Origin: Candidatus Poribacteria bacterium
GTDB taxonomy: Bacteria > Poribacteria > WGA-4E > WGA-3G
Assembly: GCA_965198235.1 (NCBI GenBank)
Contig: OZ240248.1
Span: 288,001-352,000 of the forward strand
Length of the DNA stretch: 64,000 nucleotides
Direction of reading: 5' to 3'
In this document: piece by piece, positions 1-64,000 of the stretch
Layout: each line of letters starts with the position of its first letter
Position numbering within the stretch: the stretch's first letter is position 1
The notes under the pieces: generated by a model
What the model was told of the DNA's origin: nothing
Database searches by the model: none
Seen by the model: only the letters and a program-made list of their open reading frames with translations
Made by a program: the position numbers and the translations under genes

Positions 1-492
1 GGCGCACGGCTCGGAGAGGCGTGTACAAAGTGGGTCAAACCGCGGGCACCGCAGGGGGGTATCCATTCCGATTCAACGCATGATTTACCCGCGCGTCTAC
101 CTGAAACGCCGTGGATGATTAATTCGATCTGGATGATAACGGATTTTACCGTTGAGAACGGTGCGACACTTGTTGTACCACTCAGCCATCGCGCACGACG
201 TAGACCTTCGGCATCCGATATTGCAGAGAGTCATCCGGTGCCTGTCTGCGGACGGCGCGGTTCCGTACTGTTGTGGCACGGTGGTACATGGCACGGGCAA
301 GGGGCAAACACAACCGACAACCAGCATCGCATGGCGTTGAATATCGCTTACTACCCTCCTTGGTGGAATCTGATGCGCGAAGGTGGTCATCAACCCGTTT
401 TCCCAGAGACGTTTGCACGTATGCCGGAGGACCTCCAGGCACTCGTCCGACATAAGGTAGCGAAACGACGTGCGGATATCTATGAGTTTTGA
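1..492 (+). CDS. PhyH-family Fe(II)/2-oxoglutarate dioxygenase, 5'-partial
   Basis: Frame open from base 1; IHSD (HxD), NSIWMITDFTVENGATLVVPLSH, WHGQG, R-x-A motifs. Confidence 0.85.
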   Translation, partial: GARLGEACTKWVKPRAPQGGIHSDSTHDLPARLPETPWMINSIWMITDFTVENGATLVVPLSHRARRRPSASDIAESHPVPVCGRRGSVLLWHGGTWHGQGANTTDNQHRMALNIAYYPPWWNLMREGGHQPVFPETFARMPEDLQALVRHKVAKRRADIYEF

Positions 493-520
493 GTTAGGTT
501 GTCTTGTATCAGTAGTCAGT

Positions 521-1774
521 TCATTTCACCCGTTGCCCTGCTTGAAACACCGCAGCCACTCGGCTAAAAGCATCTACGTCGTTCGTTGGATCGCTCTCGA
601 AAGCGACGAGGTCAGCGATTTTGCCCGGTGCAATGGTCCCGAGGTCGTCCGCCATTCCGATTGCCTCGGCGGAAATGCGGGTCGCTGAGATAAGTGCTTC
701 CGCAGGCGTAAACCCGACTTGGACAAGTAGTTGCAAATCGTAGTCGAGATGACCGAATGCGAGATTACCAACGCCTGAATCGGTGCCGGGGACAATCCGA
801 TCGCGGAGCCCGTAGTCAAGCATACGTCGCATCACATCAAGGCGTACTTCCGCCCGCGTTTCAAGTCGTTGCAATTCGGTCGCTTCGTCAGGGGAAATGG
901 TATCCGTGTCACGTTTCGTACGGAGTTCAACGATGCGAGGATAACCCGTCCACGCTTGAAGGGTTGGGCTAATCCAGATGCCGGATTCTGCCATCATCTC
1001 GGCAATTTTGGGATCAAACCGGAGTTCACCATCTGGGTCGAGGAATTCCGCATGCTCCATCAGATCAATGCCTGCTTCAACCGCTCGCACCATCGACTCT
1101 TTCGCTCGGCAATGCGCTACCGTAAGCCGATGAAAATGGTGCGCCTCATGGACAGCGGCGTGCAACTCAGCGACGGAGTAACTGGCGCGTCCCGGAATCG
1201 TCCCGGCAGTTCCTCCACCTGATGCCATGATTTTGATGTAATCTGCGCCTTCGTGAACCAAGCGGCGGACCGAACGTCGCATCTCAGCCTCGCCATCCGC
1301 TGTCTCGTTACACATGTGGAAGTGCCCACCCGTGCAAGTGATCGGTCGTCCGCTCACTAAGGTGCGCGGACCCGGAATATAACCGCGTTCAAGCCCTTCC
1401 TTGAGTGTGAATCCTACCTTGTTCCTTGCACCGTGTTCGCGAAGGGTCGTAATCCCTGCGGCGAGATGGCGTTGCAGATTCATCGCGCCTGTCAGCACCA
1501 TCATCTCATCGGTTTCGGAGAACATCTGAATATAATTTCGTCCGTCACCTGCGAGGCTCAGATGTGTATGCCCATCAATGAGTCCCGGCGTGATGTACGC
1601 GTCTCCAAGGTCGATAACTTCTGCATCAAGGGGTGTCTGTTTCGTAATCTCTTCTTGATGTCCAACGGCATCAATCCGACCGTCGGTGACAAGAATCGCC
1701 TGATCGGTTTTAGCGTATGTACTTACCCCATCGATGAGCCGAGCGGCACGGATCTGAACAGTTTGATTTGACAT
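521..1774 (-). CDS. Metal-dependent amidohydrolase (Xaa-Pro dipeptidase-like)
   Basis: PGLIDGHTH, GADYIKIMASGG, GTDSG, GKIADLV. Start moved to MSNQ (1774) because the upstream extension is repeat DNA. Confidence 0.9.
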   Translation of the reverse strand: MSNQTVQIRAARLIDGVSTYAKTDQAILVTDGRIDAVGHQEEITKQTPLDAEVIDLGDAYITPGLIDGHTHLSLAGDGRNYIQMFSETDEMMVLTGAMNLQRHLAAGITTLREHGARNKVGFTLKEGLERGYIPGPRTLVSGRPITCTGGHFHMCNETADGEAEMRRSVRRLVHEGADYIKIMASGGGTAGTIPGRASYSVAELHAAVHEAHHFHRLTVAHCRAKESMVRAVEAGIDLMEHAEFLDPDGELRFDPKIAEMMAESGIWISPTLQAWTGYPRIVELRTKRDTDTISPDEATELQRLETRAEVRLDVMRRMLDYGLRDRIVPGTDSGVGNLAFGHLDYDLQLLVQVGFTPAEALISATRISAEAIGMADDLGTIAPGKIADLVAFESDPTNDVDAFSRVAAVFQAGQRVK

Positions 1775-1880
1775 ATTTTTAACTATGGCCCCCTGGACTG
1801 CCCTCCAAATGTAAAGCAAAGACAAATTATGCCATTTAAGGCATAATTTCATTACGGGCAGGTTTCTGGTTAATTCGCGG
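1775..1880 (-). repeat. Host repeat E1, filled allele carrying a 39-bp hairpin insert (1807-1845)
   Basis: Minus strand TTAACCAGAAACCTGCCCGTAATGAAAT-[insert]-GGAGGGCAG..CCATAGTTAAAAAT; homologous to 7233-7300 and 45985-46094. Confidence 0.85.
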
Positions 1881-1934
1881 CTGGGTTAAATCTATTGACG
1901 GTTCTTTTATCACGGTATTTGAGGGTCTCTTTTT

Positions 1935-2777
1935 TCAGACCCGCACAACAAATTCACATCCCTGTCGGAACCACTCCCGCAGGATAGTGTCTTCGTTACA
2001 GGTCCGTTTCGCTTGCGAACCTGTTGCCTGCGAGATGTCTATTGTTGCCGAAACGATGTCATCTCCGAAAAATCCAGCCTCTTTGATGACATTACCATCT
2101 GGATGCACGATCTTCGAGTTCCCGTGCGACGATCCGGGTGAGCGGATGTCATCAGGATTTGCAGGTGTATTCGCCATCAGGAGATAGATACCGTTTTCTG
2201 TCGCACGTGAGATCGGCATGGCGCGGTAAGCGGAAAGTTTATATTCTGACAGCAATCCCGCCTCACACGAGCAGAAGATACAGAGTTGCGCGCCCATCGC
2301 CGCGGGTAGTTTAACCAATTCTGGGTAGCGAACATCGTGGCAGATGATAAAGCAACACGCAACACCAGCGAGTTCCACAATCGGTAGCGGACCACGATTG
2401 TTGGTACACCACTGCTCCCCTGCGAGAAAGGTTTTGCCATAACGGTATTTGAGGGTCCCTTGCGGATCGAAAATCGCGAGGTCGTTGTGCCAGTTATCCC
2501 CATCGTGATGCGCGGAGCCGACAATAACGGCTATCCCGTGCCGACGTGCTGCCTCAGCAATTTTTGCCTCAGCCTCTTTAAAAACCTGTGGAGAAATATG
2601 TTCCCAATAGTCCGTCCGGCAGCAGTAGCCGAACAGACACCCTTCTGGAAATGCCGCAATCTGGATCTCCATCTCTGCACACGTTTCAATCTGCTGGAGC
2701 ACTTTTGCAGTATTGGCGGAAACGTCCTCGCTTGTGAGCAATTGACATGCCGCGATTTTAACCTGGTTATTAACCAT
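1935..2777 (-). CDS. Carbon-nitrogen hydrolase (nitrilase superfamily)
   Basis: FPEG, YGK and IICHD match the E-K-C triad; AAAGGAGG upstream of MVNN. Confidence 0.9.
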   Translation of the reverse strand: MVNNQVKIAACQLLTSEDVSANTAKVLQQIETCAEMEIQIAAFPEGCLFGYCCRTDYWEHISPQVFKEAEAKIAEAARRHGIAVIVGSAHHDGDNWHNDLAIFDPQGTLKYRYGKTFLAGEQWCTNNRGPLPIVELAGVACCFIICHDVRYPELVKLPAAMGAQLCIFCSCEAGLLSEYKLSAYRAMPISRATENGIYLLMANTPANPDDIRSPGSSHGNSKIVHPDGNVIKEAGFFGDDIVSATIDISQATGSQAKRTCNEDTILREWFRQGCEFVVRV

Positions 2778-2898
2778 CTGAGTGCCTCCTTTCTGTTTCT
2801 GCCATTGTAGCACACCGATCTGTTTGGTTCAAGCATTGCTGACATCCACAAAACACGAAAACCAATTGACAGGCACCGAGCAATTTGGTATAAAGAAG

Positions 2899-2997
2899 CA
2901 GTCAGTCATCAGCGATCAGAAGAATACCCATCAGCAATCAGCAAAAAGGTTTCCGTCAGCGGGTCCGCCGACAGCCGACGGCTGAAGGCTGATAGCC
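2899..2997. repeat. Degenerate heptamer tandem repeats in inverted arrangement
   Basis: CAGTCAT/CAGCGAT/CAGCAAT on the left; CCGACAG/CCGACGG/CTGAAGG/CTGATAG on the right. Confidence 0.65.
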
Positions 2998-3018
2998 AAT
3001 ACGTAGGAGAAATGCATC

Positions 3019-4179
3019 ATGAAAATTACTGACATCAAACCGTATCCTGTTTGGGTAGGACACAGAAATCAACACATCGTTAAAGTGGAAACCGATGAAG
3101 GCATCTATGGTTGGGGCGAATCTGGGCTTTCGAGCCGAGAATTGGCTGTGGTCGGTGCGGTTAAACACTATCGTGAATTCCTGATTGGGCGCGATCCGAT
3201 GCGGATCGGTGGATTGTGGCAGGAGATGTACCGAAGCCAATATTTTGAGGGCGGTCGTGCATTGACCGGGGCGATCTCGGCGATCGACATCGCACTCCAC
3301 GATATTGTCGGGAAGGCATTGAACGTGCCGGTCTACCAATTGCTCGGTGGAAAGCAACGCGACGCTGTTCCGTGTTTCGCAACGACGGGTGCGGCTACGG
3401 TCAAGGAACTAATTGCGAACGCGAATTTATTGCTTGAGAACGGATGGAACGTTATCCGAACAAACGTCCTGCATCGTGCGAAGCCGGGCGAGGAACACAT
3501 CTTTGAACCACGCGAGTCCATCAGCCTCGCGGCGGAGTGGTTGACAGCACTTCGAGAAGCCATTGGGTCTGAACCTGTCCTCGGTATCGACTATCACCAC
3601 CGGCTCAGCGTTGCGGAAGCGGCATCTTTTTGCCAACGTATGCCCTCCGGTACGCTTGATTTTTTGGAGGAGCCGATCCGAGATGAAACACCAGAGGCGT
3701 ATGAATCTCTGCGGACGATGGTGGATGTTCCGTTTGCTATTGGTGAGGAATTTTCCAGTAAGTGGCAGTTTCTTCCCTATCTGGAGCGCGGCATCACCAA
3801 CTTTGCTCGACTTGATGTGTGCAATGTCGGTGGATTAACGGAATCGATGAAGGTTGCTGGCTTGGCTGAAGCGCACTACATCGACCTGATGCCACACAAC
3901 CCATTAGGTCCCATTTGCACGGCTGCGACGGTTCATCTGGCAGCGGCAGTTCCGAACTTCGCTTGGTTAGAAATCCGAGTCTCTCCAACAGAAAAATCTG
4001 GACATTATGATGAGGATCTATTTCCGGTGCAACACAAACTTGACGGCGCAGTTATACCGGTGCCGGATACTCCCGGCTTGGGCGTTGAAGTTGATGAAGA
4101 ACTCGTAACGTCACAGACCTACAAATTCTCGGAACCGCCACACCTCCGCCGACGGGACGGATCACACACCAACTGGTAG
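3019..4179 (+). CDS. Mandelate racemase/muconate lactonizing enzyme family, galactonate dehydratase-like
   Basis: MKITDIK, GIYGWGE, SAIDIALHDI, DYHHR, LEEP, GEE, PHNP, PGLG. Confidence 0.9.
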   Translation: MKITDIKPYPVWVGHRNQHIVKVETDEGIYGWGESGLSSRELAVVGAVKHYREFLIGRDPMRIGGLWQEMYRSQYFEGGRALTGAISAIDIALHDIVGKALNVPVYQLLGGKQRDAVPCFATTGAATVKELIANANLLLENGWNVIRTNVLHRAKPGEEHIFEPRESISLAAEWLTALREAIGSEPVLGIDYHHRLSVAEAASFCQRMPSGTLDFLEEPIRDETPEAYESLRTMVDVPFAIGEEFSSKWQFLPYLERGITNFARLDVCNVGGLTESMKVAGLAEAHYIDLMPHNPLGPICTAATVHLAAAVPNFAWLEIRVSPTEKSGHYDEDLFPVQHKLDGAVIPVPDTPGLGVEVDEELVTSQTYKFSEPPHLRRRDGSHTNW

Positions 4180-4236
4180 TGTGCCATAGGAGAAGTGTGC
4201 CCCTCACACTAAAGTGACAATTGCATTCAGAATGTA

Positions 4237-4245
4237 TGCTATAAT
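4237..4245 (+). promoter_or_regulatory. Extended -10 promoter element (TGcTATAAT)
   Basis: Consensus match about 55 bp upstream of the dehydrogenase start. Confidence 0.5.
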
Positions 4246-4300
4246 CTGAAAAATAATTCGCTTCGTTATTGAACTAACATAAGGAGGGTCGTATCAACTG

Positions 4301-5230
4301 ATGAAAACGCAATCAATTAGGTACGGAGAAAACGGCGGGGTCGAGATCATTGATATCAATGTGTCCGATCCACAAGTTGATGAAGTGCAAGTTCAGCGTT
4401 CCGCGTGTGGCATCTGCGCATGGGACTTAGCGACCTTTCGGGACGGTGGTTACGCGCCTCCCGGTCATGAAGGCGTTGGTTATGTCACAAAAGTTGGGAG
4501 CGGTGCCCGGGGTATTGAGGAAGGGATGCGTGTGGCGAGTGTAGAGTTGGGGTTCGATGGTATCAAAAACTGTTCAACTGAAGACATATATGTACTTCCA
4601 GAATCGGATCTTGCGGACGAATACTGGCTTGTTGAGCCGGTTTCATGCGTTGTAACAGGTCTCGACACCGCTCCCTTGCTACCTGCCGACAACGTTGCAG
4701 TTATCGGATGCGGTTTTATGGGACTAATGTTCGTCCAGGCACTGAGCCGATTCTACACGTATGACCTTATCGCCATTGATCTCGTTGAGAAACGTCTGAA
4801 ACTGGCAAAATCGCTCGGTGCGAAACTCACGTATAATCCTAAGGAAATTGATGCCTCCGAGCTGGTATCAGAGCTGAAAGCACGTCCAATTGACGTGGTG
4901 TTCGACTGCTCTGGCAAGGCTGCAGGATTAAATCTTGCCACTAAAATTGTTCGCAGGGGTGGACATATCAATCTCTTCGGTTGTATTCGAGAGGAAGTGA
5001 CGATCAACGGTTCCGAGTGGCATGGCGGCGCGTTTAATTTGGTGAGCTCGTCGCCGGGTGCAAAGATTCGGGACCCGTTTCCGCCGGCGATCCGGCTTCT
5101 TGAGCGTGGCCACATCGACCTAAAGTCTCTCGTAACGCACATTGTCCCGCTTGAGGATTATCCAGCACTTCTCAAGGAAGCAACGGGTGGAGAGGGAAGC
5201 TACATCAAAGGTGTCGTGAAGGCGATGTAG
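4301..5230 (+). CDS. Zinc-binding (MDR) alcohol/sugar dehydrogenase
   Basis: CGICAWD, GHEGVG, EPVSC, GCGFMG Rossmann motif. Confidence 0.88.
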   Translation: MKTQSIRYGENGGVEIIDINVSDPQVDEVQVQRSACGICAWDLATFRDGGYAPPGHEGVGYVTKVGSGARGIEEGMRVASVELGFDGIKNCSTEDIYVLPESDLADEYWLVEPVSCVVTGLDTAPLLPADNVAVIGCGFMGLMFVQALSRFYTYDLIAIDLVEKRLKLAKSLGAKLTYNPKEIDASELVSELKARPIDVVFDCSGKAAGLNLATKIVRRGGHINLFGCIREEVTINGSEWHGGAFNLVSSSPGAKIRDPFPPAIRLLERGHIDLKSLVTHIVPLEDYPALLKEATGGEGSYIKGVVKAM

Positions 5231-5356
5231 TGGAGCCACAGAGGAAATTATAACTGACTGCTGATGACTGATGGATGATACCTAACACACAGGGGATGTC
5301 TCAGCAAAGTGTTCTAAGGGCATGATGGAAGAAACTTTTTTGAGAAGGAGCGTTTG

Positions 5357-5830
5357 ATGAAGTTTAGATTGCGTGAAAAGTTGAAATATATGTTTTTAGG
5401 TGGATTGCTGACCCTTGCTGGTTTTATGTTTGGTAACATGACCAGTGATACGACAGCACAATTCGGATATGAAACAATTGATAAACTGACCGTCGGAGAG
5501 TTAATCGTGCGTAAGGATATAAGGGTAATGAGTGATGATATGGATCCTCGAGTTCATATCTCTTGGGACAGAAATGGTGGACGTGTGATAACTTATGGTC
5601 CAAAGGGGATGGGTGCCGCTTCTCTTTTGGTTGCGGAGGGTAGTGGAGTTGTGACAACTCAGGGGTCAAAGGAGAAAACCGGCGCTTCTCTCATGGTGAA
5701 TGAGGGAGGCGGGGTCCTATCACTTTTCGCGCCTGATGGAAAAGCCAGGATTGTCTTAGGTATAGCCGAGGGTGACGGTGTTGCTTACTTAGTCAATAAA
5801 TTTGGTGATGCGCGTGTATTGAAACCTTAG
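5357..5830 (+). CDS. Hypothetical exported beta-rich protein
   Basis: AAGGAG RBS, N-terminal hydrophobic segment, Gly-rich beta-hairpin repeats. Confidence 0.7.
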   Translation: MKFRLREKLKYMFLGGLLTLAGFMFGNMTSDTTAQFGYETIDKLTVGELIVRKDIRVMSDDMDPRVHISWDRNGGRVITYGPKGMGAASLLVAEGSGVVTTQGSKEKTGASLMVNEGGGVLSLFAPDGKARIVLGIAEGDGVAYLVNKFGDARVLKP

Positions 5831-5840
5831 TTAATAACGT

Positions 5841-6050
5841 GTGGACACAATGATTTCTGAATTACACTATAAAATCTTAGATGATGCAAATCGCGAGCTG
5901 GCGACGCGTTTTGAGAAACTCCAGAAAGCACGCGCCAGCCGCGATCGTGACAGCATCAAACATGTCGAGATGGACTATTTCCACGCCTTGCAACACCTTT
6001 ACGCCGCGGTGCAAGATGCCGTCGCTGACGGAAACCACCAATCCCGGTAG
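5841..6050 (+). CDS. Small hypothetical helical protein
   Basis: Follows the upstream gene by 10 bp; amphipathic helical composition. Confidence 0.5.
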   Translation: MDTMISELHYKILDDANRELATRFEKLQKARASRDRDSIKHVEMDYFHALQHLYAAVQDAVADGNHQSR

Positions 6051-6083
6051 GGGACCTGTGAACAAGTATTTATGAGGTAGGTT

Positions 6084-7211
6084 CTATCCAAACAGGTATT
6101 TTTGCACAACATCTTCTCGCACCGTGACTCCCAGTCCCGGGACATCTCGGACAGCCACATAACCGTCCTCATGTGCCCACGGATCGCTGACCAATTCATG
6201 CTGCATTGGGGATTCGTGGGGCTTAAAATCCGTACAATCGGCATGTGTCGAACTCGCTAACATATGCAGACTCGCCGCGGTGTTTAAGGCACTACTCCAT
6301 GAATGGGCACTGAACAGAAGGTTCTCTGCCTCAATCAGTTTAATGACATGTCGGCTGCCGGTGAGTCCATGGCAACGTCCCGGATCAATTTGCACAATAT
6401 CGACACCGCCGGATTGGATGAGCCGTTTGTAACTTTCAACATTCCACTCATCCTCACCTGTTCCGATGGGTGTCATGACCGCCGATCGCAGCTGGGCATA
6501 CGCTTCAAAATTATCGGGCGGCAAGGGTTGCTCAATCCATTTGAGCCGATAGGGCTCGAGATCTCGGAAGCGTTGAATGGCTGTCGGGACATCCCAAATG
6601 CGATGGTGCCCAGGAGTGTCAACGACCAACTCAGGTTCGTCTCCGATGACCTCACGCACGCGACGAATCATCTCAAGGTCACGCTGGCGGTCGTGGCCGA
6701 ATAACGCCTCTGGTCGCATCCCCCAACCGCCTTTGACAACGCGGTAGTTTTGCTCTCGCAACCATCGAAATTCGTTGAGCGTCCATTCCAGGTCTTCCAT
6801 ATCAAAGATGATTGATGCCATTGCGACGATTTTGTCATGGAGTTGACCGCCAAGGAGTTGGCAAACAGGTAAACCGAGTGCCTTCCCTTTTAGGTCCCAT
6901 AACGCCATATCCACAGCACTGACAGCAAATGCGGCGATGCCTTCGGGTCCATACCACCAGATGCGGTCGAGCATTTTATGCCAGTGCCGTTCCACATCCA
7001 AAGCATCTTCACCGGTAAGCATCGGTGCAAATCCCTGATCAATAATTATCTTTGTTGCGAGTGTTGCTTCTCGAAATTGTGAGATACACTCTCCCCAGCC
7101 CACAAGACCGTCGTCGCTTTCCACGCGAGCGAGCGTGATGTAACGTTCGATACCTTTATAGTGTGGCTCCGGGTAGGCGAGTGGAAATGCTTGAATTTTT
7201 TGAATTTTCAT
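6084..7211 (-). CDS. Mandelate racemase/muconate lactonizing enzyme family protein
   Basis: GLVGWGE, SAVDMALWDLKGK, WIEQP, GEDE, PGLGV; start MKIQK. Confidence 0.9.
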   Translation of the reverse strand: MKIQKIQAFPLAYPEPHYKGIERYITLARVESDDGLVGWGECISQFREATLATKIIIDQGFAPMLTGEDALDVERHWHKMLDRIWWYGPEGIAAFAVSAVDMALWDLKGKALGLPVCQLLGGQLHDKIVAMASIIFDMEDLEWTLNEFRWLREQNYRVVKGGWGMRPEALFGHDRQRDLEMIRRVREVIGDEPELVVDTPGHHRIWDVPTAIQRFRDLEPYRLKWIEQPLPPDNFEAYAQLRSAVMTPIGTGEDEWNVESYKRLIQSGGVDIVQIDPGRCHGLTGSRHVIKLIEAENLLFSAHSWSSALNTAASLHMLASSTHADCTDFKPHESPMQHELVSDPWAHEDGYVAVRDVPGLGVTVREDVVQKYLFG

Positions 7212-7232
7212 CCTATTTTTCTCTCCTTTCAG

Positions 7233-7300
7233 ATTTTTTAATTTATGGCTGCTTGCTCTGCCCTCCATTTCATTTCGGGCAGGTTTCTGGTTAAGTCGCG
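7233..7300 (-). repeat. Host repeat E1, empty allele
   Basis: TTAACCAGAAACCTGCCCGAAATGAAATGGAGGGCAG..CCATAAATTAAAAAAT, i.e. 1775-1880 without the insert. Confidence 0.85.
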
Positions 7301-7386
7301 ACTGGAATTGAGGATTTGTACCGTCAGCAAGATAAATAGGATTTTTCAGTTACCGACCATACGCAACAAAATACGATTACACTGTA

Positions 7387-9348
7387 CTACGGCCAAATTC
7401 CGTATGTCGGTATATTAAACACCATGCCCAATATTGTCCACAGACTCCCGACGGTAAATTGCCCCAATATCAATCCCAAAAAGAACGGCATCGCCTTTCG
7501 ATGGGCATTTCTCCCTCCGTATTTTAGCAGAAGCAATTTCAGTAACCACACCACCCCGAGACTAAACCAGATGTAATTGACTGCCCAACTCCCACACACG
7601 GCGGCATACGCTGCCGGATGAAAAGGAAACCAGAAAAACTTCATTCGCATCAACATAAGGAAAAGCGCGAACAGTAAACCAATTCCGGTAAATCCTAACG
7701 CCCAATAGTCGGGAGCCAGCGGATGGGCTAACCATTTCTGTAGATGTGTCCACGGTTCAGACCCGTATATGATTGGCACACGAGACATCTCGTGTAAAGC
7801 ACCGAGTCGGTAAGGTATGGATATAAGTGCCCAAAATTGCGAGAGGATGCCAACGCACAGCGCAATAAGGATTGCAAATAGCATAAAACGACTCTGGATT
7901 CCTGACGTTGAGGCGAGTTTGAATCCTTCAAGTTGATGGGGCATTGGATGAGAATCGAAGGTGCGCGTAAAAAACCAGAAAAAAGAGAACATCGAAAGAT
8001 TATTCGGTCCCAGCGGACGGGTGCCTAAAGCGGCAACCATGACCCGTTCGGGTCCTGTATAGTGTAAGTCGTGCATTGGCGATCCGAGTTCGGCTCGCAT
8101 CCGGGAAACCGCCGTTGAGAAGGCGAAATAGAGTCCAAAAAAGACAAGAACCGCCCAGAGGGACATACCCGCTCTCAAACAAAAAAAGATCAGAAACGCA
8201 ACACCAGAAATCAGTGCAAGGACAAGGGTCAGGTGTGACATCGGTTCATTCCGCGTGGACGCTGAACGGGCTTTCGCTCCCAGTAAATTCTGAAGGTGTT
8301 TCCGGCTCCTCCAAATGGCGATTAGAAAGATGCCCATATAGGCACCAAATCCTTGATAGTTGATGTAAGGATAACTCGTCCCTTCTAATCCCATAACGCT
8401 TCCGAAGATCTGTTGTGCCTTCCACACCCAAAAGAAGAACCACGTTGAAAACAACAGATCCAACGGAATCAGAAATCCGATGCCTAAAACAAAGGGATAA
8501 ATCCCCAATCTCAGCCAACCCATCGCGGAAAAAGGTTTCTCTGTGAATCTGAAACGGTATGCTTTCTCGTATACAGAGGGTATCGCAGGAAAGACGTGGT
8601 GGAGACCGTTAACGATGTCGAAAGTCGCTACCAGCCCGAAAGCAATCCACATCAGCCGGTTCGTGAAGAAACCGTCGCTGGTCATTCGTGCTGGAAGTTG
8701 GATAATCGGATACGCCAGTTTCTCATCTTCCGTCCACGGTTTCCGCACGATAACAGTGATGCAAACCATAACAAACAGCATCACAAAGAGAAAGGCGAAC
8801 CAATTTAACACAGGCGTTAGCCACCCCAACAGATGCTGCTTTGTGTACAGCGTAGAATCTCCCTCGTAGTAGCCCGAAAGAACACTCTTGTCCGCCACGG
8901 CAAGCCAGTTCGGAATATACCGCCAAAACAGGTCTTTCCAATCGTTCTCTGGTGTTGCGAACCAGAAAGCGTGTCCCAACGTGGAAACCAAAATCTCCAT
9001 CATGCTGTGTCCCGCAGTGGCGGATGCGACGGATAACATGACATAGATGACCAAGAGTTCACCTTGAGATAGAGCTAACCGAGGCAGGAATCGCTTGAAT
9101 ATTCGGTTGAACCCCATCAACAGAAGCACATTGAAAACAACCGTGAAAATAAGCGAGACGATTGTAGGCTGCGCCGAATATTGCACCAGTTCAATATAGG
9201 TAATCCAATAACAATTGATAGGGATTAGAAGAATTCCAATTGCTATGGACCGCCAGCCGACGGATGAGGACGGTTTGGATGGAGATATGGTTGGTTTTGT
9301 ATGCGGCATTTCGGATCTGTTTTGGAAATCCTGATCCACAATTGACAT
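7387..9348 (-). CDS. Multi-pass membrane protein, DUF6785/DUF6784-type putative transporter
   Basis: Many TM segments; ATPENDW, EKLAYPIIQLP, RMRAELG, WFPFHP, PFFLGLILG; paralog of 17071-19077. Confidence 0.75.
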   Translation of the reverse strand: MSIVDQDFQNRSEMPHTKPTISPSKPSSSVGWRSIAIGILLIPINCYWITYIELVQYSAQPTIVSLIFTVVFNVLLLMGFNRIFKRFLPRLALSQGELLVIYVMLSVASATAGHSMMEILVSTLGHAFWFATPENDWKDLFWRYIPNWLAVADKSVLSGYYEGDSTLYTKQHLLGWLTPVLNWFAFLFVMLFVMVCITVIVRKPWTEDEKLAYPIIQLPARMTSDGFFTNRLMWIAFGLVATFDIVNGLHHVFPAIPSVYEKAYRFRFTEKPFSAMGWLRLGIYPFVLGIGFLIPLDLLFSTWFFFWVWKAQQIFGSVMGLEGTSYPYINYQGFGAYMGIFLIAIWRSRKHLQNLLGAKARSASTRNEPMSHLTLVLALISGVAFLIFFCLRAGMSLWAVLVFFGLYFAFSTAVSRMRAELGSPMHDLHYTGPERVMVAALGTRPLGPNNLSMFSFFWFFTRTFDSHPMPHQLEGFKLASTSGIQSRFMLFAILIALCVGILSQFWALISIPYRLGALHEMSRVPIIYGSEPWTHLQKWLAHPLAPDYWALGFTGIGLLFALFLMLMRMKFFWFPFHPAAYAAVCGSWAVNYIWFSLGVVWLLKLLLLKYGGRNAHRKAMPFFLGLILGQFTVGSLWTILGMVFNIPTYGIWP

Positions 9349-9444
9349 ACGCCCTTAGCTAAAGCTCAGGCTTGGCGTGAAGAGTGAAAAGATATGACTC
9401 TACTGTAGGAGAGACGACCTTTAGCGATTTGTGTCCATCGATTA

Positions 9445-10272
9445 TCACGACTTATCTGACAGCGAACTACCATCCCGATACGAGAAAACCAATGGCAGGT
9501 GCGCATCATCCGCCAACACATCACCGGCCTCCAATTTTCCGAACACTTCGTCGGGTAGTGCGCTCCTTTTACCATTGAACGTGGCATCCTCCGGCATAAA
9601 AAGCATGGCAAACGCACGGCGAGGGCCCGTCGTCATATTGGGTCCTGCCGCATGGGCGACCATCCCGCTGATGAATACGCCGGCTCCCGCTTTCATCTCA
9701 GCGGCGTAGGGTTCAATCTCCGCCCACTGTGGATATTCGCGGAACAGCTCGCCGATTCCTGCTTCCCCAAGACTGCCACCAACCTCAAAGCCGCTCGTCT
9801 TATGTGTGCCGGGCAGAAAATACAAACAGCCGTTCTGAACGGTTGTATCGTCGAGTGCTACCCAGAACATGATCGCCTGATGTGAATAAAACGGGTCGTA
9901 TGGATTATCAACATGGAAGTTCGTTGGATTTGCCCACGGTTGCTTAACCATCGCGTGGTCGTGATACAACCGCACACCCGAAGTGCCGGCGAGGTCTGCC
10001 GCCAACTTACCCAACTCAGGGGCGAGAATCAACTGTTTAATCTTCTCGCTCGTCTTCCACAAATTGACACATTGAACGAAGACGTTCTTGTAGTAACCGT
10101 CTTCTCCGCCTTGATTGTGATAGGTATCAGGTCGGCTCACATGCTGCGCGATAGCCTCGTCAACTGCATTCTGCCACGACGACAACTCGGAACCTTTCAG
10201 GAAGTCGTCAATAATCAGAAATCCATTTTCACGGTAAAATTCAATCTGATCGCTCGTCCGTTGTGTATTCAT
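9445..10272 (-). CDS. PhyH-family dioxygenase
   Basis: FYRENGFL, FHVD, WVALDD, NGCLYFLPGTH, AHAAGPN, RRA; start MNTQR. Confidence 0.9.
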   Translation of the reverse strand: MNTQRTSDQIEFYRENGFLIIDDFLKGSELSSWQNAVDEAIAQHVSRPDTYHNQGGEDGYYKNVFVQCVNLWKTSEKIKQLILAPELGKLAADLAGTSGVRLYHDHAMVKQPWANPTNFHVDNPYDPFYSHQAIMFWVALDDTTVQNGCLYFLPGTHKTSGFEVGGSLGEAGIGELFREYPQWAEIEPYAAEMKAGAGVFISGMVAHAAGPNMTTGPRRAFAMLFMPEDATFNGKRSALPDEVFGKLEAGDVLADDAHLPLVFSYRDGSSLSDKS

Positions 10273-10360
10273 CTTTTTAACTATTAGGTTTCTGGCCTGC
10301 CTTCCAAATGTAAAGCATTCTCGCTGCGAAGCAAAATTATGCCATAAGGCATAATTACAG
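10273..10360 (-). repeat. E1-type repeat with the hairpin insert, itself containing a 16-bp GCGAAGC micro-repeat
   Basis: CCAAATGTAAAGCA-TTCTCGCTGCGAAGCA-AAATTATGCC versus canonical CCAAATGTAAAGCA-AAGAC-AAATTATGCC. Confidence 0.8.
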
Positions 10361-10414
10361 CAAAACGCTTGCTTTATCGCTCCAGTCATTACTTTTTCCA
10401 ATCTCTCTTTCGTG

Positions 10415-10649
10415 CGGGTGCAGGGGTCAGATACGTCAACCCCTACTCTTATGAGACAGGCATTAGTAGAATCACATTCCTTAAAGCTATTTTTCTCTGG
10501 CATAGCGAGGTTTAGTATTTTTGCAAGTCTATTGGATTTAGTTTCCTGCTCTCTGTTTTTAGGAACTTCAGAGCGATATAACATTCTCGTGTTGCGGTGC
10601 CCGCCAGCAGCGCGACTATGGGGTTGCTTCAGTATCTACCCCTGACCCG
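10415..10649. repeat. Imperfect inverted repeat pair of about 29 bp, MITE-like
   Basis: CGGGTGCAGGGGTCAGATACGTCAACCCC / GGGGTTGCTTCAGTATCTACCCCTGACCCG. Confidence 0.55.
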
Positions 10650-10699
10650 ATACTTGGTCAAAGTGCCTCTACGTCAAACAACTCAATAAAGGATTTTTT

Positions 10700-10915
10700 T
10701 TAATTTTTGACTAAAGCAATAATTGAGACGATCAATGCAGTAGCAGCACATATCGCAACAATCCAATCCTTCAAAACTGAAAATCCTATTTTACGTCCTC
10801 GCAATTCTGCAACATCTGTTTCGACGTTACGTAACCGTCCGTCAATGCTTATGAGGGTTGACTTCAGGTCATCAAATCCTTTGGACATCAAATCGTATAA
10901 TTCTTGGGTGGTCAT
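10700..10915 (-). CDS. Small coiled-coil protein with C-terminal membrane anchor
   Basis: AAAGGAGA RBS; heptad pattern IDGRLRNVETDVAELRG followed by a TM helix. Confidence 0.7.
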   Translation of the reverse strand: MTTQELYDLMSKGFDDLKSTLISIDGRLRNVETDVAELRGRKIGFSVLKDWIVAICAATALIVSIIALVKN

Positions 10916-11083
10916 TGTGTATCTCCTTTTGTGTATAGTAAATCATATTTGTTCTCGGGTGTCAATGAAAACATATCGACGTGTGTCAATCTCTTCGTAG
11001 AAAAGAAAGGAACTCTGTTTTTTGCGTGGATTTTAGGTGCATCACGCTGGCTGCCCAATCGCCCGAATCCAGCGATGAAAGGG

Positions 11084-11153
11084 TGGAAGGATGGAAGGAA
11101 CAGAAGGATGAGGAGTTTCGCCCAACGCTTCTACCCTTCCAGTCTTCCAATCT
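11084..11153. repeat. Octamer tandem repeats in inverted arrangement
   Basis: (TGGAAGGA)n followed by CCTTCCAG TCTTCCAA TCTT. Confidence 0.6.
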
Positions 11154-11221
11154 TGCAAGTAAACCAAGGAATTTTGCGCAACTCCTATTAATATTGCGTC
11201 TGTCCTAATTGTGTGTCTCCC

Positions 11222-12025
11222 TCAATCATAATTACTGGGTCGATGATCACCGAGGAGCCGTCTCTGTCGAGGATTCGCTTGGGCGAGAATCGATGCATCA
11301 AACTGAAATTTATTCAGATAGGGCGGGTATTTCTGGGTAATCATCCGCATGGCATAGTGGACCTGCAAGAGGTAGCGGGTCTCGTCACTCGTATTGGCAG
11401 AGCCACGATGCCAGACTTCACTGCGGAAAAGCACCACGTCCCCCGCATTGCACAAGATACTCTCTTCCCCTCGGTTCTTCCACTCGGTTGCTCCGTTTGG
11501 TGAGCACCCAGAGAAATGGCTGCCCGGGACAAACTTCGTTGGTCCCAATTCCTCGGACATATCATTGAGATAGTAATGGGCAGTAGTGATGAAGATTGGG
11601 ACTTTGACGCGTGGATCGGAACGAATGTCTGCCGGTAGACTGATTGGCAGCCAATCGGTATGTAACCCCTGATCCGGACGTCCGGGTCCTGTCACCCACG
11701 ATTGCATACCGATGCAATGACAATCCTCGCCGTGAGTCGCCTCGGCGACTTCAATAATCTGTGATTTGTCAAGGAATTGGAGATACAACGGATCTCGATT
11801 AAACGAGTTGTTGATGATTTTGTTGAGGAATTTGCCACCATTTTGGGGCGTTTGATGCCGATCCAAACACTCAGGAAGTGTCTCTAATCGATCCATAGTG
11901 GCTCGCAATTCTGCGACTTCCTCAGCATCAAGCACGCTGGGGAAATAGACGTAACCATCCCTTTCCAGTGCTTCCACTTGGCTTTCTAAATCGTTGTAGG
12001 CTACGAGTGAGAGGGCTTTCGCCAT
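11222..12025 (-). CDS. PhyH-family dioxygenase
   Basis: LERDGYV, LHTD, GPTKFVPGSH, WHRGSAN. Confidence 0.88.
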   Translation of the reverse strand: MAKALSLVAYNDLESQVEALERDGYVYFPSVLDAEEVAELRATMDRLETLPECLDRHQTPQNGGKFLNKIINNSFNRDPLYLQFLDKSQIIEVAEATHGEDCHCIGMQSWVTGPGRPDQGLHTDWLPISLPADIRSDPRVKVPIFITTAHYYLNDMSEELGPTKFVPGSHFSGCSPNGATEWKNRGEESILCNAGDVVLFRSEVWHRGSANTSDETRYLLQVHYAMRMITQKYPPYLNKFQFDASILAQANPRQRRLLGDHRPSNYD

Positions 12026-12126
12026 TTTCGGTACTCCTTTCGGACGACAGCAACCGGTCAATTCTTATCGCTATGATATGTTAACTTCGACGAAGTTGTC
12101 AACATTTTTATTAGCCATCAGCCATT

Positions 12127-13944
12127 TCAATCTTCGTCGATACGCCAGGTACAGTTGATATTATTGTCCTTGTAAAATTGCTTTAGTGCTGGTTTATCAA
12201 ACCATAGCTGAATTTCCTTGCCCACAATATGACCCACACTGCTCACCTTGAGGTAAAGACCACCGGCTGTCCATCCGGGCATGATGTCGTAGCGTCCAGT
12301 TTGCGCAGCGTAGATACTGAGCAGTGCCAACGGCTCCATCGCATCGAGATTCGCGGTTTTATGAGTGTCCTGCAAAATCTCAATCACCGTCTTCCCTTCA
12401 TGAGACTCCTGCAATTCCGGTTTATCCATGACCCGGCTGTGGAGGGTAAAACCGTCTTCGAGTGTAAAAAGCCCGCTATCGGGGTGTTGTCTACCTTGAA
12501 GTAGGTTGTTCCCGATTCGCTCCGCCATCGCCAGAAATTCTGCCTTTGGTTCTACTCGGTACAGGTCCACCAGAGCGAAGATATAAGCGGGTTCCAAAGC
12601 ACCTGTTTCAAAATTCAACGACGATGGGGAATTCTTATCAGCACCGATGTCGCCGATCCCAAAGGCTTTGAACATGGTGCGTAGGGAGTCTCTGAACTCG
12701 CTTCTGCCCTCGGAAATTCGATACCCACGGGCACAAACGGCGGTAAAGAGCGGTGTGATGTTTTGCGGCAGAAATGCGCCGCCTTCTTTCGCTCCAAAGT
12801 AAAGTTTCTCAGTCTTGAAAGGTCCCTTTATCCGAAAACCTGTTAGATCCGTTCCATCAATAACGATACTCTTCAGCGTATTGTTTTTCGGATCGTAGGA
12901 GGCGTTTAGGAAACCGATGATGTGTTGCTCCACTGCCGCTTTGATGTGCGCCATTTCGCCGATGCGACCGTATTTTTCGGCATTTTCCACGATTGTCAGC
13001 ATACCCATCATCTGGGTAATAGTGTGGTTCAACTGATTACCCACATAGACTCTCGGTTCGGTAGCCTGCGGATATTTTCTACCGAATACGTTAAGCCCGC
13101 GTCTGGAAATTTGTGGATGCACCAAATTGGGCCAGATGCCAGTCTCTGGATCTCGCTGCTTTATAATCAGATTTAAGAGGCGTTCCCCCCAAATCCGCGG
13201 TACCTCCTCCTGCTTTTGGTAGCCCAAGCTATAAGCGGCGTAAGCCAGATCCAGTGCCACACTGATAAATGAGAGATCTGCGCTGATTTCGGGTGCCTTG
13301 TATCCGTCCCAAGGTCTGTTCCAAGTATTGGCATGATCGACCTGCTTTTTGAAATCACCGTGTCGGTTGTAGTGTAAGGCGTCCCAATCCTTGATATTTG
13401 CTTCCCAAATACCTTTCATCAGCATCTCGCCCCGGTCGGCATCCACGGCTCTCAGCAATTCCCAGTAGGGATATACGTCTTCTATTTCGTGGACAACGCC
13501 CTTCATGCCGTACCTATTACCGGTTACCAAGTCCACATAGCCGTGTCCTCCCCAGTGCAGAACGCCACTTTCGGGATACCAGTAGTTGTTGAACATGTAT
13601 TCGGCGGCTTCTCCCGCGGCACGGATGCATGTACCATCCCCAGTGAACTGGCTTAAAGAAGCCAACAACCGCATCAGGTTCTGCTGATTTTGAAAAAAAC
13701 TCCAGACCGCTGGTTTCGGTTCGGTGCCTGTGCGGTGAGATGTCATAGATCTGGGTGCCTCCAAATGGTCAGTATGAAGGCAATCGGCAAAGAGTGGCAT
13801 ATCTTTGCCACTGTATCTATCTCTCCCGTATTGTATTGCTGTATCTGCGAAGAGACTCGCCGCTTTTAAAAAGCGGTTATTATCTATTTCGTCAGGACGC
13901 AATCGGTCTCTGCCAATCCACCGATCTAATCGATTAACGTTCAT
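12127..13944 (-). CDS. Polysaccharide lyase family 2 (pectate/oligogalacturonate lyase, PelW-like)
   Basis: NQQNLMRLL, HWGGHGYVDL, VHEIEDVYPYW, YNRHG, EPLALL resemble PL2 motifs; no signal peptide. Confidence 0.7.
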   Translation of the reverse strand: MNVNRLDRWIGRDRLRPDEIDNNRFLKAASLFADTAIQYGRDRYSGKDMPLFADCLHTDHLEAPRSMTSHRTGTEPKPAVWSFFQNQQNLMRLLASLSQFTGDGTCIRAAGEAAEYMFNNYWYPESGVLHWGGHGYVDLVTGNRYGMKGVVHEIEDVYPYWELLRAVDADRGEMLMKGIWEANIKDWDALHYNRHGDFKKQVDHANTWNRPWDGYKAPEISADLSFISVALDLAYAAYSLGYQKQEEVPRIWGERLLNLIIKQRDPETGIWPNLVHPQISRRGLNVFGRKYPQATEPRVYVGNQLNHTITQMMGMLTIVENAEKYGRIGEMAHIKAAVEQHIIGFLNASYDPKNNTLKSIVIDGTDLTGFRIKGPFKTEKLYFGAKEGGAFLPQNITPLFTAVCARGYRISEGRSEFRDSLRTMFKAFGIGDIGADKNSPSSLNFETGALEPAYIFALVDLYRVEPKAEFLAMAERIGNNLLQGRQHPDSGLFTLEDGFTLHSRVMDKPELQESHEGKTVIEILQDTHKTANLDAMEPLALLSIYAAQTGRYDIMPGWTAGGLYLKVSSVGHIVGKEIQLWFDKPALKQFYKDNNINCTWRIDED

Positions 13945-13990
13945 ACACCCTCCACGATATTTTTACCTATGAACCGTTTTGGACTTACTT

Positions 13991-14150
13991 TAACCCAAGT
14001 TGCTACTAAAAAATTCTGATGTTTTTGCTTGGGTATTTCTGCGGATTCCAACGAGGGATCTTAGGCATTTTCTTCACCCCAGCGGGGTGATATGTTTATA
14101 GAAACCGGGATCTACAACTTCTTGCAATCCAGCGGAGTGCTATGTATCTA
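13991..14150. mobile_element. Partial MITE-like element (left end TAACCCAAGTTGCTAC) with R3 repeat and REP-like doublet
   Basis: Same left end and doublet as 15611 and 27848; right inverted repeat not found. Confidence 0.6.
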
Positions 14151-14217
14151 AATGGTTTCAATGTGACTAGGGCTTGCAGCTAACCTTTTACCGAACTCAC
14201 GTTGACCTTGTTTTGAT

Positions 14218-15591
14218 TCAGTCTTTCACTTTTCTTGTCCATGCTATCACGGCGGCTCCGAACACGGCAAAGCCGAAGAAAGTAAAGGGCATCTGCCATA
14301 GAAGAAAACTCATGTGTATATGGATAAATGAGTGTGCCTTGAAGATGACATACCACGATAAAGGTGCCAGAATTGAAAACCACGTCGTCCAGATTAATGC
14401 GATGTCCTGCTGTCGTCGCTCCGCTATCATTTTTTGGCTCCGCAAAAATAGCAGAACGGATATTGCTATAAAGAGAACTATCAGATAATAATATCGTATT
14501 TTCAATAGGAAGTTAGAGACGAATGAGTTTGTGAGAGATAGATAGTTGTTGAGATCAAAGAAAACACCGTTCATGTAAGTAATGACTACCCCTATCGTAC
14601 CGGCTTCAAGACTGGCAGCATATACCTCTGGAAAACCTCCTGCCTCTCCGTGCGTTCGCTTTCCGAGGGAATAGACCACATGCCCAACGCCGTCCATGAA
14701 TCCCTCCTTCGCAGCACCGATCTGGAAACATAACAGCGTAAGACTCAAAAAAATTGCTACACCTGATCCACATACGGCTGCAAGCGTCCATTTCACACAT
14801 TGGTGGCGGCTCCATTTGTCGAGAATGACATAATAGACTAACGGCACCATCATCATTACCAGAGTGGTTGTAATGTACTCAAAGCCGTTGATGAAACACT
14901 TAATGAAAACCGAGATGCAGATCAGGATTCCAAACCTGATGAACTGACGGTTCGCTGGAACTCTGTGCCGTTTAAGGTAGTACAAGACGATAATCATCGG
15001 CAGGTAGAACGCCCATAGACTCCACCAAAGATTTTTACCAAAGACTGTCAACCATTGGGAGAGCACAGCCGAACCTGCGACGAAGATCGCGACCCACCCG
15101 CCAAACTCCTCATAGAACCAACCTATAATCGCGGTCAATGCGATTGCCGAAAGTAGTGCTGTCAACACATAGAATGACCATAACTTGATTTGGGGCGATA
15201 GAGGAATGAATCTATCGAGTAGACTGAAAATGATTCCTTGCCCCCCAGTTTGTGACATGTACGGCGAGAATTTATCAAAGGAGTGTCTGTTAAGATAGGC
15301 TGAATATTGATTGTCAATCTGGTTTGAAGATATCCATTTTTGCTGAATATCAGCAATTCCCGCCCCCGTCAGTCCACCTACCGAGAAGATGCCATCTTGG
15401 CGGGATTTGACCATTCTTCCTACAATAAGACTTTCAGTGTCTCGCTGATGCGTGTCAAACCATTGCTGTTCGGCGACATGCCATAAGTTAGAGAAAAACC
15501 CGAAAAATAGGAGTCCGATGGATAGTGCCCATAAAGCTATCTTCCTTGCAAGTTCCGATTGACTGAGGTGTTTAAGTCGCATCGTGAACAT
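14218..15591 (-). CDS. Integral membrane protein, possible GT-C fold glycosyltransferase
   Basis: About 11 TM helices, large first loop, KAHSFIH motif; the TTG at 15618 lies inside a repeat. Confidence 0.6.
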   Translation of the reverse strand: MFTMRLKHLSQSELARKIALWALSIGLLFFGFFSNLWHVAEQQWFDTHQRDTESLIVGRMVKSRQDGIFSVGGLTGAGIADIQQKWISSNQIDNQYSAYLNRHSFDKFSPYMSQTGGQGIIFSLLDRFIPLSPQIKLWSFYVLTALLSAIALTAIIGWFYEEFGGWVAIFVAGSAVLSQWLTVFGKNLWWSLWAFYLPMIIVLYYLKRHRVPANRQFIRFGILICISVFIKCFINGFEYITTTLVMMMVPLVYYVILDKWSRHQCVKWTLAAVCGSGVAIFLSLTLLCFQIGAAKEGFMDGVGHVVYSLGKRTHGEAGGFPEVYAASLEAGTIGVVITYMNGVFFDLNNYLSLTNSFVSNFLLKIRYYYLIVLFIAISVLLFLRSQKMIAERRQQDIALIWTTWFSILAPLSWYVIFKAHSFIHIHMSFLLWQMPFTFFGFAVFGAAVIAWTRKVKD

Positions 15592-15610
15592 ATCGTTATG
15601 TCTGTTATAC

Positions 15611-15828
15611 CAACTCAAGTTGCTACCTATAGAAAATTCATAAGTTTTCTGTAAAAGTTGAGGGATTCACGCCTTCGCTCCAGAGGAGCGGTATGTCTAT
15701 AGAAAATTGTGATCTCCTATCTTCCGCTCCAGCGGAGCGGTATGTGTGGGGAAAGATAAACAGTGATAGAACATTCCGAATCTTTTGCGCAGACGATATT
15801 TTCCCAGTTTAGGTGGCAACTTGCGTTA
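15611..15828. mobile_element. MITE-like element with 16-18 bp terminal inverted repeats and internal REP-like doublet
   Basis: CAACTCAAGTTGCTACCTA ... TAGGTGGCAACTTGCGTTA, flanked by the direct repeat TTATAC. Confidence 0.75.
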
Positions 15829-16066
15829 TTATACGACTTTTGCCCGTCTCCTTCATCGACTAACACTTGGGTTATGTTACCACGACTCTCTCCTTTTAGC
15901 AAGCCGAAGAAAGTGGAGAGAAAAAACAAAAATCCACATTTTAACCGATGTATGTTATAATCTGGAAATATCGTGTTATTGATGGATGCTGTAGGAGGGG
16001 CTTTTGAGCCGCTCTTGCAGTCGAATGATCGCCTATTATTCTTCAACTCAAGAGAGGACAGATTGA

Positions 16067-16876
16067 ATGAACAGAAAAATAACTTTGATATTGGCTCTGG
16101 CGATTTTAGTCTTGCAAACGAATCCCCTTGAGAGTCAGGTCGTTAGAGACGGACTGGTAAGTTACTGGACTTTTGATACTGCAGATGTTGACGGCGACAC
16201 TGTTAAAGACGCTGTGGGCGGCAATGACGGAACGCTGATAGGCGCGCCTAAACAGGTCACTGGCAAATTCGGTCAAGCCTTCAAATTTAATGGGAAGCCG
16301 GATGCCATTGATATTGGTGCCCCTGCTGATGGGAGTCTCGATTTTGGCGATGACAAAGATTTCTCGATGGTCGCATGGATCAAAGTTGACAAAGCCCCAG
16401 AATTGGACGGAAATCAGTCTACAATCGTGAGTAAGGGAGACGGAGGTGGCAACGCCAGAATCCTCTGGAAAATCAACACAACGAAAGTCAGTGTAACGAT
16501 TTCACACATAGGTGGTGGTCCGACCTCCCACTTTCTCGGAGTCAAGGATGTAACCGACGGAAAATGGCATCACGTTCTTTTTGTTGCGGATAGATCGGAG
16601 CCGACGCGTCTCTATATCGACGGTAAATTTGACGCTGAGGGACAGGAGTCTGATGAAATAGATATTACCACAGAATCTCGCATGTATATCGGTGCCTCAG
16701 TCCGAATCGGCGAAACCACTCGAAGATACTTTGAAGGACTGATTGACGAGGTGGGTATCTATGATCGGGCACTAACCGATGATGAAATCGAAAGGAACTA
16801 CAATGCGAAGGGACTTGCTGTCAGTCCGCAAAAGAAACTCGTTATCGCTTGGGGAGAGATAAAGATTTCGAGGTAA
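16067..16876 (+). CDS. Secreted LamG-like jellyroll protein with C-terminal WG motif
   Basis: Signal peptide, LVSYWTFD, WHHV, GLIDEVGIYDRAL, AVSPQKKLVIAWGEIK. Confidence 0.88.
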   Translation: MNRKITLILALAILVLQTNPLESQVVRDGLVSYWTFDTADVDGDTVKDAVGGNDGTLIGAPKQVTGKFGQAFKFNGKPDAIDIGAPADGSLDFGDDKDFSMVAWIKVDKAPELDGNQSTIVSKGDGGGNARILWKINTTKVSVTISHIGGGPTSHFLGVKDVTDGKWHHVLFVADRSEPTRLYIDGKFDAEGQESDEIDITTESRMYIGASVRIGETTRRYFEGLIDEVGIYDRALTDDEIERNYNAKGLAVSPQKKLVIAWGEIKISR

Positions 16877-16880
16877 GGTT

Positions 16881-17040
16881 TATAGTAAAGCCCGAAAATA
16901 TGTGAACACAGGAGATTGGGGACCTCCCCCTCACTGGCGAGGTTTCCTTGGGGAAATCCGCAGAAATACCCTATCAAAAACACCTATCAAAAACACCTCG
17001 CCAACTCTAATGTGTATAGGTAATTATGGGCTTTACTATA
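16881..17040. mobile_element. MITE-like element with TATAGTAAAGCCC inverted ends
   Basis: TATAGTAAAGCCC ... GGGCTTTACTATA; second copy at 27660-27785. Confidence 0.75.
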
Positions 17041-17070
17041 AAATCCAATATCCCTCTGAGTAGGCAAAAA

Positions 17071-19077
17071 ATGGGCAAAAATAGCGGCATGGAACACCAT
17101 CCAGTCGGTGACGAGGGTAACGTGCTTTCCACACGAACCCAATATCAAACCGAATGGACGAAAAGGGCGTTGATTATCGGCATCGCCTTGGCTGTCTTAG
17201 AGTGTTTGATCGCGCCCTACAACGATTTTGTCATTCGTAACACTTTTCTGGCAGGTGGTCATTTTCCACTTGCCCCATTTTTTGTTCTGACCGCCTTGGC
17301 TCTGGTTGTTAATTCTATCCTAAGATGCCTACATCCGAAACTCGCGCTCTCCGCTCAAGAACTCGTCGTTATCTGGTGTATTATGATTGCCGTCGCGGGG
17401 ATCCCCTCCTCCGGAATGATGCGAGACGCGTTGTCCGCTTTCGCGGCTTACAACTATTTTGTTACCCCAGAGAACGAGTGGCGATCGCTTTTCTTTCAAT
17501 ATATCCCCGAATGGCGTGTCGTGCGAGATGAGGGCGCGATCGTTTCCTTCTATGAAGGCTTATCCGTCGGCGAGAGGATTCCTTGGGGCGCGTGGTTGAA
17601 ACCGCTCTCCGTGTGGGCGTTGTATGTTTTTACCGCCTATTTTGTTATGGTGTGCCTCGCAGTGATACTCCGAAAACAGTGGGTCGAATATGAGAAATGC
17701 ACGTTTCCACTCGTTCAACTGCCTGTAGAGATCTCCGTTCATCGGTCAGGCATTGTCAATTCATTCTTCAAAAGCAGAAAAATGTGGCTCGGATTCGCTA
17801 TACCGGCGTTTATTCACACCCTGAACGGGCTTCACGCGTATTTCCCGACCCTCCCACACATCCCCGTCCGATTTTGGCTCGACCCGTTTCTCGTCGGCAG
17901 ACCGCTCAACGCCTTGAGACCCTTTCAGATTGTCGTATTGATGTCGATGGTCGGATTTAGTTACCTTCTCACACTTGAGGTAGCGTTCAGCCTCTGGTTT
18001 TTCTTTCTATTTTTCAAACTACAATGTCTCATCGGCAGTATGCTCGGTTTTCTCATAACGAAGGGTCCGGGGGTAAAATGGACAGCGTATTCGTTCAGTG
18101 CGGCGCAGGAAGCCGGTGCGTGTTTGACGCTTGCCGGTTTTGCACTCTTCAAAGCAAGGCGGCATATCAAGCAACTGTTTTTAAGCGGTTTTGGACGCAG
18201 TTCTCCTCAATCTGACACCCAGAACGAACCGATGCCCGCTGGGTTGACGGTCTTTGGGCTGATCGGGGGCTTGCTCCTCTTGATATACCTGAGCGTCCTG
18301 ATGGGAATGTCCCTCGGATTTGCGGTACTCTTTGTAATCTTTTCAGTTGGCGTGTTTGTCGCCTTGACATGGCAGATTATTAACGGGGGTATCCCTTTTA
18401 TCAATCCCTCATTTTCCCCGCAAAGCTTCTTCCTCACAACACTTGGAACGGCACACATGACCCCTTCAACGACAACGTGGCTGTTCATGCAACCCACCGG
18501 CTTAACCTCACATCTGAGAGAGTTTATGATGCCGAATGTGATGAATGGACTCAAGGCAGCGGATACGGTTAGAGCCAATCGGCGCAAACTCCTCATGGCG
18601 ATGGGATTGGCAATGGTGCTCGGATTGCTTGTTTCATATTATTCCGTGCTGAAAGTCAGTTATCAACACGGTGCATTACACGTGCACACGGGCGGTAGCG
18701 GCGGGGTGCGCTGGTTGAGTGCCGTCCTTAACAGCCCTCCGATGGGAACCGACTGGACGAATACCGGTTTTACACTTTTCGGCAGTGCGTTTACAATTGG
18801 ATTGATGTGGATGAGAAAAGTATTTGTGTGGTGGCCCCTCCACCCGATCGGATACACGATGCTAAGTTCCTGGGCATCGTTTAAGTTATGGTTCTCTATC
18901 CTACTCGGTTATCTGCTGAAATACGGTGTTGTGAAATACGGGGGACTCAGAGCGTATAGAGAGGCACGTCCGCTGTTTCTTGGATTGATCCTCGGTGAGA
19001 TGACATGCGCCGGACTCTGGTCGATCGTTGGGATGATAACCGGCGTTCAAACCGGCTATCGTATCTTGCTGGATTGA
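17071..19077 (+). CDS. Multi-pass membrane protein, DUF6785/DUF6784-type putative transporter
   Basis: VTPENEW, EKCTFPLVQLP, WWPLHP, PLFLGLILGE; the ATG at 17026 lies inside the MITE end, so the start is uncertain. Confidence 0.75.
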   Translation: MGKNSGMEHHPVGDEGNVLSTRTQYQTEWTKRALIIGIALAVLECLIAPYNDFVIRNTFLAGGHFPLAPFFVLTALALVVNSILRCLHPKLALSAQELVVIWCIMIAVAGIPSSGMMRDALSAFAAYNYFVTPENEWRSLFFQYIPEWRVVRDEGAIVSFYEGLSVGERIPWGAWLKPLSVWALYVFTAYFVMVCLAVILRKQWVEYEKCTFPLVQLPVEISVHRSGIVNSFFKSRKMWLGFAIPAFIHTLNGLHAYFPTLPHIPVRFWLDPFLVGRPLNALRPFQIVVLMSMVGFSYLLTLEVAFSLWFFFLFFKLQCLIGSMLGFLITKGPGVKWTAYSFSAAQEAGACLTLAGFALFKARRHIKQLFLSGFGRSSPQSDTQNEPMPAGLTVFGLIGGLLLLIYLSVLMGMSLGFAVLFVIFSVGVFVALTWQIINGGIPFINPSFSPQSFFLTTLGTAHMTPSTTTWLFMQPTGLTSHLREFMMPNVMNGLKAADTVRANRRKLLMAMGLAMVLGLLVSYYSVLKVSYQHGALHVHTGGSGGVRWLSAVLNSPPMGTDWTNTGFTLFGSAFTIGLMWMRKVFVWWPLHPIGYTMLSSWASFKLWFSILLGYLLKYGVVKYGGLRAYREARPLFLGLILGEMTCAGLWSIVGMITGVQTGYRILLD

Positions 19078-19127
19078 GATATGAAAGGTTCGTAGACGTG
19101 TGGAAATCCACACAAAGGAAGGTGAGT

Positions 19128-20618
19128 ATGCGTACGTATGATGATTTTTTAATGGAGTCGTATCAACTTAGAGAAAAGATGGTCGCCGATAAATTGCGAC
19201 CGAAATACCACTTCTTACCACCACACGGTCGTTGGAACGACATCAATGGCGCGACCTTCTTCAACGGCAGATACCATCTCGGCTACCTACAAAAGATAAG
19301 AAACGGTCCCGATGAGAGAGACTTTTCGAGTTGGCAGCACATTTCAAGTCGGGATCTGTTGCATTGGACCTATCACACGGCGTACCTCGACGAACCACTC
19401 GAAGGAAAGAAAGGCGATTATTTTAATAGCGGCGACGTCATGGACGGGATGGAAATCCCGACGATTATCACCAACATGCCCAGAAGAGGGATCTGTATTT
19501 ACCAATGTCACGATGCTGATCTCTCGCACTGGACACCGTTGGCGGAGAATCCAGTGATTCCAATCGATACAGACGAATTTCCCGAATGCGTGATCTTCGA
19601 TCCGAGTGGCTGGAAAGAGGGTGACACCTACTACGCCCTAATCGGCAATAAAAACCATCGCCCCGGCTACGAAGGCGACTCGACAAGCCTGTTTAAGTCG
19701 AAAGACCTCAAGCAATGGACTTACATCGGTCCGTTCTATAAATCCTCGCGCAGATGGACAGCAGAGGTTGAAGATTGCGCCTGCTCCGACTTCTTCCGCT
19801 TCGGGGAGAAATGGATGCTGCTGATGCACACCCATCACCCCTTTAACAAATGCCAGTATTACATCGGGCACTACGAAAATGAGACCTTCCATCCCGAAAT
19901 TAATGGACAACTTAGCCATCGCGGTAGTATGCTCTCTGGTCCCGAAACGCTCATCGACGATAAGGGCAGATGCCTCTTTTGGGGATGGATCGGCGATGCC
20001 CGAGACGCGGACGAATATGGGTGGAACAGCATTATGACGCTGCCTTGGCACCTGAAACCGACATCGGATAACCGTCTAAATATCGAACCGGCTTCAGAAT
20101 TACAATCACTGAGATACAACCCATTTCAGGTCGGAGATCTGTTTTTAGAAGCGGATCAGGAGATTACTGTTGAAGGACTTGCTTCGGATTGTATGGAGCT
20201 GAAACTGACGATAGAGCCACATTCCGCGCATCGATTTGGGGTGAAACTGTTCTGTTCGCCAGATCTCGAGGAGGAGACGGTAATTCATTACGATGCGGAG
20301 CAGCAAGCCTTTGTTGTCGATTTTGAAAATGCAAGTACCGACAGAACGCTCTCATACCGGTGTGGGCGTGAGGTCCTAAAGTCTGGAGGGTTCAAACAAA
20401 CCGTGCCTTTCGCACTCGGAGGCGACCAAGCACTTGAACTGGATATTTTCGTTGACAGATCGGTAATTGAAATTTTTGTCAATGCTGAGGTGTGCATTGT
20501 CCAGCGGGTTTACCCGATGCGACCTGATAGTAAAGAAGTCCGACTCTTTAGCGAAGATGGACGGATTGCGGTCAGAAATATCGTCAAATGGGAGATGGAC
20601 GCAACCAACCCGTGGTAG
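19128..20618 (+). CDS. Glycoside hydrolase family 32 protein with atypical catalytic motifs
   Basis: RPKYHF, WNDING, WQHISSRDL, FNSG, IFDP, IFVDRSVIEIF. Confidence 0.85.
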   Translation: MRTYDDFLMESYQLREKMVADKLRPKYHFLPPHGRWNDINGATFFNGRYHLGYLQKIRNGPDERDFSSWQHISSRDLLHWTYHTAYLDEPLEGKKGDYFNSGDVMDGMEIPTIITNMPRRGICIYQCHDADLSHWTPLAENPVIPIDTDEFPECVIFDPSGWKEGDTYYALIGNKNHRPGYEGDSTSLFKSKDLKQWTYIGPFYKSSRRWTAEVEDCACSDFFRFGEKWMLLMHTHHPFNKCQYYIGHYENETFHPEINGQLSHRGSMLSGPETLIDDKGRCLFWGWIGDARDADEYGWNSIMTLPWHLKPTSDNRLNIEPASELQSLRYNPFQVGDLFLEADQEITVEGLASDCMELKLTIEPHSAHRFGVKLFCSPDLEEETVIHYDAEQQAFVVDFENASTDRTLSYRCGREVLKSGGFKQTVPFALGGDQALELDIFVDRSVIEIFVNAEVCIVQRVYPMRPDSKEVRLFSEDGRIAVRNIVKWEMDATNPW

Positions 20619-20619
20619 A

Positions 20620-21510
20620 TTACAGTATCCGCCCTTTGGGTATCTGCGAGTTCGGATACCATCGAGAATCGGAAGGCGGTGCTGGTTCGGGAGGTTGCAT
20701 GGAAGCAAACTCAGCCAACTTAGGTCGGATCTCGTCTTCCCAAATCCCTTCGACATCATCAAACGTGAGTGGCATGTGATTCGACACTTCCGCTTTATAT
20801 GCCGATAGCAACTCCCGCGTCTTTTCACCAAAATGTGCCACGATATCTGTCACCATCTGTTCCCCGACGCGACGACTGGAGGACTCGTTGAAATCGCCCA
20901 TTGCAAAATCAGGTGTGCGTGCATCATCCGTCGGCATCCGCGACATATCCACACAGTCGGGTGCGACTGCCCAAAGCACGGACGTTTCACCGCGTCCGGC
21001 GTGTCCGCCCAATCCTTTACCATCCTCGAAACGCTCGATATCCGCACCGATACTCATCGTCGAATACATCCGAACACCCACATGGGCTTGCATAATCTCA
21101 ATTACCACCGGCACGTCTAACCGATGGGGGCCCGAATGCCCGGAAAACAGAATTGCGCCGTGAAAACCCAAGGCATCCACCGCTCGAATGTGATAGCACA
21201 TATTCTTCAAAAACATCCAAGGCGGTATTGCTGTGAGCCACGGTCGCTCTTGATTAACTTGATTGTGCCCCCATGCACCGTAGCCACCAATCTCATGGCA
21301 GTGCCAATAAAACGGTGGTGCTACAATCCCACCGTGTGCTCTCGCCGCCTGACAGGAACATTCGTGTGCCCGAATCGCGTCCATTCCCACTGCATTGTGC
21401 CAACCGTGTGGTTCGCACAACCCATAAGGTAGATACACCATTGGACGCGCCTCTAACGCCGCTTCTAACTCATCTGGGAACATCCGTTCCCACCGCACCT
21501 CATGTCTCAT
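20620..21510 (-). CDS. Creatininase/creatinine amidohydrolase family protein
   Basis: LPYGLCEPHGWHNAVGMD, FSGH, GHAGRGETS. Confidence 0.85.
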   Translation of the reverse strand: MRHEVRWERMFPDELEAALEARPMVYLPYGLCEPHGWHNAVGMDAIRAHECSCQAARAHGGIVAPPFYWHCHEIGGYGAWGHNQVNQERPWLTAIPPWMFLKNMCYHIRAVDALGFHGAILFSGHSGPHRLDVPVVIEIMQAHVGVRMYSTMSIGADIERFEDGKGLGGHAGRGETSVLWAVAPDCVDMSRMPTDDARTPDFAMGDFNESSSRRVGEQMVTDIVAHFGEKTRELLSAYKAEVSNHMPLTFDDVEGIWEDEIRPKLAEFASMQPPEPAPPSDSRWYPNSQIPKGRIL

Positions 21511-21700
21511 ATAATACCCCTTTCCGATCATTTGTGGAACTTTCTAAAATCCCATTTCAATTTAACCTAAAACGCGTTTGCATAAATCTATTGAATGTGC
21601 GATAATGTCAAGAGTCTAACAGATTTTTAAACTTGATGTCCACTCATTTTTATTACGGTCAGTCAGCTTTCTGAACCCGTAGATTACGGAGGAAAACCCA

Positions 21701-22510
21701 ATGATGCGTCTAATATTAATTGCCTTCAGTATCCTGTGCTGCTTTGCCATGCTTGTGAGACACAGCGATGCTGAAATCGACCCGACAACTGCCGTTGGCG
21801 TGTGGCTCTTTAATGAGACCGACGGTGACACAGCACACGACTCCTCTGAAAACGGCAATGATGGCACACTAAAGGGTGATCCGAACTGGGTCCCCGATGG
21901 CAAATTTGGCAATGCACTGGAATTGGATGGTGCAGGTGATTATGTCAGCGTCCCTGACCATGAAACTTTAGATACCAAAATCAGTGAGGTATTCTCAATC
22001 GTCATCTGGGTTCAAGGCACTTACAGACCCAACGATTGGCACGGGTTAGTGACAAAAGCACAGGGATGGCGAGTCGATATGTGTTACCTGTTGCAACGGG
22101 CTGCTAATGGCAAATTCGAGTTTGCGCTTTTTGGAGAAGGCGGCAACGACAGCTGGACAGCATCCGACATCAACCCAGAAGATGACACATGGTATCATGT
22201 GGCTGCTGTCTATACCGGCAAAGAAGCACAGATTTACGTTGATGGCGTGCTTGCTGGCACGCGTGTTTTTTCTGCGGAGATTGCCGACACGAATGCGCCT
22301 GTGGTCATTGGAACTAATTACCCAAACGGCATTCAGCCAGTGGATGGTCTTATCGACGAGGCTGCGATTTTTAGTGTTGCTCTGGAAGAAGAGGATATCA
22401 ACGCCATAATGAACGATGGCTTGGAAGAGACACTCGGTATACTGGCTGTCGAACCTTCAGACAAATTGGCTTTGACTTGGGGCGACTTAAAAGTCGGTAA
22501 TGATAAATAA
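21701..22510 (+). CDS. Secreted LamG-like jellyroll protein with C-terminal WG motif
   Basis: Signal peptide, GVWLFNE, GKFGNALELDG, WYHVAAVY, AVEPSDKLALTWGDLK. Confidence 0.9.
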   Translation: MMRLILIAFSILCCFAMLVRHSDAEIDPTTAVGVWLFNETDGDTAHDSSENGNDGTLKGDPNWVPDGKFGNALELDGAGDYVSVPDHETLDTKISEVFSIVIWVQGTYRPNDWHGLVTKAQGWRVDMCYLLQRAANGKFEFALFGEGGNDSWTASDINPEDDTWYHVAAVYTGKEAQIYVDGVLAGTRVFSAEIADTNAPVVIGTNYPNGIQPVDGLIDEAAIFSVALEEEDINAIMNDGLEETLGILAVEPSDKLALTWGDLKVGNDK

Positions 22511-22579
22511 TGCCTCCGCTGATTTGATGACGGATCCGCTGGTACAATCCGGTGCGACACAAAGGTGTTTTTTTATTTC

Positions 22580-22630
22580 TGCTATCACTGACCATTCATA
22601 GATTTCGTACTGGAACGGTCAGTGATAGCA
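22580..22630. terminator. Long hairpin between convergent genes, possible bidirectional terminator or palindromic repeat
   Basis: TGCTATCACTGACC ... GGTCAGTGATAGCA, perfect 14-bp arms. Confidence 0.6.
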
Positions 22631-22659
22631 TACAATCCAGGATTCAGCCGACAGACGTG

Positions 22660-24402
22660 TTACGCCTGCTTTTCACCGGGTTTTCGCCGATGCTTTGATG
22701 CATAACTATCCCCTTCTGGATCGTACGAAACGGACACTTGTCCATCCTGCACAGCCAGTCGCGGTACAGTCCGGTGCCGACCATCCCGTTCGGGTCCTCG
22801 CATCACAGCGAATTGTGCCTCGGTCATATCTTCAACCATATCGCCCCAGCGCTCTTGCGGATCAATCACTCCACCGCCCCAATTGGTATTTTTCGACTGA
22901 TACTTAATCAGTACTCCGCGTCTGGGAACTGGATTCTTCCACGCCAAGGCACCGTGTGTACAACCGCCGTCCATAAAAAAGAGCACATCGCCAGCCTTCA
23001 TAACGGGTTGTACCACTAAACCCATGGTATCATCACACGTCCGAATCCCGGGAGGCGTGGGGTACTGGGTCTTGTGAGAGCCGGGCACACATGCGAAACC
23101 GCCCAAGCCCGTTTCAACATCGCGCAGTTGCCATGTAATGGTAACGGTTTCAGCATAACTACGCCCGTTCTTAAAATAATAACCGCGTGATGGGCTCATC
23201 GGTTCGTTTCCATCGTGGAGCGAGTGTCCCGATGTTCCGTGAACAGCACAGAACACGGTCGCGCCACTTGTGCGATAGCCGCTACCTCCCATCCAGTTCA
23301 GTCGGTGTACCACAGCAGGATGAGCAATCATACGCCGAAAGGGTGCGTTATACGGTGCTGGCAGGTCCAACAAACCCGATAGGAGCGGGCGACCTGTGCC
23401 AGCCTGACTTATCGACCCGCGAGCTAATTCCTCGCCTACGACGATGCGATCTTGGAATTTATCCACCGTCTCGTTGGCTTCTGCAAGCCACTGCTCATCC
23501 ATTATGCCGCGCACCACCAGATACCCATTCAGATCCCAAAAGTAAAACTCTTTCTCATCAATTCCCGAATCTGGGTCGCGGGTATAAATTGATGGGTGAA
23601 TAACAGACGTGTCCTCCTCCACCCACGTCTTTTCGCCATTCGTATTCAACGCCGGCGGCGGATTTGACCCCTTAAACCCAGGGATATACATGACCGCCTT
23701 TTGCTCAGGAGTCGCTTCCTCCGCCCATCCGGGCAAAGATTCGGTTTCTGAGTGAGGTCCAACAGGATTAGACTGAACTGCCGCACGTGCCGTATACCGG
23801 TAAGTCAACAACCGTTTCGGCGCGTTTTTCCCCGGTCGAACGCCTTGGAGCGTAGATGTAGCGACGAAAAAGAGGTCCCCTGCCTTTAGTTCCGGCTGCA
23901 CCACCACACCCATATCGTCGACACCTGTCGCCAAGTCGAGAGGCGTTTCTACGTTGCTCTTATGGCTCGCCTGAACAACGACCAATCCACCGTCTCCTTG
24001 TGCGACATCTTCTAATACCCAGACTGCCTTCACACCCTGCGAGCTTCTCCGACCATTTTGTTGGAAGTATGCTTGGGACGGATTTCTCGGTTCATCACCG
24101 CCAACGAGTGCTGGACCCATTTCACTCTCTCGATTCCCCAACAATTGAGGGGCTTGATCCAGTCGGAAACCGTGTCCGATGAGTTGGTTCAAATACCACA
24201 CCAGTTTAGGGTGTACCAGTAGGTCGCGGAACAATTCGCGGTGCGGACTGTCTCCACCTAACAGTGCCTCATTCTCTCCAACGGCATCCAATGCCGCGTT
24301 GAGTACCGCTACCTCTTCTTGATTGAGGACACCCGGAACGTGTAGGTAGCCTGCCACATCAAAAGCATAGTTCTCTTCATTACTCATAACGTCGGTATCC
24401 AT
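22660..24402 (-). CDS. Tandem double-PhyH protein
   Basis: Two homologous halves (YAFDVAGYL / YFWDLNGYL; GGLVVVQASHK / GGFACVPGSHK; KAGDLFF / KAGDVLF). Confidence 0.85.
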   Translation of the reverse strand: MDTDVMSNEENYAFDVAGYLHVPGVLNQEEVAVLNAALDAVGENEALLGGDSPHRELFRDLLVHPKLVWYLNQLIGHGFRLDQAPQLLGNRESEMGPALVGGDEPRNPSQAYFQQNGRRSSQGVKAVWVLEDVAQGDGGLVVVQASHKSNVETPLDLATGVDDMGVVVQPELKAGDLFFVATSTLQGVRPGKNAPKRLLTYRYTARAAVQSNPVGPHSETESLPGWAEEATPEQKAVMYIPGFKGSNPPPALNTNGEKTWVEEDTSVIHPSIYTRDPDSGIDEKEFYFWDLNGYLVVRGIMDEQWLAEANETVDKFQDRIVVGEELARGSISQAGTGRPLLSGLLDLPAPYNAPFRRMIAHPAVVHRLNWMGGSGYRTSGATVFCAVHGTSGHSLHDGNEPMSPSRGYYFKNGRSYAETVTITWQLRDVETGLGGFACVPGSHKTQYPTPPGIRTCDDTMGLVVQPVMKAGDVLFFMDGGCTHGALAWKNPVPRRGVLIKYQSKNTNWGGGVIDPQERWGDMVEDMTEAQFAVMRGPERDGRHRTVPRLAVQDGQVSVSYDPEGDSYASKHRRKPGEKQA

Positions 24403-24454
24403 TTGTTTCTCCTGTTATCGGTGGCGAACGCAACCAACTCGTATGAGCGTGTCG

Positions 24455-25879
24455 CTATAAACACCACACATACGGACCGGGACCTGTCCGGCAAACCATC
24501 TCGGCGATCTGCAGGCGCATCTGTGCGATGCGATTTTCGTGTTCGGGGCGATTGGCAACATTTCGCATTTCGTCCGGGTCTGTCTTTAGGTCGTACAGTT
24601 CATCAATATCAAAGCGGTTCCGAATATACTTCCAGTGACCGTCGATAATCATCACATGCGCTGCAAGTTCTTCTGGTTCGTTCGCGTCGTGATAAATCGC
24701 ATTGAGACTGGCGATTTCAGCGAAGATGGGTTGACGTTTGGGCTCTTGCCCGTTCAAAATCGCCTCCGCAACGGAACGCCCATCAATTGGCGTTTCTGGG
24801 ACTTGATCTGCGAAACTCAGTAAAGTCGGCATCAGATCCACGCCCGCCAGAGGGGTCGTGACGCGAAAACCGGACGGCAAATGGTTCTGCCATGAGAGCA
24901 GACACGGCACACGTACCGACCCCTCATACATCAAACACTTCTCAGTGTAGCCGTGGTCGCCGAGCAATTCGCCGTGATCACTCATAAAAGCGACAACTGT
25001 ATTTGTTCCTTCAAGCGCATTTAATAGACGTCCGACTTGGTCGTCGATGTGTGTGATGAGGGCGTAGTAGTAAGTCATCATTCGGCGGAATTCAGCCTCA
25101 GTGACCGTGGAAGGGATGCGGAATTTTCCTCGCTTTTGAAATTCGGGCTTCCCATCGAGCGGGTCGCGCAACGAGGGAGGTAGCGGCATATCTTCTTCGC
25201 GATAGTGCTCCAGAAGGTCCGGCGGCACCAAGACAAGAGGGTGTGGGTCTTTGATACTCGCAAATAGGAAGAACGGGGCATCCTCTTGCTGCTGAACAAA
25301 TTCGAGCGAACGATCGATTGTCCACGTTGTGCGTTGCTGTCGAGGATCTGTGATTGTGCCGAATGCCAAGATATTTCCGTACTGCGTCATTCCCGGTGCA
25401 TCTGAGAGATAGAGGTTTTCAACCCCTTCCGTTTCAAAATAATCAAAGAGTGGGTCTGGATAGTCACCAAGATAACGATAGGTACACCAAAAATCGGAAA
25501 ATCCGTGTTGTGGGCGATGGTCGCCCCCCAAATGCCACGGTCCGACGATACCACAACGATAGCCAGCCCGTTTGAGCACATCGCCAATAGTGGTCCGGTC
25601 GTGAGGCAGGTAGCCGCCGAACTCACCCATTCTTTTGGGTCCGTAATTTCGCAGTTGTAAGTGGGCATGTGGATAGAGTCCAGTCAACCAACTTGCGCGT
25701 GCAGGTGAGCAGACCGGCGATGCACAGTAAGCGTTTTCAAAGCGGACACCATTCGCCGCCAGCCGATCCAGATGGGGTGTTTGAACGACCGGGCTACCCG
25801 CGAACCCGGCAGCGTCCCACCGCATCTGATCACACATAATGAGTACGATATTGGGTCGAGATGTCGTCGTGCTACCCAT
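24455..25879 (-). CDS. Sulfatase (formylglycine-dependent)
   Basis: PNIVLIMCDQ, CSPARASWLTG, SDHGE, ELYDL. Confidence 0.92.
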   Translation of the reverse strand: MGSTTTSRPNIVLIMCDQMRWDAAGFAGSPVVQTPHLDRLAANGVRFENAYCASPVCSPARASWLTGLYPHAHLQLRNYGPKRMGEFGGYLPHDRTTIGDVLKRAGYRCGIVGPWHLGGDHRPQHGFSDFWCTYRYLGDYPDPLFDYFETEGVENLYLSDAPGMTQYGNILAFGTITDPRQQRTTWTIDRSLEFVQQQEDAPFFLFASIKDPHPLVLVPPDLLEHYREEDMPLPPSLRDPLDGKPEFQKRGKFRIPSTVTEAEFRRMMTYYYALITHIDDQVGRLLNALEGTNTVVAFMSDHGELLGDHGYTEKCLMYEGSVRVPCLLSWQNHLPSGFRVTTPLAGVDLMPTLLSFADQVPETPIDGRSVAEAILNGQEPKRQPIFAEIASLNAIYHDANEPEELAAHVMIIDGHWKYIRNRFDIDELYDLKTDPDEMRNVANRPEHENRIAQMRLQIAEMVCRTGPGPYVWCL

Positions 25880-25907
25880 TTTTTTTAATTTTACCTTGCG
25901 GTTCGGT
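25880..25907 (-). repeat. E2 repeat terminus abutting ATG
   Basis: ACCGAACCGCAAGGTAAAATTAAAAAAA-ATG; homologous at 30772, 48868, 57728. Confidence 0.75.
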
Positions 25908-25989
25908 GAGGTGAGTTGAATGAACGACGATCCTCTCCGTATATCCGCCTGCACCGTTTTTGGTGTCCAAAAATTTTGGATGCTATCTA

Positions 25990-26373
25990 TTACGGAGCGA
26001 AACTCGATCGCAGTTTGATGCCCCAGCGTCCCGCTTCGTGGGTTAAGACATAGAGCGACTCGTAGGCGGCAATGACTGTGCCATCGGCGCGATAGCGTGT
26101 GAATTGTGTGTCAACATGGACTTTGGACGCTGTGGCATGGACAATGTTACGTCTGTCCCAACCGCTATGGTGCCAGCCCCTTGCGGTCAGGTTCTTTCTT
26201 ATTCTCTCCACATCCTGCTCACCCGGTTTGTTGAGGATTCGCATGTTGCCAGAAGCGAGGCGGTAGTGCGGAAAGTGAAACGTTTTTTCCCATGCAACTA
26301 TATCGAGACGATTAAATGCCTCCATCCACGTGTCAAGAACTTCTATGATTTCAGCTTCGATTTTTTCTTTCAT
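25990..26373 (-). CDS. NTF2/SnoaL-like fold protein
   Basis: WMEAFN, HFPH, KVHV..FTRY, SLYVLT..GRWGI. Confidence 0.75.
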   Translation of the reverse strand: MKEKIEAEIIEVLDTWMEAFNRLDIVAWEKTFHFPHYRLASGNMRILNKPGEQDVERIRKNLTARGWHHSGWDRRNIVHATASKVHVDTQFTRYRADGTVIAAYESLYVLTHEAGRWGIKLRSSFAP

Positions 26374-26484
26374 TGTTTTCACCTCAAATAGATGTTACCA
26401 AACGTCCGCTATTCTATCACAAATCTCCTATGCATGCAAGTGGACAATTCTTGACGAAAGTTAGGGTATCAATACGGCGACCAA

Positions 26485-27624
26485 TCATCGCTGACTCTCT
26501 TTGATAGCGCGTTCAAAGGTGCAGAGTAGATCTCGGATATCCTGACGTAATATGGTTGGGTTCACAGTAAGCATGATACATCCGGCGTGATCGCCATCTG
26601 GAGGGGATACAGATACTGAATGCTCCTCAAGCGTCTTGACGAAACGCGTACTATTAACATCTGATGCTAACTTCAGTGGAAACATATTAGAACCATGCTC
26701 AAAACGTTCAACAGTGATACTCTCCAGCGCGTTGATTTTATCAAAAAGTGCTCTTGTCTGTGTCATAGCACGATTGAAACGCTCTTCAAACCCATCTATG
26801 CCCTGAAGTGCCAACGCTGCCGCAAAGTTTGCGGATGCCAACCCGCCCCCAAACAGACGACGGTCGTGATACAACCCGTCCGTGAACTCAGCCGTGCCTG
26901 CCAATATCGCCCCGAACGGTGCTCCAAAATATTTGTATAACGACACATACACTGTATCAAATAGCGCTGCATAATCAGTGGGCGGAATGCCGGTCGCGCC
27001 TGACATCATGTAGAGCCGTGCGCCATCAAGATGACTCCCAATCTGTTTGTCTCGGCAGTAGTCTGTTACCGCCTTCATTTCATCAAACGGCATAATTTTA
27101 CCCGATTGGCGGCGCACAGGGCTTTCGACCATCACTGCCCCAACCGGATTGATGACTCTTCCGCTTTCTGCCTGCTCTACTGCAGCTTTCAATGTTTCGA
27201 GTGTAAAATAGGGACACTCCTTCGCCAAGGGTATAAGGTTTATGTTACTGAGCCGCGTTACACAATCGCCACTGTCATTGTAGAGATGACTCTGCTCCTG
27301 AACTATCGCACGCGGTTTGATGCCACAGAGTTTTCGGATGGCAAGATGATTGGCGAGTGTACCAGTCGGCATAAAGATCGCCGCCGCCTTGCCCAACATT
27401 TCAGCGCATTTTTTCTCAAGTTGTTCGACATTGCCACCGAGGGAATAGGTATCCTCTTTAAGCGTAAATTTTTGGTCGAACTCAGCAAGCTGCTGTAGCA
27501 TCGTCGAAGGCGTTTTCGGTTCTCCGTCCCCACGAAAGATGACCGTGTTGCTCGGGAGAACATCAGGAATAGGAGTCGTATCTGATCGGAGTAATTGGGT
27601 AATATGGCGGTTTGTTGTTTGCAT
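26485..27624 (-). CDS. Low-specificity threonine aldolase family PLP enzyme
   Basis: FMPTGTLAN, HLDGARL, SLYKYFGAPFG; AAGGAGG RBS before MQTT. Confidence 0.85.
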   Translation of the reverse strand: MQTTNRHITQLLRSDTTPIPDVLPSNTVIFRGDGEPKTPSTMLQQLAEFDQKFTLKEDTYSLGGNVEQLEKKCAEMLGKAAAIFMPTGTLANHLAIRKLCGIKPRAIVQEQSHLYNDSGDCVTRLSNINLIPLAKECPYFTLETLKAAVEQAESGRVINPVGAVMVESPVRRQSGKIMPFDEMKAVTDYCRDKQIGSHLDGARLYMMSGATGIPPTDYAALFDTVYVSLYKYFGAPFGAILAGTAEFTDGLYHDRRLFGGGLASANFAAALALQGIDGFEERFNRAMTQTRALFDKINALESITVERFEHGSNMFPLKLASDVNSTRFVKTLEEHSVSVSPPDGDHAGCIMLTVNPTILRQDIRDLLCTFERAIKESQR

Positions 27625-27659
27625 CAAAGTTGCCTCCTTCGTGTCGATTCTGCTCTCTT

Positions 27660-27785
27660 TATAGTAAAGCCCACAATTATTGGGACACTTCAAATTTGGA
27701 GATTTCGATGTATCTCTTACCCCCTGATAAGGGGGAAGGGGGGTTGACTTCTCAAAGTGTGCACGTATTTTTGGATTTTACTATA
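27660..27785. mobile_element. MITE-like element with TATAGTAAA inverted ends, second copy
   Basis: TATAGTAAAGCCCACAATTA ... TATTTTTGGATTTTACTATA; internal CCCCCTGATAAGGGGG hairpin. Confidence 0.7.
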
Positions 27786-27847
27786 AGCGAGTTTTTGTAT
27801 CGGGATAGGAGTATGTTATAGGTAGTCTCTCTAACATAGTTCTAATA

Positions 27848-28110
27848 TAGCCCAAGTTGCCACTTTCAAATGAGGGAGATTGTTTTCATCGAGTTTTAGG
27901 GTTCTTCGGATTTTCATCGGCGATTGAGGTATAAAAAATCACGAGTCGCTTATTCCAAAGCCCCAGAGGGGCGACATGTGTGTAGAAACGCGACCATCCC
28001 CAGGTCTATAAAGCCCCAGAGGGGCGACATGTGTATCGTTGACATCTGTAATTGTCCAATACAAAGTGTCCTTGAATATCTATAACTTTCTTAGGTAGTA
28101 ACTTGGATTA
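27848..28110. mobile_element. MITE-like element with CCAAGTT inverted ends and REP-like doublet
   Basis: TAGCCCAAGTTGCCAC ... GTAGTAACTTGGATTA; AAAGCCCCAGAGGGGCGACATGTGT occurs twice. Confidence 0.75.
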
Positions 28111-28339
28111 ATATAGTGAAGTAACCTAAACCCTTACTACAAGGAGTGTCCCACGTATATCATATCACGTTTTCGCAAGATTGACGACTGATTTCCTGAG
28201 TTTGAAAACAGGAGTTGCTAATACCTCTCAGAATAAAAAGTTGTCGCCTTCTTTGTCGGAATTAGATATACTTCTATAAGGTGCTATTGGAGAATCATCC
28301 ATTGTAGGATTTGTAGCGAACGGAGAATTGTAGGGACTC

Positions 28340-29692
28340 ATGAATATCGTCTTTCTATTTTCAGATGAACACGCCGGAGCTGTGATGGGGAATAGCGGGC
28401 ATCCGGTTGTCCGCACGCCTCATCTTGACCGCCTTGCCGAACAGAGTTACACCTTCGACAACGCCTATTGCAATAGCCCAATCTGTACGCCTTCACGTTT
28501 ATCATTGCTCACCGGACGTTATCCGCATCAAATTGGAGCATGGGATTTGGGAGCAATTGCGGATCGGCAGTACCAAACGTGGGGCGATTACTTGGCGGAG
28601 GTGGGTTATGAGACTGTGTTGTGCGGACGGACGCATTTCAATGGAACTGACCGACTGCTCGGCTTTTCTGACCGCTTGCTGGACGACTTGCCTCGATGGT
28701 GCAACGCAACTGGACGACCCCCACGACGCACGCCAGACGAACGGCGAGGTTCCAACTCACACGTCGCCGAGTGTGGACCCGGAGACCACGAACACACGAG
28801 GTATGACAAAAACGTCTCAAACTTGGCAGTGGATTTCCTTCGCGAAAAAGCGGCTTCGCCGGACGACAAACCCTTCCTGCTCTATTGCGGATTTATGCAC
28901 CCACACTTTCCACTGATCGCACCGCCCGAATTCTTCTCACAGTATGACCCGGACACACTCGAATTGCCTGCCACGTGGAACGAACCGCTTGCGTCACAAC
29001 ATCCCATAATCCAACACCACCGTTGGGCGTGGCGGAACGACATCCCTCCACCTGAATCCGTTGTGCGTTGTGCATTAGCCTCCTACTACGCGCTCGTTTC
29101 ATCTCTCGATGCGCAAGTTGGAAAGATACTACAAGCAATTGATACGTCGCCCTTACGCGAAAAGACAGTTGTCATCTATACCAGCGATCACGGCGAGATG
29201 GCAGGACACCACGGTATCTGGCAGAAGCAGTGCTTCTACGAACCTGCAGTGAGAGTGCCGTTGATGCTTCGCCTGCCTTCAGGCGAAAGCGGTCGCGTGG
29301 CACAAAACGTTTCCTTAGTAGATGTTTTACCGACCTTGTTGGAAATCGTTGGTCTGGGAACTTCCTCTGATTTACCGGGCGACAGTTTGCTGGAGATAGC
29401 CCGACACCAAGCAGATGAGACAACACGCGCTGTCTTTTCAGAATATCATCATAGCGGTATGCTTAACGCCGGTTTCATGCTCAAGCGTGGAGATTACAAA
29501 TTGTGTCATTACGTCGGGAGCGAACCGCAACTGTTCAATGTGGACGCTGACCCCTTGGAGAACGATGACTTGGCATCGAAGCCTGAATATGCAGTAAGAC
29601 GTAGTGAAATGGAAATCGCTTTGCATGCGATCCTTGATCCAGAACGAGAAAACGCACGAGCAAAAGAGAATCAACGGGTGCGTAGAACATAG
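28340..29692 (+). CDS. Sulfatase (choline-sulfatase-like)
   Basis: NIVFLFSDEH, CTPSRLSLLTG, PHFP, SDHGEM. Confidence 0.92.
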   Translation: MNIVFLFSDEHAGAVMGNSGHPVVRTPHLDRLAEQSYTFDNAYCNSPICTPSRLSLLTGRYPHQIGAWDLGAIADRQYQTWGDYLAEVGYETVLCGRTHFNGTDRLLGFSDRLLDDLPRWCNATGRPPRRTPDERRGSNSHVAECGPGDHEHTRYDKNVSNLAVDFLREKAASPDDKPFLLYCGFMHPHFPLIAPPEFFSQYDPDTLELPATWNEPLASQHPIIQHHRWAWRNDIPPPESVVRCALASYYALVSSLDAQVGKILQAIDTSPLREKTVVIYTSDHGEMAGHHGIWQKQCFYEPAVRVPLMLRLPSGESGRVAQNVSLVDVLPTLLEIVGLGTSSDLPGDSLLEIARHQADETTRAVFSEYHHSGMLNAGFMLKRGDYKLCHYVGSEPQLFNVDADPLENDDLASKPEYAVRRSEMEIALHAILDPERENARAKENQRVRRT

Positions 29693-29709
29693 GTTGGGAT
29701 ACCTAACTG

Positions 29710-30771
29710 TTAAACTTCGCCGTCCCAATAACTCAGGCTTGGGTCCTTACGATAAATCTTCCCAACGACATAAGGCAAGACCTTGTTAGAATCCGGGTAT
29801 TCACTCACATCGTGCGGTGTAGTCGTGCCGAGAATGAATAACGTGACCGGCGCATCGCTGCTATTTACAAACTTATGTGCCCCGATTGTGCCAGGTGGAA
29901 ACGCGAGGAAGTCACCCTCATTTACCTCTACATCACCTCGCGGGGTTTTGAGTGTGCAGGCACCCTTCATAACATAGCACATCTCCTCCCCGAAATTGTG
30001 GAAATGCATTGGGAAACTCATCTTACCGGGTTGTAGCCGAATCACGCGATACCCTAAATTCTTGCCACCGATGAGCGGGTCTATGTCTTTATCCTCAAAG
30101 TCGTAAGGGTGTGGCGCGTTTTTATGCTGCCACGCGATTTCATCGATATGAATGCGGTTGATGTAGATGTCGCGCCGCGCTTGCAGGCAATCAACGAGGT
30201 ATTGGCGCGCATCTTTAAAAATGGAGTGCCCGTCACCGACGAGGATTGTATTGAATCGGAGTGCCAAAATTTTGCGCAATTCAAGTGCGGCTTTCGGAGG
30301 ATCGCTCAGTTTACCATCGGCGAGCAGCGTCAGCGCGCCCATCGGTTCACCGACCACGAGATCCCCGAACAGGACGGTCTGTTTCTCTGGAAAATAGAGC
30401 GCGATTTCGCCAGGGCTTTTTCCGTGACTGAGATGGATGGCATGTAAACCGGGAACAATTGCCTCACGGTCCTGAACCGTTCGGGTCGGTGTGATGTTCA
30501 GCGCATCGGCATCGGCATCATGCACAATCACGTCGGCACCTGTCCATTCCTGAAAGGCAGCGGCTTCGCGTTCATGATCGGCGTTGGTCAGAACGATCAA
30601 CTTCGCGCCGCCGAGTGCTTTCAGGTGTTCTCGGTCCTCATCGGACATTGGCACCGGGTCTATTAGGATATTTCCATCCGGACCCACCCACAAATGTCCA
30701 TTAAAGTCTATCTGCCGTTCCGGACTAAAGACTCCCCAACTGTACATATCTTCAAAAATCAAGCGTTTCAT
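29710..30771 (-). CDS. Metallo-beta-lactamase-fold plus cupin fusion protein
   Basis: LIDP, LTNADHER, GKSPG, GD, VGDG in the N-half; PMHFHNFGEE..AHKFVN cupin in the C-half. Confidence 0.78.
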   Translation of the reverse strand: MKRLIFEDMYSWGVFSPERQIDFNGHLWVGPDGNILIDPVPMSDEDREHLKALGGAKLIVLTNADHEREAAAFQEWTGADVIVHDADADALNITPTRTVQDREAIVPGLHAIHLSHGKSPGEIALYFPEKQTVLFGDLVVGEPMGALTLLADGKLSDPPKAALELRKILALRFNTILVGDGHSIFKDARQYLVDCLQARRDIYINRIHIDEIAWQHKNAPHPYDFEDKDIDPLIGGKNLGYRVIRLQPGKMSFPMHFHNFGEEMCYVMKGACTLKTPRGDVEVNEGDFLAFPPGTIGAHKFVNSSDAPVTLFILGTTTPHDVSEYPDSNKVLPYVVGKIYRKDPSLSYWDGEV

Positions 30772-30856
30772 TTTTAAATTATTCCTTGCGGTTAAGGCAC
30801 ACTGCTTTGGAATGTAACGGTTTTTTCCGAAACCCGCTTTCCACTTCGTTTCAAGC
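30772..30856 (-). repeat. E2 repeat abutting ATG
   Basis: GCTTGAAACGAAGTGGAAAGC ... ACCGCAAGGAATAATTTAAAA-ATG. Confidence 0.75.
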
Positions 30857-30882
30857 TATGTAATTTGACTTCTTTTAATTAC

Positions 30883-31416
30883 TCATTGTTGTTTTCCCTT
30901 TGAGACGAATCCGTAGACCTCAATTTCGTGTATGAAAGCTTTACCTAACGTCATTTGCGGCACAATGACACCGCGCCTCGGATCATACTGATTGGCTTTC
31001 TTTTCATCATCGGTAGTGCCCGTGATGTAGATGCGGATGGCATCCGCCACAGCACCACTAACCCGTCCATCAATAACCGGACTCTGATTATATTCGATCT
31101 GTTGAATTGCGCGCCAATGTCCTTCGCCTTCTAATTTTTGGTATATTATCGCTCTTGTAATGTTAGTCCCACGGATAATAATGCGGTGGATGGCTTTGCG
31201 AGCCGGTAAGTTTAGATGGATCCACTGTCCATCAGCGTATCCTTTCGTTTTTACATCATCGTCTATCATTTCTGGTGAGGTGCAGGTGACACCTTCTGTG
31301 ACGGCGTAGTTGTAAAGTTCCTGCGGTTCAAAAATCATCTGCAGCACCTTAGATTGGCATCCTAAGAGGACTGTAACCGCGCAAATTACTGGAAAGATAA
31401 AGAGGTAACGTCGCAT
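30883..31416 (-). CDS. Predicted lipoprotein, discoidin/F5-8-like; tandem paralog 1
   Basis: Lipobox LLGC; C-terminal IHEIEVYG. Confidence 0.75.
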   Translation of the reverse strand: MRRYLFIFPVICAVTVLLGCQSKVLQMIFEPQELYNYAVTEGVTCTSPEMIDDDVKTKGYADGQWIHLNLPARKAIHRIIIRGTNITRAIIYQKLEGEGHWRAIQQIEYNQSPVIDGRVSGAVADAIRIYITGTTDDEKKANQYDPRRGVIVPQMTLGKAFIHEIEVYGFVSKGKQQ

Positions 31417-31527
31417 CTTTTCCTCCCGCAGGGTGTTTCATTTTTCGGGATATTATATCGCGTTTTCACTTTTCTTTAAAGCGGAATTTCACGAAAAGCG
31501 TTGTTTTAAAACTACAGTCGATATTCA

Positions 31528-32061
31528 CTATGGGGACCCTTCCTTTGAAACGAGTCCATAAACCTCAAATTCATGTATAAAAGCTCTGCCCAACGCTATC
31601 TGTGGTATGATTAGACCGCGCCTTGCATCATACCGATTGGCTTTCTTTCTATCATCGGCGGTGCCACTGATATAGACACGGATGGCATCCGTCACGACAC
31701 CGCTGACGCGCATTTTAATGATTGGACTCTCGTTGTTCTGGATTTGCATAATGGCACGCCAACGTCCTTCACCTTCCAATTTCTCGTATATCATAGCATT
31801 TATAATATTGGTCCCATGGATGGTAATCCGGTGAATTGCCTTTTGTGTTGGCAAGTTTAGGTGAATCCACCGTCCATCAGCATATCCCTTTGTCTTCACA
31901 TCGCCATCTATCATTTCTGGTGAGGTGCAGGTGACCCCTTCCATGGCGGCGTAGTTGTAAAGTTCCTGTGGTTCAATCAGCATCTGCAGTGCCTTGGATT
32001 GGCATCCTGCCGAAAGCGTGACAGCACAGAACACTGTGAAAATAGAAAGGTAACGTTTCAT
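31528..32061 (-). CDS. Predicted lipoprotein, discoidin/F5-8-like; tandem paralog 2
   Basis: Lipobox SAGC; same length (177 aa) and colinear with paralog 1. Confidence 0.75.
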   Translation of the reverse strand: MKRYLSIFTVFCAVTLSAGCQSKALQMLIEPQELYNYAAMEGVTCTSPEMIDGDVKTKGYADGRWIHLNLPTQKAIHRITIHGTNIINAMIYEKLEGEGRWRAIMQIQNNESPIIKMRVSGVVTDAIRVYISGTADDRKKANRYDARRGLIIPQIALGRAFIHEFEVYGLVSKEGSP

Positions 32062-32220
32062 CTCTTTCCTCCTACTCTATGGCTCCGCTTTTCAGAATAT
32101 TATACCCTATTTCCGTTTTCTTTGAATTGGAATTTTGCAGAGGTATTCAATTCTACTGTAGGAGAGGGAATGCCCAAGCAAAACACTCCGAAAATGTCTC
32201 TGGGAATTTCATGATAATCG

Positions 32221-32249
32221 TTGCTTTAAAAGTGCACTCGACCTATAAT
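32221..32249 (+). promoter_or_regulatory. Sigma70-type promoter
   Basis: TTGCTT-17 bp-TATAAT upstream of the AAGGAG RBS. Confidence 0.55.
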
Positions 32250-32286
32250 GTACTATCTGGATTTATAAGTAAAAGGAGACAGCACA

Positions 32287-33324
32287 ATGTACAAAAGTGC
32301 AATTTTAGGATGTCGGGGACGTGCCCGCGGACACGCACGCGCATATCAACACGTCAAGGGCGGTAAACTTGCTGCTATTTGCGACATGCAGGAAGATCTA
32401 CTCAACGATTTCGGAGATGAGTTCGGCATTGATGCTCGTTATACCGATCTCGATGAGATGCTTTCAAAGGAGAAACCGGATCTCCTGCACATTGTTACGG
32501 CGCCCGTGCTGCGCGGCAGTAATAAACGCATCCGCTACCCGCTGATGAACCAAGCCTCTGAACACGGCGTACCTGCAGCGATTGTTGAAAAACCGATTGC
32601 TGTGGAGAGCGAAGATTGGCGGCAGATTTCTGAACTTGCTCAACGCACCAAAACGAAATTCGTCGTTAACACGCAACTCAATTTCCATCCGCAGAATCTT
32701 ACCCTCAAGCGTGATGTTGCGGAAGGCAAAATCGGTGCGATTAAATTTATTGAAGCAAGCGCGCGCAACCCACCCGTCGACCAGGCACCGCACGTCCTAC
32801 AACTCGTGTCGTCCTATATTGACAACTCGCGACCCGTGAAGGTGCAGGGACAAATCTCCGGTGCGGAACAACTCGATTCCGCGCAACCTTCGCCTGCGAA
32901 TGCGACTGCTTTGGTTACTTACGCAAACGGCGTGCAAGTCTCAGTTGCATTCGGACCCGAGATGGCACCCCGTGTGCTACCGGATACCGGAAACAACCGA
33001 CATAAGCGTGTATGCGTCTTTGGTGAACAAGGCTTCGTCCACTGGCGGTTTGAAAGTTGGGAACGGAATCTACCCGGTAGCGGTTACGAAGGCGGCGATC
33101 TGAGTTACGGCGCACAAGATGTCATCGCCCAAGGTGGACTCACAGACGCAGTGTTTGACTGGCTTGACGATGAGAGCAAGGAGCATCCGACCCACTTGAA
33201 ACAATCTCTTGCGGAATTCAACCTATTGTTGGGAATTTACTATAGCGGTTTGACGAACACCGTCGTTGAATTACCGTTTGATCCGCCTGATGGTATGATT
33301 GACATGTTCAGAGAACGGCTTTAA
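32287..33324 (+). CDS. Gfo/Idh/MocA family oxidoreductase
   Basis: AILGCRGR, AAICD, PDLLHIVT, VEKP. Confidence 0.88.
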   Translation: MYKSAILGCRGRARGHARAYQHVKGGKLAAICDMQEDLLNDFGDEFGIDARYTDLDEMLSKEKPDLLHIVTAPVLRGSNKRIRYPLMNQASEHGVPAAIVEKPIAVESEDWRQISELAQRTKTKFVVNTQLNFHPQNLTLKRDVAEGKIGAIKFIEASARNPPVDQAPHVLQLVSSYIDNSRPVKVQGQISGAEQLDSAQPSPANATALVTYANGVQVSVAFGPEMAPRVLPDTGNNRHKRVCVFGEQGFVHWRFESWERNLPGSGYEGGDLSYGAQDVIAQGGLTDAVFDWLDDESKEHPTHLKQSLAEFNLLLGIYYSGLTNTVVELPFDPPDGMIDMFRERL

Positions 33325-33338
33325 AAGGCACACCCCTC

Positions 33339-34493
33339 GTGAATAACATCATCTACATGGACAACCACGCTACAACGCCAATTGCCCCTGAAGTTTTAGA
33401 GGCGATGATGCCTTACCTCACCACGCACTTCGGCAACGCTTCCAGCACGCATCCATTCGGTGTTACGGCGAAGGACGCAGTGGACAAGGCGCGTCAGCAG
33501 GTCGCTGAACTGCTCGGTTGTTCAGGAGAAGAGATTGTCTTTACCAGCGGCGCGACTGAATCGGACAATCTCGCTATCAGGGGGATCGCTTACGCCTGTA
33601 GGGACAGGGGAAACCACATCATCACAAGCACCGCGGAGCATCACGCAATTCTCGATACATGCCACGCCTTGGCGACAGAGGGATTTGAAACCACGTATCT
33701 TCCAGTAGACAAATATGGAATGGTGAGTCCTGACGACGTGGAAGCTGCCATTACACCGAAGACGATTTTGATGAGTTTCATGTATGCGAATAACGAGGTT
33801 GGCACGATAAACCCGATTGCCGATATTGCCATTGTCGCTGCCAAGCACGGTGTGCTTTTCCATTCAGATGCGGTGCAAGGAATCGGGCAGCTGCCATCGG
33901 ACATGGAGAGGCTCGGTGTGAATCTCGCATCCCTGACGGCGCACAAGATTTATGGACCAAAGGGGATCGGCGCGCTTTACATCCGGCGAAATGGTTCTCG
34001 ACCGCATTCGCTTTTCCACGGTGGTGGACAGGAAGATGGAGTTCGACCCGGTACTTTAAACGTCGCTGGAATTGTCGGCTTAGGGGCAGCATGTGAACTT
34101 GCTAAAAACTACATGGAGAAGGGAAAAAACTGCGTGGCGACCTTGCGGGACTCACTCCATCAGAAGTTAAACGCGCGTTTGGAGGACATTCATCTCAATG
34201 GACACCCTGAACAGCGGCTACCGGGCAATCTGAATCTCTGTTTTGCAGATGTGCAGAGCCATGCCCTACTAATGGGACTTAAGCGCGTCGCGGTGTCAAC
34301 TGGGTCGGCATGTGATTCTGAGTCGGTGAAGGCATCGCATGTCTTGGTTGCGATGGGGATTCCAAATGAACTGGCGTTGACTGCTATCCGTTTCGGCTTG
34401 GGACGTTACAACACCGCGGAAGAGGTTGATGTTGTCGCCGATGAGGTCGTAAAAGTTGTCAATCGGTTGCGCGAGTTGGCACCTGAATGGTGA
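33339..34493 (+). CDS. iscS: Cysteine desulfurase (IscS/NifS type)
   Basis: YMDNHATTP, FTSGATESDN, NNEVGT, HSDAVQ, TAHKIYGPKG, STGSAC. Confidence 0.92.
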   Translation: MNNIIYMDNHATTPIAPEVLEAMMPYLTTHFGNASSTHPFGVTAKDAVDKARQQVAELLGCSGEEIVFTSGATESDNLAIRGIAYACRDRGNHIITSTAEHHAILDTCHALATEGFETTYLPVDKYGMVSPDDVEAAITPKTILMSFMYANNEVGTINPIADIAIVAAKHGVLFHSDAVQGIGQLPSDMERLGVNLASLTAHKIYGPKGIGALYIRRNGSRPHSLFHGGGQEDGVRPGTLNVAGIVGLGAACELAKNYMEKGKNCVATLRDSLHQKLNARLEDIHLNGHPEQRLPGNLNLCFADVQSHALLMGLKRVAVSTGSACDSESVKASHVLVAMGIPNELALTAIRFGLGRYNTAEEVDVVADEVVKVVNRLRELAPEW

Positions 34494-34497
34494 GGTC

Positions 34498-34725
34498 CTA
34501 AGTACTCTGCTCCGCTTGTGGGTGATTTTTGGCTGTGTGTTTGGCAATCAATTCACGCACGGCAGGCACCAATTCTATGGGAACCTCTATCAGTATGCTG
34601 GATTCGTCCTCGAATGCCGCTTCATCTTCGGCAACAGCTTCATTCTCGGTCTGTTGCTCGTAGTGGGCAATGACGCTCTGGACCCGTTCTTCGTCCCAAC
34701 CCGGGGGAAATTTATTTTCTTTCAT
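34498..34725 (-). CDS. Putative antitoxin partner
   Basis: Acidic 75-aa protein overlapping the upstream gene by 4 bp. Confidence 0.6.
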   Translation of the reverse strand: MKENKFPPGWDEERVQSVIAHYEQQTENEAVAEDEAAFEDESSILIEVPIELVPAVRELIAKHTAKNHPQAEQST

Positions 34726-35009
34726 CGTCTGTCTTTCCTTCTTTGTCGCCGACGGTACGCCGTCAAAGGTTTTCCGCTTAATTCGTAAGCTGTAACCACA
34801 AAAACACTATTAGGTTGTCTATCCTCAACATAGACAATTCGTAAGTAGCGACCACTTTGTGTTTGACCTATGACCACTTTTGATCGTCTGTCTCCTGACC
34901 TTTTTTCACCAGGATTTAGCAAAACCTCCTCTACCTCATCCTCAGTAACGCCGTGGTTATAAATATGGGGTAAGCCAGTCTCCGGATCGCTGTAAAAGCG
35001 GATGTTCAT
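34722..35009 (-). CDS. BrnT/DUF4258-like toxin
   Basis: HIYNHGVTEDEVEEVL, IGQTQSGRYLRIVY, VVTAY, basic C-terminus. Confidence 0.72.
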   Translation of the reverse strand: MNIRFYSDPETGLPHIYNHGVTEDEVEEVLLNPGEKRSGDRRSKVVIGQTQSGRYLRIVYVEDRQPNSVFVVTAYELSGKPLTAYRRRQRRKDRR

Positions 35010-35043
35010 TTGCTTCCTAACTATTCATTGATAAATTAGAATA

Positions 35044-35136
35044 ATTATAGCATAGATCAAATCCAGATTGCAAAAGATATTGCCCAATTGCCCAATTTGT
35101 AGAACTGTTGCAATTTTCCTGATAATATGCTATACT
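35044..35136. promoter_or_regulatory. Divergent sigma70-type promoters
   Basis: Plus strand TTGCAA-17-TATACT (35108-35136); minus strand TTGCAA-18-TATAAT (35073-35044). Confidence 0.55.
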
Positions 35137-35182
35137 CTCAATTATTGAACCTTATCCTAAGCACATAGTACGGGAATCTCGT

Positions 35183-35788
35183 ATGTCATCTGTTGCAGCC
35201 CAAACCTACCTAACCCCAGAGGAATATATCGCTGCCGAACGGAAGGCGACGCTCAAAAGCGAGTACCTCAGCGGCGAGATCGTCGCAATGTCCGGTGCCA
35301 GTAACGAACATAATCTTATCACGATGAATACGGCAAACGGACTTTACAACCAAGTGACGGGGCGAGGATGCAGAGTCTATGCTAGCGATATGCGCATCGG
35401 AATTGGCACAGGGGTTTCTTACTTCTATCCGGATGTCGCTGTCGTCTGTGATGAACCCCGTTTTGAGGATGATGCTTTCGATACACTCATTAATCCACAG
35501 GTCATCGTTGAAGTGCTGTCTCCGGCAACCAAGGCGTATGACAGAGGTGAGAAGTCTGCACGCTATCGGCAACTGGAATCACTCCAAGAATACATCCTTA
35601 TTTCACAGGATCAGGTTCATGTCGAACACTATCTCCGTCAAGGTAAACAATGGGTACTCAGCGAATTTAGCGCACTTGAGAACGTGTTGCCACTCGTTTC
35701 AATTGGGGCAGAACCCTCCTTACGTCAGATTTACAGATTCGTTGAATTTGAAACCGATGCCGCCGTTCAAACTACTCGTAGTGTCTAA
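35183..35788 (+). CDS. Uma2 family endonuclease
   Basis: EYLSGEIVAMSGAS..H, YPDVAV, VEVLSP, DRGEK, EYILI. Confidence 0.9.
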   Translation: MSSVAAQTYLTPEEYIAAERKATLKSEYLSGEIVAMSGASNEHNLITMNTANGLYNQVTGRGCRVYASDMRIGIGTGVSYFYPDVAVVCDEPRFEDDAFDTLINPQVIVEVLSPATKAYDRGEKSARYRQLESLQEYILISQDQVHVEHYLRQGKQWVLSEFSALENVLPLVSIGAEPSLRQIYRFVEFETDAAVQTTRSV

Positions 35789-35805
35789 AAGAGGAAACCC
35801 GTCTC

Positions 35806-37905
35806 ATGCTGACTGTTGAGCAACTCACTGCTTGTGAATTGGAAAAAGTAGAGGCATCGAAAATAGCCGAAGCCGTTAATCGGATATTGGAGACGCAATC
35901 TCCGACTGCCTGTTGGTACGAGATTTCACGCTATATTCTCACGCCACACCACCCGTTCGCGCTCCACCAATTGCTTTATGAGACGGTGTATGCCGACTTT
36001 GATCGCGCAACCTATGGACCACCGCCTGCATGGTTTCCTACGGACGAAGACATCACCGAAGCAAATATCACCCATCTAATGGCGACTTTAAACCTGAAAA
36101 CGTACCGCGAACTCCACGCTTGGACAGTGCGGAATCGGGACACATTTTGGCAGACGATGATTGATGCATTGGGCATTAAGACGGCATCTACAAACACCGA
36201 GGCACAACAAGACGCAACAGGCATCGCAACAACCCTTCATGAACTCAACATCGTCGAGAGCTGCTTCAGCGCGCCTCCTGATGCTATTGCGATTGTTACA
36301 CAACGAGAAAACGCCGAAAATCTGGAAACATTCACCTATCACGAACTGGAGTCCCTCACCAATCGCGTCGCGAACGGACTTGTCGAAATCGGTATGAGGC
36401 AAGGCGACGCGGTGGCAGTCGACATGCCGATGAATGCCGAATCTGTCGCTATCTATCTGGGGATCGTCAAAGCGGGATGTGTTGTTGTTGGCATCGCTGA
36501 TAGTTTTGCGCCGGATGAGATAGCCACCCGTCTCCGTATCGGTAATGTCAAAGCAATCTTTACACAGGATTATATCAACAGGGCAGGTAAACGCCTCCCG
36601 TTGTATGAGAAAGTAATCGCCGCAAACGCACCAAAAGCGATCGTATTTAGTGCAGCTGGCAAGCTAAATCTTGCTATAGAAAAGCCGTCTGAAGGCGGTG
36701 ACACGGTCGCACAGTCCCTACGCGAAGGTGATATGACATGGAGCGACTTTCTGAGTGACACGGAAACCTTTACCGCTGTTCCCTGCCATCCTGATGCACA
36801 TACCAATATCCTCTTCTCCTCCGGGACCACTGGCGAACCGAAGGCGATCCCGTGGACGCATACCACCCCGATCAAATGTGCTGCGGATGCCTATCTACAC
36901 CACGACATTCACGCCAACGACGTGTTGGCATGGCACACAAACCTCGGCTGGATGATGGGACCGTGGCTCATCTACGCCAGCCTCATCAACAAAGCCACTA
37001 TCGCTTTATACGATGGCGTGCCGACCGGGCGCGACTTCGGTGTTTTTGTCCAGAACGCGAAAGTCAGCATGCTCGGTGTCGTACCTACCCTCGTTCGGGC
37101 GTGGAAAAATACAGAATGTATGCACGGACTGGACTGGCACGCGATCCGAGCCTTCAGTTCAACAGGTGAATGCTCTAATCCAGAGGAGATGCTTTACCTC
37201 ATGTCCTTGGCGGGTTATAAACCGGTGATAGAGTATTGCGGCGGCACCGAGATCGGAGGCGGTTATGTCACCGGCACTCGGATTCAACCCGCTGCGCCTT
37301 CGACCTTTACAACGCCAGCACTCGGTTTAGATTTCCTACTCTACAATGATCATGGGAACCCCTCTGACAACGGTGAAGTTTTCATCGTTCCGCCCTCTCT
37401 TGGTCTCTCCACGAGCCTGCTTAATGCTGACCACGATGAAGTTTACTTTGCAGGGACACCGCGTCCCGATTTGCGCCGCCACGGCGATGCAATTGAAAGG
37501 TTAGGCAAAAGACTCGAAAGTGAGCCATGGCTTGCAGGAATTAAATATCGGGTTCACGGACGCGTTGACGATACGATGAACCTGAGCGGTATCAAGGTGA
37601 GTTCCGCAGAGATTGAAGAAGTTCTTAACGTTGTTGATGGGATACAGGAGACAGCGGCGGTCGCTGTCTCACCGGAAGACGGCGGTCCCAGCCAACTCGT
37701 CATCTATACTGTGCTGGCGGCATCGGAATCTGGGAAACCAACAAAACAGGAGATTCATGATGCGTTGCAAGTCGCGCTCTCCCAACATCTCAACCCATTG
37801 TTCAGAATTCACGATGTCGTTATAGTGGATGCGTTGCCACGAACAGCCTCTAATAAGGTGATGCGTCGGTTGCTGCGTCAGCATTGTCCCGCAAGTTTCC
37901 TATAG
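35806..37905 (+). CDS. AMP-binding acyl-CoA ligase (acetate-CoA ligase-like)
   Basis: LFSSGTTGEPK, NLGWMMGPW, EYCGGTE, GRVDD, PRTASNK. Confidence 0.88.
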   Translation: MLTVEQLTACELEKVEASKIAEAVNRILETQSPTACWYEISRYILTPHHPFALHQLLYETVYADFDRATYGPPPAWFPTDEDITEANITHLMATLNLKTYRELHAWTVRNRDTFWQTMIDALGIKTASTNTEAQQDATGIATTLHELNIVESCFSAPPDAIAIVTQRENAENLETFTYHELESLTNRVANGLVEIGMRQGDAVAVDMPMNAESVAIYLGIVKAGCVVVGIADSFAPDEIATRLRIGNVKAIFTQDYINRAGKRLPLYEKVIAANAPKAIVFSAAGKLNLAIEKPSEGGDTVAQSLREGDMTWSDFLSDTETFTAVPCHPDAHTNILFSSGTTGEPKAIPWTHTTPIKCAADAYLHHDIHANDVLAWHTNLGWMMGPWLIYASLINKATIALYDGVPTGRDFGVFVQNAKVSMLGVVPTLVRAWKNTECMHGLDWHAIRAFSSTGECSNPEEMLYLMSLAGYKPVIEYCGGTEIGGGYVTGTRIQPAAPSTFTTPALGLDFLLYNDHGNPSDNGEVFIVPPSLGLSTSLLNADHDEVYFAGTPRPDLRRHGDAIERLGKRLESEPWLAGIKYRVHGRVDDTMNLSGIKVSSAEIEEVLNVVDGIQETAAVAVSPEDGGPSQLVIYTVLAASESGKPTKQEIHDALQVALSQHLNPLFRIHDVVIVDALPRTASNKVMRRLLRQHCPASFL

Positions 37906-37981
37906 AGGCTTGCGCCAGCGAAAAATTGGACTTCACATTTGTTCAACCCCGCCGACTCTCACTGCGAGGCAACACGCGGAG

Positions 37982-38025
37982 ATGTAATACAAGGAATGGA
38001 TTTAGTCTATCTCCAGACCAAATCC
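37982..38025 (+). repeat. 44-bp hairpin repeat R5; inverted copy at 63891-63934
   Basis: ATGTAATACAAGGAATGGATTTAGTCT..AGAC(C/T)AAATCC. Confidence 0.8.
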
Positions 38026-38066
38026 GGCGTTGATTCCCTACGATTGCATTCTAAATCCTATCGGAT

Positions 38067-38095
38067 TTGACAATTTTCCAACCGCATGCTACTAT
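38067..38095 (+). promoter_or_regulatory. Sigma70-type promoter
   Basis: TTGACA-17-TACTAT. Confidence 0.5.
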
Positions 38096-38129
38096 TTTAG
38101 CAATTCACGCCAATAAATGGAGTCACACC

Positions 38130-39347
38130 ATGCAAGAGAAACAGTTCAAAGTTAGAGCGGCGCATTGCGATTATCGCGCAACGGAAGAGGAGATTTATCA
38201 AACACTCCGCCGTATCACCGACCCGCTCACCCGTGCCTGGAAACCGATTGAGACCGCCAAGAAGGTGGTCATGAAACTCAATATGATGAAACCGGCTGAG
38301 CGCATTATCTACTTTGAGGGTCGCCGCCGAGAATTAGTAGACGATGCGGTTTGTCGTGCCGTGCTGCGATTAATCAAGGAACATACCACGGCGCAGTTGG
38401 TCGCTACCGATACGAACCCGTATACCCACGGGCATCGCATGCCCCCGGGTTTCAACTACGAGCATCACTTAAAAGAATTCGACGTGCAGTTCGTCGATTC
38501 CAACCTCCCACCGTTTAAGGACTACGATGTCCCCGGCGGCGGTTCAATGTTCGATCGCTATACGCTGAGTGCTTGTTTTGACGATGCGGATGCAGTCGTC
38601 TCTGTCGCAAAGATGAAAAACCACGCCTTCATGGGCATCACCTTGTGCACCAAAAACCTGTTCGGGTTGCCACCGATGCTTCTCCCAGAAGGCAGGACAC
38701 GCAGTTATTACCATCATCTCATACGACTCTCCTACGTGCTCCCGGATCTGGCACTCATCACGAAGCCGTGCCTGAATATCATTGATGCGTTGACGGGACA
38801 GTGGGGACGCGAATGGGGCGGCGAAGGCAGAATCTGTAACGCACTCATCGCGGGGGATCATCCAATCTCCACTGACACCGTTGGTATGCACCTGATGGGA
38901 CACGATCCGCAGTCCGATTGGCCCACACCGCCCTTCAAGCGCGATCGGAACCATATCCTCATCGCGGCACAGCGCGGATACGGCACTGTCAACTTGGATG
39001 AGATCGATTGGGAGAGCGAAGTCAAGGCACCGTTGGCGGAGTTCGATTCTGTCGAAACGGATACGCCGGAGACGGTCGCTAACTGGCGGCGAACCACGTG
39101 TGAGCAAGGACTGGTTTACCTCGAAAATCAGAAGGACCTGATTGACCGGTATCGTAACGACTTCATTTACATGCAAAGTGGCGAAGTCGTCTGGAGTGGA
39201 CCGGATCCCTCGAATCTCGGCAGCCGTCGACAACTGAGCGGTGAGCAGAAAGATAGCGCGCTTTGGCTCAAACTTGTCGATGCTGAAGAGCATGAAGGCG
39301 AACGTTTCAACGTCTATGAAGAGTGTCTGAAACCCTTTGCGGCGTAA
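38130..39347 (+). CDS. DUF362 domain protein
   Basis: VVMKLN, SVAKMKNH..GITLCTKNLFG, LNIIDA, MGHDP. Confidence 0.8.
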   Translation: MQEKQFKVRAAHCDYRATEEEIYQTLRRITDPLTRAWKPIETAKKVVMKLNMMKPAERIIYFEGRRRELVDDAVCRAVLRLIKEHTTAQLVATDTNPYTHGHRMPPGFNYEHHLKEFDVQFVDSNLPPFKDYDVPGGGSMFDRYTLSACFDDADAVVSVAKMKNHAFMGITLCTKNLFGLPPMLLPEGRTRSYYHHLIRLSYVLPDLALITKPCLNIIDALTGQWGREWGGEGRICNALIAGDHPISTDTVGMHLMGHDPQSDWPTPPFKRDRNHILIAAQRGYGTVNLDEIDWESEVKAPLAEFDSVETDTPETVANWRRTTCEQGLVYLENQKDLIDRYRNDFIYMQSGEVVWSGPDPSNLGSRRQLSGEQKDSALWLKLVDAEEHEGERFNVYEECLKPFAA

Positions 39348-39363
39348 TTGCCGTTGTCTGAAT

Positions 39364-39400
39364 CGCGGATTATCACAGATAACACGGATGACGCGGATTT
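39364..39400. repeat. Nonamer tandem repeat
   Basis: CGCGGATTA, CACAGATAA, CACGGATGA, CGCGGATTT units. Confidence 0.55.
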
Positions 39401-39535
39401 TAAGAGGCTTTTTTGTTTCGCTTGATGTTCTTTAGACCCGTAGGTACAGCATCTGGACAGAAAAGGTTGAGAGTAACCCAAGAAAGCCTCGTAGCAGCGG
39501 CATTCGTATCGTGTTTGAAGCAAGGAGAAATCAAA

Positions 39536-40288
39536 ATGGGTATCACCAACGCGGAAAAGAAGCAATTGGATGAACACGGATGCATCGTCATCCCAGATGT
39601 GCTTTCCGATGAAGAGATTGAGGTCTATAGAGCCGATATACTTCGCTTGGCGGAAGAGGAGAAACAGAACGGATTGGCGCGTCAACATAGCGACGGACAT
39701 GGACAGCACGTCCGTTGGTTAGTCAACAAGGGCGAGATGTACGAGCAGCTCGTCGCTCGCCCCAAAGTGATGCCCTTCTTTGAACATCTCCTCGGTCCCG
39801 ATTATACGCTCAGCACACTCACTTCCAATCTCATTGATCCGGGCGCGCCGGATGGTGGCTACCATGTCGATAGCGTGCTTGGATCGATGCCGGAGCCGCT
39901 GCCCAGTTTCCCACTGGTTGCTAACAGTCTCTGGCTCCTCGATGATTTCACACCAGAGAACGGTGGCACTCGTCATGTGCCGGGTATCCATCTTCAGCGT
40001 ATCAAGCCACCCCCTGGGACTACTCATCATCCCGATGAGGTTCGGCTCTCCGCACCGAAAGGCTCGGTGTTTCTGTTTAACGGTGCGATCTGGCATTCCG
40101 CGGGTGCCAATAAAACCGATCGGCAGCGCATCGCGTTAATCTGTTTCTGTTGTCGTTCCTTTGTCAAGCCGATGTTTGATTTCGTGCATCATCTCAAACC
40201 GGAGGTCGCCGAACGCGCTACCCCAACCATGCGCCGCATCTACGGGTTCGATTCCCAACCCCAACCCCCAGATCAGCCTACGCAGTAA
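39536..40288 (+). CDS. PhyH-family dioxygenase
   Basis: YHVD, WLLDDFTPENGGT, WHSAGAN. Confidence 0.9.
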   Translation: MGITNAEKKQLDEHGCIVIPDVLSDEEIEVYRADILRLAEEEKQNGLARQHSDGHGQHVRWLVNKGEMYEQLVARPKVMPFFEHLLGPDYTLSTLTSNLIDPGAPDGGYHVDSVLGSMPEPLPSFPLVANSLWLLDDFTPENGGTRHVPGIHLQRIKPPPGTTHHPDEVRLSAPKGSVFLFNGAIWHSAGANKTDRQRIALICFCCRSFVKPMFDFVHHLKPEVAERATPTMRRIYGFDSQPQPPDQPTQ

Positions 40289-40392
40289 TTGCATTCCATT
40301 GGTGAGGCTCCTAATCTCACTTAACTCGCACAATTGATAGAGGCATTTGGTTTTACTAAATTCTTCTCCTGCGTTTTCGTGCAGTGCCAACA

Positions 40393-41169
40393 TCAATTCT
40401 GAGTCTTGAGTGTACCCCAAGTTACCGCCAGTTTTCCAGTGTGTTCAATTGCCAACGCCAGTGTATGCAATCTCCTCACGTCGGCATCACTTAACGCCCC
40501 TTCAAAAATGGCAACTTCGTCAATGCCACCGGCGTACCAGATACCACCCAAGTGCTGTGTGTAGGCGATTGTCGGCTTGTGCGCGGCACCGTAAGCGATA
40601 CTGATTGGGTCAGGTGCCGGGGTACTCTTTTTTAATTCACCGTCCAGGTAGATTCGGACGGACTTTTTGTTCTCAACAACCCCAACGACATGATGCCACT
40701 CGCTATCAGTGGGAAACGGTACATAAGCGGAGGGCCAATGCTTTGCCGCGTTCGCCGTGTCCGCTCGAATCCAGATGCCAACATTATTGTTATCAAGCAG
40801 TTGAATGCCGTAGTTGTATTTGTCATAGATGGGATTTCGTGTGCCAAGGGTCGGCTTAATAATCGCCTCCATCGTCACAGAAGGGAAGAAGAGGTCCTCA
40901 CCCATTCGTATCAAATCAACAACACCGTCAAAATCGAGGGCTTCACTGCGAAACCCGTCGATTGGGTCGGGTTTGCCGGTAATCGTTCCGCTGTTCTTCC
41001 CGAAAACATCTTCAACGTCTTTCGCTTGAACGGTGTCTTTGTCAAAGGTCCAAAGTGCCGCAAGCCCCATTTTTACTCTTGGGTCCTCGGCTTCCGCCGA
41101 CTGAATCACCGTGATAGAAATTACTAAACCGACTAAAAGCAGAACAGAGAGAGACAGTTTCGTTTTCAT
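40393..41169 (-). CDS. Secreted LamG-like jellyroll protein with C-terminal WG motif
   Basis: Signal peptide, ALWTFD, WHHVVG, GIDEVAIF, AIEHTGKLAVTWGTLK. Confidence 0.88.
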   Translation of the reverse strand: MKTKLSLSVLLLVGLVISITVIQSAEAEDPRVKMGLAALWTFDKDTVQAKDVEDVFGKNSGTITGKPDPIDGFRSEALDFDGVVDLIRMGEDLFFPSVTMEAIIKPTLGTRNPIYDKYNYGIQLLDNNNVGIWIRADTANAAKHWPSAYVPFPTDSEWHHVVGVVENKKSVRIYLDGELKKSTPAPDPISIAYGAAHKPTIAYTQHLGGIWYAGGIDEVAIFEGALSDADVRRLHTLALAIEHTGKLAVTWGTLKTQN

Positions 41170-41473
41170 GGATCATTCCTCCTTAGGTTCTGATCTCCTT
41201 CTAAACATTTCCTATAATTTTGAATATTTAGAAAAACGTGTCAAGTTTTTTCAAGAAAATTACATTTTTTAGATACTTTTGAACATTACCTCACTAACAA
41301 AACTGTAACGTTAATCATATATTTCACGTTATAATTTAAAGCGTAAGCCTTAACAACTTCCGACTTTTATTTATTAAGATAATTGGCGTGGGCAAAGAAT
41401 TCGCTGAATAAAAAGTCGTTATCCGAGAACTGAGTAATCGTTTCCAGAAAGGAAAACAGGAGGAGATTCCATT

Positions 41474-41899
41474 GTGACTATGATAACCCTTCATTGGCAA
41501 AAATGTATAAAGAACTCCCTCTGGTGTCAATTCAATGAAAAACTCTTAAACGATAGCCGTCTTGAGACTCGTCTCGGTGACCATAGTATGAGTATCAGTG
41601 GTGTCTATGTCATCTGGACGGGGATTGACAACCGCACAGTCCTTAAAGTCGGGAGCGGAATTATCAAAGATAAATTAGCAGCACACCTCAGAAACCCTGA
41701 AATTCAAGCCTATAAACCGACACGATTGTATGCTACGTGGGCTTCTACCGTATCTGTAAATGGACTCGGAGATGTACAAAAACGCATAGAGAAGCTCCTG
41801 GGTATCGTCTTTAAACCGAAATTGGTGGAACGCTTACCTGATGTTGACCCTATATTTGCCAATCTGCCTCGGTGGAATAAACCCGTGCCTCCGCTTTGA
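41474..41899 (+). CDS. Hypothetical protein with weak GIY-YIG-like signature
   Basis: AGGAGGAG RBS; SGVYVIW..VLKVGSG.IKDKLAAH. Confidence 0.6.
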   Translation: MTMITLHWQKCIKNSLWCQFNEKLLNDSRLETRLGDHSMSISGVYVIWTGIDNRTVLKVGSGIIKDKLAAHLRNPEIQAYKPTRLYATWASTVSVNGLGDVQKRIEKLLGIVFKPKLVERLPDVDPIFANLPRWNKPVPPL

Positions 41900-42120
41900 G
41901 AATCGAAAATAAAAATTGGAGACCGTATCACTTGCTGAATGTCAGCGGCGTGACAGTGCAACCACGACATAGGCAATGACTCGCCGGGTTTCCTAACCTT
42001 GCCTAATCCCCAAAATCGGTAGGTGCCTTTCCCAACAACGATCGGGGACCCCGATTTGTAATCCCTCCACATCAGCCAGTTCTCCTGTCGTATCACTGTT
42101 TGAATTCAGCAATATCCACT

Positions 42121-42144
42121 GTAGGAGCGAGCTTCAGCTCGCGA
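42121..42144 (+). repeat. GTAG-type REP palindrome
   Basis: GTAG-GA-GCGAGC-TTCA-GCTCGC. Confidence 0.65.
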
Positions 42145-42305
42145 CGTATTCTATAGAATCAACAAAAAACCGAAAACTGAACGGCTCTGGCTATACACTG
42201 TTTTTGCTTGCCTGCATTAGGATTGCCATGTTATACTGATACCACCTCCACATTGTTTTTCTGAAAAAAATGACCCAGTCCTAATAAATATTTACAGAAA
42301 ATATC

Positions 42306-42464
42306 ATGCCGAACCGACGCGAAACAACAATCACAAACGAATTAGTGAACATTCTACGAAACATGCGCCACAGATGGGAACTTGAAACGGAAGTCAATGC
42401 CTTTATTCAAGGCAACAGCGAACTTGATGCACTCGTGAAGACTAGAAAACCCTACGTCCACTAA
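42306..42464 (+). pseudogene. Short ORF (52 aa), probable N-terminal remnant of a larger gene
   Basis: MPNRRETTITNELVNILRNMRHRWELETE...LDALVK then an early stop; protein-like composition. Confidence 0.3.
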
Positions 42465-42517
42465 TTTCAATCACGAAACTAACCTCTACGAAGCCAAAGA
42501 GGACAAGAATTTTCAGG

Positions 42518-43312
42518 TTATTGCCTTTCAGTCATTGACTGCTTGAGTACTCCCCAGGTTACCGCAAGTTTCCCCGATGTCTCGACTGCTAATGCATCTC
42601 GCAAATTCATCGTAATGTCCTGGATCTCATCTTCAGTCAACGCCTGACTGAAAATTGCGACCTCATCAAGCACGCCTTCCCAATAATCGCCTCTCGGATT
42701 CCCCCAGCGTCCGATTCGGACAGGTTCCGTATTATGGTCAGGCGGAATCTCAGTTTTGGTCTCACCCTCCATCACGCCGTCCAGATACGCCCGAAGCACT
42801 TTGCCATCAAAGGTAGCAGCGACGTGATGCCACTTGCCATCTGCAGCGACCGTCTTGCTAAAGGCAGTTTTCCACGCCCCTCCTGTGGTGTAGTTCACGC
42901 CAAGCAGATTTGTGTCACCGGCAATGAATATGCCATAATTCCTTGGGTTCCCAGCGACAGGCTCCTTTCCTAACACGGTTTGCCATTTGCCCGTCGGCTG
43001 CGTTTTAATCCACGCCGATGCCGTATATTCGGTGAGATCGAATGCCTTATCGTGTGGGATTTCTACGATATTACCATTCCCGTCAAATTCGAGAGCCGTC
43101 CCTATTTTGCCTTGAATCCACTTCGCGCCCTTAATATCGCCGTCATGACCGTTACCGGAGGCATCCTTCGCTGTCCCGCCTTGGTTTTCGTCGAAAAGCC
43201 ATGCGCCAACGAGTGCATCTTCCAATACATTCGCTGCACATATACCAGTGCCACACAGCAGTTCTGTCAACATTATCAACATCATCACAGGTAATTTTTG
43301 AACAGTCATCAT
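42518..43312 (-). CDS. Secreted LamG-like jellyroll protein with C-terminal WG motif
   Basis: GAWLFDE, GKIGTALEFDG, WHHVAATFDG, AVETSGKLAVTWGVLK. Confidence 0.9.
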   Translation of the reverse strand: MMTVQKLPVMMLIMLTELLCGTGICAANVLEDALVGAWLFDENQGGTAKDASGNGHDGDIKGAKWIQGKIGTALEFDGNGNIVEIPHDKAFDLTEYTASAWIKTQPTGKWQTVLGKEPVAGNPRNYGIFIAGDTNLLGVNYTTGGAWKTAFSKTVAADGKWHHVAATFDGKVLRAYLDGVMEGETKTEIPPDHNTEPVRIGRWGNPRGDYWEGVLDEVAIFSQALTEDEIQDITMNLRDALAVETSGKLAVTWGVLKQSMTERQ

Positions 43313-43336
43313 TGTGTGTTCCTTTGGTGTTGAATG

Positions 43337-44191
43337 TCAAGCGGTTTCGGAAACGGGTAGTACATCACGCTCGACTTCGTAGACTTTGTCCGAGAAAGTT
43401 TTACCGCGAATCCACATGACAGCGCAGCCTCCCTCCGGTTTAGGGGTTGTCCATTCTGCTTGCGCACTGAGGTAGTGGGCAACGAAACTGCGGCGGAACC
43501 GTAGGCTGTGGTTGTCCATGCTCTTGTGCAGGAGATGGCTGTGGAACCAGATGACCGCACCCGGTGGCACTTCTACCGCCACACCGTCTTCGTCGCGGAC
43601 ACCGCGTGCCAACTTGAATTCCCGCTGTTGTGAACCCTCAAGGTCGTCGTGTTGAAAGATGTCCCATTTATGGCTACCGGGGATAACGTAGAGGCAACCG
43701 TTCTCTCGGTCTGCTGGGTCAATAGCCGTCCATGTTCCAACAGTCGTCTCCGTATTAAACCGAGTGCGAAAGTAGAACTTATCTTGATGCCACGGGAAAC
43801 CGAGACCGATCTTGGGTGCTTTCCAGATAAACAGCGTGTTGATACCGAGGATATCCGGACCGAGAAAGTCAACAAGTGGATCGGTGAGACGGGGATCGCG
43901 CACACGTGCAAGGAATTCTGGGTCGTAGCAACTCGGAAAATGGATTTTGTGCATCGCATAGATGCCCTGCTGCGCTGCTTTCCCGTCCTTGACGAGTGCG
44001 TTCTGATCGATATGTACGGACGGAAACGGACGTTTCCTGTCCACAATATCTTCAGCGACTTGACGGAATGCATCGTTCTCTTCGGGAGTGAATACGTTCA
44101 AGCGGACAAGGTAACCGTTCTCGTTCCAGTATGAGAGTTCATCCGGACTTAGTTTAAAAAGCCGATCCTGTGGCGTTAATTCTGTATCCAT
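43337..44191 (-). CDS. PhyH-family dioxygenase
   Basis: WHQD, WTAID, NGCLYVIPGSH, LLHKS; start MDTEL. Confidence 0.9.
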   Translation of the reverse strand: MDTELTPQDRLFKLSPDELSYWNENGYLVRLNVFTPEENDAFRQVAEDIVDRKRPFPSVHIDQNALVKDGKAAQQGIYAMHKIHFPSCYDPEFLARVRDPRLTDPLVDFLGPDILGINTLFIWKAPKIGLGFPWHQDKFYFRTRFNTETTVGTWTAIDPADRENGCLYVIPGSHKWDIFQHDDLEGSQQREFKLARGVRDEDGVAVEVPPGAVIWFHSHLLHKSMDNHSLRFRRSFVAHYLSAQAEWTTPKPEGGCAVMWIRGKTFSDKVYEVERDVLPVSETA

Positions 44192-44426
44192 TTTAATCTC
44201 CTGTTTTTTAGTTTGCGGGAGCGGGTGGGAATCCCTTTGAACCGCTGTAAAAATGATAGCATATTTGATGGAAAAGTCAAACCGATTTTTCTTGACAGAT
44301 GCTGTTGTAAAGTGTATCGTCATGGGAAATTATCAGGTACTACCCACTAAAGTTTTGAGAAATATATGAAGTATGCTAAAATGGCGTACTGATTCAAAGT
44401 CACTGTCTAACATACGGAGGACAACA

Positions 44427-45605
44427 ATGAGCACGAATGAAGCACCAGTGAAAGAGACTTATCGCGCGACAGCGTTTGCAGATTTCCAACCTGAACTTTC
44501 GGCTCCGGGTGCTACGCCTGAAAGATTGGCGTACCTGAAGGAGCACGGTTTTGTCATCATCAACGACTTTGTTGGTAACCCGTGGATTCCAGTTCTTCGG
44601 GAGGCGGGTCGCCGGGTCACTGAGGCATGCGCACCCGAAAACGGCTACGACACAATCGACAACTCAAAGGGTTACGTCCACCGTGCCGCACAGGATGAAC
44701 CGTGGGCGATCCGAGGACTCATCCATCCCGCTTTCAAAGAGCCGAGTTTCTCCGAGTTCCACGGCTCTTCGGATTTCCTAGATTTTGTTGCCTCTTGGTG
44801 TCACGGGATCCAACCTGAGGATCTGACGTTTAGTGGGATACTGCTGTGGGCAAATCCACGGAAACAGGAAAACGGACCCAGTTGGCACAGAGACGTGACG
44901 TGGTGGGGGGATGGAGCAGGTTACTTCTCACAGCGGGAAATCCGCGGGGATACCCCTGAAGACTATTCCGAAGAAGTGGAGCGAATTCGCTGGAAAGAAA
45001 TTCAAGAAAGCAATGAGAAGCGGATTACCGAACGGAACAGCGTGAGCATGTTTTTGGCACTCACAGACGACGAATGCCATGAACTTATTCCGGGTAGCCA
45101 CCATCAATGGCGCACACCGTTTGAGCATGACGTGCTACTTCCACAGGCGATGAAGGATCAGGGTGTCCCCTATACACCGAGTTGGAACGGGTCTGACCCG
45201 TTGCCCGGTCAGGCTGCTATTCGGCTCAAGCCCGGGGAGGCACTCATCCGCAATGGCAACAACATCCACACAGGGCACACCGTGCCTGATCGCGAGCGCA
45301 ACACTTTGTCGATCGGTTGGTCGAAATGGTCGGGTGAATTCACCGGCGAGCCTTCGGTCGCAGACGCACGAAACGCGTGGCAACTCGATCCTGCCGTCCG
45401 AGACGTTTTACCGCACGGGTTTATGCAGACAGCATGGGACCGGTGGGCAGAAACCCAGAAACTCGGAGGCACGCTTGAGGACAGGTACGCCGGATATGAC
45501 ATTAGGCAGATTAAATCTGGAAAGGTCGCCGGATGGCGGACTGAATTGGAACGTCAAGCTGCCACAGCAGGCGACGCGTGGGAAGCTTACCAAACGGCTG
45601 TCTAA
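44427..45605 (+). CDS. PhyH-like dioxygenase, divergent
   Basis: LKEHGFV, WHRD, LIPGSHH, LKPGE, IHTG; GGAGG RBS. Confidence 0.8.
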   Translation: MSTNEAPVKETYRATAFADFQPELSAPGATPERLAYLKEHGFVIINDFVGNPWIPVLREAGRRVTEACAPENGYDTIDNSKGYVHRAAQDEPWAIRGLIHPAFKEPSFSEFHGSSDFLDFVASWCHGIQPEDLTFSGILLWANPRKQENGPSWHRDVTWWGDGAGYFSQREIRGDTPEDYSEEVERIRWKEIQESNEKRITERNSVSMFLALTDDECHELIPGSHHQWRTPFEHDVLLPQAMKDQGVPYTPSWNGSDPLPGQAAIRLKPGEALIRNGNNIHTGHTVPDRERNTLSIGWSKWSGEFTGEPSVADARNAWQLDPAVRDVLPHGFMQTAWDRWAETQKLGGTLEDRYAGYDIRQIKSGKVAGWRTELERQAATAGDAWEAYQTAV

Positions 45606-45907
45606 CACTACGGCTCAGCGCAAACTTAAGATGGCGTTCTCTATTCGTGCTGCTTCAACTATCCAATTTTTTGTGTAGTTGGAGCAGACTTAATTCTGCT
45701 TGACTTTACATCCTCTATAGCATATCACAGTTACGTGGGGGCAAGATTACTCGGACGTAACGCCGCTGAAGGGCGTTGTTTTTGGAAGTGGTACACATGA
45801 ATTATTTGTTTCAGTGGATTGCCAAAGGGAGAATTTTTAACGATTCGCAAGGCGTTAAATCAAGCAATGGGTTCCATAACGGTTTTCGTTGAAAAGTCGC
45901 CTGCGCC

Positions 45908-45926
45908 TGCTTCGCAGTGAGAATGC
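45908..45926 (-). repeat. GCGAAGC micro-repeat R9
   Basis: GCATTCTCACTGCGAAGCA; also at 10315-10333 and 50279-50296, degenerate at 37956. Confidence 0.7.
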
Positions 45927-45984
45927 AGGCTTGAATCACTCTTTATGCTGCAAGGACTGCCCGCGTTCCCAAACCCCGTACAGA

Positions 45985-46094
45985 ATTAACCGGAAACCTG
46001 CAAGTTAACCATCAACTCGTGCTTTAACATTTATAACGGAGGCGAGTTGATGGTTAAAACGGACGCAGCAGACCAGGAGCCCATAAATTAAAAA
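45985..46094 (+). repeat. Host repeat E1 carrying a 53-bp palindromic element (46005-46057); abuts mazG-like ATG
   Basis: ATTAACCGGAAACCTGC..[TTAACCATCAACTCG...CGAGTTGATGGTTAA]..CCCATAAATTAAAAA-ATG. Confidence 0.8.
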
Positions 46095-46379
46095 ATGACA
46101 ATTGAAGCGTTTCAGAAACAGATTGAAGATATCTATTACACACGCGATGTTGAGCGCGGGGTGCCTCTCACCTTCACATGGTTCGTTGAAGAAGTCGGTG
46201 AGTTGGCAAAAGAGATCCGCAAACAGCCACAAGACTTGACGCGACTGCGCGAGGAATTCGCCGATGTTTTTGCATGGCTCGCTACATTAGCAAGCCTACT
46301 CGGTATTTCTCTTGAGGATGCCGCGAAAATCTACGCAGAGGGCTGCCCGAAGTGTAGCGCAACCCCCTGTCGCTGTTAG
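46095..46379 (+). CDS. MazG-like nucleotide pyrophosphohydrolase
   Basis: EEVGELA, EEFADV, C-terminal CPKC..PCRC. Confidence 0.88.
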   Translation: MTIEAFQKQIEDIYYTRDVERGVPLTFTWFVEEVGELAKEIRKQPQDLTRLREEFADVFAWLATLASLLGISLEDAAKIYAEGCPKCSATPCRC

Positions 46380-46392
46380 CTTATGGGTGAAC

Positions 46393-47673
46393 TTAGTTCC
46401 CGTTCAAGAATCGATCGAAGTTGCCGCCGAACAGGTTATTGACATCCCGTCCAATCTCTGCCGAAGTCAATGTCCACCCGACATCAAGAAGTGTTTGGTA
46501 TTTTTCTACCAGGACCTCTGCGATAATCTGCCGCGAGTGTTTCCATTTGTAAACGAGTTGATCCAAAATTCGCGCATCGGAGTGTTGGGGGATGACACTC
46601 AAACCGAGTAATTCAATCCGTTCTCGCGTGATCTCCTCAATGACGCTCGGATTGTTCATAAACCACCAGCATCCAAATATCATCAGATTTTTGAATTTCC
46701 GTCCAATCACACACAACTCATGTTGATTTTCGCGCGACAGGAGCGTAACGAGAAACTTATTGTCAGGATTTTCACGGAGCAGCGTTTCCAGACTCGTCAA
46801 GTCGGCTTTTCCGCTTCCATCGCCTGCCATCTGAAGTTGTGGATTCACCGCACGCTTCACACCAATCATGAGCGCGAATGGAACGTTAAATTCACGGGAG
46901 ATCGGTAGTATACAGTTATCAAACAACCGTCCAAGAACACCGTCATCGGGGTATTGGAAATCGGGTGGGAGAGAGACCGCCATGTATTTTGGGTTCATCC
47001 GCTGAATCCATGTCTCTAAAAATCGACGAACTTCTTTGTAGGTTTTCTCCGTTGATAGACTGGGATCGACATCGTAGCCGAGACCCCTGAGATGTTCGTA
47101 ACCGACTTCTTCATAGGTATTGATGAGGACATCCATCCGAAGCGCTGCTTCAAAGCGTGTGTCGCCAGTGTCGCCGGATTGCCACACCGGTGCCTCTGCC
47201 GAATCAAAGGGGTCGTTCGTCATCACCACTTTAGAGACTTTCGCACGTTCAAAAACAGTGTCAATGAAGGCATCGACGGTGGTATCCGCAAAATAGGCAC
47301 GGTAGTCCTGTAGGTTTCGCGAACTAACATCCAAGCCTAACGCATCTAAAGTCGTCACAATGCCGCGGCACGCCTCGCTCAGCGGTGAATTTTCAATGAA
47401 CAGCGTCTGCCAAATCAGTTCTGCCTGTTCCGCCTTTGACATCCCCCAAAATTGCTGATACGAAACATCAGATTTGCGGAATACTTCAGCAATGAGGTAG
47501 TGATAGGTCAGCAGTTCATCAATACCCCATAGCAACAACTCACCGAATGGCGGACTAAAGAGGTGTGTGTGAATATCTGTGACACTTTGCGTGTCCACGG
47601 CATCTAAAACAGCGGTTTTCAATTCATCCGCGGTTTTAATCTCCTGTGTGTGGTTTGATTCAGAAACGTTCAT
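46393..47673 (-). CDS. Uronate (glucuronate) isomerase, Bh0493-like subgroup
   Basis: DIHTHLF, LLTYHYL, MTNDPFD, FGCWWF, QHSDAR. Confidence 0.85.
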   Translation of the reverse strand: MNVSESNHTQEIKTADELKTAVLDAVDTQSVTDIHTHLFSPPFGELLLWGIDELLTYHYLIAEVFRKSDVSYQQFWGMSKAEQAELIWQTLFIENSPLSEACRGIVTTLDALGLDVSSRNLQDYRAYFADTTVDAFIDTVFERAKVSKVVMTNDPFDSAEAPVWQSGDTGDTRFEAALRMDVLINTYEEVGYEHLRGLGYDVDPSLSTEKTYKEVRRFLETWIQRMNPKYMAVSLPPDFQYPDDGVLGRLFDNCILPISREFNVPFALMIGVKRAVNPQLQMAGDGSGKADLTSLETLLRENPDNKFLVTLLSRENQHELCVIGRKFKNLMIFGCWWFMNNPSVIEEITRERIELLGLSVIPQHSDARILDQLVYKWKHSRQIIAEVLVEKYQTLLDVGWTLTSAEIGRDVNNLFGGNFDRFLNGN

Positions 47674-47696
47674 TGTGATCCTCTCCTGTGACAAAA

Positions 47697-48222
47697 TCAA
47701 CTCAAAAAACGGACGTTAACACCTTCTAACTCTTTCTGTATGAATTCTCGACAGTCGTTGATCGACTTGAGGAAGGGATGATCCTTCGATTCAATGTCAA
47801 ACATTAGATCCGCGGGTCCAAAGTCGATATAGGTAATACCGGGTTTCACTAAGGTACGTACGTTCAGAACCGATTTAAGGGACTCGACCTTGAATCCAAG
47901 AATAGCGTTCTCGTTCCACCATTTGGCGTATTCTTGTCGGTCTTTTCGTTCTTCAATACCATAGCCTACCCAACCACCCCAGCTCCGTCTACCGATTGGG
48001 GGGTAGTAGAATGCGTTCAATGCTTCATTGACAATTTCTTCTGTCTCGACTTCGGGAACTTTGATCGCCAACACACCGAGATCACAGTAATTGCCGAGAC
48101 GATAAGCGTGTCGGGTATGTTTGATTCGTAAGAGAACAGGCATCTCTTTTTCTTCAGCGGCTTCGGAGATACGAGAGATGTCCCACTCCGTGTAGGGACC
48201 GTGCTGACAATCAATATAAAAT
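47697..48222 (-). pseudogene. 5'-truncated HpcH/HpaI aldolase family gene
   Basis: YIDCQHGP, LGVLAIKVPEVET, YYPPIGRRS, KVES, FGPADL; homology starts at the upstream stop codon with no start or RBS. Confidence 0.6.
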
Positions 48223-48651
48223 TCAGGAAGAAGATTCTGACTCAATCTTGCTGGTGATAAAACGAACGACTTCCTCAGGGGAGTGTTTTCCGAATCGGAC
48301 GTAAACACCACGGAAGTTTTCAAGGCGTGTCGGATGAGCAAACGGGCTGAGCAGCACTCCGTTCGCGTCAACGTAAAAACTGCGAAATGTATCCCAGGGC
48401 CGCTCCAGCCTATAGCAGCAACTTGTGATAATCAGCTTATCTGCTTCACAGTGGTGGTGAAACGGGAGAAAATATTTATAGAGCGATCCGAGCAGAAAAG
48501 TGGCGGACAGCAGAGCGATGTAAATTGATTGGAAACCCCAATAGATGCCGATTAAAAGAAGGGTTAGAAAAACCCCTAATAAGATGGACTTGCGCCAATT
48601 TTCAACGAGTGGATGTACTGTCCATGAAAGCGTTGTAGGCGCGTCTGCCAT
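48223..48651 (-). CDS. Small two-TM membrane protein with PH-like C-terminal domain
   Basis: LSWTVHP, two TM helices, GVLLSPF..RLENFRG. Confidence 0.7.
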   Translation of the reverse strand: MADAPTTLSWTVHPLVENWRKSILLGVFLTLLLIGIYWGFQSIYIALLSATFLLGSLYKYFLPFHHHCEADKLIITSCCYRLERPWDTFRSFYVDANGVLLSPFAHPTRLENFRGVYVRFGKHSPEEVVRFITSKIESESSS

Positions 48652-48697
48652 ATCAGGATCCTTCTTTATTAGCGGTCGGCTTTTCCTGCTGACGACT

Positions 48698-48751
48698 TTA
48701 ACCATCAACTCACACATTGATAGAAGTGTTAAGGCACGAGTTGATGGTTAA
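48698..48751 (-). repeat. 54-bp palindromic element (TTAACCATCAACTC ends)
   Basis: Inverted copy of 46005-46057. Confidence 0.8.
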
Positions 48752-48799
48752 AACTATTCTGCTAATGACCCACAACTGACAACTCTTACAAACGAAAAC

Positions 48800-48887
48800 C
48801 AAGCCTGAAATGAAATGGAAGGCGACTCGTACACAAAAACATCAAATAATCAGACACCTATACTTATCCGCAAGGTAAAATTAAAAA
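48800..48887 (+). repeat. E2 repeat abutting the secG stop codon
   Basis: CAAGCCTGAAATGAAATGGAAGGCGACTC ... CCGCAAGGTAAAATTAAAAA. Confidence 0.75.
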
Positions 48888-49307
48888 CTATTCTGTGCTG
48901 TCTGTACCACCACTGTCAAGTTCCGTCTTTGATGCGTCGTCAGCAGCGTCTCCACTGCCGCCATCTGTAGTCGTTTCAACGCTTCCTTCGTCTGTGGTGT
49001 CAACAGGTTCGGTTGTGGCTTCCTGTGTTGTTTCCTGCTCGAGCGGTGTGAGTGCCCCGCCGCCATCTTCGCCATAGAAACGCATCAGGAACAGGGAGAT
49101 AACCATGAACCCGATAGCAAGCCACGTCGTTAGTTTACTAAGGAAGGTCGCGGCACCGCGCCCTCCGAGAACAGACTGCATTTCCGCGCCACCAAATGCG
49201 CTTGATGAGAGCCCTTCACCCTTGCTGTCCTGTAACAAAATAATCAGCGTCAAGACGACGCAGACCGGCACGAAGATAAACACTACAAAACCGATAATAA
49301 TTTCCAT
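48888..49307 (-). CDS. secG: Preprotein translocase subunit SecG
   Basis: ILLQDSKGEGLSSSAFGG, FLSKLT; downstream of tpiA. Confidence 0.9.
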   Translation of the reverse strand: MEIIIGFVVFIFVPVCVVLTLIILLQDSKGEGLSSSAFGGAEMQSVLGGRGAATFLSKLTTWLAIGFMVISLFLMRFYGEDGGGALTPLEQETTQEATTEPVDTTDEGSVETTTDGGSGDAADDASKTELDSGGTDSTE

Positions 49308-49341
49308 CTGAGGGTTTCCTCCTATTAAAAATGGCTGTCGG

Positions 49342-50097
49342 CTATTCTGCATTTTTCACGATTTGTGCGAACGATTCCGCCTCAAGACTTGCGCCGCCAA
49401 CGAGTGCACCGTCTACATCGGGCTGCGCCATGAGTTCCGCTGCATTCTCCGGTTTAACGCTGCCACCGTATTGAATACATATCTGCGACGCGACTTCTGC
49501 CGAGTGCCCGTTCGTTAGCAAGCCTCGAATAAAGTTATGGACTTCCTGTGCTTGGGCAGGCGTGGCTGTCTTCCCAGTGCCGATAGCCCAAACCGGTTCA
49601 TAAGCGATGACGCAGGACGAAAGGTCAGCGGCGGATAAGCCAGCAATGCCGCCCGTAACGTGGCTCTTAATCACTGCTTCTGTTTGTCCAGCTTCCCGTT
49701 CTTCGAGTTGCTCACCGACGCAGATAATTGGCTTTAAGCCGTGCGCTAACGCCGCTTTCACTTTTTGGTTGACGCTGTCATTCGTCTCACCGAAATATTG
49801 GCGCCGTTCCGAATGCCCGATAATGACGTAATCACACCCGGTATCTTTCAGCATTGGCGCGGAGACTTCGCCGGTAAATGCCCCGCCATCCTCCCAATAG
49901 ACATCTTGAGCGGCGAGACGAATGTTGCTGCCCCCTATGGCATCACTGACAGCGGAGAGCGCAGTAAACGGCGGTGCAACGATGACTTCAACGCCGGTGG
50001 CATCCGCAACTAATGCTTTTAACGCCGTTGTGAGCGCGACCGCCTCTGAAATCGTTTTGTTCAGTTTCCAATTTCCCGCAATGATAGGTATTCGCAT
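49342..50097 (-). CDS. tpiA: Triose-phosphate isomerase
   Basis: [34 protein letters not shown]. Confidence 0.98.
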
Positions 50098-50270
50098 ATT
50101 TTTAACTATTTTTTAAACTATTAACTTTGGTTAATTCCAACCCGTCCCAGGGGTTCAGAGGGTTTTGACTTCACCGGCAACCATTGTGGAACGAAATTTT
50201 GCCCACACGCGGCAAAATTTGTCTTTGCTTTACATTTGGAACAATGCCCAGATTTCCATAGTTAAAAAAG
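50098..50270. mobile_element. Repeat mosaic with TTTTTAACTAT/ATAGTTAAAAA inverted ends and filled hairpin core
   Basis: CATTGT-GGAACGAAAT-[40-bp insert 50198-50237]-GGA-ACAATG; homologous to 51391-51586. Confidence 0.75.
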
Positions 50271-50367
50271 CAGCAGGACATTCTCACCGCGAAGCAGACG
50301 CACTGCGGATTTTACCGAGGCATCCCTCTGCCAAGGCGTTCCGACGGCTCCCGTTAGGGAAACCAGA

Positions 50368-51372
50368 TTAAAAAACCTGGGCAACGAGCTCAACGAGACG
50401 GTTGGAGTAGCCCCACTCGTTATCATACCATGAAAGGACTTTAATCAACCCATCATCAATCACTTTGGTGAAGGGAGCGTCGAGAACGGAGGAGAGTTTG
50501 TTCCCGTTGAAATCCGATGAAACGAGGTCGAGTTCGGAATAGCCGAGAATCCCGTCCAAATTGCCTTCTGCTGCTTCTTTCAGTGCTGCGTTGACCGCTT
50601 CGGCACTCGGTCTCTGCTTGAGATCGACGGTGAGATCGACGACGGAGACGTTCGGTGTCGGTACACGGATTGCGAATCCATCCAGTTTGCCGTTCAATTC
50701 TGGCAGGACTTTTCCAACTGCGACAGCGGCACCAGTTGTCGTCGGAATCATCGAGAGCGTTGCTGCCCGTGCGCGGCGCATGTCGGAGTGCGGGAAATCA
50801 TGAATCCGCTGGTCGCCGGTGTAGGCATGGACGGTTGTCATTAAGCCGCTCTCAATTCCAAACTCTTCATGCAGTACCTTTGCAACGGGTGCAAGGCAGT
50901 TCGTCGTACACGAGGCATTAGAAATGACATGATGTTCTGCTTTGTCATATTTATCGTCATTGACACCGATCACAATCGTGATGTCCTCACCCTTCGCGGG
51001 GGCGGAGATGACCACTTTTTTCGCACCACCGGCGGTGATATGTTTTTCAGCGTCTTCCCGCTCTGTAAAGAAACCGGTGGATTCGATAACGACATCCGCA
51101 CCGAGTTCACCCCACGGTAGATTGCCGGGATCTCGTTCGGCGAGAACCTGTATCTCTTTCCCGTTTACCACCAATCCGTTTTCTGTGGCAGTGATGTCAT
51201 CGGACAAGATGCCGTGAATGGAGTCGTACTGGAGAAGGTGTGCGAGTGTCTCCGGGCTCGTTAAATCGTTGATAGCCACGAAGTCTATATCTAACGCGGG
51301 GTTCTGCAATGCCGCTCGAAAAGCGTTCCTACCGATCCGACCAAAACCATTAATACCTACTTTAGTTGACAT
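50368..51372 (-). CDS. gap: Type I glyceraldehyde-3-phosphate dehydrogenase
   Basis: [29 protein letters not shown]. Confidence 0.98.
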
Positions 51373-51390
51373 AGGACAAATAAATTCCTT

Positions 51391-51586
51391 TTTTTAAACT
51401 ATTAACTCTGAGCATCCTTCCACTACATTTTACGATGGTTGTCGGTACAGTTAGAAACCTTTTGAAACCTAAAACAGGCTCATAACTTAGATGAAAACCG
51501 TTGCAGAATGAAATTATGCCTTAAATGGCATAATTTGTCTTTGCTTTACATTTGGAGCAACGCCCAGATTCCCATAGTTAGAAAAT
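51391..51586. mobile_element. Repeat mosaic with inverted ends and filled hairpin core
   Basis: CGTTGC-AGAATGAAAT-[39-bp insert 51515-51553, identical to 1807-1845]-GGA-GCAACG. Confidence 0.78.
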
Positions 51587-51819
51587 CCTTTGTAAATATT
51601 GTGCCGTTACAGGGCTTTCATTTAACAGCAAGTTTTAGAAACCTGCAAGCCACATTGACAGAAACGAACATGCGGGGCTATTCACAATAGGCTTGCAAGC
51701 GATGCCCCTTGATTTGCTATTATCTAAGTTTCACGATTTACGTCTTTTTAATTATACCCCAAAGTGTAGTAAATTGCAAGTGCGTTGTTAAGTCCATAGC
51801 CGTTCTGAAGCAATTTGAC

Positions 51820-51848
51820 TTGACAATTCGGGCGGTTTCAGATACCCT
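51820..51848 (+). promoter_or_regulatory. Putative promoter 6 bp before the ATG (leaderless configuration)
   Basis: TTGACA-17-TACCCT-6-ATG, no SD. Confidence 0.4.
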
Positions 51849-51854
51849 ATTGGT

Positions 51855-52676
51855 ATGTCAACAAACACCCCCAAAAATGCGATTCAACCGACCGGAAGTT
51901 TCCGTGCCATTCCTGTTGCAGTGCCAAAGAATCTCACTAATGTTCGGATCATCCTCTCTGAACCGCGTGAGCCGGGGAACATCGGCTCCGTCGCCAGAGT
52001 TGTAAAGGGGATGGGACTCTCGCAACTCTATTTGGTGAACCCTGTCCCGTTTCGTGAGGTCGATGCGGCGTGGTACATGGCACATGGCGCGAAGGATATT
52101 CTTGAAAATTGCCACGTCGTTCCCGAACTGAAAAACGCACTCGATGGTGTCCAGTACCTGGTAGGGACAACGCACCGTCGTCGTGATGTGCGCCTACCGC
52201 AGCCTGTACCTGCACGGGAAGCCGCAGAGACGATCGCTACAATTTCGCAGGACAAACCGGTCGCGCTGCTGTTTGGACGTGAAGACTTCGGCTTGTCTAC
52301 CCATCAGATGAGTCTTTGCCAGTTGACTGCAAGCGTTCCGATGGCTACAAAAAACCCGTCTCTGAATTTGGCACAGGCAGTCCAAATTTTCGCTTATGAG
52401 GTCTTCATTGCAAGCCTTGGCGAGTACCCTCCCTCCGAGATCGATTATGCCGAAGTGAACGCATTGGAAGAGTTCTACGGGCGTGTGACTCGGTTGTTGG
52501 ATAAGGTAGGGGTGTCGCCGTATAACCGAGACTGGGAGACGTATCTGAAGTCGTTGCGGCGTGTCTTCTCCCGTGCCCCTTTAGAAGCACGCGACATCGC
52601 TACGCTGGACATAATTTTCTCTACGACGTTTCGGCACATTGAGCGGCTTGAGAAGAAATTAGAACCTACGCAATAA
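51855..52676 (+). CDS. trmJ: TrmJ/LasT family SPOUT RNA methyltransferase
   Basis: PGNIGSVAR, LLFGREDFGL, PSLNLAQAV. Confidence 0.88.
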   Translation: MSTNTPKNAIQPTGSFRAIPVAVPKNLTNVRIILSEPREPGNIGSVARVVKGMGLSQLYLVNPVPFREVDAAWYMAHGAKDILENCHVVPELKNALDGVQYLVGTTHRRRDVRLPQPVPAREAAETIATISQDKPVALLFGREDFGLSTHQMSLCQLTASVPMATKNPSLNLAQAVQIFAYEVFIASLGEYPPSEIDYAEVNALEEFYGRVTRLLDKVGVSPYNRDWETYLKSLRRVFSRAPLEARDIATLDIIFSTTFRHIERLEKKLEPTQ

Positions 52677-52725
52677 ATTGGCTCGTGGTATAATATCCTA
52701 ACCTTTGGACAATGTGTGGGAGGGG

Positions 52726-52794
52726 TGTTTTTGCTGGGGGTGTTTTTGCTTGGGTATTTCTGCGTATTGATAGGGTGTTTCCTCTGCAGATTTC
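52726..52794 (-). repeat. Stacked partial copies of R3 repeat
   Basis: R3 = AAATCCGCAGAAATACCCAAGCAAAAAC; also at 14021-14047, 16952-16994, 63792-63820. Confidence 0.75.
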
Positions 52795-52816
52795 CCCGAT
52801 TGTTATAGAGGAAAAG

Positions 52817-54424
52817 ATGAAAACATTTGGCACCTATGGTCCTGTAAATCCTGAAGATAATTACGTCGTCTCACGCACTGAGGAACTCGCTGATTTCATC
52901 AAACGCGTCAAACTCGGACGTTACATCGTTATCTTCGCGCCCCGACAGACAGGCAAAACTACGTTTTTCCAATGGGCACTTGATGCACTCGCCACCGATA
53001 CCACAGAAACCTACTTCCCCATTGAACTCAATTTTGAGGTATATGAAGATTGTACTGCCTCCGATTTTTACAGCTCTCTCTACCAAAGAATTTGTAGGGA
53101 AATTGCGAGCGTCTTCCGAAAACGCCAACGCTTGCCTTCCGAAGCTTTGAGTCAGTTCTTGGAGAATACACGCTTAACTGGTCACGTGGTGATGATGGAA
53201 TTCTTTGAACAACTTGGGGAGTTTCTAGCAGATGAGAAGCTTGTCCTCATCATTGACGAGTTTGATGGCATTCCCCGCGAGGCCGTGCGGGGTTTCCTGC
53301 ATGCCCTCCGTAACATCTATGTCCAGCGTTCTATGCGGAAATGCCCCTACAGCGTCGGTATTGTAGGCGTTAAGAACATCGCGCAGCTCAATTTAGACCG
53401 CTCTATTTCGCCTTTCAATATCCAAGACGAGTTCACCTTACCTAACTTCACCCTTGCGCAGGTCCGCGAGCTTCTTGAACAATATACGGATGAAGTCGGC
53501 CAAGCCTTCACGCCTGAAGTCATTGAGAATATCCATAGACAGACCGCCGGACAGCCGTTCCTCGTCAATCGGTTCGCGCAAATTCTCACTGAGGAGATGA
53601 ACATTCCAAAAACCGAGACAATTGCAATGATGCACTTTTCAAAAGCGCACGCAGAAATTCTTGAAGAAAATAACACCAACCTTACACATCTGGTAACGAA
53701 TATTCGTCGGGATCCGCGCTTTAAAAACCTTCTGATGGAAATCGTTTCTTACGAGAGAGGCGTACGCTTCAATCTACACCAGGAACTCATCAGTGAACTC
53801 GCCACTTACGGTGTAATCGCAAGAGGGGGTGATGACCGCTGTGAAATCGTCAACCCGATTTATCACTATTGTATCCTACAGACATTCAAACCCATAGTGA
53901 ACGGGTTAGAAAAAGATTACCTTCCTGAAGATGCCGATTTTCTCGACTACCTCACGCCCACAGGGCAGATTAATATGGAACGCCTCCTTGACAACTTCCG
54001 AGATTTCATCGCACGCGTAGGATTTCGGATACTCCAAGTCCCAGAAACACCAAAAGAGTATGTCGGCCAAGACCTTCTCTACGCTTATCTCGATCAGTTT
54101 GTCAGTCTGATTCGTGGTGTCATGTATCTTGAGGTTCAAACAGGACGTGGCAGGATGGACCTCGTTATCTTCCACAACGCCCAAAAATATATCGTCGAAA
54201 CAAAGATTTGGGAGGGCAATCGACGCTATGAAACCGGTAAGAAACAACTCGCAGCATATCTCAAACTTGAAGGAGCGAGCGAAGGATACTACGTCATCTT
54301 CGATCACCGCAACACCCCGGAACCGCGTGTAGAAACAGAGACAATAGACGGTTTGACAATCCGAAGTTACATCATTCCTGTCGTCCAAGAAGTCCCTTCA
54401 CAACAGATACAGGATTCTACTTGA
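52817..54424 (+). CDS. AAA-like ATPase with C-terminal PD-(D/E)XK nuclease-like domain
   Basis: APRQTGKTT, LIIDEFD, SPFNI, GQPFLV; C-terminal GRMDL..IVETK..QLAAY. Confidence 0.82.
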   Translation: MKTFGTYGPVNPEDNYVVSRTEELADFIKRVKLGRYIVIFAPRQTGKTTFFQWALDALATDTTETYFPIELNFEVYEDCTASDFYSSLYQRICREIASVFRKRQRLPSEALSQFLENTRLTGHVVMMEFFEQLGEFLADEKLVLIIDEFDGIPREAVRGFLHALRNIYVQRSMRKCPYSVGIVGVKNIAQLNLDRSISPFNIQDEFTLPNFTLAQVRELLEQYTDEVGQAFTPEVIENIHRQTAGQPFLVNRFAQILTEEMNIPKTETIAMMHFSKAHAEILEENNTNLTHLVTNIRRDPRFKNLLMEIVSYERGVRFNLHQELISELATYGVIARGGDDRCEIVNPIYHYCILQTFKPIVNGLEKDYLPEDADFLDYLTPTGQINMERLLDNFRDFIARVGFRILQVPETPKEYVGQDLLYAYLDQFVSLIRGVMYLEVQTGRGRMDLVIFHNAQKYIVETKIWEGNRRYETGKKQLAAYLKLEGASEGYYVIFDHRNTPEPRVETETIDGLTIRSYIIPVVQEVPSQQIQDST

Positions 54425-54508
54425 AATTCTGGGATGGACTGATGTATCATATATGTAGAGAACCTGAGTAGTCCTGTAATGACGAAACGTTTATAGCGTA
54501 GGCAAAAA

Positions 54509-57500
54509 ATGCGATACATCAAGCCCATCGTTTGGCTCATCTTTATCTTCTCCGGTGCCAGTGGACTCATCTATGAAGTCATCTGGATGCGGCAGCTCAC
54601 GCTCATCTTCGGGAGCACTATTTTCGCAACGAGTACCGTCCTGACGGCGTTTATGGCAGGACTTGCACTCGGCAGCTACTACTTCGGTAGGAAGATTGAC
54701 GAAAGCACACAGTCTCCGCTGCGACTCTACGCGCTTCTGGAAGCCGGCATCGGTGCGTTCTGCCTTGTTTGGCCCCTCATTTTAGCGGCACTTAGCGCGA
54801 TCTATGTGCTAATTCATCGAAACGTCACATCAGAATTCTATACCCTCTCACTTATTCGGTTCATGTTGACGTTCGGGGTCCTATTAATTCCTTCCACGTT
54901 GATGGGCGGCACACTACCGGTATTAACCCGATTTTTTGTAAAAAGGCTGGAACAACTCGGCACGAACATCGGAATCCTGTATGCGTTGAACACTTTCGGT
55001 GCCGTTGTCGGAACCGTGGCGGCAGGTTTTTTCCTGATCGAGGCGTTGGGCATTCGATGGACGCTCGGTGTCGGTATCACTATCAATTTCGGTGTAGCAG
55101 CGGTCGCATTAGCGTTAACACAGAAGGTATCAGGAACAGAAGCGGATGCCCCCCGTGAAGAGATACAACAAGCGGAATCTGAAGATGTCTCTTATCTACC
55201 TGAAAAGCGTTTGGTGCTATGGGCGATAGGTGTCTCTGGGTTTTGTGCTTTGGCGTATGAGGTGTTGTGGACCCGTATCATGGTCTTCTTCCTTGGGAGC
55301 ACGACGTATGCATTTGCGACGATGCTTGCGGCGTTCCTGTTCGGCATCGCGCTGGGGAGCATGGTGTTTTCGCGCTGGGTCGACCGGATTAAACAACCTA
55401 TCGCAGTTTTCGGCATCGTTCAACTCGGCATTGGGCTCCTCGCGCTGATTTTGATGCCGGCGTTTGAGGAGTTGTACGGGATGAGCCAAGCGTTCCAATC
55501 TACCTTCGGTGGGAGCAGATTCTGGGCGTTCTTCTCCTGTTTTCTTGTGATGTGTTTGCCGACGTTTTTGATGGGCGCGAGTTTTCCACTCGTGACGAAG
55601 ATTTACACCGGCAGCGCACGCCAATTGGGTAGGAGTATCGGAAACGTCTATGCAGTCAACACCGTTGGAAGCATTTTAGGCGCGTTTTGTGCAGGGTTTA
55701 TCCTGATTCCGCTTTTGGGCATTCGACCGAGTATCGTGCTGACGGTAGTTTTGAACACGGGCATCGGGTGTCTGCTTGTTTTGAGAAGCGGACGACTCAC
55801 TGAAACAGGAAAATCGCTCCTACAAGGAGTAGGCGTGGGGATACCGGTTCTCAATGCTGGGTTGGCTGTGATTCTTTTGCTTACGGTGAATCAACCGCTT
55901 TTTCTCAAGAGTACTATTTTCAAAACGCAACGCCCTGGCGATACGCTCATTGATTACAATGAGGAGGTGGATGCAACGGTAACCACGTTAAAAGATGATG
56001 AAGGGATCTACCGTCTCTATGTAGATACAAATCAGGCAGCGGATGCCTCGCGTTGGGATTCACCTTCACATCGCGTTATTGCGCATCTACCGCTATTGTT
56101 GCACCCGCGTCCGAAACAGGCACTCGTTGTCGGGTTCGGCATGGGACTCACCTCACATTCGATAACGCAACACGGTATACGGGTTGATGCGATAGAGTTG
56201 TCCAGCGGCGTGATTTCCGCCGCACAAAAGCATTTCACGCACGTCAACGGAAATGTGTTTGAGAACCCGCGGTTTAATTATAGACTCAACGATGGACGAA
56301 ACCATATCCTGATGACGAAGACCAAATACGATATGATTTCGACCGGTATCATCCATCCGCTCGTCAGTGCCGGGAGTTCCAATATCTATACAGCGGACTT
56401 TTACCGTCTGTGTCGTCGGATTCTGAGCGAAAACGGGATCATGTGTCAGTGGGTGCCGTTGCATCGCTTACCGGAGGCGCATTATAAGATGATTGTGCGC
56501 ACCTTCATTGAAGTGTTTCCACATACGACACTCTGGTACAAATACACACCCGACTTTGTAATTCTCATCGGCACACATGAACCACTGCGAATTGATTATA
56601 AAAACTTCATGGCACGTGCACAGATCGCAAGTATCCGCGAAGGGCTTGCTGCCGATGACCTCGACGGTCCGTCGCTGCTCGATTCATTCATGATGGGACC
56701 TGAAGCTGTGCGCAAATACGCTGGCATTGGACCCATTCACACAGACAACCGTCCTCGATTAGAATTCTTCCGTGGGGCAGACTTGGTGGGGACAACGACG
56801 CAAAACGTTAAAGGGATGTCAGAATATCGGGAGCGGGTGCTGCCTTACCTGACAAACTATGGCGCGACACTCGCAGAGAAACGGGGCGTTCGAGAGAAAT
56901 TCGACACCTACTTCAGAGCCACGCAGCGGTTAATCCGTGGACAGATTGCTTACGCGAGTGGGCAGTACCAGAACGCTGCATCACTCATGAATGATGCTGT
57001 AGAACTCAATCCCGCTGACGAAACAATCCGCTATAACTTCGGAATCGTTGCGGGCTTAATTCGCGAGGGTGAGCAGGAGGAGCTCCGGCAGATTGAAAAG
57101 CAGGTGCAGCAGACGATGGCGCAAAATCCTGATGACCTTCAGGGACACCTCCATTTGGCAACGTTGTATGAGATGCAGGGTGAACTTGGAAAGGCAACGA
57201 GGGAGCTTGAGGAATTGCTCAGACGCGATCCTAAAAGATTTGAGGTCTATCTACTCTTGGGCCCCCTGTATGAACGCCAAGAACGTTACAAGGATGCCCT
57301 TCGGACTTACGAACAACTTGAGCAGCAGGAGACAACTTCGCAGCTGCCTGCGCCTATTTTCGCGGCAATGGCGCAACTACATCTGCAATTAGAAAATATG
57401 GAAGAAGCCGAACGATATGGAAAGAAAGGTATCGCTGCAGATGTCAATTCGTGGCGTTCCCACTATATACTTGGAAACGTTTACGCCGCCAAGAATCAGC

Positions 57501-57634
57501 GGCAGAAACAGATAGAGTCCTACAGCAACGCGCTGGAAGCACTTGATGAAATCGTCCGTGTCTCCGCAGATCCGAGTGATCTATTGAGTGCCAAAGAACA
57601 GATCCAGAAAGAACTTGAACAACTTAGAAAATAA
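54509..57634 (+). CDS. Fused MFS-like/spermidine synthase-like membrane protein with C-terminal TPRs
   Basis: SGASGLIYEVIW and SGFCALAYEVLW repeats, VVGFGMG, DGRNH, TDNRPRLEF, TPR helices. Confidence 0.85.
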   Translation: MRYIKPIVWLIFIFSGASGLIYEVIWMRQLTLIFGSTIFATSTVLTAFMAGLALGSYYFGRKIDESTQSPLRLYALLEAGIGAFCLVWPLILAALSAIYVLIHRNVTSEFYTLSLIRFMLTFGVLLIPSTLMGGTLPVLTRFFVKRLEQLGTNIGILYALNTFGAVVGTVAAGFFLIEALGIRWTLGVGITINFGVAAVALALTQKVSGTEADAPREEIQQAESEDVSYLPEKRLVLWAIGVSGFCALAYEVLWTRIMVFFLGSTTYAFATMLAAFLFGIALGSMVFSRWVDRIKQPIAVFGIVQLGIGLLALILMPAFEELYGMSQAFQSTFGGSRFWAFFSCFLVMCLPTFLMGASFPLVTKIYTGSARQLGRSIGNVYAVNTVGSILGAFCAGFILIPLLGIRPSIVLTVVLNTGIGCLLVLRSGRLTETGKSLLQGVGVGIPVLNAGLAVILLLTVNQPLFLKSTIFKTQRPGDTLIDYNEEVDATVTTLKDDEGIYRLYVDTNQAADASRWDSPSHRVIAHLPLLLHPRPKQALVVGFGMGLTSHSITQHGIRVDAIELSSGVISAAQKHFTHVNGNVFENPRFNYRLNDGRNHILMTKTKYDMISTGIIHPLVSAGSSNIYTADFYRLCRRILSENGIMCQWVPLHRLPEAHYKMIVRTFIEVFPHTTLWYKYTPDFVILIGTHEPLRIDYKNFMARAQIASIREGLAADDLDGPSLLDSFMMGPEAVRKYAGIGPIHTDNRPRLEFFRGADLVGTTTQNVKGMSEYRERVLPYLTNYGATLAEKRGVREKFDTYFRATQRLIRGQIAYASGQYQNAASLMNDAVELNPADETIRYNFGIVAGLIREGEQEELRQIEKQVQQTMAQNPDDLQGHLHLATLYEMQGELGKATRELEELLRRDPKRFEVYLLLGPLYERQERYKDALRTYEQLEQQETTSQLPAPIFAAMAQLHLQLENMEEAERYGKKGIAADVNSWRSHYILGNVYAAKNQRQKQIESYSNALEALDEIVRVSADPSDLLSAKEQIQKELEQLRK

Positions 57635-57663
57635 CATTTGTTTTTTTGAATTTCCAGGACGAG

Positions 57664-57752
57664 CAAGCCCGAAACGAAGTGGAGGGCGACTCTACGGAAA
57701 TAAACGTCAATGCGCTAACCCGCTTGACCGAACCGCAAGGAAAATTAGAAAA
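57664..57752 (+). repeat. E2 repeat abutting the aspS ATG
   Basis: CAAGCCCGAAACGAAGTGGAGGGCGACTC ... ACCGAACCGCAAGGAAAATTAGAAAA-ATG. Confidence 0.78.
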
Positions 57753-59792
57753 ATGTCTCAAGAAACCCAAGAAGCCACATCGTCTTGTTTAAAACGAACC
57801 CATTATTGTGGGGACCTACGCTTAACCGACACGGGTACGACTGCGCAACTCAACGGTTGGGTCAACCGCCGTCGAGATCATGGCGGAGTCATCTTCGTTG
57901 ATTTGCGTGACAGGACGGGTATCACGCAGGTCGTCTTTGACCCACAGATTGACGAAAAGGCGCACGCGCTCGCAGATGCCGTCAGAAGCGAATATGTGTT
58001 GAACGTCAGTGGCACCGTTCGCGAACGTGATCCAGGCGAATTGCTTTTCCAAGCGGACGCGGCGTACCAAACGGAACTCGCCGATGGTGTCCTCTCCCCA
58101 GCGTTTCGATCCCTGTTTTCGGATGTCGATACGAAGTACACCCTCTCCGAAGAGATTGAGGTAGCAACCCGCGTCGCTGGCACGCGGTGGCTACTCACCG
58201 ATGTCGAAAATAATCGGACATATCACATCGTCATTGAAGATGTGGGGGGAAAAGACGGTCTCAGCATTTACCAAGGCACGGTCAACCCGGAACTTGACAC
58301 GGGTGAGATTGAAGTCGCTGTGGATTCTCTGAATATCCTGAATACTGCCAAGACACCGCCGTTCCCGGTTGAAGACGACGTTGACGTAGCAGAAGACATC
58401 CGGATGCGCTATCGATTCGTCGATCTACGCCGTCCTGAGATGCAGAAGACTTTAGCGATGCGGCATAAAGCGGCACTTGCAGCACGCAACTATATGAACG
58501 AGCAGGGCTTCCTTGAGATTGAGACTCCTATTTTGATGAACAGCACGCCAGAAGGGGCACGCGATGTACTCGTTCCGAGTCGTCACTACCCCGGCAGGTT
58601 CTATGCACTTCCGCAATCACCGCAGCAGTTTAAACAGATTTTGATGATGAGCGGTGTTGATCGGTATTTCCAGATAGCACGATGCTTCCGGGATGAGGAC
58701 ACCCGTGCCGACAGACAGTTAGAATTCACGCAACTTGATATTGAGATGTCATTCGCGGGGGTGGACGATGTGCTTGAGGTGACCGAAGGGTTGATGAAAC
58801 GGATATTTGAGGATGCGGGCGGTATTCCCGTTCAAACGCCTTTCCTACGGCTCCCCTATCACGAATCGATAGCACGGTTCGGGAACGACAAGCCGGATAC
58901 GCGGTTCGGCATGGAACTCACCGATGTTTCCGATGTCATGGCAAACTGCGATTTTCAGGTATTTACACGCACCTTGTCCGCAGGCGGGCAGGTCAAAGCC
59001 ATCGCTGCCCCAGGCGGTGCGGACTTTTCACGCAAAGACATCGACGATCTGACGCAATTCGTCGCCACCTACCGAGCGAAAGGATTGGCGTGGGTTAAGG
59101 TCACAACGGATCGGTTTTCATCTGGTATCGTCAAGTTCTTCACAACAGAGCAACTTGAAACAGCACAAGAGAGAACGGGCGCGAAACCGGGTGACATCAT
59201 GTTCTTTGTCGCTGACAAGCCAAAGGTCGTCGCTGATGCCCTCGGCAATCTCCGTCTCCACCTTGGACGCAAACTGAACCTCATTGACGAAACTCAACAC
59301 AACTTCCTGTGGATCATTGATTATCCGCTGTTTGAGTGGAACGAGGACGAGAATCGCTACGAACCCTTCCATCATCTGTTCACTGGAGGGACAGAGGAAA
59401 CGTTACCGTTGTTAGACACAGATCCGGGGAAGGTTCAGAGCCAACACTACGATCTCGTGTGCAACGGATATGAGATCTGTAGCGGAAGTGTCAGGATCCA
59501 CCAGTGGGATATCCAACAGAAGGTTTTCGAGGCTCTGGACATCACGCCGGAAGAGGTCGAAAGCCGGTTTGGCTATTTCATAGATGCGTTAGCGTATGGC
59601 ACACCGCCGCATGCTGGCATCGCTCCAGGCTTAGACCGAATGGTCATGCTGATGCGGAACGAGGAGAACATCCGAGAGGTCATCGCGTTCCCGAAATCGC
59701 AACAAGGTCTCTGCCCACTAACGCATGCTCCGTCTCTTGTAACAGATACGCAACTTGAAGAATTATCGATTCGCGTTGATGCGGAACCTTAG
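57753..59792 (+). CDS. aspS: Aspartate-tRNA ligase, probably non-discriminating Asp/Asn, with a ~79-aa insertion
   Basis: RTHYCG, RRRDHGG, LPQSPQ, ARCFRDED, GAD domain, PPHAG..GLDR. Confidence 0.96.
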   Translation: MSQETQEATSSCLKRTHYCGDLRLTDTGTTAQLNGWVNRRRDHGGVIFVDLRDRTGITQVVFDPQIDEKAHALADAVRSEYVLNVSGTVRERDPGELLFQADAAYQTELADGVLSPAFRSLFSDVDTKYTLSEEIEVATRVAGTRWLLTDVENNRTYHIVIEDVGGKDGLSIYQGTVNPELDTGEIEVAVDSLNILNTAKTPPFPVEDDVDVAEDIRMRYRFVDLRRPEMQKTLAMRHKAALAARNYMNEQGFLEIETPILMNSTPEGARDVLVPSRHYPGRFYALPQSPQQFKQILMMSGVDRYFQIARCFRDEDTRADRQLEFTQLDIEMSFAGVDDVLEVTEGLMKRIFEDAGGIPVQTPFLRLPYHESIARFGNDKPDTRFGMELTDVSDVMANCDFQVFTRTLSAGGQVKAIAAPGGADFSRKDIDDLTQFVATYRAKGLAWVKVTTDRFSSGIVKFFTTEQLETAQERTGAKPGDIMFFVADKPKVVADALGNLRLHLGRKLNLIDETQHNFLWIIDYPLFEWNEDENRYEPFHHLFTGGTEETLPLLDTDPGKVQSQHYDLVCNGYEICSGSVRIHQWDIQQKVFEALDITPEEVESRFGYFIDALAYGTPPHAGIAPGLDRMVMLMRNEENIREVIAFPKSQQGLCPLTHAPSLVTDTQLEELSIRVDAEP

Positions 59793-59890
59793 TCAACTAC
59801 TTCCGCAGTAGGCGCGATTATGAGTGAAGGGTTGGAAACCTTGCCAGCGGCGCGTCTCAAATTAACACTTAAAAGAAAGGGAATCAAACT

Positions 59891-61498
59891 ATGAACGAAA
59901 ATGGAAATAAACCAAAGGTCAGCCTCGGTCTGCTTTACGGGATTGTCATTGCTATTGTTGCTGGGGCAATCATCGGTGGGTTCGCACCAGGCTTTGCTGT
60001 CCACACAACAATACTGGGTGAAATATTCTTAAACCTACTGAAGATGATAGTAGTGCCGCTCGTCATTTTGTCTATGATAGTCGGAATAACGAATTTAGGC
60101 GATATTCGCAACATCGGTTCCATCGGGGGACGAACTGTCCTGTACTACATGGCGACAACTGCTATTTCCGTTCTCATTGGCATGATTCTCGTCAACATCA
60201 TCTTGCCGGGGAAGGGACTATCACAAGGCGAAGAGCGGGCTGATCTCAGTTACACACTCTCTGGTCCTGAGATGCTCACTGTTGAGTTGAACGCGGAATT
60301 CAATCGGACATATAACAATAAATATGTCATCACCCTCGTTGACCAGAATGTGCGTGGCGAAGTCGAATCAATTTCTGGGACAACAGTCACGGTGAAATCG
60401 TGGCAACCGCTATCCGAAGATGCCCATTACGTCGCAACCGACAGCGGCGAACGCTTATTGTTCATTGAGGGTCGTCTTGAGAGGGTAGATCCCCAAAATA
60501 CGGGTAAAGGTATTAATATTGGCTTGCCGATTGCCACAAGAGTGTCCGGCAAAATGGAACGGACTATGGGGAGTACCATCAAGGAGGTGTTTCTCGGCAA
60601 CGAAGAGACCGGCAAAGAGGGAATGATCCCCTCAAACGTCTTCAAAGCGATGGTGCGAACCGATATTCTGCCCTTAATCTTTTTCTCACTTCTCATCGGT
60701 GCCGCTCTATCCATGCTTGGGGATATCGGTAGACCTGTCGTCGCCGTGATTTCGGGGTTAAATGAGGCGGTGATGAAACTCGTTCACTGGATAATGTATG
60801 TCGCACCGGTTGGTATCTTCGGCTTAATCGCTGGTAGGATCGGTGAGGCAAAAGGGTTCGCAGGTTTTTGGCCCGAACTCGTAGCGGTGGGCAAGTATAG
60901 CGCGACAGTCGTGTTAGGACTCGGCGTACACGGTGCCATCGTTTTACCGATACTCCTGTTGATCTTGGGACGCAGAAATCCGCTCAACTACTTCAAGGGC
61001 ATGGCAACCGCCTTACTCAACGCCTTTTCGACGGCGAGTTCAAGTGCAACTTTGCCGCTAACGATGGAAGGGGTTGAGAATCAGAACGGTGTCTCCAGAC
61101 GTACCTCCAGTTTTGTTCTTCCGTTGGGAGCAACCATTAACATGGATGGAACTGCACTCTATGAGGCGGTCGCGGTCATGTTCATCGCACAGGTCTATGC
61201 GATTTCCATGGATCCAGCGCAACAAGTTGTTGTTGTGCTTACCGCTACCTTGGCAGCAATAGGGGCCGCAGGGATTCCGGAGGCAGGGCTTGTCACAATG
61301 GTTATCGTACTCAGAGCCGTGGATCTTCCAATTGAAGGTATAACGCTGATCCTCTCCATCGATTGGCTACTTGACCGGTTCCGTACCACAGTTAACGTCT
61401 GGGGTGACAGCATCGGTGCAGGCGTGATTGAGACGTATGAATCCAGAGATTCAACTGATGCCCCGGCAACCGTTGGAGCGGTGCCCAGAGGCAAATAA
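59891..61498 (+). CDS. Dicarboxylate/amino acid:cation symporter (DAACS, GltP-like) with loop insertion
   Basis: FSTASSSATLP, GATINMDGT, GAAGIP, DRFRT. Confidence 0.92.
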   Translation: MNENGNKPKVSLGLLYGIVIAIVAGAIIGGFAPGFAVHTTILGEIFLNLLKMIVVPLVILSMIVGITNLGDIRNIGSIGGRTVLYYMATTAISVLIGMILVNIILPGKGLSQGEERADLSYTLSGPEMLTVELNAEFNRTYNNKYVITLVDQNVRGEVESISGTTVTVKSWQPLSEDAHYVATDSGERLLFIEGRLERVDPQNTGKGINIGLPIATRVSGKMERTMGSTIKEVFLGNEETGKEGMIPSNVFKAMVRTDILPLIFFSLLIGAALSMLGDIGRPVVAVISGLNEAVMKLVHWIMYVAPVGIFGLIAGRIGEAKGFAGFWPELVAVGKYSATVVLGLGVHGAIVLPILLLILGRRNPLNYFKGMATALLNAFSTASSSATLPLTMEGVENQNGVSRRTSSFVLPLGATINMDGTALYEAVAVMFIAQVYAISMDPAQQVVVVLTATLAAIGAAGIPEAGLVTMVIVLRAVDLPIEGITLILSIDWLLDRFRTTVNVWGDSIGAGVIETYESRDSTDAPATVGAVPRGK

Positions 61499-61506
61499 TT
61501 TAAAAA

Positions 61507-63741
61507 TTGAACACGCAAAACGAACCGAATCCACAGCAGCCAGCACTTAGCGTCACATCAATTCTCGCAATTATCAGCGTCGTGCTCGCCACGGGATGGA
61601 TAGCCTTTGCCTATTACAAAGGCACTGCCAACAGCAGCCGAATACTGTTGCTGCATCCAGTCGTGCCGATGCTGCTGATTGTCCTGCTCATCCGCGTTTA
61701 TCGCTGGATCGACCTAAAGAGCATAGTGATTCTTGAAATACTGATGATCGCTGTGTGGGTTTTTATACGTTTGTTGGGCGTGTTGACCCCTTTCATTTTA
61801 GGGTTTGGCTTCGCTTATATCTTTAGGTTTCTCTGGAATGCTCTCCCATTCAAAGCCAGATACCTACGCGGACTCGCGACGGTAATAATTGTCCTTGTGT
61901 GCGGCAGTTTGCTTTTCTACACTGGGAAACAGGTTAGTAAGCAAGCAACCCAGATGGGGAGTGGGTTACTAAAGTTTTATCATGAGATTGTTCTGCCTTA
62001 TGTCGTTGGTGAGACGTTTGAGGCGGTCGCTATCAGTGTCGATTTTCCTACTATTGAGGATGATGTAGCAGGAAGAAACAATCAAACGACTCCAGCAGAA
62101 ACATTCTACCTTGGTACGAACCACGGCATTTATAAAATTCAACAGGATGCAGAGAGAGAGTTTGTTCGTATTGGTATCACAAACGGCGTGCTTCTCGGCA
62201 AACCGATACAAGCACTTGCAGCAGCTGGAAACGTTATCTACGCTGGTACGCAGAGTGGGTTATATCGGTATTACAAGGCATTGCCTGCTGATGTCACTGA
62301 AGCGATTGACGGTGATGTAACAGACATCCAAAACGTCACACCGAGAATATGGCACAAGGTACAAGCGACCCCTTTCGATACTCTTTCCGTTCAAGCGATC
62401 AACGTTCCGAATTGGAATAATACCCAGATTTATGTTGGAACACAAAAAGGACTTTACAGCAGTAAGAATTTAGGAAAAACATGGCGTGAGGTCGCCCCTC
62501 AAATTTATAGTGAAAGGTCCATCGTCAGTATTGTTTCTATTGTGGATACGAATGGTGATAGGACAATTTATGTCGCCAGTACAGCGATAATTGATGCGAT
62601 GCCCTCAGAACGGATAGTTCCCATGCCTACGGTCGCAACAGTGCATTGGTACCTGGAGGATTCCGCTCTTGAGTGGAATCCGCTTCCTTCTATAACGGAT
62701 TCGGTTTATGCACTGGCAAGTGGAGGTAAAACGTGGATTGTCCCGCAAGCCTCTATAGGCTTGCGCTTAGAAGACCCCTCACAGGTGTTTGATATTGAAC
62801 TGTACGCCGGCACGCCCGATGGTCTCTATGAATGGCATCGTCTTGGCACATGGCGAAAGACGGAAGGTACTGCTGCAGTCTCGTTGTTAGCGTCGGCACC
62901 TTCTGGTGTATACATCGGTAATGGAACCGCTATCCTGCATCGTGCCGTTCCTACAGAGGGATGGCAGCCATTTGCTACACGGAACGAAGGGATTAGTTAC
63001 ACCTATAGGGACGAGCCTATTGTCCAGCAGGTGAAAACATACTTGACCGAAAGAATTCCAACAATCGCCCAAACCGGTGGTGAGGCTATCAGGGAAGGGG
63101 TTCAGTTCGCGGGTTCGATCGCTTTTGGGTTTGGCGGGTTTTTAGCCACAGTATCACTCGCGTTCATTGTGTTTGTCTATGCAAGCCAGTCGTTTGACAA
63201 TTATTTCCGCAGTTTCATCACGCTGGTCCCTGAACTTCATCGTGAAACTGTCAAGACCTACCTGCGCGAAATTGATAGGAATCTACAACAGTTCCTAAAA
63301 GGACAAGTAACCGTCATCGCGATTGTGTCAGTGGTCTCCTGTATCGCGTACAGCATTATCGGTGTGCCGTTCGCATTGGTTATTGGGGTACTCGCCGGAA
63401 TCTGTAACGCTATACCGACCTTTGGACCCTTTATCGGCGGCGGTTTCGCCTATGTGGCGATGCTAATGGGGCTGGCGGCTGGGGATTTCGGTATAATTGA
63501 TTTCCTCATTCGCAGTGCATTCGTGTTGGGTGCCATTCTTGGCATTCAGATGCTTGACAACTCATTGATTTCACCTAAAATTATGAGCACCGCTGTTAAT
63601 GTAGATCCGCTGCTCATTATGTTTGCTGTGATTGTTGGGGCAGCTGTACTCGGATTTTGGGGTGTATTGCTTGCAATTCCTATTATTGTTGTGGTAAAAT
63701 CGGTTATTGCCGTTTCTCAATCTTTAAATGATCGAATCTGA
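61507..63741 (+). CDS. AI-2E (PerM) family transporter with inserted beta-propeller-like domain
   Basis: LTPFILG..AY, FLKGQ, NAIPTFGP, DNSLISPKIM, GVLLAIP; central YxGT..GLY repeats. Confidence 0.82.
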   Translation: MNTQNEPNPQQPALSVTSILAIISVVLATGWIAFAYYKGTANSSRILLLHPVVPMLLIVLLIRVYRWIDLKSIVILEILMIAVWVFIRLLGVLTPFILGFGFAYIFRFLWNALPFKARYLRGLATVIIVLVCGSLLFYTGKQVSKQATQMGSGLLKFYHEIVLPYVVGETFEAVAISVDFPTIEDDVAGRNNQTTPAETFYLGTNHGIYKIQQDAEREFVRIGITNGVLLGKPIQALAAAGNVIYAGTQSGLYRYYKALPADVTEAIDGDVTDIQNVTPRIWHKVQATPFDTLSVQAINVPNWNNTQIYVGTQKGLYSSKNLGKTWREVAPQIYSERSIVSIVSIVDTNGDRTIYVASTAIIDAMPSERIVPMPTVATVHWYLEDSALEWNPLPSITDSVYALASGGKTWIVPQASIGLRLEDPSQVFDIELYAGTPDGLYEWHRLGTWRKTEGTAAVSLLASAPSGVYIGNGTAILHRAVPTEGWQPFATRNEGISYTYRDEPIVQQVKTYLTERIPTIAQTGGEAIREGVQFAGSIAFGFGGFLATVSLAFIVFVYASQSFDNYFRSFITLVPELHRETVKTYLREIDRNLQQFLKGQVTVIAIVSVVSCIAYSIIGVPFALVIGVLAGICNAIPTFGPFIGGGFAYVAMLMGLAAGDFGIIDFLIRSAFVLGAILGIQMLDNSLISPKIMSTAVNVDPLLIMFAVIVGAAVLGFWGVLLAIPIIVVVKSVIAVSQSLNDRI

Positions 63742-63758
63742 GCACCGTTCCATTACAT

Positions 63759-63934
63759 TTTTCTAACTATGGGAATCTGTTAACCATCGAAGAAATCCGC
63801 AGAAACACCCAAGCAAAAACCCTCGTGCTTTAACATCTATAACGGAGTCGAGTTGATGGTTAAACTGCTCCACTACGTTGAAGAAACATCGGATTTAGTC
63901 TGGGAATAGACTAAATCCATTCCTTGTATTACAT
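63759..63934. repeat. Repeat mosaic: E1 terminus, palindromic element interrupted by R3, R5 hairpin
   Basis: TTCTAACTATGGGAATCTG; TTAACCATC-[R3]-CTCGTGCTTT..GAGTTGATGGTTAA; GGATTTAGTCT..AGACTAAATCC. Confidence 0.8.
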
Positions 63935-64000
63935 TGCAAAAACCCCCGTCCCAGTAACGGGCGGGGACCCCGGTTTTCAGTGAATTCCAACCCGCTCCAG

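Follow-up and report, generated by a model that had tools for sequence, protein, structure and literature searches.

Introduction

How does a 39-nt hairpin come to sit at one exact point of a short host repeat, and what kind of DNA are hairpin and host? The question is raised by positions 1775-1880 of the 64-kb stretch of Candidatus Poribacteria DNA analysed here (hereafter the window). An earlier note on this stretch had described filled and empty forms of the same repeat and had read them as a hierarchy of tiny mobile DNAs targeting one another.

How repeats too small to encode anything spread is unsettled for REPs, SDRs and similar elements. Nested tiny repeats are known in cyanobacteria, where the small dispersed repeats (SDR) of Nostoc and other genera were reportedly treated by Elhai et al. 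in 2008; we know of no enzyme for them. The MITEs of the Correia/NEMIS (Neisseria) and ERIC (enterobacteria) types are non-coding elements of 100-160 bp with inverted ends and hundreds of copies, and Correia/ERIC-type elements lie beside genes, have reported effects on expression and occur in longer variants with internal insertions at fixed sites. Homologous upstream regions before unrelated genes of one genome are said to have been called putative mobile promoters by Matus-Garcia et al. in 2012.

Results

The window stretch 1775-1880 is one copy of a non-coding dispersed element of about 75 nt that is present in hundreds of copies in the genome. The complete filled element extends over 1769..1884 on the minus strand, with a left arm, the stem CTGCCC/GGGCAG (1856-1861 and 1798-1803 on the plus strand) and a module in its loop. 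In gene orientation (1884-1769) it consists of the left arm CCAGCCGCGAATTAACCAGAAACC, TGCCC, GTAATG, the module AAATTATGCCTTAAATGGCATAATTTGTCTTTGCTTTACATTT, GGA, GGGCA and the right arm GTCCAGGGGGCCATAGTTAAAAAT, which terminates at the ATG (1774-1772) of an amidohydrolase gene. The module itself is 43 nt long (1807..1849, minus strand) and stands in place of the 4-nt apex of the host loop. An empty element with the same stem and the loop GAAATGAAATGGA is found at 7215..7305 on the minus strand; within it, 7233-7300 is the empty form (..CTGCCCGAAATGAAAT followed directly by GGAGGGCAG..), and 1775-1880 has the flanks of this form plus 39 extra bases at the same point, as the earlier note had observed.

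The other copies named in that note proved equally well described. The insert recurs identically at 51515-51553 on a different stem (GTTGC/GCAAC), and at 50198-50237 it has TTTGCC..GGCAAA instead of TATGCC..GGCATA. The former belongs to a filled element (51476..51591, plus strand) that is the right partner of a head-to-head pair, the left partner being an empty element at 51385..51460 on the minus strand. The latter belongs to a filled element with stem ATTGT/ACAAT (50159..50275, plus strand), whose compensated module hairpin is TTTGCC-CACACGC-GGCAAA; a right-arm fragment at 50098..50140 (minus strand), adjoining the ATG of ORF 49342-50097, lies in the same 270-bp spacer. A palindrome of 53 bp is placed at 46005-46057 within a variant host element (45975..46096, plus strand) that ends at an ATG (46097). 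At 10313-10333 the insert is interrupted by ..TGCTTCGCAGCGAGAA.., within a right half of the base element whose level-1 module bears this level-2 module (10267..10345, minus strand; left arm not recognised). Two further copies are a lone right arm at 61470..61512 on the plus strand (nhmmer E 1.6e-5), whose end falls at a TTG/ORF start close to 61507, and a composite copy of 275-281 nt at 63715..63995 on the minus strand. The composite is made of the base element and several stacked modules, among them a GGGGTCCCC.. module and the 53-bp palindrome interrupted by a GGTTTTTGCTTGGG module, and holds a second right arm.

The genome of the window comprises 5.12 Mb plus a 44-kb contig and has 48% G+C. 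Its source is Candidatus Poribacteria, and the orthologues of the gene 3' of 1769..1884 (89-95% identity) are all in MAGs of sponge Poribacteria. A 22-mer of the insert has three matches in the window where 0.00 are expected, so the insert is not a product of chance; genome-wide it has 44 exact matches and 66 at up to three mismatches. The nhmmer profiles of the two arms were made from 62 copies. Across the whole genome they gave 474 left-arm and 435 right-arm matches at E<=10, and 265 and 148, respectively, at E<=0.01. Left and right arms could be paired into 378 base elements. With an arm spacing of at most 9 taken as the definition of empty, 253 of these are empty and about 114 (non-redundant) are filled or composite, which makes the host repeat far commoner than the window had let the earlier note see. 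Roughly one fifth of the right arms form head-to-head doublets of about 155 bp (94 doublets and 247 singlets among 435 right arms). Near-identity between copies is not the rule: over the outer parts, the best match has a median of 35 of 46 positions, about ten of which may be flank. Therefore no very recent burst is seen.

The base element is ordered as a left arm (..TTCACCAGAAACC), a 6-bp stem, a conserved loop of 13 nt with the consensus G-N-A-A-Y-G-N-A-R-T-G-G-A, and a right arm (G-CCCAG..ATAGTTAAAAA) with the terminus ..ATAGTTAAAAA. In 227 aligned empty copies, positions C23, C24, G30, A32, A33, G35, A37, T39, G40, G41, A42, G48 and C51 are invariant, as are A60, T61 and T65 in the right arm. 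The variable stem positions are the five between C24 and G30 and the five after A42. These covary strongly, 97.9% of cells in the 227 copies being paired as against 24-43% when the partner is shifted by one or two columns; each pair position uses two to four Watson-Crick pair types, and there are 54 stem combinations overall, the commonest being ATCGT/ACGAT (57), TGCCC/GGGCA (24) and ACCGC/GCGGT (19). Y34 and R38 likewise covary in empty copies (C:G in 148, T:A in 75). The loop tip can thus be drawn as a G-N-A triloop closed by Y34:R38 and standing on A33:T39, with three purine-purine oppositions (G30-A42, N31-G41, A32-G40) below it. The stem has 12 G:T pairs, about as many as A:C mismatches (11), and so nothing favours an RNA-type tolerance of wobble pairs. 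Nearest-neighbour folding returned the expected nested hairpins with modest scores against shuffles (z only -0.8 to -3.0, one copy +1.9), so the case for structure is the covariation.

The level-1 module reads AAAT-TATGCC-TTAAAT-GGCATA-ATTT followed by GTCTTTGCTTTACATTT, that is, a 10-bp hairpin (AAATTATGCC/GGCATAATTT) with a T-rich tail. It takes the place of the host apex N-A-R-T, and the net gain is 39 nt. Its hairpin varies between copies (TATGCC.., TAGGTTTCC.., TTTGCC-CACACGC-GGCAAA). The insertion points, tabulated genome-wide, agree closely: among the 82 level-1 modules found with a permissive pattern, 80 have YGAAAT at their left and 77 have GGA at their right. Level 2 is a module of 16 nt (..TGCTTCGCAGYGAGAA..) between AATTT and TGCTTTACA of the level-1 module; because this nesting recurs in about 20-30 copies, the interrupted insert at 10313-10333 is not a one-off. 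The level-2 13-mer TTCGCAGYGAGAA has 117 genomic matches (at most one mismatch) in many unrelated contexts, which have only a TGC on the left in common. A third level, the hairpin GTCCCGCA..CTATAG..TGCGCA, lies within level 2 in about 12 copies, and in about ten others the CTATAG hairpin is placed directly in the base loop (GAAAC-ATTGTCC..). The 53-bp palindrome has 62 complete copies, placed 3' of the right stem or elsewhere, with its loop in forward direction in 16, reversed in 16 and unclassified in 30. Other modules at fixed spots are GGTTTTTGCTTGGG (251 copies at up to one mismatch) and GGGGTCCCCGCCCGTTACTGGG (30 at up to two). Every module is self-complementary at its ends and lengthens the helix of its host.

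What happens at the junction can be judged from stem subfamilies. Filled copies always have GAAAT before the module, even in subfamilies whose empty members have CGAAGT or CGTAGT. With stem ATCGT, for instance, 51 of 55 empty copies have C34, with loops CGAAGT or CGTAGT; the filled copies keep C34 in 10 of 15 cases, and all have CGAAAT before the module. The combination C-A-A at positions 34, 36 and 38 is found in none of the empty copies in the genome of the window. It follows that AAAT belongs to the module, as the left half of the module's 10-bp stem, and that the module stands in for N36-T39. To judge from these comparisons, a hairpin apex seems to have been exchanged at the junctions, not merely inserted into. 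Of the hierarchy proposed in the earlier note, the nesting of very small modules at fixed positions is borne out throughout the genome; independent mobility of each module, and its targeting of a host, stay putative. Junctions of the replacement type fit repair or template switching as well as transposition.

The filled state is spread broadly over the family. Strictly defined filled copies (n=69) are distributed over 20 or more stem types, much as the 236 empty ones are, with filled-to-empty counts of 15/55 for ATCGT, 6/14 for TGCCT, 7/7 for ACTGC and 7/3 for GTTGC. When the parts outside the loop were compared by nearest neighbour, filled copies had filled neighbours in 32% of cases as against 23% expected, and 40 of 1000 label shuffles reached 32%. 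For 51 of the 69 filled copies, some empty copy is no more distant than the closest filled one. Therefore the filled state is at most weakly clustered. Base elements as a whole are mosaic-like, stem, arm and loop types assorting almost freely.

Comparison of orthologous loci shows that the base element is gained and lost between species, and that loci differ both in its presence and in its filling. In about 40 Poribacteria orthologues of the amidohydrolase gene the upstream region is mostly a short spacer with AAGGAG and no element; three (L015, L022, L023) carry the element empty (..CGTAATGTAATGGAGGGCAG..CCATAGTTAAAAAT-ATG), the genome of the window carries it filled, and three more (L001, L014, L029) have other arrangements. 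The spacer 50098-50367 is 270 bp long here and 20-25 bp in 8 of 12 relatives compared. The pair at 51385-51591 is absent from genome G018, in which TCCTTT occurs once; here this hexamer stands on both sides of the pair. A contig from an RNA library (run X4) likewise joins 51385 to 51586 without the element pair, with six shared letters. At 45975, G018 and G014 have a level-2-like module where the genome of the window has the palindrome. Sixteen further clusters, from two 20-kb regions and five relatives, showed wholesale turnover of spacers, including a second family that has the same loop (GGAACGAAGTGGA) and the same end, AAATTAAAAA-ATG; one orthologous copy among them has a GGGGTCCCC-type module in G014 and lacks it in the genome of the window.

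The strict family, defined by the pattern CC-N5-GNAAYGNARTGGA-N5-GNNC, appears restricted to one genus, bar stray matches outside it. This pattern has 219 copies in the genome of the window and 1-72 in 63 of the 64 genomes of the genus; outside the genus it was found in one of the 40 sister-genus genomes, where two adjacent copies lie head-to-head, and in one of the 71 genomes searched from other genera, G038 (family f7), with a single match. A reversed-pattern control gave 0-1 per genome. A looser loop motif is present in each of the genus's 64 genomes, with 4-337 occurrences, and stands at background in the sister genus; it is raised in distant families (44 in G037, 20 in G047, 13 in G055). 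A 16-mer of the level-1 module is present in 56 of the genus's 64 genomes, other genomes being at background level, and its numbers do not follow those of empty hosts (35 versus 7 in G173, 5 versus 57 in G156).

The position of the element relative to genes is far from random. In 99 of 435 cases the end of the right arm coincides (offset 0) with the start of an ORF of 80 aa or more, and in 141 it lies within -2..+4 of such a start, 124 of these starts being ATG. An ORF start lies at most 40 nt from the right arm in 232 of 435 cases, compared with 495 of 2000 random places within 46 nt. A distance of 0-4 nt to an ORF start is seen in 104 of 378 copies; the corresponding figures are 45 of 1000 for random places and 5 of 378 for the antisense control. 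The orientation to the downstream gene is fixed, with a sharp offset-0 peak at start codons. That about 30% of copies adjoin a start codon was overlooked by the earlier note. No ORF start is found within 150 nt of 127 of the 378 copies, and 71 of the 94 doublets face a gene on one side only.

Where the element adjoins the ATG of the amidohydrolase gene, the AAGGAG of the orthologues is gone. Read as xATAxT, the conserved A60-T61-A62-R63-T64/T65 lies 6-7 nt before the ATG, which would suit a -10 box for leaderless or near-leaderless transcripts; a -35 box is not evident. The tRNA genes of the genome have classic TTGACA-N17-TATAAT promoters, and at one tRNA-Gln the element ends 11 nt before the gene. 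A scan for consensus (sigma-70) promoters was not above shuffles (12 sites versus 8.7 +/- 2.7), and the same scan marked the level-1 module as terminator-like at 50194-50220 and 51511-51536. Readings of module and loop as sigma-54 or ECF-type promoters were dropped, the spacing being wrong by eye. Four metatranscriptome runs show the region as contigs only, so that neither transcript starts nor strand are visible in them, and the high RNA depth over the repeats is a sum over copies and organisms. A role of the base element at gene starts is probable, and one in gene expression likely.

Candidates for a mobilising enzyme were sought in the same genome. In agreement with the earlier note, the window has no Y1 transposase gene: none of the six Y1 genes (PF01797 matches) lies there, and the genome has no IS with the ends of the element. 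Three of the six are of IS200/IS605 type, each followed by an ORF that we take to be tnpB, and three are RAYT-like, a label that rests on the Pfam Y1_Tnp match, gene size and a repeat-flanked single-gene context. The flanks of the RAYT-like genes (161-171 aa), in which the motifs of the window had been expected as a possibility, hold a different repeat instead, a hairpin plus TATGTCTATAGA (47 copies); no arm of the base element was found within 700 bp of the three genes. The TATGTCTATAGA 12-mer is present in 65 of 65 genomes of the genus and the RAYT-like protein in 47 of 65, where it does not track the element: the RAYT-like query had no match in the complete genomes G159, G156 and G168 (72, 57 and 51 strict copies) but matched in G155 and G016, which have one strict copy each. 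A RAYT as the mover of the base element was rejected on flanks and co-occurrence. Across the phylum, Y1_Tnp occurs in 148 of 176 genomes irrespective of the element, including 35 of 40 in the sister genus. The upstream regions of the three IS200/IS605 tnpA genes, inspected by eye, are hairpins followed by GATGTAG, with no base-loop motif.

A parent IS with the ends of the element was not found either, the seven outward-facing right-arm pairs in the window's own genome (557-3335 bp apart) enclosing ordinary ORFs or none, and a plasmid collection gave no match to the element. Target-site duplications are not in excess at the 94 doublets, where repeats of at least five bases occur in 7 as against about 11.5 expected from mismatched flanks; TCCTTT at 51385-51591 is the one clear case of a flanking repeat. 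The best match to integron integrase (TIGR02249) reaches 46.9 bits against a cut-off of 265, and generic recombinases score alike in 14 of 14 control genomes. A reading of the element as an integron attC site, suggested by ends like RYYYAAC/GTTRRRY, was dropped, there being no integron integrase and half-units predominating. No replication-strand bias was seen (231 versus 198, compared with 1165 versus 1111 for genes), the GC skew itself being lopsided. Rfam 15 gave no match in the window at gathering score, and at E<=1 in 11.7 kb with four elements only PreQ1 (E 0.39), away from the elements. Altogether, the searches described here returned no transposase, RAYT, integron integrase, Rfam family or paper that explains the element.

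Discussion

Our analysis establishes a nested hairpin-repeat system that is real, abundant and restricted to a genus. None of the findings that would have told against the earlier reading emerged, whether random insertion points or a handful of copies, orthologous loci that never differ, or ends of a catalogued IS. The family is very likely mobile or at least exchangeable DNA. In our judgement it is probably a lineage-restricted, non-coding and non-autonomous dispersed DNA family with a mobile base unit whose hairpin apexes acquire modules. Spread of the base unit as mobile DNA would depend on a trans-acting factor able to recognise the conserved loop and the hairpin shape. Its exposed apexes would be the sites at which self-complementary modules are acquired by apex replacement, stacking hairpin on hairpin. 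Copies next to genes may be kept because the right arm supplies signals for expression, the -10-like xATAxT at 6-7 nt before the start codon, in a context that is A-rich and has no Shine-Dalgarno sequence at the usual spacing. A bolder version, which we regard as unlikely, would have apex cassettes swapped or implanted into multi-storey hairpins independently of a transposase or by a novel enzyme, and the elements acting as portable gene-start cassettes (a terminator-like hairpin, then a -10 box for leaderless or near-leaderless transcripts) that replaced the native ribosome-binding regions of more than 100 genes in one symbiont lineage.

The nesting could also be real without the small modules being mobile by themselves, if broken or stalled hairpin tips are repaired from other copies by ectopic gene conversion or microhomology-mediated template switching, with no dedicated enzyme; apex cassettes would then spread among existing hosts by copying. 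Much of the junction evidence speaks for such repair, since filling replaces a 4-nt apex and brings its own AAAT while subfamily Y34 and stem are kept, the modules are all self-complementary and extend the host helix, and target-site duplications are not seen. The mosaic make-up of the elements, with stem, arm and loop types assorting almost freely, and the lack of any enzyme that correlates with them point the same way. Homology-guided copying has difficulty, however, with a level-2 13-mer that occurs 117 times in many unrelated contexts with only TGC in common, and the flanking homology, which lies inside the loop, amounts to no more than some 5-8 nt at the left and 3 nt at the right. Numbers of modules and of empty hosts, moreover, vary independently between genomes (35 versus 7 in G173, 5 versus 57 in G156). 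On balance we hold this explanation to be rather unlikely. The absence of target-site duplications would equally suit movement as single-stranded hairpins by an HUH (Y1) transposase, whether a RAYT or an IS200/IS605 TnpA, with base element and modules being of REP/REPIN type. Three RAYT-like and three IS200/IS605-type Y1 genes are at hand in the genome, the 94 head-to-head doublets are REPIN-like by the definition in PMC3116915, and the conserved loop, covarying stems and G-N-A triloop suit recognition of single-stranded DNA; CTATAG is also common to the level-3 module and the repeats flanking the RAYT-like genes. Against this, those genes are flanked by the different TATGTCTATAGA repeat, the RAYT query is negative in the element-rich G159, G156 and G168 and positive in G155 and G016 with one copy each, and Y1_Tnp is found in 35 of 40 genomes of a sister genus that is practically without the element. 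Singlets (247) outnumber doublets (94), and no bias to a replication strand was seen (231 versus 198). Movement by a Y1 enzyme is, in our estimation, distinctly unlikely.

It is very improbable that the element is instead a conserved cis-regulatory signal that does not move, such as a structured 5' leader or the operator of a regulon, whose 'inserts' are lineage-specific expansions of a functional RNA. The fixed orientation to the downstream gene with its sharp offset-0 peak would be expected of such a signal, as would the strong stem covariation, the invariant loop bases, the GGA motifs in the loop and in CCCAGGAG, and the likeness of the level-1 module to a weak terminator (hairpin plus T-rich tail). 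Yet the same genes in sister species are without the element or have other repeats, copy number ranges from 1 to 219 within the genus while the sister genus virtually lacks the element, no ORF begins within 150 nt of 127 of the 378 copies, and in 71 of the 94 doublets a gene is faced from one side only. Stem G:T pairs (12) are about as frequent as A:C mismatches (11), no Rfam family matches, and presence/absence polymorphism with intact flanks has already been seen in part.

Among known systems, behaviour appears closest to SDR, REPINs and Correia/ERIC-type MITEs, while the features compared do not support membership in REP/RAYT, MITE, attC or Rfam families. Like SDR, the family has tiny modules set precisely inside other repeats with no enzyme identified, and its 16-nt level-2 module (117 copies, many contexts) is in the same size class. 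SDR5, for comparison, is set exactly between nucleotides 3 and 4 of the HIP1 octamer according to PMC4390886. In contrast to SDR, the Poribacteria hosts are hairpin apexes, up to three or four levels are stacked and the host element abuts start codons, and phylum and sequences are other ones; the likeness is one of behaviour only. The REP/RAYT parallel drawn by the earlier note fits in the REPIN-like hairpins and doublets and fails in membership, the RAYT-like genes being flanked by another repeat and, with the query used, absent from element-rich complete genomes. According to PMC3116915, REPINs are short extragenic hairpins with hundreds of copies, often inverted doublets, and with a conserved motif beside a variable complementary stem, clusters arising by insertion into or next to copies; the base element is like them in these respects. 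The same paper sets out that REPINs are mostly inverted doublets, with a singlet-to-doublet ratio below 2, whereas singlets (247) and doublets (94) of the base element stand at about 2.6. Unlike REP/RAYT systems, the base element flanks no RAYT and does not co-occur with one, and unlike REPINs its orientation and distance to start codons are fixed.

Like the Correia/NEMIS and ERIC elements, the family is non-coding, runs to hundreds of copies beside genes and has longer forms with modules at fixed internal sites. Inverted outer ends (TTTTTTAACTAT../..ATAGTTAAAAAA) occur in its 94 doublets, and 247 right arms stand alone. Unlike Correia/ERIC MITEs, the base element is generally without target-site duplication and without a parent IS that could be found; also unlike MITEs, half-units are commoner, each half having its own covarying hairpin. 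As a homologous upstream region before unrelated genes the base element resembles the putative mobile promoters, from which it differs in being much shorter and more structured, and its promoter is putative only. A literature search of main texts on Poribacteria MITEs and repetitive extragenic palindromic repeats, and with sub-strings of the module, returned no description; a Russian-doll hairpin repeat would be new for the Poribacteria group, nested tiny repeats being known from the SDR of cyanobacteria.

The family amounts to an unusually clean natural experiment, with discrete modules, exact junctions and several levels of nesting. It offers filled, empty and absent states of orthologous loci over 64 genomes of the genus, many of them closed, with copy numbers from 1 to more than 200. 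It also appears to rewrite gene starts, about 30% of copies being at a start codon with the usual Shine-Dalgarno region displaced. Should the right arm serve as a promoter or leader, more than 100 genes of an uncultivated sponge symbiont would have had their expression re-wired by mobile DNA. When Poribacteria genomes are annotated and binned, the repeats account for assembly breaks and hypervariable intergenic spacers.

A minor point concerns the loop tip. G-N-A triloops are stable in DNA, and the very stable DNA mini-hairpin d(GCGAAGC) has C-GNA-G as its core. The level-2 module contains this heptamer, GCGAAGC, on its opposite strand.

Results and Discussion

Three RAYT-like Y1 genes, encoding proteins of 161-171 aa, are located outside the window on the main contig (C1) of the same genome, G000, at G000:C1:606813-607274 (-), G000:C1:1898763-1899227 (+) and G000:C1:3853637-3854113 (-). 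On either side of each of the three genes we found hairpins followed by TATGTCTATAGA, a 12-mer with 47 copies in G000; every one of the 65 genomes of the genus carries it, at 2-89 copies. The RAYT-like genes and the TATGTCTATAGA hairpins look like a classical REP-RAYT system, distinct from the nested base-element family. The same contig harbors three IS200/IS605-type tnpA genes, all on the minus strand (G000:C1:119838-120191, 4381488-4381841 and 4792784-4793137), and downstream of each lies an ORF with the N-terminus MPKFHRTE.., presumably tnpB; two of the three copies are nearly identical.

The base element also occurs at a tRNA gene. Upstream of tRNA-Gln (G000:C1:1634262-1634333, minus strand), a base element with the GGGGTTTTTGCTTGGG module stops 11 nt before the mature 5' end, and no TTGACA-N17-TATAAT promoter, the type seen at other tRNA genes, was found within 110 nt of this gene. 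At positions 889-1047 of locus L129 (G000:C1:3102889-3103047), a 155-bp doublet, i.e. a head-to-head pair of base elements, takes the place of a ~58-bp stretch conserved in four relatives. In the sister genus, the strict base-element pattern was seen in a single genome (G096) with exactly two copies, which are adjacent and head-to-head at G096:C1:2873772-2873887; this pair may be a transferred doublet.

A second repeat family was observed in relatives, where it lies upstream of the gene orthologous to window ORF 46097 (loci L111, L114 and L116-L118) and in many spacers of L137-L146. It shares with the base element the loop GGAACGAAGTGGA and the terminus ..CCGCAAGGAAAATTAAAAA-ATG, but has a longer tail; the start codons it adjoins in relatives are those next to which the base element lies in G000. 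The 43-nt module is found inside this family as well (G018, spacer orthologous to L130 14880-15119).

Arrays of short units repeated in tandem (CAGTCGG.., CCGATAG.., CTGACAACTGATAACTG..) also fill intergenic spacers of relatives, for example in G014 opposite L129 12854-13132 and in G004 opposite L130 16089-16250. These arrays vary from species to species, and in G000 the level-2 13-mer is found within such arrays, as is the 43-nt module.

A doublet with its flanks at C2:32803-32935, on the 44-kb second contig of G000, is identical letter for letter to its chromosomal counterpart at C1:808218-808350. Instead of a plasmid, C2 may be a stretch of the chromosome that is duplicated or was assembled in an alternative form. 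The cumulative GC skew of the whole main contig is lowest near 0.37 Mb and peaks near 4.05 Mb, implying very unequal arms (3.7 vs 1.4 Mb), and gene-strand bias is almost nil (1165 vs 1111 long ORFs).

Follow-up and report, generated by a model that had tools for sequence, protein, structure and literature searches.

What is the small hairpin at position 7260 of this DNA, whose apex recurs in the same stretch within different stems, and what does selection maintain in it? The window analysed here is the whole stretch of 64,000 nt from a Candidatus Poribacteria genome. The source genome, 5.17 Mb in two contigs (C1 and C2), is referred to as G000.

Hairpin sites in the window and unit types in the genome

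A total of four matches to the strict core RRAAYGAARTGGA were found in the window against 0.09 expected, and none of 100 shuffles reached four. The preliminary description had reported this core between different complementary arms, and these arms were found again: GCCC/GGGC at 7260 and 57667, GCCT/AGGC at 48803 and GCTT/AAGC at 30836. At 7260 the four pairs belong to a longer stem of 6 bp, CTGCCC/GGGCAG, spanning 7258-7282. The arms reported at 50182 (CATTGT/ACAATG) and 51499 (CGTTGC/GCAACG) are also complementary; the contiguous core given for these two sites proved incorrect, as a module of 38-39 nt splits it into GGAACGAAATT ... ACATTTGGA. Another split-core copy, at 1770-1891(-), was missing from the earlier list. 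Two further modules had been proposed to recur. GC-GAA-GC showed no enrichment in the window (8 matches against 9.3 expected), and CC-GCAA-GG (CCGCAAGG) showed a modest one (7 against 2.1 expected, a count reached by 2 of 100 shuffles), with three of its seven matches falling in the tails of the type B units defined below.

A covariance model (R1) built from the alignment of copies in other genomes matched all four core sites (E 8e-09 to 0.004) and a fifth window hairpin, a degenerate copy at 51406-51443(-). The match at the 7260 site covers 7251-7288(-) with 38.8 bits and E 8e-09. The whole genome gave about 3764 candidates; 150 of them were scored, and the model matched 148 of these. The window features are listed in Table 1.

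Table 1. Repeat units and hairpins in the 64,000-nt window (R1, covariance model from other-genome copies).
Feature	Position	Strand	Details
Core RRAAYGAARTGGA	7264-7276; 30840-30852; 48807-48819; 57671-57683	-; -; +; +	
Hairpin at 7260	7258..7282	-	6-bp CTGCCC/GGGCAG closes GAAATGAAATGGA; core 7264-7276
Whole type A unit	7232..7313	-	head TTAACCAGAAACC, hairpin, tail ..CCATAAATTAAAAAA; nhmmer 51.6 bits
Type B unit	30772..30866	-	hairpin GCTT/AAGC 30836-30856; R1 25.8 bits, E 5.7e-05
Type B-like unit	48795..48887	+	hairpin GCCT/AGGC 48803-48823; R1 19.6 bits, E 0.004
Type B unit	57655..57752	+	hairpin GCCC/GGGC 57667-57687; R1 27.1 bits, E 2.3e-05
Type A unit, core split by 39-nt module	50152..50271	+	CATTGT 50182-50187, ACAATG 50241-50246
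Type-A-like head and tail without hairpin	50098..50151	-	from comparison with 8 sister-genome loci
Degenerate type A unit, core AAAATGTAGTGGA	51387..51472	-	nhmmer 47.7 bits; R1 51406-51443(-), E 0.0055
Type A unit, core split by 38-nt module	51473..51588	+	CGTTGC 51499-51504, GCAACG 51557-51562
Type A unit, split core	1770..1891	-	TGCCC-GTAATGAAATT..insert..TTTGGA-GGGCA; nhmmer
Truncated unit, loop = TGGA	61474..61510	+	tail adjoins TTG start at 61507; nhmmer
Partial reversed unit	63719..63759	-	against stop codon 63739-63741 of ORF 61507-63741; nhmmer

The type A unit at 7232..7313 lies upstream of an enolase-superfamily gene (6084-7211(-); Pfam), with the native SD leader AAAGGAGAG kept between its tail and the ATG. 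The end of the type B unit at 30772..30866, ..CCGCAAGGAATAATTTAAAA, runs up to the ATG of gene 29710-30771(-), and the tail ..CCGCAAGGAAAATTAGAAAA of the unit at 57655..57752 terminates at the ATG (57753) of the aspartyl-tRNA synthetase gene. The tail ..CCGCAAGGTAAAATTAAAAA of the type B-like unit stops directly at the opposite-strand secG stop codon (CTA = TAG, 48888-48890). At tpiA (Pfam TIM) the tail ..AATAGTTAAAAAT of the unit without hairpin adjoins the ATG (50097), and the native GGAAAGGATT leader is displaced. The degenerate unit at 51387..51472 is the inverted, tails-out partner of 51473..51588, with its tail toward the start of the gap (GAPDH) gene; in the unit at 1770..1891 an in-frame ATG (1774-1772) comes after the tail TTAAAAAT.

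The strict core is present in 154 copies in G000, and a relaxed core, G[ATG]AA[CT]GNA[GA]TGGA, in 405, of which 323 have at least four consecutive paired arm positions. Classification by flanks gave 222 copies of type A, 111 of type B and 72 others. The type A unit (~68 nt) consists of TTAACCAGAAACC, a 6-bp stem, the core, the complementary arm and GCCCAGGAGCCCATAGTTAAAAAA. The type B unit (~100 nt) consists of an often present GTAG tag, a 4-bp stem, the core, the complementary arm and GGATCTACGGAAAGG...GAACCGCAAGGAAAATTAAAAA, with CCGCAAGGAAAATTAAAAA as its end. An nhmmer profile of type A detected 501 units in the genome: 264 with an intact core, 41 with one to three changes at nine invariant positions, 21 gapped, one without hairpin and 174 partial. 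Among the 21 gapped units, 14 lack the same 10 nt. These 14 sites (e.g. G000:C1:4650701-4650779) have hairpins CATCGT-GGA-ACGATG without exactly 10 nt of the core, and with the CATCGT/ACGATG stem the core and 3' arm form a near-tandem 10-nt repeat (GGAACGAAGT GGAACGATG), a possible clue to the origin or variation of the loop.

The best paralogue pairs share 90-97% identity over only ~65-68 nt (from -25 to +30 relative to the core), and this shared span marks the conserved unit. No near-identical long paralogues were found in the genome, so there has been no very recent burst and present mobility counts only as a possibility. Four type B units stand in tandem with a 122-nt period at G000:C1:1761249-1761615. 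The copies on the 43.9-kb contig C2 (C2:23188 and C2:32894) share their flanks with C1:798599 and C1:808309, and C2 may duplicate this chromosomal segment (C1:798-808 kb) rather than be an independent plasmid.

Beyond the 405 copies, 65 hairpins with perfectly complementary arms carry an insert of 38-84 nt at one place in the loop, and inserts are nested up to three deep. The loop module of 38-41 nt, ..ATGCC TTAAAT GGCAT AATTTGTCTTTGCTTTACATT, is present in the window at 50197-50236, 51510-51552 and about 1811-1850, and is itself interrupted in 52-nt and 78-84-nt forms. A G-TTTTTG- or TGTTTC-type module begins within 6 nt after 34 cores. The motif GGGGTTTTTGCTTGGG has 283 genome sites at up to two mismatches; short repeats of this type are often tandem (window about 63795-63815 and about 52742-52800), sit in hairpin 3' arms (34 cores) and vary between the orthologous aspS leaders of sister species. 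A palindromic repeat, TTTAACCATCAACTCG...CGAGTTGATGGTTAAA, at 48697-48752 and 63820-63866 of the window, follows some hairpins elsewhere in the genome. This palindrome caused a weak match to Rfam MIR162_1 (E 2.7), which was set aside as spurious.

Covariation of the stem and the invariant apex

Analysis of the 501 units revealed nine core positions (1, 3, 4, 6, 8 and 10-13) conserved at 90% or more; variation is seen at position 2, in the middle of G-N-A and in the pair 5/9. The hairpin comprises a stem of 4-6 bp with free sequence, an internal loop of G-N-A opposite G-G-A, and a 2-bp mini-stem with a G-N-A triloop. Judged from sequence, the core pattern fits a purine-rich 3x3 internal loop followed by two base pairs and a GNA triloop. 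GNA loops of the d(GCGAAGC) type are known for their stability. Covariation of the inner mini-stem, proposed in the preliminary description, was borne out by 241 C-G, 154 T-A, 7 C.A and 3 T.G pairs among the 405 copies, counted with a search pattern that allowed all four combinations.

At each of the six pairs of the type A stem, 206-216 of the 222 copies are Watson-Crick paired. A total of 61 distinct arm pairs occur, and four of the six pairs show three or four pair types. For a test without preselected arms, five arm positions per side were left open in a collection scan, which gave at least 102 copies from other genomes. Perfectly complementary arms were found in 77 of the 102, with 35 arm pairs, against 11.8 (maximum 21) in 1000 shuffles. 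In the alignment of these other-genome copies 97.8% of the cells are paired (75.2 +/- 1.2 shuffled) and the covariation score is 0.581 (0.178 shuffled), and none of 500 shuffles reached either the score or the paired share. The copies are related, so the shuffle figures are not probabilities; slid controls with partners shifted by 1-3 columns, which retain the relatedness, gave 19-53% paired. Stem pairing in this family is kept by compensatory change.

The earlier proposal that selection acts on a folded structure recognised by a protein is supported in its first half, as the arms differ and stay complementary; for the second half, no protein partner was found in this analysis. An outer CGTA/TACG helix in type B is unsupported (25 of 88 perfect against 19.3 shuffled, maximum 27), and RNAalifold on 87 type B copies returned the hairpin as the only conserved structure. 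No known Rfam family covers the hairpin, which had 0 matches at the gathering score; Rfam 15 gave a single match in the whole window at E up to 1, off all elements, and none on the elements of 48-52 kb at E up to 10.

Nearest-neighbour DNA folding, which leaves the non-canonical apex unmodelled, placed the outer stem in every minimum-energy structure, with energies of -1.4 to -5.6 kcal/mol. The 6-bp stem at 7258..7282 beats shuffles (z -3.0). The 4-bp type B stems do no better than shuffles (z -0.3 to -1.2), and their stability would therefore need the unmodelled apex or a protein.

Placement against genes, orthologous spacers and relatives

Genes were taken as greedy longest-ORF calls (3975 + 27 ORFs), a crude set in which single cases may err. 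Against this set the repeats of the genome sit between genes, and the genes they flank are functionally diverse and unrelated (Pfam). Co-orientation with the downstream gene was found for 118 of 222 type A and 80 of 111 type B copies. The median distance is 30 nt both from the core to the next ORF's start in co-oriented copies and from the core to the preceding ORF's stop in reversed copies. Among the 401 profile units with a tail, 233 point it toward a start and 168 toward a stop. In 56 of the 233 start-side units the triplet directly behind the A-run (+1) is the ORF's start codon, and 73 have the start within 0..+2; in 51 of the 168 stop-side units the gene ends with the TAA that the TTAA of the tail provides. 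A start codon also follows the A-run in 78 of the 102 other-genome copies, a count made without control and not used as evidence. As a by-product of this placement, the A-rich tail adjoins genes and often supplies the sequence before the start codon or the TAA stop of the opposite strand.

Units are frequently paired in inverse orientation. Neighbours within 400 nt are tails-out in 57 cases and tails-in in 2, the core-to-core gap being most often 72-75 nt, and the nhmmer units gave 114 against 8. Units 300-4000 nt apart mostly turn their tails toward the intervening gene (62 against 8). Among the other-genome copies (102 units at 101 loci, 200-nt flanks), an inverted partner was found upstream in 13 and downstream in none. 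The tails-out dimer is ~190 bp long and has inverted terminal tail units, TTTTTTAACTATGG.. and ..CCATAGTTAAAAAA; single units, which are as common as dimers, are without terminal inverted repeats. The two hairpins of a pair differ in stem and loop variant. No target-site duplication was seen in dimers read by eye, and TTAA/YTAR as a 4-bp target duplication was dropped because the YTAR tetramers of the left and right end do not match in four of six dimers.

Candidate mobilising enzymes were compared with the repeat positions. G000 has six Y1 genes, three of IS200/IS605 type and three RAYT-like. Around 35 Y1 loci from 31 genomes of the genus, a set with a minority of the loci of a weak third Y1 class, the motif occurs twice in 110,324 nt, below the genome average and in neither case adjacent to the gene. 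Counts of Y1 genes and motifs do not track each other (10 and 18 in G008, 12 and 24 in G019, 6 and 216 in G000). On either side of the RAYT-like genes lies a different, GCACTCCAGCGGAGTGC-type REP; at G000:C1:606918-607262 (L005) and C1:3853757-3854101 (L004) this flanking REP consists of GCACTCCAGCGGAGTGC plus ATGTCTATAGA, and the REP pair recurs four times downstream of L005, with a period of 121 nt. The IS200/IS605-type TnpA genes (G000:C1:119838-120191, 4381488-4381841 and 4792784-4793137; L001-L003) each have a long ORF directly downstream, a putative TnpB by its position, and the end hairpins of these three copies are unrelated to the repeat hairpin. None of the 6 DDE_3 and 16 DDE_Tnp_1 genes of G000 has an adjacent unit, one having a unit 1.2 kb away, and IS110 is absent from G000. 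The ORFs enclosed by eight far tails-out pairs in G000 are housekeeping genes, with no autonomous copy among them.

Orthologous comparison covered four spacers, with one genome per species as relatives. For site 7260, in the spacer that precedes the enolase-like gene, 16 loci were compared, G000 included. Three genomes (G000, G046 and G004) have a type A unit, with the loop interrupted in G004; in G046 the stem is CTGTGC/GCACAG against CTGCCC/GGGCAG in G000, and the tail adjoins the ATG. Five species have a type B unit up to the same ATG, one of them with a loop insert. Seven loci have other sequences with the native leader kept, and a native leader of 64 nt, including AAAGGAGAG, is present in G006.

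The aspS upstream region (site 57667) holds a type B unit with an identical hairpin and differing flanks in three species. A 22-25-nt GTTTTTGCTTGGG... module lies within the hairpin's 3' arm in two species, arrays of B units and fragments occur in five, several have unrelated leaders, and in four the genes are only about 34 nt apart by BLAST coordinates. The gap-tpiA junction is 12 nt (TAATGGAAAGGATTATG, gene strand; CAT..CAT TAA) in seven of eight sister-genome loci, L158 being different; in G000 the spacer holds about 270 nt of repeats, and the insertion with 50152..50271 is absent from the eight aligned sister loci. Within the gap-tpiA-secG cluster (49342-51372) the native ribosome-binding site of tpiA is removed, in G000 only among the compared genomes. 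The ~185 nt at 51390-51575 of G000, which hold two type A units back to back, are missing in five of six relatives, with a possible 6-8-bp duplication at 51390/51575. Taken across orthologues, native SD leaders have been replaced at tpiA, the aspS locus and the enolase-like gene in several species.

Comparison of copy numbers across the phylum revealed enrichment of the motif in all of the first 24 same-genus genomes (20-270 hits against 2-13 for a reversed-pattern control) and background levels in 16 genomes of three other families. A tighter pattern gave 4-216 hits in 44 same-genus genomes, with the maximum in G000; about 39 of the 44 are enriched and about five lie near the control. The spread among congeners is about 50-fold. 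In the remaining 76 genomes of the phylum, 37 of them from sister genera in the same family, the pattern has 0-6 hits, like the control. Among the 80 collection-scan matches listed, 78 are from Candidatus or uncultured Poribacteria and two from an 'uncultured bacterium'. In the genomes sampled, the family is confined to one genus-level group of Candidatus Poribacteria.

Candidate explanations and comparison with known repeats

Our analysis suggests, as a somewhat probable reading, that the family resembles REP/REPIN elements or MITEs, is or was mobile, and is recognised through its folded hairpin. The hairpin is the conserved core module of a small, non-coding, modular intergenic repeat family whose units appear to behave as mobile or formerly mobile DNA. 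This behaviour is suggested by the roughly 50-fold spread in copy number, by spacers that are empty or hold type A, type B or other repeats, and by inverted pairs of fixed spacing like those of REPINs or MITEs. A trans-acting protein would recognise the folded hairpin, most likely on single-stranded DNA that arises when the element is copied or recombines. Recognition as a folded strand would explain why pairing and apex are kept as the stem sequence drifts. Since the repeat is modular, lineage-restricted, intergenic, variable between species and placed at gene boundaries, selection may act on the element's propagation rather than on a host function.

A lesser possibility, which we hold to be rather unlikely, is a cis-acting RNA module in 5' leaders and, reversed, in 3' ends. 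It would be bound by an RNA-binding protein or stop exonucleases, would control the stability of the mRNA and the start of its translation together with the A-rich or AAGGA tail, and would have spread as a working leader like Neisseria REP2. Tails that terminate exactly at start codons, the replacement of native SD leaders at the three loci above, and a hairpin identical in three orthologous aspS leaders despite differing flanks all speak for such a module, as does type B, which is mostly co-oriented and bears an SD-like CCGCAAGGA. In RNA-library contigs (X1-X4) the elements are contiguous with genes, although these contigs are without strand, start, end or level information, their depth peaks at repeat bins are sums over paralogues, and DNA carry-over is possible. 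Against an RNA role, type A is co-oriented in only about half of its copies, so that half are antisense to neighbouring genes. Mismatches of the G.T type (G.U in RNA) in the type A stem are not commoner than those of the A.C type (20 against 22; 11 against 13 in co-oriented copies), and both orientations together with this equality argue against a one-strand RNA constraint. The functionally unrelated flanking genes and a copy number of 4 to 216 among congeners are unlike a conserved regulon, and neither an Rfam family nor, by RNAalifold, a type B structure beyond the hairpin was found. With respect to replication, cumulative GC skew of C1 is lowest near 0.37 Mb and highest near 4.05 Mb; the leading strand so inferred holds 51% of ORFs and 101 of 219 type A units, figures that are not readable with skew-defined arms so unequal.

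A self-propagating 'portable gene boundary' is an unlikely, more speculative reading, in which a protein would recognise the purine-rich hairpin, taken here with tandem G.A-type mismatches and a GNA mini-hairpin, and set a defined end at start and stop codons. If true, hundreds of genes, tpiA and aspS among them, would have exchanged their SD leader for an SD-less A-rich one, with translation start in Poribacteria depending on the hairpin or the A-tract, and a new hairpin-guided targeting of gene boundaries would exist in this group.

Quite improbable is a double-stranded DNA site bound by a nucleoid-associated or topology protein, in the way that gyrase and IHF bind BIME/REP: the 13-bp core with its nine positions conserved at 90% or more, the extragenic location and the high copy number agree with it, but it leaves both the complementarity of the free-sequence arms and the inner C-G/T-A covariation unexplained. 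Least credible are intrinsic terminators or attenuators between genes. The 168 of 401 tail-bearing units just past a stop codon, where GGTTTCTGGTT then follows the stem, speak for them. Against them stand the larger number of units that face start codons (233), the short 4-6-bp stems with a 13-nt loop, the weak energies given above, the lack of a proper T-run after the stem and the conserved asymmetric loop, which is no terminator feature.

Poribacteria are uncultivated sponge symbionts, and to our knowledge little is known about their genome organisation. The repeats rewrite the translation-initiation regions of housekeeping genes, and the spacers diverge strongly between sister species. They therefore matter for start-site annotation and for the assembly of Poribacteria genomes from metagenomes, and offer a natural case for a putative hairpin-recognising protein. 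An invariant apical motif with freely covarying stems, one end placed precisely at start or stop codons, and layered smaller elements nested in the loop are unusual among REP/MITE-like repeats. No description of intergenic repeats in Poribacteria was found in the portions of text returned by a full-text literature search.

MITEs such as Correia/NEMIS, RUP and BOX offer one comparison. The tails-out dimer with inverted terminal units shares features of the MITE class (PMC3184786), being non-coding, modular and intergenic and altering the leaders of adjoining genes. Unlike MITEs, the repeat has no consistent target-site duplication and no IS with the same ends in G000, and single units are as common as dimers. 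Neither does it resemble the ends of IS200/IS605 elements (PATE-like), as the end hairpins of the resident TnpA/TnpB copies are unrelated.

Neisseria REP2 and Borrelia IR are described as intergenic elements immediately upstream of ORFs with no transposase identified, carrying an RBS and start context and stem-loops near the 5' end; REP2 comprises about 26 copies, each 120-150 bp long, and is associated with genes that are regulated together (Delihas 2011, PMC3184786). Like REP2 as portrayed there, the Poribacteria repeat ends immediately upstream of the ORF and supplies the leader and start context. In contrast to that account, it is present in hundreds of copies beside unrelated housekeeping genes, many of them reversed at stops and many in inverted pairs.

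With the GTAG-tagged REP superfamily (Di Nocera et al. 2013, PMC3733652), 55 of 111 type B copies share a GTAG that directly precedes the stem on its 5' side and overlaps it. Type A differs in having neither GTAG nor CGTC (0 of 222), its commonest tetramers being CCTG, CCAT and CCAC, and the type B stem is only 4 bp.

A further comparison is with the REP/REPIN elements and RAYT transposases of E. coli and Pseudomonas (Bertels & Rainey; PMC3116915, PMC3337134). In keeping with those descriptions, the Poribacteria repeats are short imperfect palindromes, hundreds of them extragenic, with inverted doublets of fixed spacer, lineage-specific copy number and other mobile elements inserted into the hairpins. 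Unlike REP/REPIN, none of the Y1/RAYT genes at the 35 loci is flanked by these hairpins. Dozens of complementary stem variants surround an invariant 13-nt apex, the two stems of a pair differ, and one end of the repeat is set against start or stop codons, all of which distinguish the Poribacteria family from REP/REPIN.

Follow-up and report, generated by a model that had tools for sequence, protein, structure and literature searches.

In the genome of a sponge symbiont assigned to Candidatus Poribacteria, the ends of two kinds of intergenic repeats, denoted E1 and E2, abut start codons exactly and non-randomly, at about 266 genes. Comparison with relatives indicates that these genes, tpiA and aspS among them, have lost the native SD-containing spacer and kept their start codon. 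The elements are modular, one-ended intergenic repeats in which a hairpin and a middle part precede a constant A/T end of 12 nt, and the E1/E2 family is essentially confined to a single genus of Poribacteria. There is, in our estimate, an even chance that these repeats act as portable, unstructured, A-rich leaders that would support initiation of translation independently of an SD.

The window analysed here is the whole stretch of 64,000 nucleotides (C1:288001-352000, forward strand) taken from this genome, which consists of 2 contigs with a total of 5.17 Mb (5.12 Mb + 44 kb), has a G+C content of 48% and is 96% complete. The gene models are our own crude ORF calls, with a long ORF defined as one of at least 80 codons, and the SD and tail classes were assigned by simple regular expressions.

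Coincidence of repeat ends with start codons

The sequence-only reading of the window placed E1-type ends directly before the ATG codons at 1774, 10272, 46095 and 50097, and E2 ends directly before those at 25879, 30771 and 57753 as well as against the secG stop (48887); all these sequences are where they were said to be (Table 1). At the nine named starts, the sequence given lies directly 5' of the ATG in 9/9 cases, and when the nine upstream regions were compared with the genome using BLAST, eight of them yielded 32-121 hits. The remaining proposal, that GTAGGCAAAAA directly preceding the ATG codons at 17071 and 54509 belongs to the same phenomenon, holds only in part. The 11-mer is present at both places (at 17060-17070, it precedes a putative start), but is not a repeat end because it has 2 copies in the whole genome and the DNA upstream of 54509 is homologous to non-repeat sequence in G054, a congener that matches neither the E1 nor the E2 pattern, yet is not free of tail-like sequences.

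Table 1. Repeat elements and adjoining features in the window (coordinates are those of the window)
Feature	Position	Strand	Description
E1-type module, amidohydrolase	1775..1853	-	GGCATAATTTGTCTTTGCTTTACATTTGGA...CCATAGTTAAAAAT; end ..ATAGTTAAAAAT-ATG; adjoins ATG (1772-1774)
E1-type module, PhyH	10273..10342	-	end ..ATAGTTAAAAAG-ATG; adjoins ATG (10270-10272)
Sulfatase start codon	25877..25879	-	product 474 aa
E2-type insert, sulfatase	25880..25985	-	between stop of upstream gene (25990-25992) and sulfatase ATG; core CCGCAAGG + 14 nt, then ATG (25879)
Sulfatase E2, tail	25880-25893	-	TAAAATTAAAAAAA
Sulfatase E2, core	25894-25901	-	CCGCAAGG
Full E2, MBL-cupin	30772..30882	-	occupies whole 111-nt spacer before ATG (30769-30771); core CCGCAAGG + 12 nt, then ATG (30771)
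MBL-cupin E2, tail	30772-30783	-
MBL-cupin E2, core	30784-30791	-
MBL-cupin E2, hairpin loop	30840-30852	-
Repeat modules, mazG-like	46005..46094	+	end CCCATAAATTAAAAA; E1-type end ..CATAAATTAAAAA-ATG; adjoin ATG (46095)
E2 copy facing 3' end of secG	48807..48887	+	tail ends at 48887; secG stop codon begins at 48888
secG-side E2, hairpin loop	48807-48819	+
secG-side E2, core	48868-48875	+
270-nt repeat mosaic, gap-tpiA	50098..50367	-	between gap stop and tpiA ATG (50095-50097); end TAGTTTAAAAAATAGTTAAAAAT; E1-type end ..TAGTTAAAAAT-ATG (start 50097)
Antisense E1 copy within gap-tpiA mosaic	50211-50269	+
E1-type copy without adjoining start	51507..51585	+	tail TAGTTAGAAAA
GTAGGCAAAAA before ATG at 54509	54498..54508	+	native A-rich DNA, no repeat end
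E2, aspS	57635..57752	+	between stop of upstream gene and aspS ATG; core CCGCAAGG + 12 nt, then ATG (57753)
aspS E2, hairpin loop	57671-57683	+
aspS E2, core	57733-57740	+
aspS E2, tail	57741-57752	+

The gene names of the named loci agree with the results of a Pfam search, with domain models that start at residues 1-13 in the sulfatase, MBL-cupin, TIM and PhyH proteins (residue 9 of the 25879 product for the Sulfatase model, residue 13 for PhyH). The sulfatase orthologues align from residue 1 in 4/4 cases found, with 89-92% identity. Several of the named ORFs remain open in the 5' direction through the repeats, so that the longest-ORF start is misleading at these loci: extension of the ORFs gives starts that are too far upstream, at 1852 (for 1774), 10584 (10272), 25954 (25879) and 57588 (57753). 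Gene callers that extend ORFs through E1/E2 elements will accordingly misplace the starts.

Genome-wide, there are 417 occurrences of the core CCGCAAGG, compared with about 133 expected from the composition, and 240 of these are followed by an A/T-rich 12-mer tail; these 240 are the E2 copies. A long-ORF start is located 9-16 nt after the core in 114 of the 240 E2 copies, and at exactly 12 nt in 82; in the control set of CCGCAAGG occurrences without the tail, such a start is found at 9-16 nt in 17 of 177 cases. The 114 start codons include 98 ATG, 9 TTG and 7 GTG, and among starts of the tail class in the set with unambiguous starts, 61 of 63 are ATG. An ATG occupies offset 12 in 80 of the 240 copies, and 75 of these 80 open ORFs of at least 82 codons; among the 160 copies that lack a long-ORF start at offset 12, 155 have no ATG there, and hence, the ATG is not part of the repeat. 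In other Poribacteria genomes, which are kin of this one rather than independent samples, an open ATG is found at offset 12 in 50 of 125 E2 matches.

The same sharp positioning is seen with the pattern A[AGT]TTAAAA: of its 1149 sites, 241 meet a long-ORF ATG at -1..+2, and each of the offsets beyond contributes 1-9 cases, which amounts to the enrichment at offset 0-1 that the sequence-only reading demanded. Altogether, 266 genes begin directly behind a wAwAwT-TAAAAA tail, this set being defined by a tail-plus-ATG regular expression as distinct starts of ORFs of at least 80 codons. The E1 hairpins (n=224) are less uniformly placed, with 68 abutting a start, 53 followed by a start 4-59 nt on, 88 without one within 60 nt and 15 tailless.

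The named genes were further said to lack AGGAG. At the working distance (-14..-5), this holds genome-wide, with an SD-like tetramer in only 10 of the 266 starts; farther upstream it does not, given that CCAGGAGCC, mostly from E1, is present at -26..-13 in 83 of the 266.

Anatomy of the elements

The E2 end has the form CCGCAAGG-wAwAwTwAAAAA, and the E1 end the form ..CCAGGAGCC-CATAGTTAAAAAA. A complete E2 consists of a hairpin with a 4-bp stem, GGATCTACGGAAAGG, a middle part of about 30 nt, ACCGAA-CCGCAAGG and the tail, with sequence conservation extending at least 70 nt upstream of the core, whereas E1 is a hairpin with a 6-bp stem that is followed by (C)CCAG(G/A).GCC-CATAGTTAAAAAA or ..AATAAATTAAAAA. 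The commonest 5' module carries the 13-nt loop G-N-A-A-Y-G-N-A-R-T-G-G-A, with 387 matches in the genome, flanked by at least 5 consecutive pairs in 224 cases, by 4 in 85, by 3 in 41 and by 2 or fewer in 37. The stem positions covary, with up to four or five types of pairs; the copies were selected for pairing, which biases the paired fraction of the stems but not the variety of pair types. Covariation is also apparent between loop positions 5 and 9 (C-G in 112 copies, T-A in 52, T-G in one). The hairpin can be described as a variable stem of 6 bp, a 3x3 internal loop containing G.A and A.G, a further 2 bp and a GNA triloop. Alternative hairpins, with the loop CAACAACGG and others, can substitute for the first hairpin. 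An Rfam search at the gathering score detected no family in the window, although four copies of the hairpin lie there. The GGA motifs in CCGCAAGGA or in CCAGGAG were considered as potential CsrA sites, a candidate that was dropped because CsrA is not encoded.

The E2 copies are single-ended, with 31 tandem neighbours in the same direction and, within 600 nt, 3 outward-facing and 2 inward-facing pairs (n=240); in some of the tandem arrays, the initial 20-25 nt of the gene are duplicated as well. The tail varies by substitutions only, and a position weight matrix gives A at -11 in 97%, A at -9 in 95% and T at -7 in 97% of the copies. The wAwAwT at -12..-7 thus resembles a -10 hexamer, with the ATG 7 nt after the T and mostly A at -12; the counterpart in E1 is TAGTTA or TAAATT at -11..-6. 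Some E1 variants contain a terminator-like hairpin and a T-rich run about 45 nt before the ATG. A sigma-70-type scan produced no hit and no -35 box or extended -10 at any tail, whereas canonical TTGACA-17-TATAAT promoters are visible elsewhere in the window; inspection of the E2 middle part by eye only yielded no match to sigma-54-like or ECF-like boxes.

The start regions of the tail-abutting genes are less structured than those of SD genes (mean MFE at -20..+20 of -2.1 vs -3.9 kcal/mol, p=7e-21), and the unpaired probability at -12..+3 is 0.67 compared with 0.45. The opposite is the case for the upstream 60 nt, which are more structured at the tail-abutting genes (-11.7 vs -9.8).

Displacement of SD-containing spacers at conserved start codons

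At the gap-tpiA junction, 29/29 other Poribacteria loci (genera g1 and g2) have a short spacer between the gap stop and the same ATG, the spacer being mostly 11 nt long, of the tgg[ag]aaggact type and SD-like in most loci; the 270-nt repeat mosaic is found only in the present genome. For aspS, the 75 closest loci in public genomes were compared (71-96% protein identity over the best segment). The stop of the upstream gene is conserved throughout, and it is followed by an SD-like spacer in 39 loci, by an E2 abutting the same ATGTCTCAAGAA in 14, by another hairpin module in 10 and by something else in 6, with 6 loci unplaced. The orthologous aspS tails are not identical: that of L006 has 9 nt, and in L001 and L028 the 'invariant' T is altered. 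The ancestral junctions at gap-tpiA and aspS are operon spacers of 11-25 nt.

The presence of E2 varies locus by locus among the congeners. Before the sulfatase ATG (25879), E2 is found in this genome, G056 and G050, whereas in G054 and G016 the same ATG is preceded by a spacer of the AAAGG type. G054 shares the TAATAGA, which there leads into the 21-nt spacer AAAGGAAA, and the homology between the two genomes stops 4 nt past the upstream stop codon. At the MBL-cupin ATG, E2 is present in this genome, in G056 and, in a 5'-truncated form, in G057, and is absent from G016, G050 and G054. The mazG-like orthologue in G054 has GAAGGAGTCGA before the same ATG.

A systematic comparison with G054, for which 1.6 Mb (32%) of that genome was used, gave orthologue-grade matches for 105 of the 266 tail-abutting genes, and 98 of these align from residue 3 or earlier. 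The G054 start codon is at the same position in 92 of the 98, and the region upstream contains an SD-like tetramer in 57, a tail-like hexamer in 15 and neither in 32; for control genes led by an SD, an SD is found in G054 in 239 of 256 cases. The claim that the native ribosome-binding site was replaced and the start kept is therefore sustained, both by these counts and individually at tpiA, aspS and the sulfatase gene; the retention of the start in 92/98 orthologues also speaks against true starts located elsewhere with an SD of their own.

The upstream flank can be aligned to G054 in 72 of the 92 pairs, and homology ends 2-30 nt before the G054 start in 20 of them. In these 20 cases, the segment before the ATG is gone (an SD-like tetramer is lost with it in 8), and 8-530 nt, with a median of 150, are present instead. 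At three junctions, homology extends to within 2-3 nt of the ATG, and the element separates the old SD, which is intact, from the ATG. At long spacers, a homology break at the upstream stop may merely reflect unalignable non-coding DNA, and no general rule is claimed. AAA occurs no more than 6 nt from the start at 39% of the empty sites in G054 and at 18% of the controls, which would permit insertion or deletion by microhomology with the A-run of the element. In 5 of 92 orthologues, G054 has GTG or TTG where this genome has ATG, compared with 3 of 249 controls.

Genomic context and orientation

The sequence-only reading had the repeat ends targeted to or retained at gene boundaries, and the ends do pile up there. 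The 240 E2 copies divide into 114 that lie against a start, 11 against an SD with a start behind it, 27 with a start 17-58 nt away, 11 against a convergent stop, 13 with such a stop 19-150 nt away, 19 that run into the next module and 45 that are placed otherwise. Thus, 152 copies face a start within 60 nt and 24 face the 3' ends of convergent genes; at least 86 copies have no long-ORF start within 60 nt. Where a copy abuts an SD, this SD starts at offset 11-12 without exception (n=11).

Of 256 tail-abutting genes, 231 (90%) have an upstream neighbour transcribed in the same direction, compared with 69% for the background of all genes with a gap of at least 60 nt (odds ratio 4.6, p=6e-17). In the S10 operon, the rplB-rpsS spacer is filled by E2 fragments, one of which adjoins the rplB stop and the other the rpsS AGGAG; this is one of only 3 back-to-back E2 arrangements. 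One divergent gene pair (C1:2212155- / 2213569+) is separated by a 268-nt gap that consists solely of repeat modules, which suggests that some promoter activity resides within the modules. With respect to replication, E2 copies are split 148:91, hairpins 192:190 and genes 51% 'leading', but the arms assigned by GC skew (cumulative minimum at 0.37 Mb, maximum at 4.05 Mb) are very unequal and these figures are hence unreliable.

Contigs from RNA libraries, in which DNA is possibly present, span the tail-ATG junction at mazG (46031-47010) and tpiA (49158-50219). They are Logan assemblies of four metatranscriptome runs from one study and carry no starts, ends or strand. The depth peaks of these contigs coincide with repeats, and the contig joints are other repeat copies.

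The use of SD in this genome was assessed for 445 ORFs with an unambiguous start, of which 214 have an SD, 44 a tail, 19 both and 168 neither. The 214 SD starts imply that the genome uses SD sequences and that the tail class is a distinct minority; the 168 starts with neither signal imply that SD-independent initiation is normal here. No -10-like signal was detected at the starts, among these 445, that lack both the SD and the tail.

Distribution and relationship to known repeats

Of 10 other genomes of this genus, 9 contain the E2 pattern, in 42-327 copies, with more than 300 in both G050 and G056, and G054 has none. In 50 genomes from 12 other Poribacteria genera, there are 0-2 copies, and the reversed E2 control pattern has a single match across all genomes scanned. 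The strict E1 pattern shows the same restriction to the genus. A scan of one genome per prokaryote species returned, among the 80 matches listed, only records from Poribacteria or from 'uncultured bacterium' MAGs.

A search of the literature on Poribacteria intergenic repeats, mobile promoters and MITEs at start codons turned up no published description of the E1/E2 elements. The nearest described kin appear to be the REP2 repeats of Neisseria and the IR repeats of Borrelia plasmids, followed by putative mobile promoters, and E1/E2 would be a variant of that kind. REP2 and IR are described as dispersed repeats located immediately upstream of ORFs, with two 5' stem-loops, that reach the start codon and carry a promoter, an RBS and the ATG, with 23-26 copies reported for REP2 (Delihas 2011 review, PMC3184786). 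E1/E2, which could be compared with these by that description only, likewise lie immediately upstream of ORFs and reach the start codon, but comprise 240 E2 copies and 224 E1 hairpins and affect 266 genes; they also differ from REP2 as described there in having no SD at working distance, no ATG of their own and covarying stems. As for a promoter, E1/E2 offer a -10-like hexamer without a -35 box, and the divergent pair suggests activity inside the modules. Putative mobile promoters (Matus-Garcia, Nijveen and van Passel) are highly similar upstream regions before unrelated genes in one genome, and their survey covered -150..-50 and so excluded the stretch beside the start codon (PMC3575422). E1/E2 share with them upstream stretches of at least 50 nt that are about 80% or more identical between non-homologous genes; the defining feature here, however, is the last 12 nt together with the loss of the SD, and, in contrast to both REP2 and mobile promoters, comparison with relatives shows that E1/E2 displaced SD spacers at conserved start codons.

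As short, imperfectly palindromic hairpins repeated in hundreds of copies in intergenic DNA, E1/E2 resemble REP/REPIN sequences, from which they differ in that E2 rarely forms inverted pairs, has a long non-palindromic 3' part and lacks a cognate RAYT. The genome contains six Y1_Tnp genes. Three are RAYT-like and flanked by a different REP of their own (GCACTCCAGCGGAGTGC-TATGTCTATAGAAAA), which removes mobilisation of E1/E2 by these RAYTs from consideration, and the other three, each followed by a long open frame, are presumably of the IS200/IS605 type; the hairpin with the 13-nt loop, the mark of full E1/E2, was found near 0 of the 6. Correia elements and MITEs with promoters are small, non-autonomous repeats that influence how neighbouring genes are expressed. 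E1/E2 differ from these in lacking terminal inverted repeats, which disqualifies E2 as a TIR-type MITE. At three clean junctions, no consistent target duplication is apparent, with AGAAAGATG on both sides in one and no duplication in two, the borders being blurred by the A/T-rich ends. A poly(A)-like, TPRT-like retroposition model was discarded because no reverse transcriptase is encoded (no match to RVT_1 in this genome, 96% complete), and integron cassettes with attC-like sites were set aside as well, given that the genes involved are syntenic housekeeping genes in relatives. We therefore do not count the E1/E2 elements among the REP2, REP/REPIN or MITE families, with REP2 judged by its description only.

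Two modes of initiation offer partial parallels. The promoters of leaderless genes in Actinobacteria and Deinococcus have TANNNT 6-7 nt before the ATG, and the E1/E2 tails have a similar -10-like hexamer that ends about 7 nt before the A of the ATG; here, however, the signal occurs only in repeat copies, mostly at operon-internal genes. In Bacteroidetes, initiation is SD-independent and relies on an A-rich 'Kozak-like', unstructured sequence directly before the start codon, whereas in the present genome SD is still used by about half of the genes and the A-rich context is delivered by a repeat.

Possible roles of the repeat ends

Under the leader hypothesis, the elements would be transcribed within polycistronic or leadered mRNAs, and the unpaired A/U-rich end would serve as an SD-independent initiation region that leaves the start codon accessible within an A-rich 'Kozak-like' or S1-type context, while the upstream hairpin would prevent the flanking RNA from pairing with the start region. 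Abutment could have arisen by insertion or recombination at A-runs beside the ATG or SD, or by later deletion between A-runs, with retention of those copies that still permit initiation. The exact, non-random abutment supports this interpretation, as do the conservation of the start codons along with the loss of the SD relative to kin, the scarcity of SDs at -14..-5 and the AAA near the start at the empty G054 sites. It is further favoured by the weaker structure of the start regions compared with SD genes, by the many genes that already initiate without an SD, by the location of elements inside operons (co-directional neighbours, gap-tpiA, rplB-rpsS), by the lack of -35 and extended -10 sequences at the tails given canonical promoters nearby, by the differing lengths and altered T of the aspS tails and, as weak evidence, by the RNA-library contigs that bridge the junction. 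Several observations point the other way. An A-rich leader by itself needs no single-nucleotide placement, yet 82 of 240 copies have the start at exactly 12 nt, and all 11 SDs that E2 copies abut begin at offset 11-12; the alternating invariant positions of the tail coincide with those of a -10 hexamer at -12..-7; modules alone separate a divergent pair; a terminator-like hairpin with a T-rich run is present in some E1 variants; and a leader has no role at the convergent 3' ends into which 24 of 240 E2 copies point.

Several of these observations would fit a promoter for leaderless mRNA, with the tail as the -10 box, RNA polymerase starting at the A of the ATG and 70S ribosomes initiating with no leader at all, so that portable promoters would have made SD-led genes leaderless. 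The invariant A, A and T at -11, -9 and -7 with the ATG 7 nt after the T, the sharp peak at 12 nt, the preference for ATG (98 to 9 TTG and 7 GTG; 61/63 in the tail class), the excess of GTG/TTG in G054 where this genome has ATG, the gap made of modules between divergent genes and the terminator-like hairpins upstream of some E1 tails all agree with such a promoter. Nevertheless, we regard it as unlikely, though not far-fetched: there is no -35, TGn or sigma-70 hit at the tails in a window where canonical promoters exist, -12 is mostly A rather than T, and the lack of a -10-like signal at starts without SD or tail indicates that leaderless use is no habit of this genome. Furthermore, with 90% co-directional neighbours and insertion at operon junctions, the gene would usually not be the first in its unit (a new internal promoter is conceivable), essential aspS tolerates tails of 9-12 nt and an altered invariant T, RNA-library contigs bridge the junction (a weak point), and convergent genes would receive antisense transcription from 24 of 240 copies. 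That the repeats are simply selfish, with abutment a by-product of a preference for A-run sites and of deletion, and the determinants of initiation located inside the coding region, seems quite improbable. The range from 0 to 327 copies among congeners, the many copies without a long-ORF start within 60 nt (at least 86 of 240 E2, 88 of 224 E1 hairpins), the tandem arrays that duplicate flanking gene starts and the copies that abut stops are all as expected of selfish DNA, but the orientation bias (152 of 240 E2 facing a start within 60 nt vs 24 facing a convergent stop) is not, nor is the roughly 3:1 ratio of ATG-abutting (114) to SD-preserving (38) copies, although far more positions would preserve the SD. 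Removal of the SD at essential genes is also at odds with this explanation and implies that the tail must at least be competent for initiation.

The same anatomy, a hairpin followed by an unpaired A/U tract, could constitute an intercistronic processing site or 'punctuation', where an RNase E/Y-type enzyme would cut in the A/U tail, the hairpin would stabilise the 3' end of the upstream cistron, and the downstream leader would be very short or missing. Enrichment between co-directional genes and presence inside operons are compatible with processing, but the copies at convergent stops and the divergent pair are left unexplained, and we consider this role very unlikely. In a bolder version, the elements would be actively aimed at the boundaries of coding sequences, exchanging the entire spacer between the upstream stop and the ATG or SD, and would then act as operon 'punctuation' cassettes, in which the hairpin would protect the 3' end of the upstream cistron, the A/U tract would be open to nucleases, and the downstream start would lack an SD and might be leaderless after processing; we see little likelihood of this. 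If true, it would mean a mobile element with start-codon-directed insertion that rewires initiation at about 6% of the genes, in one genus.

Implications

In a bacterium that uses SD sequences, a repeat family appears to have overwritten the ribosome-binding region of a few hundred genes, housekeeping ones included, with the starts unmoved. The data bear on the ways in which non-coding repeats alter the expression of genes and disrupt operons. The congeners, which range from 0 to more than 300 copies and differ in the presence of the element at the same ATG, amount to a natural experiment that bears on the requirements of SD-independent or leaderless initiation.

Hairpin of the E1 and E2 repeats

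The intergenic repeats E1 and E2 share a hairpin with a conserved 13-nt loop (Table). Across the genome, the inner pair within this loop covaries (C-G in 112 copies, T-A in 52), the G.A and A.G oppositions are invariant, and the stem varies in sequence from copy to copy with its pairing kept: the copies with at least five pairs carry 34 different stem 6-mers, the most frequent of which, CATCGT, occurs 59 times. The hairpin looks like a structure recognised by a protein or RNA; a search of the window, including its four hairpin copies, at the gathering score assigned it to no Rfam family.

Table. Repeat modules and arrays (G000:C1, main contig of the genome under study)
Feature	Location	Strand
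13-nt hairpin loop	window 7264-7276	-
13-nt hairpin loop	window 30840-30852	-
13-nt hairpin loop	window 48807-48819	+
13-nt hairpin loop	window 57671-57683	+
E2 tandem array	G000:C1 1455225-1455479 (0-based)	+
E2 tandem array	G000:C1 1204243-1204461 (0-based)	+
E2 tandem array	G000:C1 3359728-3360093 (0-based)	reverse
Second REP copy (TATGTCTATAGAAAA)	window 14075-14104	
Second REP copy (TATGTCTATAGAAAA)	window 15676-15705	
Second REP copy (TATGTCTATAGAAAA)	window 15725-15754	
Second REP copy (TATGTCTATAGAAAA)	window 27959-27988	
Second REP copy (TATGTCTATAGAAAA)	window 28010-28034	
Second REP with RAYT-like Y1 genes	G000:C1 around 606918, 1898775, 3853757	
CCCTTGC..GCAAGGG module in aspS spacer	L005, L007, L009, L014, L017, L031, L036, L047, L062, L071	

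Other repeats and features

A second REP family, unrelated to the E1/E2 hairpin, consists of a variable-stem hairpin plus TATGTCTATAGAAAA; its inverted copies bracket three genes for RAYT-like Y1 transposases of 159-163 aa, the classic REP-RAYT arrangement, and at locus L026 one copy separates the aspS spacer from the stop codon upstream of it. Summed RNA-library contig depth is very high at window 51338-52004 (865) and 63344-64000 (394) in X1, probably as a sum over many loci and strains, because both bins contain multi-copy repeat modules. Low-complexity CAGC/TGAC-type runs (..cagtcagtcatcagcgatcag.., ..ctgatggctgactgctaacg..), found at window 2814-3018 and in many spacers of the congener G054, recur in the intergenic DNA of both genomes. 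Two tandem 177-aa ORFs (window 30883-31416 and 31528-32061, minus strand; repeat family D1), 75% identical across 300 nt, are apparently a local gene duplication.

E2 insert, tandem arrays and possible origin of E2-like ends

Upstream of the start at 2615739 (G000:C1, 0-based, plus strand), a retained old Shine-Dalgarno sequence (SD; TAAGGAAGAAAG) is followed by an ATG with a 7-codon ORF, a full E2 and the real ATG, with AGAAAGATG at each of the two insert borders. Elsewhere, 3-4 units of E2 lie in tandem arrays, which repeat every 85, 109 and 122 nt; since some units also carry the initial 20-25 nt of the gene downstream, the arrays point to local tandem duplication besides dispersal. The hairpin CCCTTGC..GCAAGGG is a further module, inserted into the SD-to-ATG spacer of aspS at ten loci (Table) (AGGAGGAA-hairpin-GAATATCTAACA-ATG). 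At L062, one of these aspS loci, its 3' arm runs on as GCAAGG-AAAATTAGAAAA, resembling the E2 tail, which hints at the origin or recombination of E2-like ends.
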